Shown: positions 1 through 16,623 of the stretch, in pieces
Numbering within the stretch: position 1 is the first letter of the stretch
Layout of the letters: the number at the start of each line of letters is the position of its first letter
From: an uncultured Thermoprotei archaeon
Lineage (GTDB): Archaea > Thermoproteota > Thermoprotei > Thermofilales > B15-G2
Reading direction: 5' to 3'
DNA: 16,623 nt
Assembly (NCBI GenBank): GCA_965367815.1
Contig: CBDUKN010000031.1
Location: 1 to 16,623 of the forward strand
Translations under genes and position numbers: made by a program
The notes under the pieces: model-generated
Told to the model about the DNA's origin: nothing
Database searches by the model: none
What the model saw: the letters and a program-made list of their open reading frames with translations, nothing else

Positions 1-63
1 CCAGCCAACTTAACTTGGAGACTTATAGACAGATTTGAAATTCCTATAAAAATAGGTGAGTGA
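1..63 (+). CDS. 3' end of an upstream gene truncated by the window edge (...PANLTWRLIDRFEIPIKIGE*)
   Basis: Frame 1 is open from base 1 to TGA at 61-63. Its end carries the GGTGA SD (55-59) of the next gene, as expected in an operon. Confidence 0.55.
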   Translation, partial: PANLTWRLIDRFEIPIKIGE

Positions 64-65
64 AT

Positions 66-440
66 ATGGAAGAGTACTTGTCTGTAGTATTAGCTGTAGT
101 AGCCTGTTGTATACTAGTGTTTTTTAGTTGTATTAATTTGAATTATTATAGTGAAGCAGATATACTGGATTTCCTTACGGACGTAAAATATGCAAGTATA
201 TCCAACGTTAATTTTACAAGAATATATTATTTCCCATTCAAAGTTAGCATAGTTAATGGAAGTATTATTGTTTCGAAACCAATAGTTCAAGTATACTTTG
301 CTGAAGTCGATAACATTATAAAAGCTCCAGTTATAGTCTCACGTAACATTACTTTGACGGGCCTAGTTAAATTAAGAGTTATTAGTTACGATAATAGTCT
401 TGTTTATATAGAAGTTGTCGACAAAAAAATAGTCACCTAG
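66..440 (+). CDS. Small secreted or membrane-anchored hypothetical protein with an N-terminal hydrophobic helix and beta-rich body
   Basis: ORF 60..440. GGTGA at 55-59 favours ATG 66 over GTG 60. The hydrophobic stretch YLSVVLAVVACCILVFF is followed by a V/I/N-rich region. Confidence 0.7.
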   Translation: MEEYLSVVLAVVACCILVFFSCINLNYYSEADILDFLTDVKYASISNVNFTRIYYFPFKVSIVNGSIIVSKPIVQVYFAEVDNIIKAPVIVSRNITLTGLVKLRVISYDNSLVYIEVVDKKIVT

Positions 441-452
441 GGTGTAAACAGC

Positions 453-1859
453 TTGAAGCAAGTAGTTTACTGGGATTTAGAAAAGAATATTCCTTTACTT
501 CAAAGAAAACCACGCAAGCTTACTCAAATAGTTGCTGAAAGCGACCTGAGACCTCTTTTCTCCGCAGAATTTTCAAGACTAAAGCACTATGTGTACAAAA
601 AATATGGTAGTTGTTCAAAGAGTCTTCTTCCTCGAGGAGTTGCGCTAGTTTCACAAGTAAAAGATTACTTAGACGATATGAAATCGGTTTACGCGGATGG
701 AGGACTTCTCTGCCAATTTTACTTTAATCCAGTTGAACTAAAGTGGCACGTAAGGTTAAGCAAAATAGGTGCTTTGAAAGCAGTGAGAGATAAAGTGATC
801 TCGTATGGATATATATGGAAAAACAGCATTTCAAAAGGAGTCTACAGATTAGATGACTTCGAGAAGAAGTTTACTGGAGGAGTATCAAATGAATTTGCTG
901 TACTTTCACCTGAAGGTAAAATTTTAGGACTAGGTCTTATTGAAGGCAGCAAGGTCGTTATTATCAAGAAGTGGGCTAAACCTCCCTCAGAAGCATTGGA
1001 AGAGAAATCTACGTGGAGAGATTTTGTTGAAGAGAACTATACTGAAATTGAGCATAAATTTTTTGAAAGCCTGAATATTTTAATAAAATTCTATAAAAAG
1101 AAGAAAAATAGACGAAAATTTATAGTAACTTTTTCTGGCGGAAAAGACAGTAGTGTTGTGCTTAGTCTAGCTATGGAAGCTAAAATAGATTGTGAAGTTT
1201 TATTCAATAATACAGGAGTAGAGCACATAGAGACTCTATCTTTTGTTAAAGTGCTAGCAAATAAACTGGGAGCTCCTCTTAAAACAATCGAAGCACCTGC
1301 AGATTTCTTTAAAAAAGTAGCCGAAAAAGGACCTCCTGCAAGAGACTATAGGTGGTGTACAGATTATCTCAAGATATTACCGTCGCAAAAATACTTCGCA
1401 AAATATTCACACGTAGTAAATGTAGTTGGTTTAAGAAGAGTAGAATCGTCTTCAAGAAGCAGACTCGGATACGTATTTAGACAGAGTGAAAAACCGGATG
1501 TAATTGGACTAGCTCCAATACTTAAATGGACCGGAATCCACGTATGGCTGTACATTGCTACAAGGAATCTTCCTTATAATCCGCTATATTTAGCAGGATT
1601 TGAAAGAATAGGATGCTTTATGTGTCCTTCAGCAAATTTATCCGAACTAGATTTTACGAGAAAAGTACATAGCGAACTATGGGAGCTCTGGGAAAATGTT
1701 CTTCAAGAAGTAGCCTCAAGGCTACAGCTAAATAATAACTGGAGCAAGTACTGTCTCTGGAGATGGAAAGGACTAGCTGTTAAGAAAAGAGAGCTCTGCA
1801 AAGCCATAGGTGATATGTCTCTCTATATAGAATACGACTATAACAAAGTACTGGTCTAG
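453..1859 (+). CDS. PAPS-reductase-family PP-loop ATPase with an N-terminal PUA-like domain
   Basis: PP-loop FSGGKDS, NTGVE, PPARDYRWCTDYLKILP, GLRRVESSSR, PILKW, NPLY..GFERIGCFMCP. TTG start preceded by AGGGTG. Confidence 0.88.
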   Translation: MKQVVYWDLEKNIPLLQRKPRKLTQIVAESDLRPLFSAEFSRLKHYVYKKYGSCSKSLLPRGVALVSQVKDYLDDMKSVYADGGLLCQFYFNPVELKWHVRLSKIGALKAVRDKVISYGYIWKNSISKGVYRLDDFEKKFTGGVSNEFAVLSPEGKILGLGLIEGSKVVIIKKWAKPPSEALEEKSTWRDFVEENYTEIEHKFFESLNILIKFYKKKKNRRKFIVTFSGGKDSSVVLSLAMEAKIDCEVLFNNTGVEHIETLSFVKVLANKLGAPLKTIEAPADFFKKVAEKGPPARDYRWCTDYLKILPSQKYFAKYSHVVNVVGLRRVESSSRSRLGYVFRQSEKPDVIGLAPILKWTGIHVWLYIATRNLPYNPLYLAGFERIGCFMCPSANLSELDFTRKVHSELWELWENVLQEVASRLQLNNNWSKYCLWRWKGLAVKKRELCKAIGDMSLYIEYDYNKVLV

Positions 1860-1872
1860 GAAACATCAACTC

Positions 1873-1887
1873 GAAAAACTTATTTAG
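1873..1887 (+). promoter_or_regulatory. BRE/TATA promoter of tRNA-Phe
   Basis: GAAAAA-CTTATTTA lies about 23-35 nt upstream of the mature tRNA start. Confidence 0.6.
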
Positions 1888-1908
1888 TCTCTCTGAGAAA
1901 ATAATCAC

Positions 1909-1982
1909 GCCCCGGTAGCTCAGCCTGGGAGAGCATCCGGCTGAAGACCGGAGGGTCCCGGGTTCAAGTCCCGGCCGGGGCA
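1909..1982 (+). tRNA. trnF: tRNA-Phe(GAA), no intron, CCA not encoded
   Basis: Acceptor GCCCCGG/CCGGGGC plus discriminator A; anticodon arm TCCGG-CTGAAGA-CCGGA (GAA at 1943-1945, G37); T arm CCGGG-TTCAAGT-CCCGG; T-rich tract downstream. Confidence 0.98.
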
Positions 1983-2015
1983 CTACTTTTCCATAACCCA
2001 AACTTTCTCCGTGAC

Positions 2016-2029
2016 GAAAAGCTTATCTA
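2016..2029 (+). promoter_or_regulatory. BRE/TATA promoter of tRNA-Ala
   Basis: GAAAAG-CTTATCTA has the same architecture and spacing as the tRNA-Phe promoter. Confidence 0.6.
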
Positions 2030-2050
2030 TCACTCACGAAAACCAATTTT

Positions 2051-2156
2051 GGGCCGGTGGTGTAGCCTGGAGGCATGCCGCCCTTGCGAGCCTCTTCCCC
2101 AGAACTGCGCGGGCCAAGAGAGGCGGAGGACCCGGGTTCAAATCCCGGCCGGTCCA
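2051..2156 (+). tRNA. trnA: tRNA-Ala(UGC) with a 32-nt intron at canonical position 37/38
   Basis: Acceptor GGGCCGG/CCGGTCC carries the G3:U70 Ala identity pair, plus discriminator A. Anticodon stem CCGCC(2078-82)/GGCGG(2122-26); TGC at 2085-2087; T loop TTCAAAT. Confidence 0.97.
2089..2120 (+). other. tRNA intron with strict bulge-helix-bulge motif
   Basis: Central helix CUUG(2083-86)/CAAG(2115-18); 3-nt bulges CGA(2087-89) and AGA(2119-21); outer helix GCCU(2090-93)/GGGC(2111-14). Confidence 0.93.
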
Positions 2157-2223
2157 CTATTTCTCTTAATTTTTAGCTCTCACTTAAAGTAGTCTTAGGC
2201 GTTGCATCTTTAAAGAAAACTAG

Positions 2224-2278
2224 AATCAGCCCACCTGCCTTCTAATCATCAAGTCATTGCCGCCTGAGCTCATCACTC
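2224..2278 (-). ncRNA. C/D-box sRNA (2'-O-methylation guide)
   Basis: Minus strand reads C GTGATGA (2276-2270), guide GCTCAGGCGGCA, D' ATGA (2257-2254), C' TTGATGA (2252-2246), guide TTAGAAGGCAGGTGGG, D CTGA (2229-2226). TATTTAAG lies about 25 nt upstream and a T-rich tract follows. Confidence 0.88.
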
Positions 2279-2324
2279 AGCTTAATAAATATATTTTCTG
2301 GCTTAAATACTCAGTGGGGATTGT

Positions 2325-3317
2325 GTGAAAGTCCTAGTAACTGGGGCTACAGGCTTTATAGGAGGCCACCTGGTAGAAGACCTGCACAACAGAGGATATG
2401 ATGTAATTGCAATGGCCCGTAAGACAAGTAATATATCCAAGCTTAAGGAGCTAGGACTTGAGATAAGATTTGCTGATTTAACTGACCCCGCCAGCCTAGT
2501 TGAAGCTACTAAGGGAGTTGACGCTGTAATTCACCTAGCTGCATACTATACTTTCCATGGCAAAAAAGAGCTTTACTGGAAAGTAAACGTTGAGGGAACT
2601 AGGAGTTTAGTTGAAGCATGCCTAAAGAACGGCGGCACTCGTTTCATTTACTGTAGTACGACGGAGGCAGTGGGTCCCGTCAAAAATCCTCCTGCAACAG
2701 AAGATGTAGAGCCTAATCCTACATATGAGTACGGCAGATCTAAGCTAGCTGCAGAAAGAATAGTGAAAAGCTATGGCGAGAAAGGCTTGAAGTACACAAT
2801 ACTAAGGCCTTCAGGAGTTTACGGTCCTGGTAATGTTAACGATGTATCTTACTGGTTCATTACAGGTTTCGCGAAAAAGGCTCTCTGGTCATACTTTATA
2901 GTAGGCTCGGGTGAAACATTAATACAGTTTGTTCACGTGAAAGACGTTGTACAGGGGTTCAGACTAGCGTTAGAAAAAGAAGTATCTACTGGACAAACTT
3001 ACTTCATCACAGAGGATAGAGCTTATACTTATAATGAAGTATATAAAATTCTAGCAGAAATAGTAGGCAGAGATCCTCCTAAAATCCATGTTCCGCCTAT
3101 TCTAGCTAAACTGATGATATTCCCAGTAGAAGTAACGTACAAGATTTTTGGAAAGGAAAACTTCATGTGGCATGTCTCAACAGTAGATGCTGTAACTCAG
3201 CACCGAGCATACAGTATAGAGAAAGCTAAGCGAGAGTTAGGTTACAATCCTCAGTATGACTTGAGAAGAGGACTTAAAGAAACCGTCGAGTGGTATAAGC
3301 AGCATGGCTATATATAG
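2325..3317 (+). CDS. NAD-dependent epimerase/dehydratase (extended SDR)
   Basis: VTGATGFIG Rossmann motif, HLAA, NVEGT, catalytic YGRSK, LRPSGVYGPG, FVHVKDV. Confidence 0.93.
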   Translation: MKVLVTGATGFIGGHLVEDLHNRGYDVIAMARKTSNISKLKELGLEIRFADLTDPASLVEATKGVDAVIHLAAYYTFHGKKELYWKVNVEGTRSLVEACLKNGGTRFIYCSTTEAVGPVKNPPATEDVEPNPTYEYGRSKLAAERIVKSYGEKGLKYTILRPSGVYGPGNVNDVSYWFITGFAKKALWSYFIVGSGETLIQFVHVKDVVQGFRLALEKEVSTGQTYFITEDRAYTYNEVYKILAEIVGRDPPKIHVPPILAKLMIFPVEVTYKIFGKENFMWHVSTVDAVTQHRAYSIEKAKRELGYNPQYDLRRGLKETVEWYKQHGYI

Positions 3318-4087
3318 CCTGCTCTACTGTAATATTTTTCTAAAACTTTGTCATATTCTTTATCGTTTTTAATAGCTCTTATAACCTTTCTAATGTACTC
3401 GACCCAGTACTCTATAAGCTCTTTACCTTTCTGAGAAGAAGCTTTAAGAGGATTGCCTACGTAGCCTTCGGGAGCATATCTCTGCCAATCTACCATTGAT
3501 TCGACGTACTCTACGAGATACCTTTTGCCCAATTTTGCTTCTCTCTTTACGTTGTCTAGCTTAACTAAATGGGGCTTTAAGAAAAGCATTAAGCTAGTTT
3601 CTATCTCGCATGCATGTTCGTATACATCTGTTTCACGAATTTCATCTATTTTGTTTCTCAGAGGACCCAAGGTGTCTGCGAGAACATAAAGATTTCCCTT
3701 AAAACCCTTTTCCAGCATTTTCCTAACAAATAGTCTTAAAACACGCTTGTTACCTCCATGGCCGTTTAAAATCAATATTTTCTTGAATCCCTGCCTGTAC
3801 ACTTCTTCGACTATATCTTCAAGAAGTTTCATGAAGGTCTCTGACTTCAAACTAATAGTTCCAGGAAAATGTCTGTTTTCAGGAACATAAGCATAGTAAA
3901 GAGGAGGTAGAACTATAGCTCCCTCTTTTTCAGCGGCCTTTAAAGCTATATAGTATATTATCATAGTGTCTGTTCCTAAAGGAAGATGAGGTCCATGCAC
4001 TTCAATACTGCCTATAGGAACTATTACTACAGTAGTCTCTTTATCTACAGCGCCTATATCTTTTGAAGTAAGTTCTTCCCACTTCAT
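3308..4087 (-). CDS. Creatininase-family amidohydrolase
   Basis: PIGSIEVHGPHLPLGTD, FPGTISL, LNGHGGN, EHACEIETS, G.VGNP..AS..KG. Confidence 0.93.
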   Translation of the reverse strand: MKWEELTSKDIGAVDKETTVVIVPIGSIEVHGPHLPLGTDTMIIYYIALKAAEKEGAIVLPPLYYAYVPENRHFPGTISLKSETFMKLLEDIVEEVYRQGFKKILILNGHGGNKRVLRLFVRKMLEKGFKGNLYVLADTLGPLRNKIDEIRETDVYEHACEIETSLMLFLKPHLVKLDNVKREAKLGKRYLVEYVESMVDWQRYAPEGYVGNPLKASSQKGKELIEYWVEYIRKVIRAIKNDKEYDKVLEKYYSRAGYI

Positions 4088-4091
4088 TATT

Positions 4092-4886
4092 TCACTTGAG
4101 AGCAGAAATAGCCTTATCTATAAGCTCTTTTTTCAGAGAGGCAATTAGCGCTATTCCATTTCTCTCGTAAAGACTATAGTCAAGATCGTTACCATTTAAG
4201 TCCACAACATATCCTCCTGCTTCTCTAACGATGAAGACTCCTGCAGAAATATCGACCACTCTGAGAAAGCCTCTAACGTCGACAAATGCGTCAAAAGTTC
4301 CTAAACTAGTATAGCATAGCTCTAGTGCAGCAGAACCTAAAGTCCTTACTTTAGGCAGTCCTAGTCCATAGTATACTTTCATGAAGGGCTCTACAGAATT
4401 TTCATTGAAATAACCTGATATCATTAGAGCTTTAGGCACTTCTCTTGGCTCTAATGGTTTTTCGTTAACGTATACTCCTTGACCCTTTTCTGCACAGAAA
4501 ATATCTCCGCGGAAGACGTCCTTGACTACTCCGACAAATACGTTTTTTGAGCGAGGATTCTCAGAGTACTCTGCTACGGCAATAGATATAGACGTGAATG
4601 GAATTCCTTTGATAAAGTTGTATGAGCCGTCAAGCGGGTCAACTACAAAAATATATTGCGGATTATCTGTCCTCTTAATAATTCCTCTTTCTTCTGTAAT
4701 AACAACTGCGTCGTATTTTTCAAAAATGATGTTCACAATAAAGTCTTCTACAGTTTTATCGACTAAACGCGTATCGTCTCTTCCATGTTTGCCTACTATT
4801 CTCCACGATTCTTTGCTTGAGAACATTTTTAATGCCTTTTCAGCAGCCTGATTTGCTATGTTTTTTAAGTCATTTAAGAGACTCAT
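4092..4886 (-). CDS. suhB: Inositol monophosphatase / bifunctional IMPase-FBPase
   Basis: TEE, VVDPLDGSYNF, RTLGSAALEL, VDISAG..IVREAGG. A TATA-like CTTAAAA lies about 25 nt upstream. Confidence 0.92.
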   Translation of the reverse strand: MSLLNDLKNIANQAAEKALKMFSSKESWRIVGKHGRDDTRLVDKTVEDFIVNIIFEKYDAVVITEERGIIKRTDNPQYIFVVDPLDGSYNFIKGIPFTSISIAVAEYSENPRSKNVFVGVVKDVFRGDIFCAEKGQGVYVNEKPLEPREVPKALMISGYFNENSVEPFMKVYYGLGLPKVRTLGSAALELCYTSLGTFDAFVDVRGFLRVVDISAGVFIVREAGGYVVDLNGNDLDYSLYERNGIALIASLKKELIDKAISALK

Positions 4887-4924
4887 GAAATGAATTACAG
4901 AAATCGTGTTTTAAGTATATTGCT

Positions 4925-6220
4925 CTACTTCACTCTCTTCTCCTCTTCTTCCTGCCTAATTATTAAACCATATAGCTCGATTAAGCTCTTTGCCTGAGAA
5001 TAGAACTTAATTTTTCTCATAGTAGGTGCTTGCTCAAGAAGAGGATTTTTCTCCCCTCTGAGTAGTGCTTTAGAAATATTATCTAGTTTTTCTTTAAGTT
5101 CTTTAGTTTTTTCGACCTCATGGTAAGCTAGGTTCGTCCGTTCACCTGGATCTTTCTTTAACTTAAATAGCTGCATGTAGTCTTTCGGAATTCCGTCGGG
5201 AGTTTTCTCTAAATACACTATTAGCTTCCAGTCTCTTATCCTGAGGCCTATTGCTTTTTGCTGAGTATTTTCAAGTAGTACTACAGGTCTCTCTTCATCA
5301 CAGGCGTCTACAAGAGATTTTCCATCAATTTTTATTGGAGGCTTCACACCAGCTAACTCGTATATAGTATACGCTATGTCGACGTGCTGAACTAGGTCTT
5401 CACGTACATCCTTCTCTCCATTAGGAAGCCTCATGATTAAAGGAACTCTTGTAACATTATCATAGAGACCCTTATGTCCCATATAGTCTCCATGTTCTTG
5501 AAGATTTTCGCCGTGATCTGAGGTTATGAAAAGAACCGTGGACTCTAGAAGGTCTTTTTCTCGAAGAAAATCTATTAACTCACCTATCTTATCATCTACG
5601 TACCGTATTTCGCCGTCGTACTGCGATATAGCGTAGTCAAGGAGCTTCTCGTCTTCAGGAGGCTCTTTTTGCCAGAAAACTTTGTTATATGGTTTAGGCG
5701 GCCTATAAGGAGAGTGCGGGTCCCAGTAGTGGATAAACATGAAGAAAGGTTTTCTTCTATCTAGTAGTTCCTTGAGAACTTTAATTGAGTATTCTGTAAC
5801 ATCATCTGCTTGAACTTTCAGGCCTGCTTCGGGAGCAGGTATGCCTCCTGGATGACTGTATATGTGAAATCCTCTTGTAAACCACTTGTAGAAGTCGCCA
5901 TACTTCAAGAACATGTTGTCTACAGCACCTGTCACGTAGCCTTCTTTTCTCAAAACTTCTTGAACCATAGGAATATCTTCGCTTAACTGTGCTGAACCCA
6001 TATGAGTAACTATGCCGTGGCCTAGTGGATGTACTCCCGTGAGAATAGTAGTCCAAGCCGGGTGAGTAGGTATACCGTTAGCAAAGGCCCATTTAAAGAC
6101 AATACTTTCTTCAGCTATTTTATCTATATTCGGGCTTGTTTTTCTAACGTATCCATAGCAGGAAAGATGATCGGCTCTTAAAGTATCTATGCCTATTATG
6201 ATAAAATTATATTTTTCCAT
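4925..6220 (-). CDS. Sulfatase-like alkaline-phosphatase-superfamily hydrolase with Thr at the nucleophile position
   Basis: NFIIIGIDTLRAD, SPNIDK, PTHPAWTTILTG, HYWDPHSPY, YDGEIRYVD, TSDHGE, RVPLI, DPGE..NL. SD AGGGGG. Confidence 0.9.
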   Translation of the reverse strand: MEKYNFIIIGIDTLRADHLSCYGYVRKTSPNIDKIAEESIVFKWAFANGIPTHPAWTTILTGVHPLGHGIVTHMGSAQLSEDIPMVQEVLRKEGYVTGAVDNMFLKYGDFYKWFTRGFHIYSHPGGIPAPEAGLKVQADDVTEYSIKVLKELLDRRKPFFMFIHYWDPHSPYRPPKPYNKVFWQKEPPEDEKLLDYAISQYDGEIRYVDDKIGELIDFLREKDLLESTVLFITSDHGENLQEHGDYMGHKGLYDNVTRVPLIMRLPNGEKDVREDLVQHVDIAYTIYELAGVKPPIKIDGKSLVDACDEERPVVLLENTQQKAIGLRIRDWKLIVYLEKTPDGIPKDYMQLFKLKKDPGERTNLAYHEVEKTKELKEKLDNISKALLRGEKNPLLEQAPTMRKIKFYSQAKSLIELYGLIIRQEEEEKRVK

Positions 6221-6263
6221 GCCCCCTAAGTAAACGAGATTTCAGCAAATAAAAAACTATAGA

Positions 6264-7451
6264 CTAAACAATGCTTCTCTTCTTAGCTAAAGCTTTACTC
6301 GAGAAAGAGAGCTTCACTCCACTTTCTCTAGAAACTATTGATAGAATTTTCTCTCTCACGAATTCTCTTTCTTCAGGTCTAAGAACGGCTTTCTCATGAG
6401 CGCGGATCATTAAATAAGGATAGCCCTTACACATGAGGGCCTGAGCCAAAATAAATCGATGTATTTTTTGAACAAGGTTTTTATCCTTAGAAACCCATGT
6501 GGGGAACTCTACTCTGAGTATACTGTAACCTGTATTTAAGTAGAAAAAGGCTATTTTCTTTTCAAGAATACTCTTCTTAAGCACTTTATTGTGTTCAATA
6601 AATATTGATGAGCGCGCGCCGGGCCTTAGTACAAACGACATAAGTGTTTTATCCTCAACTACGCTTTTGCATAACTTAAGTATGCACGAGGAGCACGATT
6701 TTACTCGGCTGCAGTATACTCTAGTTAGAGTGTTTACAATAGACCTTGATCTAGTGAAATATACTGCTATAGGCACTAGTTTAAGGGGCCTCATTTTGCT
6801 AAATTCATCTTCTACTAGAGACAGCATGTATTCTCGATCATCTCTAGACCTTGAGCCGAGATAACTTAAAGAGAAAGATCTATCAAATAGAACTAGAGTC
6901 GCTGTATCAGAGGCGTAGGACTTTGCTATTTTACACTCTTCGCTGAAAGACCAAGCGTCTATATCAGCAGAAGTCATTAAGTATTTTACTCCTCTCTTTT
7001 CTACATAAACTTCATTGCCTATTCTAAGTATAGGTATACTATCCTCTATGTATTCTCCTTTTTCGTATGAGACATAAAAAGAGCCTATATTGAGTAAAGC
7101 AAAAGGCGGATCAATGTGGGGGTCAGGTTCAATCCAGCTACTATCAACTGCGACTGCAGTTGAATCACTGCATGCTTCTTTGAGAAATTCTGGATTTACT
7201 TCACTTAAAGGCTGATATTTTGTGTCAAATGGAACAGGTGGAGGAATATTCCAGAACCCCCATTCATCTGTTGGAATAGCTAAAGGCGATGTGTCTTCAC
7301 TTAAAATTACTTGCAACTCCTCTATTTCAGGAAGAGGCGAGCTAATAATGTCTAAGAGAGTTTTTAAACTTCGAGGATATCCTACATCCTTACTCGAAAT
7401 AAAGCGAGCCTTATGTCTGAGCTCTTTAATGAACTTAATTTGATCTAACAC
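6264..7451 (-). CDS. nurA: NurA-family nuclease
   Basis: AVAVDSS, VLFDRS, FFYL....ILRVEFP, GYPYLMIRAHEKAV (NurA GYP...AH motif). Confidence 0.85.
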   Translation of the reverse strand: MLDQIKFIKELRHKARFISSKDVGYPRSLKTLLDIISSPLPEIEELQVILSEDTSPLAIPTDEWGFWNIPPPVPFDTKYQPLSEVNPEFLKEACSDSTAVAVDSSWIEPDPHIDPPFALLNIGSFYVSYEKGEYIEDSIPILRIGNEVYVEKRGVKYLMTSADIDAWSFSEECKIAKSYASDTATLVLFDRSFSLSYLGSRSRDDREYMLSLVEDEFSKMRPLKLVPIAVYFTRSRSIVNTLTRVYCSRVKSCSSCILKLCKSVVEDKTLMSFVLRPGARSSIFIEHNKVLKKSILEKKIAFFYLNTGYSILRVEFPTWVSKDKNLVQKIHRFILAQALMCKGYPYLMIRAHEKAVLRPEEREFVREKILSIVSRESGVKLSFSSKALAKKRSIV

Positions 7452-7476
7452 TAAAAGATAGTAGCTAGGCCAAGAG

Positions 7477-7509
7477 ATATAACTATCACTTGTTAAGTGA
7501 AAGTTATAT
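7477..7509. promoter_or_regulatory. Palindromic back-to-back BRE/TATA promoters for nurA and the MBL gene
   Basis: ATATAACT-A-TCACTT-GTT-AAGTGA-A-AGTTATAT. Each arm supplies TTATAT about 23-31 nt before a start codon (7451 minus, 7532 plus). Confidence 0.7.
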
Positions 7510-7531
7510 ACTAAGATACGAATACTAAATC

Positions 7532-8176
7532 ATGGTAATCGTTAAATGGCATAGACACGCTTGTTTTGAAATAAGAGGTAGTAGTGTAACCGTAGTAATA
7601 GATCCTCATGACGGAGCATCGCTTGGTATAGCTCCCCCGTCATGTAAAGGAGACGTAATTCTAGTAACGCACGATCACTTCGACCACAATGCGGTAAGTA
7701 TAGTAGCTAAGCCAGATTCCGAGATCTTAGTAATGCTTAGAGGAGAAAAAACAGTAAAAGGAGTTTATGTAAAAGGAATAAAAACTTATCACGATAAATT
7801 TGAAGGAAGACAGAGAGGAGAAAATACGGTATACCTGTTTATAGTAGATGGTATAAGATTTGCTCACCTAGGAGACTTAGGCCATGTTCTCAATGAAAGC
7901 GAAATAAAAGAGCTAGGTGAAGTAGACGTTCTCTTCATACCTGTCGGAGGAACCTATACTATCGGAGCGAAAGAAGCAGCAGAAATCGTAAATAAGCTTT
8001 CACCAAAATTAGTGATGCCAATGCATTACAAGATTCCCGGACTAGAGTTACCTTTATCTGAAGTAGATAAGTTTGCATCGAAATTCGAGAAAGTAGAGGA
8101 AAAGCCTAATGAAGTAGAGGTAACAAAAGAAAATCTCCCGGAGCCCGTAACAATATGGGTGTTGTCGCCAGAATAA
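7532..8176 (+). CDS. Metallo-beta-lactamase-fold hydrolase (COG2220/UPF0173-like)
   Basis: WHRHACF, IDPH, THDHFDH, HLGD, IPVGG.YT, PMHY. Confidence 0.92.
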   Translation: MVIVKWHRHACFEIRGSSVTVVIDPHDGASLGIAPPSCKGDVILVTHDHFDHNAVSIVAKPDSEILVMLRGEKTVKGVYVKGIKTYHDKFEGRQRGENTVYLFIVDGIRFAHLGDLGHVLNESEIKELGEVDVLFIPVGGTYTIGAKEAAEIVNKLSPKLVMPMHYKIPGLELPLSEVDKFASKFEKVEEKPNEVEVTKENLPEPVTIWVLSPE

Positions 8177-8204
8177 TCTAAATACTTCTTAGCTCTAAGT
8201 AACT

Positions 8205-8265
8205 AGGGGATGAAGACTGCACGTCAGGGGCTTATTGATGGCCTAATTGGTCTTTGCGGACCCCT
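8205..8265 (+). ncRNA. C/D-box sRNA with degenerate boxes and two guides antisense to 23S rRNA
   Basis: C GGGATGA (8207-13), guide AGACTGCACGTCAGGGG, D' CTTA (8231-34), C' TTGATGG (8235-41), guide CCTAATTGGTCTTTG, D CGGA (8257-60). The guides are complementary to the LSU motifs CUGACGUGCA and AAAGACCAAU (recalled, not in window). TATA-like TCTAAATA at 8177-8184. Confidence 0.75.
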
Positions 8266-8525
8266 CGACTAAACATGTTGTCTAATTCTTTTTTGAGTAA
8301 CTCTATTAAATATCCTTCTTCTCCCGGAACTCCTTTAAAAACGAATTTATCGTTTATATAGACTTCAGGCATATCGTCTCTACTTTTATCTTCAATTAAA
8401 CTTACTTCAATACTATACTCTTCTTCCAAGAGATCTTTGATGTAAAGTATCCAGTCTCTTACGGTTTGATACCAGTAGCCTCCATCGCCCTTAATCTTAA
8501 TGTATATACGTGAAACTGAGGGCAT
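8232..8525 (-). CDS. Small acidic hypothetical protein, probable thioredoxin-like fold without Cys
   Basis: MPEVYINDKFVFKGVP resembles the cis-Pro beta hairpin of the Trx fold. SD AGGGAG. Confidence 0.7.
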   Translation of the reverse strand: MPSVSRIYIKIKGDGGYWYQTVRDWILYIKDLLEEEYSIEVSLIEDKSRDDMPEVYINDKFVFKGVPGEEGYLIELLKKELDNMFSRGVRKDQLGHQ

Positions 8526-8602
8526 ATTTTCTCCCTTTCTTTAGGTAAATTGCATCGGAGTTATAACAGTAAGCTTATTATATACCGGAGTAAATAAACT
8601 CT

Positions 8603-10111
8603 GTGAAGGTAAAAAGGATAGATATTTCTCTTGGAGGCTCAAAAATTGTAATATTTAATGAGAAGGATGCTATTAGGCTTGGTTTAAAGCCTTATGACAG
8701 AGTTAAAGTAGTTAGTGAGTCGGGAAAATCTATTACAGCGTCGGTTAGTATTACTAGGACATTTATTAATGAAGGAGAAATAGGTGTTTTAAAGGAAGTT
8801 GGAGAAAGTCTTGGAGTAAAAGAAGGAGATGAGGTAAAAGTCGTACTCGCACCTCATCCTGCTTCCTGGCAGTTTATACGGAAAAAGCTTAAGGGAAATA
8901 AGTTAACAAGAGACGAAATATACTATATTATCAGAGATGTTGTTTCAGGAGAGTTAAGCGAACTAGAAATCGCTGCTTTTCTGTTAGCAGAGTACTTTCA
9001 TGGAATGAGTATAGACGAAATAGTTTATATGATAGAGGCTATGGTCGAAACAGGGGTCAGGATAGAGTTTGAAGAAACAGTATACGACATTCATAGCATA
9101 GGCGGTGTACCAGGAAATTCTAAAGTTGCTTTAATAGAAGTACCTGTTGTCGCTGCTACAGGACTACTTATTCCAAAGACCAGTAGCAGAGCTATAACAA
9201 GCCCAGCAGGCACCGCTGATACTATGGAGGTTCTAGCGAATGTTAGTTTTAAAGCAGATGAAATAAGGGAAATGGCTCTAAAAGCTAGGGGACTGATATG
9301 CTGGGGTGGGATTCTCGGATTGGCGCCGGCCGATGACATTTTCATAAAAGTAGAGCATCCTCTTCAAATAGATCCTCCGTCTCAGATGATAGCAAGTATT
9401 TTGGCGAAAAAAGTGGCCATGGGAGTCAAGTACCTAGTAATAGATATTCCCACGGGCAAGGGTACAAAAGCTCCTACAAGAGAGTATTCTGAGAAGCTGG
9501 CTAGACTATTTCTTGATGTAAGCGAGAAACTGAACATAACGCTTAGATGTGCTATCACTTACGGAGGCCAGCCTATTGGTTACAGCGCAGGCCCGGCTCT
9601 CGAGGCCAGAGAAGCTATAGAGGCTTTGCAAAACAAGCGTGGTGCTATGAGCGTTATTGATAAAGCACTTTCGCTAGCAGGCTTAATATTCGAGATGGCT
9701 GGTCTTGAAGCAAAAGGTAAAGGATATGACTTAGCTAAGGAGATATTTAGGTCAGGTAAGGCATGGGAGAAAATGAAGCAGATAATTGAAGTACAGGGAG
9801 GCGACCCGAATATAAAGCCTGAAGATATTCCAGTAGGCGGTAAGAGAATTAGAATAGAGTCTCCTGTCGACAGCTATGTGACTCATGTAGACAATACAGC
9901 TATTACTTTGATAGCTAGAGCCGCTGGAGCCCCAATAGACAAAGGAGCGGGTGTAGCAATATTCGTTAAAGCAGGCCATAAAGTTAAGAAAGGGGATCCT
10001 CTCATAGAGATTTACGCTGAGAGAGAATCGAAGTTAACGGAGGCATATAATCTGGCGCTTAAACTTAAGCCTGTTACTCTAGAAGGAATGCTGCTGAAGA
10101 CTATTCCATGA
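8603..10111 (+). CDS. deoA: AMP phosphorylase (archaeal NMP phosphorylase, thymidine phosphorylase family)
   Basis: N-terminal extension of about 80 aa, DIHSIGGVPGN, PKTSSRAITSPAGTADTMEVL, LAPADD, ASILAKK, QPIG...GPALEARE, ARAAGAPIDKGAG. Confidence 0.96.
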   Translation: MKVKRIDISLGGSKIVIFNEKDAIRLGLKPYDRVKVVSESGKSITASVSITRTFINEGEIGVLKEVGESLGVKEGDEVKVVLAPHPASWQFIRKKLKGNKLTRDEIYYIIRDVVSGELSELEIAAFLLAEYFHGMSIDEIVYMIEAMVETGVRIEFEETVYDIHSIGGVPGNSKVALIEVPVVAATGLLIPKTSSRAITSPAGTADTMEVLANVSFKADEIREMALKARGLICWGGILGLAPADDIFIKVEHPLQIDPPSQMIASILAKKVAMGVKYLVIDIPTGKGTKAPTREYSEKLARLFLDVSEKLNITLRCAITYGGQPIGYSAGPALEAREAIEALQNKRGAMSVIDKALSLAGLIFEMAGLEAKGKGYDLAKEIFRSGKAWEKMKQIIEVQGGDPNIKPEDIPVGGKRIRIESPVDSYVTHVDNTAITLIARAAGAPIDKGAGVAIFVKAGHKVKKGDPLIEIYAERESKLTEAYNLALKLKPVTLEGMLLKTIP

Positions 10112-11319
10112 AGAAAGTAATTAGAGACCCTGTTCACGGAAATATAGAACTAGATGAGTTAGATTTAGCTATAATAGACTCTGAGCCCTTCCAGAGATTA
10201 CGAGGAATAAAGCAGCTAGGCTTAGTTCACTTAGTTTTTCCTGGAGCTACTCACACAAGGTTTGAACATTCTATCGGTGTACGCTACTTGGCCGAGGAAA
10301 TATTTACTACAGTAAATTCTAGGGAAAGCATTTTCTCCGAAGAAGACTTTAATAAACTGAAGGCAGCAGCCCTGCTCCATGATATTGCGCATACAGCTTT
10401 TTCCCATGTACTAGAGGAAGTCGTTAAAGAAGAGGGAGTTTCTCATGAAGAAATGTCGGAGAGAATCATTAACGGAACTGAGCTTAAAGATATTTTGGGA
10501 GATTATGGTCTTCGAGTAAAAGATGTCGTTGATATCATTAAGGGTAAAGAAGGGCCTTTATCGCAAATAGTTAAAAGCGACTTAGACGCCGATAGACTCG
10601 ACTATCTTCAGCGCGACGCATATTACTGTGGTGTAGCATACGGTGTAATAGATTCCCGCATACTGAGAGAATTTACTGTAGTAAATGATACTTTAGCTGT
10701 AAGTGAGAAGGGACTTTACCCTGCAGTAACAGTTCTTTTTGCCAGGCATACAATGTTTACTGTCGTATACGGTCACAAAACCTCGAGAGCCGCTACTTGT
10801 ATGTTAGTCAAAGGAGTGCGTAGGGCATTAGAAGAAGGAGTTATTTCTTTTGATGAATTGTTTAGGCTTACTGATGAAGAGCTTCTTATAAAGCTCCGAG
10901 ACTCGAGAGTAAGCTATTGTCGAGAAATTGCAGAGAGAATTAGAAGAAGAAAATTGTTTAAAATGGCTTATCAGCTTAGAGGAGATATTCTTTCAGTGGA
11001 CACGATACTGGAGTTTGTTTTTCTCAAAGAAAATGTTTTAGAGAAGCAAAAGCTTGAGGAAAGTATAGCTGAGAAAGCCGGAGTGCATGTAGGCTACGTG
11101 GCCTTAGATATTCCGGAAAACCCGGTGCTAGAGGAAGCTAATGTCAAGATTTATACTGAAGAAGGGTTGAAGGATATTAAGGAGCTTTCACCTATAGCGA
11201 AGACTTTAACTGATGCTTATACCTTTTCGTGGAGCGTAGCTGTATTTACCCTAGAGGAACATAGGTCTATTGTAAGAGATGCTGCAAAAGAAGTCTTGAG
11301 AAAATTTATCAAGATTTAG
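10108..11319 (+). CDS. HD-domain phosphohydrolase (COG1078, SAMHD1/dNTP triphosphohydrolase-like)
   Basis: RDPVHG, FQRLRGIKQLG...VFPGATHTRFEHSIG, LHDIAH, HEE, DADRLDYLQRD, VYGHK. ATGA overlap with AMP phosphorylase. Confidence 0.93.
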   Translation: MKKVIRDPVHGNIELDELDLAIIDSEPFQRLRGIKQLGLVHLVFPGATHTRFEHSIGVRYLAEEIFTTVNSRESIFSEEDFNKLKAAALLHDIAHTAFSHVLEEVVKEEGVSHEEMSERIINGTELKDILGDYGLRVKDVVDIIKGKEGPLSQIVKSDLDADRLDYLQRDAYYCGVAYGVIDSRILREFTVVNDTLAVSEKGLYPAVTVLFARHTMFTVVYGHKTSRAATCMLVKGVRRALEEGVISFDELFRLTDEELLIKLRDSRVSYCREIAERIRRRKLFKMAYQLRGDILSVDTILEFVFLKENVLEKQKLEESIAEKAGVHVGYVALDIPENPVLEEANVKIYTEEGLKDIKELSPIAKTLTDAYTFSWSVAVFTLEEHRSIVRDAAKEVLRKFIKI

Positions 11320-12422
11320 AATAGTTCTCTTTCGAAGGAAGTTAGTACTTGGCAACCTTTCTCTGTGACTACTACCATGTCTTCTATGCGGACTCCTCCT
11401 ACTCCAGGTATATAAACTCCGGGCTCTACAGTAACGACCATGTTTTTCTTTAAAATATCTTTTGAAGTGGCGCCTAGAGCAGGTTTTTCGTGTATCTCGA
11501 TTCCTACTCCGTGGCCTAAACTGTGGACAAAGAACTTTGCTAAGCCCTTTTCCTTCAAATAATCTCTAGCGACTTTATCTACTTCGCTACACGGCTTACC
11601 TTCAGCTATAGCTTCTATTGCTTTCTTCTGAGCTTCGAGTACCGAGTAAAGTATTTCTCTTATTTTCCCTCGAGGTTTACCGATGTACAGTGTCCTAGTC
11701 ATATCAGCACAGTATCCATTAATTCTAGCTCCAAGATCTATTACAACGAGGTCTCCTTCGGTAATTTTCCTTTCCGATGGAGTAAAGTGTGGATAAACAG
11801 AGTTTTCTCCCGAAGCAACTATGGGCTCAAATGACGGGGATCCTTCAGAATAGATTACTCTAGCTATTTCAGCAGCTATTTCTCTTTCACTTACTCCGAC
11901 GTCAATTACTTCAATAGCTTTTCTCATAGCTCTTTCAGTAACTTTTACTGCTTTCATAATGAACTCTAACTCAACTTCATCTTTGATAGCTCTCATAGAT
12001 GTTATGACTTCAGTAAAGTCTACCAATGACTCTATTCTGATGTTCTTTTTTATAATCTCTTCAAGTTTAGGTGTAGGAGCCTCTATTCCGATGTTCTTGG
12101 CTTCAAGTTCTTCTAGTAAAAGGCATATAGCTTTCTCAGTAGTATCGGCATAAACAGGCTTTTCGTCTACTTTAAGAGGAGTACCCCTTAGCGCATGTAC
12201 CCTTATGTCTTTGACGTAAGAAGTGGCTTTAGCTCTCTCGTATTCAAGTCTACTTGTAAGTAAAATAGGGTCTCTGTCTACCGGGATAAAGAGTGTTCCA
12301 CCGCCTTCGAATCCAGTGAAGTAGAAAATATTTGGTGCACTTCTAACAATAATTACGCCAAGATTTTTCTTAGATGCTTCTTCTCTTATTTTACGCAGTC
12401 TTCTATCATAAATATAGCTCAC
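11316..12422 (-). CDS. Xaa-Pro aminopeptidase/dipeptidase (M24B)
   Basis: RAIKD..E, IDLG, GYCADMTRT, HSLGHGVGIEIHE.P, EPGVY, GVRIED. Confidence 0.95.
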   Translation of the reverse strand: MSYIYDRRLRKIREEASKKNLGVIIVRSAPNIFYFTGFEGGGTLFIPVDRDPILLTSRLEYERAKATSYVKDIRVHALRGTPLKVDEKPVYADTTEKAICLLLEELEAKNIGIEAPTPKLEEIIKKNIRIESLVDFTEVITSMRAIKDEVELEFIMKAVKVTERAMRKAIEVIDVGVSEREIAAEIARVIYSEGSPSFEPIVASGENSVYPHFTPSERKITEGDLVVIDLGARINGYCADMTRTLYIGKPRGKIREILYSVLEAQKKAIEAIAEGKPCSEVDKVARDYLKEKGLAKFFVHSLGHGVGIEIHEKPALGATSKDILKKNMVVTVEPGVYIPGVGGVRIEDMVVVTEKGCQVLTSFERELF

Positions 12423-12464
12423 GTACTACTGTGCACCCTAAAGTATATTAAGTTATTTGCTTTG

Positions 12465-13145
12465 CTAGGAGAAAGAATGGGCTGAAATACCGATTATCTT
12501 AAGAATATCTCTTAAATCATATATGACTGGAACATCGTATTTTTTGTTAGTGTTAAGGTCTCTAACTATTATTACGACATCTATTCCAGCAGCTTTTGCG
12601 CATTCCACGTCGTAAGCACTATCGCCTACATATAAAGCCTCCTTAGGGGTTACTTGAAGTCTGCTTACTGTGTCGAGAAGATGCCGTGGATCAGGCTTAG
12701 GGTACTCTACGTCATCTCTGCATAGAATAACGTCAATCAAGTCAAATATACCAATTTTTCTCAGTGTTTGGTAAGCTATACTACGGCTACTAAATGTACA
12801 TATACCTATTTTAATAGAATTGTCTTTGAGAGATTTAATGACTTCCTTAGCGTGGGGATCAGGTTTAAAGAATTTCTGTGCATATACACCGTACTCGTCT
12901 ATTATTTCGTCAGCTATCTGAGTAACCTTGGCTTTCATCAAAGCATTGTTTTTGAAAAATTCTCGTGCAAGAAAACGCATTCTATATAAAAAATCGTCAG
13001 GTTTAAGAATATTCTCGAGTCTTTTGTCAAATGAAACTAACGCGTTATATAACCTGAGCTTATACTGCATGTATACCTCCTTGTTAGGAAATCTGCCAAC
13101 AGTAAGTGTTCCGTCTAAATCGAATATTACTGCTTTCTTATGCAT
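12465..13145 (-). CDS. HAD-superfamily phosphatase (phosphoglycolate phosphatase-like)
   Basis: IFDLDGTL, GICT, KPDP, VGDSAYD..CAKAAG. SD AGGAGG; 8-nt overlap with the ASCH gene. Confidence 0.92.
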   Translation of the reverse strand: MHKKAVIFDLDGTLTVGRFPNKEVYMQYKLRLYNALVSFDKRLENILKPDDFLYRMRFLAREFFKNNALMKAKVTQIADEIIDEYGVYAQKFFKPDPHAKEVIKSLKDNSIKIGICTFSSRSIAYQTLRKIGIFDLIDVILCRDDVEYPKPDPRHLLDTVSRLQVTPKEALYVGDSAYDVECAKAAGIDVVIIVRDLNTNKKYDVPVIYDLRDILKIIGISAHSFS

Positions 13146-13764
13146 GATCGCCTCCTATTAAATCATAGAAAATATCTTTATTGCTATTCGATACCTTTAT
13201 TATATTTTTATTTATCAAGATTTTGAGTGCCTTTCTTACTACTCTTCTTAGTTCTCTTCTATTATCTACTCTACCATATAAATTTAGTGACGCTTTTCTC
13301 AGACTACCTGTTCTACTAATTTCTTCTAATAATTCTTTTTCTCGTTCAGATAAGTCTAAATTATATCTTAATGCTAATCTAGCTATATCTACTGGAGAAA
13401 GCCCTAGGTACACATCGCTGTCGCTTACTCCGTAAAGAACGTTTTTTATCTTAAGTTCTATAATTGTAACCCATTCTTTTGGATTTATTTTACCGTAGGT
13501 TTTCTTAAGTTCTTTTAATAGCTCTTGAAGGCTTTTGAATCCATCTTTTTTAGCATCTTCATCTGTCAAATCTTTTACTTTTTTATACTTCACGCTAACT
13601 ATTTCAGCTTTTGCTATAACTTTGCCTCCGCTATGAATGAATACTTCCTTGTACTTTGGTCTAACTATACCTCTTCTAATAGTAGTTGTCTTCTGTCCCT
13701 TGAGTAGCATTCCTATATATCTCCATTTGAGTGTAAGGTGGCGGCCCAAGTATATTGGCTTCAT
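13138..13764 (-). CDS. ASCH-domain protein with C-terminal HTH-like domain
   Basis: ASCH signature G.KTTTIR, DLTDEDAKKDGF.S..EL...L...Y. The C-terminal LSEREKELLEEISRTGSLRKASLNL resembles a ModE/LysR-type HTH. Confidence 0.88.
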   Translation of the reverse strand: MKPIYLGRHLTLKWRYIGMLLKGQKTTTIRRGIVRPKYKEVFIHSGGKVIAKAEIVSVKYKKVKDLTDEDAKKDGFKSLQELLKELKKTYGKINPKEWVTIIELKIKNVLYGVSDSDVYLGLSPVDIARLALRYNLDLSEREKELLEEISRTGSLRKASLNLYGRVDNRRELRRVVRKALKILINKNIIKVSNSNKDIFYDLIGGDHA

Positions 13765-13888
13765 TTAATCACTCTCCATGAAATAAATTGGTCTAAAATA
13801 TAATCGTATTGTTCTACGTTTTCCTACGACTGCCTAACGTTTACATCACTTTACTCAACTATTTATTTTTAGTTCTCTCAATAATCAC

Positions 13889-14932
13889 GTGTCTGAAAGT
13901 AAAATTGTCGCGCTTAAAATCCTATTGAGAATATATGTGGTTGCCATAATACTGTACATTGTTGTCAAACTTATTGCTATTGTCACAGAAGAAGTTCTAG
14001 TACAGGAATATGTCTTGGAGTACTTTATGCTAGGCTTACTTTTCCTAATAATATCTGTCTTTATTTCATTCCCTGAAACTAGAACACTTATCTATGGCTA
14101 TAGTAGAGTAGGCTGCGTAAAATACTACTTATCTCAGCTGGCTATCTACTTGATCATCTGTTCTCTTATTTTACATTACTTGTCTAGAATTCTCGCCGTA
14201 AACCTTGTTGATTTAAGGCTTGTCTTTTGGATACTTTGTGGTATTTTTGGCACAATTATCTTTAGTGACATAGTTATTAAAGAAAAGAAAGTATTTGCTT
14301 TCAAAGAACTGAAGTTAAGGCCTATTAAGGCACTTAGATTACCTAGATTTAAGCGATTAAGGCTAGACAGTGATATTCAATTGAAGCTTAAAACAGAGAG
14401 CATAGTGTTGATTCTTGACGGCGATTACAAAGGAGTATGTATTTACGGTGATAGCCGCTTGCACATAGATTCTCTCTTTTATTCGTTTGGAGCATTACCT
14501 AAAAGGAGACTACGAGGATTTACTCTAGTAATTTCTAGGAAAATAAATATACCTGAAGATGCTGAAGAGCTAGAAGAAAGCGAGGCTAAAAGCTACATAG
14601 ATGATTCTATGGAGCAGGTAAACGTCTTAAATAAAGTTATAAAGAGAGTTAGGGAGCTTATAGAAGAAGAGGTGCATAGAAGAGCTGTAATAGCTGCAGA
14701 GGAAAGCGACGATATTAAAGTATTTAAGCTATGGAGGCTTTACGCTATAGAAGACAGGTACTATAGGCTTAAAGTAGTGAATTTAGGCGGTCTTCACGTA
14801 AGTGAAATTAAGTGGATAATAATGCTGAGAGACTCTAGAGCTATACTGCTCAAACACAGTGACGGCTATATGATAATTAAATGTAAGTTAGGTTTCCCTA
14901 AGAAGGTGAAAGAAGATGAGCATAGGAGTTAA
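13889..14932 (+). CDS. Hypothetical membrane protein with 4 N-terminal TM helices and a soluble domain of about 215 aa
   Basis: Four hydrophobic segments within residues ~6-130, followed by a charged region. GTG start with AT-rich TATTTATT about 22-29 nt upstream. Confidence 0.8.
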   Translation: MSESKIVALKILLRIYVVAIILYIVVKLIAIVTEEVLVQEYVLEYFMLGLLFLIISVFISFPETRTLIYGYSRVGCVKYYLSQLAIYLIICSLILHYLSRILAVNLVDLRLVFWILCGIFGTIIFSDIVIKEKKVFAFKELKLRPIKALRLPRFKRLRLDSDIQLKLKTESIVLILDGDYKGVCIYGDSRLHIDSLFYSFGALPKRRLRGFTLVISRKINIPEDAEELEESEAKSYIDDSMEQVNVLNKVIKRVRELIEEEVHRRAVIAAEESDDIKVFKLWRLYAIEDRYYRLKVVNLGGLHVSEIKWIIMLRDSRAILLKHSDGYMIIKCKLGFPKKVKEDEHRS

Positions 14933-15281
14933 GGAAATACGCGGACTGTTTTTCAGAATTGCGCTCTTCCTTTTTGCAGTATACATTTTAGCTAAAATAA
15001 CAGGGTTCTATGAAAACTGGGTCGAGTATACTCCTTTCTTAGCACTGCTTTTCTTTGCCTTAAGTATTCTAACTTACGGTCTTAAAGGAAGTCCAGTGAA
15101 GAAGGCTCAAAGTATAGCATACAGGCTTGGAGGTTTCCTATTTTTAATATGGCTATACATGGTCCTAGCAAAAATAAAATATTTTCAGCTGTTTTCACTT
15201 ACTATAACATCGCCTCAAGTATTCTGGGCTTCAGTATTCCTATTCGGATTAGGCTTTGTTCTAGGAGCTCTTGAAAGGTGA
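14916..15281 (+). CDS. Small 4-TM membrane protein, paralogous to the N-terminal domain of the upstream ORF
   Basis: GGTGA SD at 14905-14909; overlaps the upstream gene by 17 nt; shares RI-x7-YI-x2-K and VFW-x5-FG motifs. Confidence 0.82.
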   Translation: MSIGVKEIRGLFFRIALFLFAVYILAKITGFYENWVEYTPFLALLFFALSILTYGLKGSPVKKAQSIAYRLGGFLFLIWLYMVLAKIKYFQLFSLTITSPQVFWASVFLFGLGFVLGALER

Positions 15282-15287
15282 TAATAA

Positions 15288-15749
15288 TTGCTTTCAGAGA
15301 ACCTAAAGAGGGCTCTTCTTAAACTTTATGTAAATTACTGCTTTAATAGCATAAAAAAGAAGGATCCGAGAGCATTTGAGGTAGTTAAAAGAGGAGTAAA
15401 GAAAAAGATTATATTGTGTCTACTGAGACATGGAAACGAGTGGATGAGTATTTCTGAAGTAGCTAGAGAAATAAAGGTGAGCAAAGCTACTGTACAAGAT
15501 CACTTAGAAGTAATGTTGCGTGAAGGAGTGTTAGAAGACATGAGGATAATGAATAGAAGGCTTTTTAAGATTAAAGACGAGGTTTTTTCGCCTTTCCCAC
15601 CTCTACTTGATATTGCTCTAGTTCTCTCTTCGCTAGTGTTTTTCTCTCTATATGTGTTTTATGAGAGAGAAATTCTTCTCGGTCTTGCTTTGGGCACGAT
15701 TTTCTCTCTTATATTAGCAAAGGTATTAGAGAAAGTGGAACTTGCATAA
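15288..15749 (+). CDS. Winged-HTH (ArsR-like) regulator with a C-terminal two-TM anchor
   Basis: KKIILCLL...MSISEVAREIKVSKATVQDHLEVMLREGVL...RRLFKI followed by two hydrophobic helices. GGTGA SD at 15277-15281 before TTG. Confidence 0.85.
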   Translation: MLSENLKRALLKLYVNYCFNSIKKKDPRAFEVVKRGVKKKIILCLLRHGNEWMSISEVAREIKVSKATVQDHLEVMLREGVLEDMRIMNRRLFKIKDEVFSPFPPLLDIALVLSSLVFFSLYVFYEREILLGLALGTIFSLILAKVLEKVELA

Positions 15750-15787
15750 AGTTTAAGAGAGACCTTCAGTTGTAGGTATTTGAGTAA

Positions 15788-16623
15788 ATGAGTTCAGTTT
15801 TAAAGGGAATTGAAGCAAAACATAGGTTCTTTAGGAACATAAAGAAGCCTGTCCGCTTTATCAGCGGAGTTCATGTCATAGCTGTCATGGTTAAGCCGAG
15901 GCAGTGTCCTCACGGAAGATGTCTTTATTGTCCTGGAGGAGTCGAGCTAGGTTCTCCTCAATCCTATGTGCCAGATAGCCCCGCTGTGGCCAGAGCAATT
16001 CCGCTAAACTATGATCCCTATGAACAAGTCAAATGCAGAATCAAGGCTTATGAGGCGATGGGACACACAGTGAGCAAAGTAGAGTTAATAGTCATGGGAG
16101 GGACTTTTCTGGCGTATCCTAGCGATTACCAAGAGTGGTTTATAGTAATGTGTCTTAAAGCTATGAACGATTATCCTCACTTCAGAAAAGGTCCTAAGAA
16201 AGTGAGCTTATCTAGAGAGCAGGTTCGAAACGAGCAAGCTAAAATAAGGTGTGTTGGCCTGACTATAGAAACTCGTCCCGACTGGTGTAAAGAAGAACAT
16301 GTAGACCGTATGCTGTACTTAGGTGCAACTCGCTGCGAAATAGGAGTTCAAACTATTTATGACGAGATTCTTGAGAAAGTAGAGCGCGGGCATACCGTAG
16401 AAGACTCTATTAAAGCTACACAGCTGCTGAAAGATGCGGCTTATAAGGTCTGCTACCACCTGATGCCCGGACTTCCTGGCTCAGACCTAGATAAAGACTT
16501 AGAGATGTTTAAAACAGTATTTAGCGACGAGAGATTTAAGCCAGATTACCTCAAAATATATCCTACACTTGTCATACCTTCATCGAAGTTATATGAGCTG
16601 TGGAAAAGAGGTCTATACAAGCC
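15788..16623 (+). CDS. elp3: Elp3 radical SAM tRNA uridine(34) acetyltransferase, truncated at window end
   Basis: Absent from the ORF track because it has no stop in the window. Reads MSSVLKG...KKPVRFISGVHVIAVMVKPRQCPHGRCLYCPGG...PQSY...KVELIVMGGTF...GLTIETRPD...EIGVQT...RGH...HLMPGLPG...PDYLKIYP. Confidence 0.95.
   Translation, partial: MSSVLKGIEAKHRFFRNIKKPVRFISGVHVIAVMVKPRQCPHGRCLYCPGGVELGSPQSYVPDSPAVARAIPLNYDPYEQVKCRIKAYEAMGHTVSKVELIVMGGTFLAYPSDYQEWFIVMCLKAMNDYPHFRKGPKKVSLSREQVRNEQAKIRCVGLTIETRPDWCKEEHVDRMLYLGATRCEIGVQTIYDEILEKVERGHTVEDSIKATQLLKDAAYKVCYHLMPGLPGSDLDKDLEMFKTVFSDERFKPDYLKIYPTLVIPSSKLYELWKRGLYK

Follow-up and report, generated by a model that had tools for sequence, protein, structure and literature searches.

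A candidate membrane-tethered ArsR-type regulator encoded with two orphan membrane proteins in one genus of uncultured Thermoprotei

Three adjacent genes in the genome of an uncultured Thermoprotei archaeon encode two four-helix membrane proteins of no recognised family and an ArsR-type winged helix-turn-helix (wHTH) protein that ends in a transmembrane (TM) hairpin. The genes lie in a window of 16,623 nucleotides, the whole stretch of DNA that was analysed. With a probability of roughly 0.4, we propose that the trio is a regulatory unit specific to this lineage, made up of a membrane-tethered one-component regulator and accessory membrane proteins, which would sense an intramembrane or cytoplasmic cue. 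How the Thermoproteota transduce signals is poorly understood, and very few membrane-bound one-component regulators have been described in them (ArnR/ArnR1). The locus would be a minimal version of such a regulator, a wHTH with a bare hairpin that presumably receives its input from separate small membrane proteins. The promoter of the cassette and that of an ABC-2 exporter share a 14-nt element and form a concrete, testable pair of targets. Furthermore, the locus may illustrate the rewiring of a widely conserved exporter operon within one clade through the gain of an operator and a new regulator. The weight of these points is limited, as they concern an uncultured organism and a family with only three known species-level lineages, and as binding and signal are conjectural.

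The cassette (Table 1) consists of three same-strand open reading frames in the arrangement described by the initial annotation: genes 1 and 2 overlap by 17 nt (14916-14932), a gap of 6 nt separates genes 2 and 3 (15282-15287), and GGTGA motifs precede both internal starts. The three genes are probably co-transcribed as one operon; 18 runs contain positions 13600-15900 or part of them, and none is recorded as RNA. Unlike genes 2 and 3, gene 1 has no GGTGA-type motif ahead of it, and the conserved TATA-like TATTTATTTTT lies close before its GTG, which fits the leaderless start that had been assigned to this gene. The TATA-like box is putatively a promoter element and falls in a 22-nt block (13848-13869) that is invariant across the aligned sequences. 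A Kyte-Doolittle scan detects four, four and two hydrophobic segments in the products of genes 1, 2 and 3, respectively, consistent with the earlier view that all three are membrane proteins. GC and GC3 of the cassette are similar to those of neighbouring genes. The window contains no integrase, transposase or repeat boundary, and partition, replication, DNA-uptake, archaellum and pilus genes are absent near the cassette.

Table 1. Coordinates of the cassette and its regulatory elements within the window.
Feature	Position	Strand	Description
Gene 1	13889-14932	+	347 aa, GTG start, 4 TM + cytoplasmic tail (predicted)
Gene 2	14916-15281	+	121 aa, ATG start, 4 TM (predicted)
Gene 3	15288-15749	+	153 aa, TTG start, ArsR-type winged HTH + 2-TM hairpin
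Divergent promoter region	13765-13888	.	between ASCH-domain gene (minus strand) and gene 1; conserved blocks, diverged spacer
14-nt element CTACGTTTTCCTAC, candidate operator	13814-13827	+	invariant in 4/4 aligned sequences
TATA-like TATTTATTTTT of the cassette promoter	about 13860-13871	+	about 18-29 nt ahead of gene 1 GTG
GGTGA ribosome-binding motif of gene 2	14905-14909	+	6 nt ahead of ATG at 14916
GGTGA ribosome-binding motif of gene 3	15277-15281	+	overlaps gene 2 stop codon; 6 nt ahead of TTG 15288

All three reading frames are real genes under purifying selection. For every lineage pair pN is far below pS, and dN/dS ranges from 0.08 to 0.23 over the three genes (0.10-0.23 for gene 1, 0.08-0.10 for gene 2 and 0.09-0.12 for gene 3); values of about 0.1 indicate that the function of the cassette is maintained. 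The GTG, ATG and TTG starts of genes 1, 2 and 3 are kept in three species-level lineages, among which synonymous sites are saturated. Amino acid identity to the two other lineages is 63 and 46% for gene 1, 75 and 65% for gene 2 and 75 and 69% for gene 3, compared with 97 and 81% for the ASCH neighbour, so that the cassette genes evolve faster than their neighbours. The trio is confined to one genus-level clade of uncultured Thermoprotei (hot-vent archaea), in which its members always occur together and in the same position between ASCH and Elp3 in all three lineages. In other families of the order, a methyltransferase gene is found at this position before Elp3. A check of the gene neighbourhood, as suggested by the initial annotation, thus finds the trio together in 3/3 species-level lineages, but this adds little because the lineages are close, fully syntenic relatives, and the co-occurrence is indistinguishable from the overall synteny of the region.

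The reading of gene 3 as a winged HTH followed by a C-terminal TM hairpin is borne out. Residues 41-83 match HTH_5/ArsR (PF01022; E 5.3e-07, 29.9 bits against a cut-off of 22), and a profile of the protein aligns with the ArsR-family structure YgaV (3cuo, E 7e-4). The wHTH spans residues about 26-100 and is joined to the hairpin by a five-residue linker (residues 101-105) with no sensor domain. The TM segments (106-124 and 129-147) are connected by an outside loop of four residues. In the wHTH 62 of 75 residues are invariant (83%), against only 5/19 and 6/19 in the two TM helices. Hence, the DNA-reading part is the constrained part of the protein. The hairpin bears a conserved E128-x-LLG-xx-LG patch, but its poor conservation as a whole is more in line with a passive anchor than with an interface specific to signalling. 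The Pfam matches are of the ArsR/MarR/IclR type, and none that reaches its cut-off is OmpR-type. The best NCBIfam match is the SdpR subfamily (NF033789, E 2.1e-05), with 24.3 bits against a cut-off of 100, which places gene 3 outside this subfamily. The score for the ArsR/SmtB metalloregulators (NF033788) is likewise below the cut-off (22 against 55 bits). These metalloregulators are defined by a CxC motif before the HTH; by eye, gene 3 has a single conserved Cys44 and no CxC in this position. A protein search recovers only three close clusters. The nearest relatives of the wHTH are small soluble ArsR-type wHTH proteins from other Thermoproteota (91-128 aa, covering query residues about 27-100), and in contrast to gene 3 with its hairpin, all 28 examined lack a TM segment. 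Among the titles and abstract openings retrieved in literature searches, none describes a membrane-tethered ArsR-type archaeal factor of this architecture.

Gene 1 comprises four TM segments (residues about 15-130) and a K/R-rich soluble tail of 217 aa (residues 131-347), which makes up more than half of the protein, has 12 K/R among its first 30 residues and had been overlooked in the initial annotation. K+R counts predict that both termini of the gene 1 and gene 2 products, along with the gene 1 tail, are cytoplasmic, with gene 2 adopting a four-TM, N-in/C-in topology. The last TM helix of gene 2 is invariant at 18 of 21 positions (86%) and bears a GxGxxxG motif. The predicted outside loops of all three proteins are each 15 residues or shorter, which lends no support to the sensing of an external cue through an ectodomain. 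The notion of a duplicated 4-TM module was rejected, as comparison of the gene 1 N-terminal part with gene 2 yields a BLASTP E of 2.1 and an hhalign probability of 1%. With no detectable similarity between the gene 1 TM part and gene 2, a heterodimer of like 4-TM units is unsupported as well.

The statement that genes 1 and 2 belong to no recognised family holds in Pfam, NCBIfam, PHROGs and PADLOC as well as in searches of 5.8 and 1.84 billion proteins. For gene 1, the best Pfam match (DUF6458, E 0.25) is sub-threshold at 12.1 bits against a cut-off of 27, and the other three libraries return no match at E up to 1; for gene 2, there is no match in Pfam and none in the other three at E up to 1. 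In these four HMM libraries, neither protein matches SdpI or any other curated family of membrane proteins, transporters or defence proteins. Relatives of gene 1 form two clusters only in one protein search, while another finds the protein itself only; gene 2 has three clusters. The full-length model of gene 1 is unusable (pLDDT 47), and the model of its C-terminal domain reaches a pLDDT of 72.1, with five models spread from 29 to 72. For this domain, Foldseek against the PDB gives a best E of 6.7e-3 with a TM score of 0.2 or less, and the best VIA-align Z of 5.3 (LptA) is under the tool's stated background of 7-8. The model has no match in BFVD, the ESM Atlas contains no usable match for whole gene 1 or residues 135-347, and the gene 1 profile against PDB sequences reaches a best E of only 1.3. 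An MscS-like gene 1, with TM helices followed by a small beta domain, was rejected on the grounds that there is no Pfam match and no such chain among the 50 best VIA-align matches.

A new observation is that the 14-nt CTACGTTTYCCTAC sits in the middle of the divergent promoter of the cassette. The intergenic region 13765-13888, which had been put forward as a target for EMSA, does hold a strongly conserved candidate operator: in an alignment of three species and one near-identical contig (four sequences) the element CTACGTTTTCCTAC is invariant, and together with CTAA at 13834 it yields three CTAC-like units at 10-nt spacing. CTACGTTTYCCTAC occurs in exactly two exact copies in the 2.45-Mb genome, with no site at one mismatch. 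Both copies are intergenic (the ORF-free share of the genome is only 13.7%) and occupy promoter regions at 50-75 nt from a start codon. The second copy is located 58 nt ahead of the ATG of a DrrA-type ABC ATPase gene, which is followed by two permease genes (an ABC-2 exporter operon); this ABC promoter is at about 33468-33560 of contig C15 of the genome. In the sister species, both copies are at orthologous places in otherwise diverged spacers, and a third site with one mismatch precedes a 463-aa gene there and has no conserved counterpart in this genome. One of 400 letter permutations of the motif gave two or more matches, a control that overstates the significance because the motif was set after the first copy and its degenerate Y after the second.

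Across 41 genomes of the order, two copies are present in each of G000 and G001 and a single one in 1 of the 39 others, and this lone copy, in another family (G016), falls inside a 155-aa ORF. The reversed motif, used as a control, is found 0 times in 41/41 genomes. The orthologous ABC promoters of 12/12 cassette-lacking genomes examined contain no match better than five mismatches. Since the ASCH protein is found in 41/41 genomes, the motif tracks the cassette and not the ASCH gene, which is a single evolutionary observation because all cassette lineages belong to one clade. At up to two mismatches the exact-letter motif gives 37 sites compared with 18 for the reversed control, and 11 of the 42 two-mismatch sites of the degenerate motif are intergenic; this excess is only mild, and thus no regulon is claimed beyond the two promoters. 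The conserved motif suggests that gene 3 may control a drug-type export pump as well as the cassette itself. As a rule, ArsR-family dimers recognise inverted repeats, but the 14-nt element reads as direct CTAC repeats, which counts against binding by gene 3. The other nearby wHTH candidate is the C-terminal part of the ASCH protein, with a weak wHTH-like match (E 0.18), and this protein or another factor could bind the element in place of gene 3.

In the mechanism that we favour, the three genes would form one lineage-specific operon for a membrane-embedded regulatory module. Gene 3 would act as a one-component transcription factor, with its wHTH facing the cytoplasm and held by a minimal C-terminal 2-TM hairpin, and genes 1 and 2 might be input or modulator parts that contact the regulator within the membrane or via the gene 1 cytoplasmic domain. 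Since each of the three proteins exposes at most 15 residues outside, the cue would most likely be intramembrane (a lipophilic compound, membrane state or partner occupancy) or cytoplasmic. The regulator would most likely bind CTAC-N6-CTAC in the middle of the divergent promoter of the cassette and again at the second site, before the ABC-2 type exporter operon, and binding at both sites would couple the cue to autoregulation and export. The gene structure, the purifying selection, the domains of gene 3, the predicted topology, the narrow distribution and the conserved two-site motif are observed; we infer co-transcription, binding of gene 3 to the motif, contacts between the proteins, what kind of cue is sensed and whether regulation is positive or negative. 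What remains of the signalling system envisaged by the initial annotation is the uncharacterised three-gene membrane cassette ending in a tethered wHTH, while a duplicated module, a heterodimer of like units and the sensing of an external cue through an ectodomain are not supported. A bolder version of the mechanism appears doubtful: a three-protein intramembrane-sensing system arisen within one Thermoprotei genus, in which two orphan 4-TM proteins, one of them with a cytoplasmic domain, gate an ArsR-type factor anchored by a hairpin. From its place in the membrane, this factor would bind DNA and switch on or off its own operon and a conserved ABC-2 exporter that came under its control when the CTAC-repeat operator was gained. 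Such a system would be an archaeal, non-homologous counterpart of the bacterial SdpRI and CadC-LysP circuits.

Genes 1 and 2 might alternatively have a membrane function of their own as a small transporter, channel or structural complex, and gene 3 might be a co-transcribed local regulator whose anchor keeps it near its products without any signalling complex. We consider this somewhat unlikely. Regulator-plus-cargo operons are common, and the same genome has another operon in which a Yip1-family membrane protein and a single-pass protein are encoded before an ArsR-type wHTH as the last gene. In addition, the higher conservation of the last gene 2 TM helix (18/21 invariant) compared with the gene 3 TMs (5/19 and 6/19) places the constrained membrane surfaces in gene 2 and not in the anchor. 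However, the four libraries contain no transporter or channel family that matches gene 1 or gene 2, and a transporter made of two 4-TM proteins whose loops do not exceed 15 residues would be small. An independent function of genes 1 and 2 also leaves unexplained why a soluble regulator type gained a membrane hairpin only in this clade, given that a TM segment occurs in 0/28 of the nearest wHTH relatives in a sample of the phylum.

The short distance of five residues between wHTH and hairpin, which leaves very little room between the DNA-binding domain and the membrane surface, would also suit a membrane tether for DNA that serves the positioning of the chromosome or an extrachromosomal element or DNA handling at the membrane instead of transcription, with genes 1 and 2 as a membrane platform. 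The three-unit array at 10-nt spacing could equally be an anchoring site, yet the only two exact sites in the genome are both in promoter regions at a distance from the starts that is typical of gene-regulation geometry, and the lack of partition, replication or DNA-uptake genes nearby further makes a tether improbable. Least probable of all is that the cassette is left over from a virus or mobile element, as an archaeal 'dark matter' island, and has no host regulatory role. Its narrow distribution, its faster evolution than the neighbours and the methyltransferase gene that takes the position before Elp3 in other families of the order would agree with such an origin, as would the richness of thermophile dark-matter islands in lineage-specific membrane proteins (PMC4158269). 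On the other hand, the cassette keeps the same position between housekeeping genes in three lineages with saturated synonymous sites, resembles its neighbours in GC and GC3, and shows a dN/dS of about 0.1 that indicates a maintained function. Moreover, the window lacks an integrase, transposase or repeat boundary, and genes 1 and 2 have no PHROGs match.

A tethered regulator of the kind we favour can be set beside several known systems. ArnR, to which the initial annotation had pointed, does belong to the membrane-bound one-component regulators of archaea and combines an N-terminal HTH with two C-terminal TM segments; ArnR and ArnR1 of Sulfolobus acidocaldarius regulate the archaellum (PMC6396743). 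Gene 3 resembles ArnR in architecture: both are from Thermoproteota and have a cytoplasmic N-terminal HTH and two C-terminal TM segments, and action on promoter boxes from a membrane-bound state is proposed for ArnR (PMC6396743) as it is here for gene 3. In contrast to the five-residue linker of gene 3, ArnR carries a HAMP-like and a sensing domain between HTH and TM, and its description in PMC6396743 makes no mention of co-transcribed orphan membrane partners.

The closest analogue for the proposed mechanism is CadC-LysP, in which a DNA-binding wHTH is likewise held at the membrane and CadC activity is set by the interplay with the separate polytopic permease LysP without phosphorylation (PMC3096576). 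LysP is a permease, whereas genes 1 and 2 belong to no known permease family. ToxR-like receptors are described as bacterial proteins with an OmpR-type wHTH, a single TM and a large periplasmic sensor domain (PMC3096576); gene 3, by contrast, is ArsR-type with a 2-TM hairpin, a four-residue outside loop and no sensor domain, and lies outside this group. In the SdpR-SdpI system of Bacillus subtilis, a polytopic protein that transduces the signal sequesters an ArsR-family autorepressor at the membrane (PMC2910880), and as in the cassette, an ArsR-type regulator and a multi-pass membrane protein are encoded in one operon. However, SdpR is soluble and captured on signal, while gene 3 would be permanently anchored, and genes 1 and 2 have no Pfam match to SdpI. 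Kinship of DUF131 to gene 2 or the gene 3 hairpin was considered and rejected (hhalign probability 0.2% or less). The order of membrane genes followed by a wHTH gene is nonetheless shared with DUF131 loci: in one genus, 5/7 wHTH loci have two co-oriented DUF131 2-TM genes directly upstream.

The cassette consists of three same-strand ORFs; genes 1 and 2 overlap by 17 nt and genes 2 and 3 are separated by 6 nt, as the initial annotation stated, and reading of the ORFs recovers the internal GGTGA motifs it reported. Gene 1 has no GGTGA motif and a TATA-like TATTTATTTTT lies 19-29 nt upstream of it, and thus the proposed leaderless start fits. The same trio is present in three species-level lineages: the window together with L017 (a metagenome contig 98-99% identical to it), L018, and, as the third, L016/L002/L019, which represent the same or almost the same organism. 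Codon alignments of the window with the second and third lineage give amino acid identities of 63% and 46% (gene 1), 75% and 65% (gene 2) and 75% and 69% (gene 3). In every lineage comparison, non-synonymous change is much lower than synonymous change for all three genes (dN/dS of 0.10-0.23, 0.08-0.10 and 0.09-0.12, respectively), and the GTG, ATG and TTG starts are kept. The two other lineages lack the overlap of genes 1 and 2: one has an 18-nt gap, and the other has a short gap, given the ATG start chosen for the codon alignment. The tight packing of the trio is retained despite this variation.

Features of the cassette, the divergent promoter and the second element copy (contig C15 belongs to the same genome)
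Feature	Position	Strand	Details
ASCH protein	13138-13764	-	208 aa, N-terminal ASCH domain (E 7e-15)
Central block CTACGTTTTCCTAC	13814-13827		invariant in 4/4 aligned sequences
Gene 1	13889-14932	+	GTG start, 347 aa
GGTGA before gene 2	14905-14909	+	6 nt ahead of start
Gene 2	14916-15281	+	ATG start, 121 aa
GGTGA before gene 3	15277-15281	+	6 nt ahead of start
Gene 3	15288-15749	+	TTG start, 153 aa
Second exact element copy	C15, 33494-33507		last two of three CTAC units, 10-nt spacing
ABC-2 type exporter operon (L049/L100)	C15, ~33484-36205		344-aa ATPase, then permease-like genes

A hydropathy scan finds four, four and two hydrophobic segments in the products of genes 1, 2 and 3, in line with their description as membrane proteins. 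Gene 1 extends 217 residues beyond its fourth TM segment, a region overlooked at first. According to the positive-inside rule, both ends of the gene 1 and gene 2 proteins are predicted to be cytoplasmic, including the K/R-rich gene 1 tail (12 of its first 30 residues are K or R). The loops predicted to face outward measure 8 and 7 residues (gene 1), 9 and 15 (gene 2) and 4 (gene 3), and an ectodomain is absent from all three proteins in this hydropathy-based topology. This makes a sensor that binds an external ligand unlikely, and on this simple model any input to the cassette would be intramembrane or cytoplasmic.

No family had been recognized for genes 1 and 2, and Pfam, NCBIfam, PHROGs and PADLOC likewise yield nothing above threshold. 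At E-values up to 1, neither gene has a match in the latter three; in Pfam, gene 2 has none and gene 1 only a sub-threshold one to DUF6458 (E 0.25). Gene 1 retrieves two clusters among 5.8 billion, itself and a 63% relative (4393 candidates scored), and its three-sequence profile recovers only itself among 1.84 billion representatives. The gene 2 profile finds three clusters (3211 candidates). The two genes had been proposed to share a duplicated module, which we do not accept since the 4-TM N-terminal portion of gene 1 has no detectable relatedness to gene 2 (BLASTP E 2.1, hhalign probability 1%). Folded alone, the C-terminal domain of gene 1 is modeled as two beta-rich parts linked by a helix of ~40 residues (pLDDT 72.1, pTM 0.72; five models span 29 to 72). 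This model finds nothing above background with Foldseek against the PDB (best E 6.7e-3, TM ≤0.2) or with VIA-align against 48,161 chains (best Z 5.3, where the tool's typical noise is 7-8), and the domain has no match in BFVD.

Gene 3 does combine a DNA-binding-type winged HTH with a C-terminal TM hairpin of two helices, as first described. It scores 29.9 bits against the ArsR-type HTH_5 model (cut-off 22), and its profile aligns to the ArsR-family protein YgaV (3cuo, E 7e-4); it stays under the curated cut-offs of the metalloregulator and SdpR subfamilies. Across the three lineages, 62 of the 75 wHTH residues (26-100) are invariant, as are 5/19 and 6/19 residues of the TM helices, which begin five residues after the wHTH. 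A GxxxG patch (G132, G136) is preserved in the hairpin. A sequence search with gene 3 returns three close clusters (72 candidates). In a 401-genome sample of the phylum, its profile matches 36 genomes at E ≤1e-4, over the wHTH only, and none of 28 extracted ORFs (91-128 aa) has a hydrophobic segment. The nearest soluble wHTH relatives (96-97 aa) belong to one genus of the phylum (L056, L060, L061, L062, L064), where two co-oriented DUF131 (PF01998) 2-TM genes precede the wHTH gene in 5/7 loci. The wHTH gene of several other lineages adjoins a small gene that, by eye, is a Sec61-beta candidate.

Each of the three proteins has full-length matches in just two of the order's 41 genomes, the window's own and that of one congener. 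The few remaining matches are short, of low significance (E 7.8e-4 to 9e-3) or stop-interrupted, with one wHTH-only match at 1.1e-5, and those to gene 3 span the wHTH alone. The gene-neighborhood check proposed earlier finds the trio together and syntenic in all three lineages, between the minus-strand HAD hydrolase and ASCH genes on one side and Elp3 on the other. The trio is absent before Elp3 in 23/23 other genomes of the order whose upstream DNA was read (L022-L044); in 16 of these (translations read by eye), an ORF of 190-250 aa directly precedes Elp3, ending at or overlapping its start, and the single example scanned encodes a Methyltransf_11 protein. Thus, the cassette is a clade-specific occupant of the pre-Elp3 position, which this ORF holds in those 16 genomes of other families. 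Its GC and GC3 resemble those of its neighbors, and mobile-element genes are absent from the window. Gene 3 and Elp3 are 38 nt apart (15750-15787), no terminator-like site was found in 13700-15900, and read-through into Elp3 may occur. The rest of the window (453-12422) holds ordinary housekeeping genes (PAPS-reductase-like, NAD epimerase, creatininase-family, inositol monophosphatase, sulfatase, NurA, metallo-beta-lactamase-fold, nucleoside/AMP-phosphorylase-like, HD-domain protein and M24 peptidase); the ORFs at 60-440 and 8232-8525 have no Pfam match.

Alignment of the 124-nt spacer reveals three conserved blocks, namely the TATA-like box of each divergent gene and the central CTACGTTTTCCTAC, which together with CTAA at 13834 forms three CTAC-like units 10 nt apart. 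The 2.45-Mb genome contains two exact copies of CTACGTTTYCCTAC, no one-mismatch site and 42 two-mismatch sites, and both exact copies are intergenic (long-ORF-free DNA makes up 13.7% of the genome). Exact copies number two in each cassette-bearing genome, all of which form one clade, and one in 1/39 other genomes of the order, where it sits within an ORF of 155 aa. Across these genomes the reversed control has no copies, and 400 letter permutations average 0.07 hits per genome, with one reaching two, figures to be read in light of the motif and its degenerate position having been fixed after the fact. The second copy lies 58 nt ahead of the ATG of a DrrA-type ABC ATPase (ABC_tran and DrrA1-3_C), downstream of which lie two multi-TM permease-like genes (281 and 279 aa). 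Both copies occupy orthologous places in the sister species; at its ABC promoter, a 27-nt block with the element is identical bar one base and the remaining spacer has diverged. ABC ATPase orthologs elsewhere in the order are 58-72% identical, and in 12/12 upstream regions from cassette-lacking genomes the best element match has at least five mismatches (a thirteenth locus, with 12 nt upstream, was excluded).

We propose that gene 3 encodes a one-component transcription factor tethered to the membrane, which would bind the CTAC-repeat element, autoregulating the divergent promoter and controlling the ABC-2 exporter. Since gene 3 has no sensing domain, genes 1 and 2, putatively co-transcribed with it, are taken to supply or modulate its input, either by intramembrane helix packing or via the gene 1 cytoplasmic domain. 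Candidate contact surfaces are the GxGxxxG helix of gene 2, which is nearly invariant, and the gene 3 GxxxG patch. The ASCH protein, whose gene diverges from the cassette and shares the central element with it, could bind the element instead, although its C-terminal part has no more than a weak wHTH-like Pfam match (E 0.18). This protein occurs in 41/41 of the order's genomes, frequently as two copies, and so the element follows the cassette rather than the ASCH gene. The main rival to a tethered factor that receives its input from genes 1 and 2 is that these have a membrane function of their own, with gene 3 merely their anchored local regulator.

The nearest archaeal precedent, compared by architecture only, is ArnR/ArnR1, outlined as an N-terminal HTH, two C-terminal TM segments, and a HAMP-like and a sensing domain (PMC6396743); gene 3 has the same HTH-then-two-TM layout and lacks the latter two domains of that outline. 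The proposed working principle most resembles that of CadC with LysP, summarized as a ToxR-like receptor with its activity controlled by a distinct polytopic protein (PMC3096576), and the proposed circuit would also be similar to SdpR-SdpI, introduced as a membrane-sequestration circuit (PMC2910880). The cassette does not show the defining features of either the SdpR or the ToxR-like family. Given these partial likenesses, we file it as a variant of the membrane-bound one-component type, built with two orphan protein families; as far as titles and abstract openings show, this architecture has not been described. The window's genome carries a second membrane-plus-wHTH operon (contig C1, ~232716-235940; L011), which encodes a 188-aa Yip1-family multi-TM protein, a single-pass protein of 298 aa that has a repetitive beta-rich domain but lacks any Pfam match, and a 220-aa soluble ArsR-type wHTH protein, and has an ortholog in the sister species (L010).
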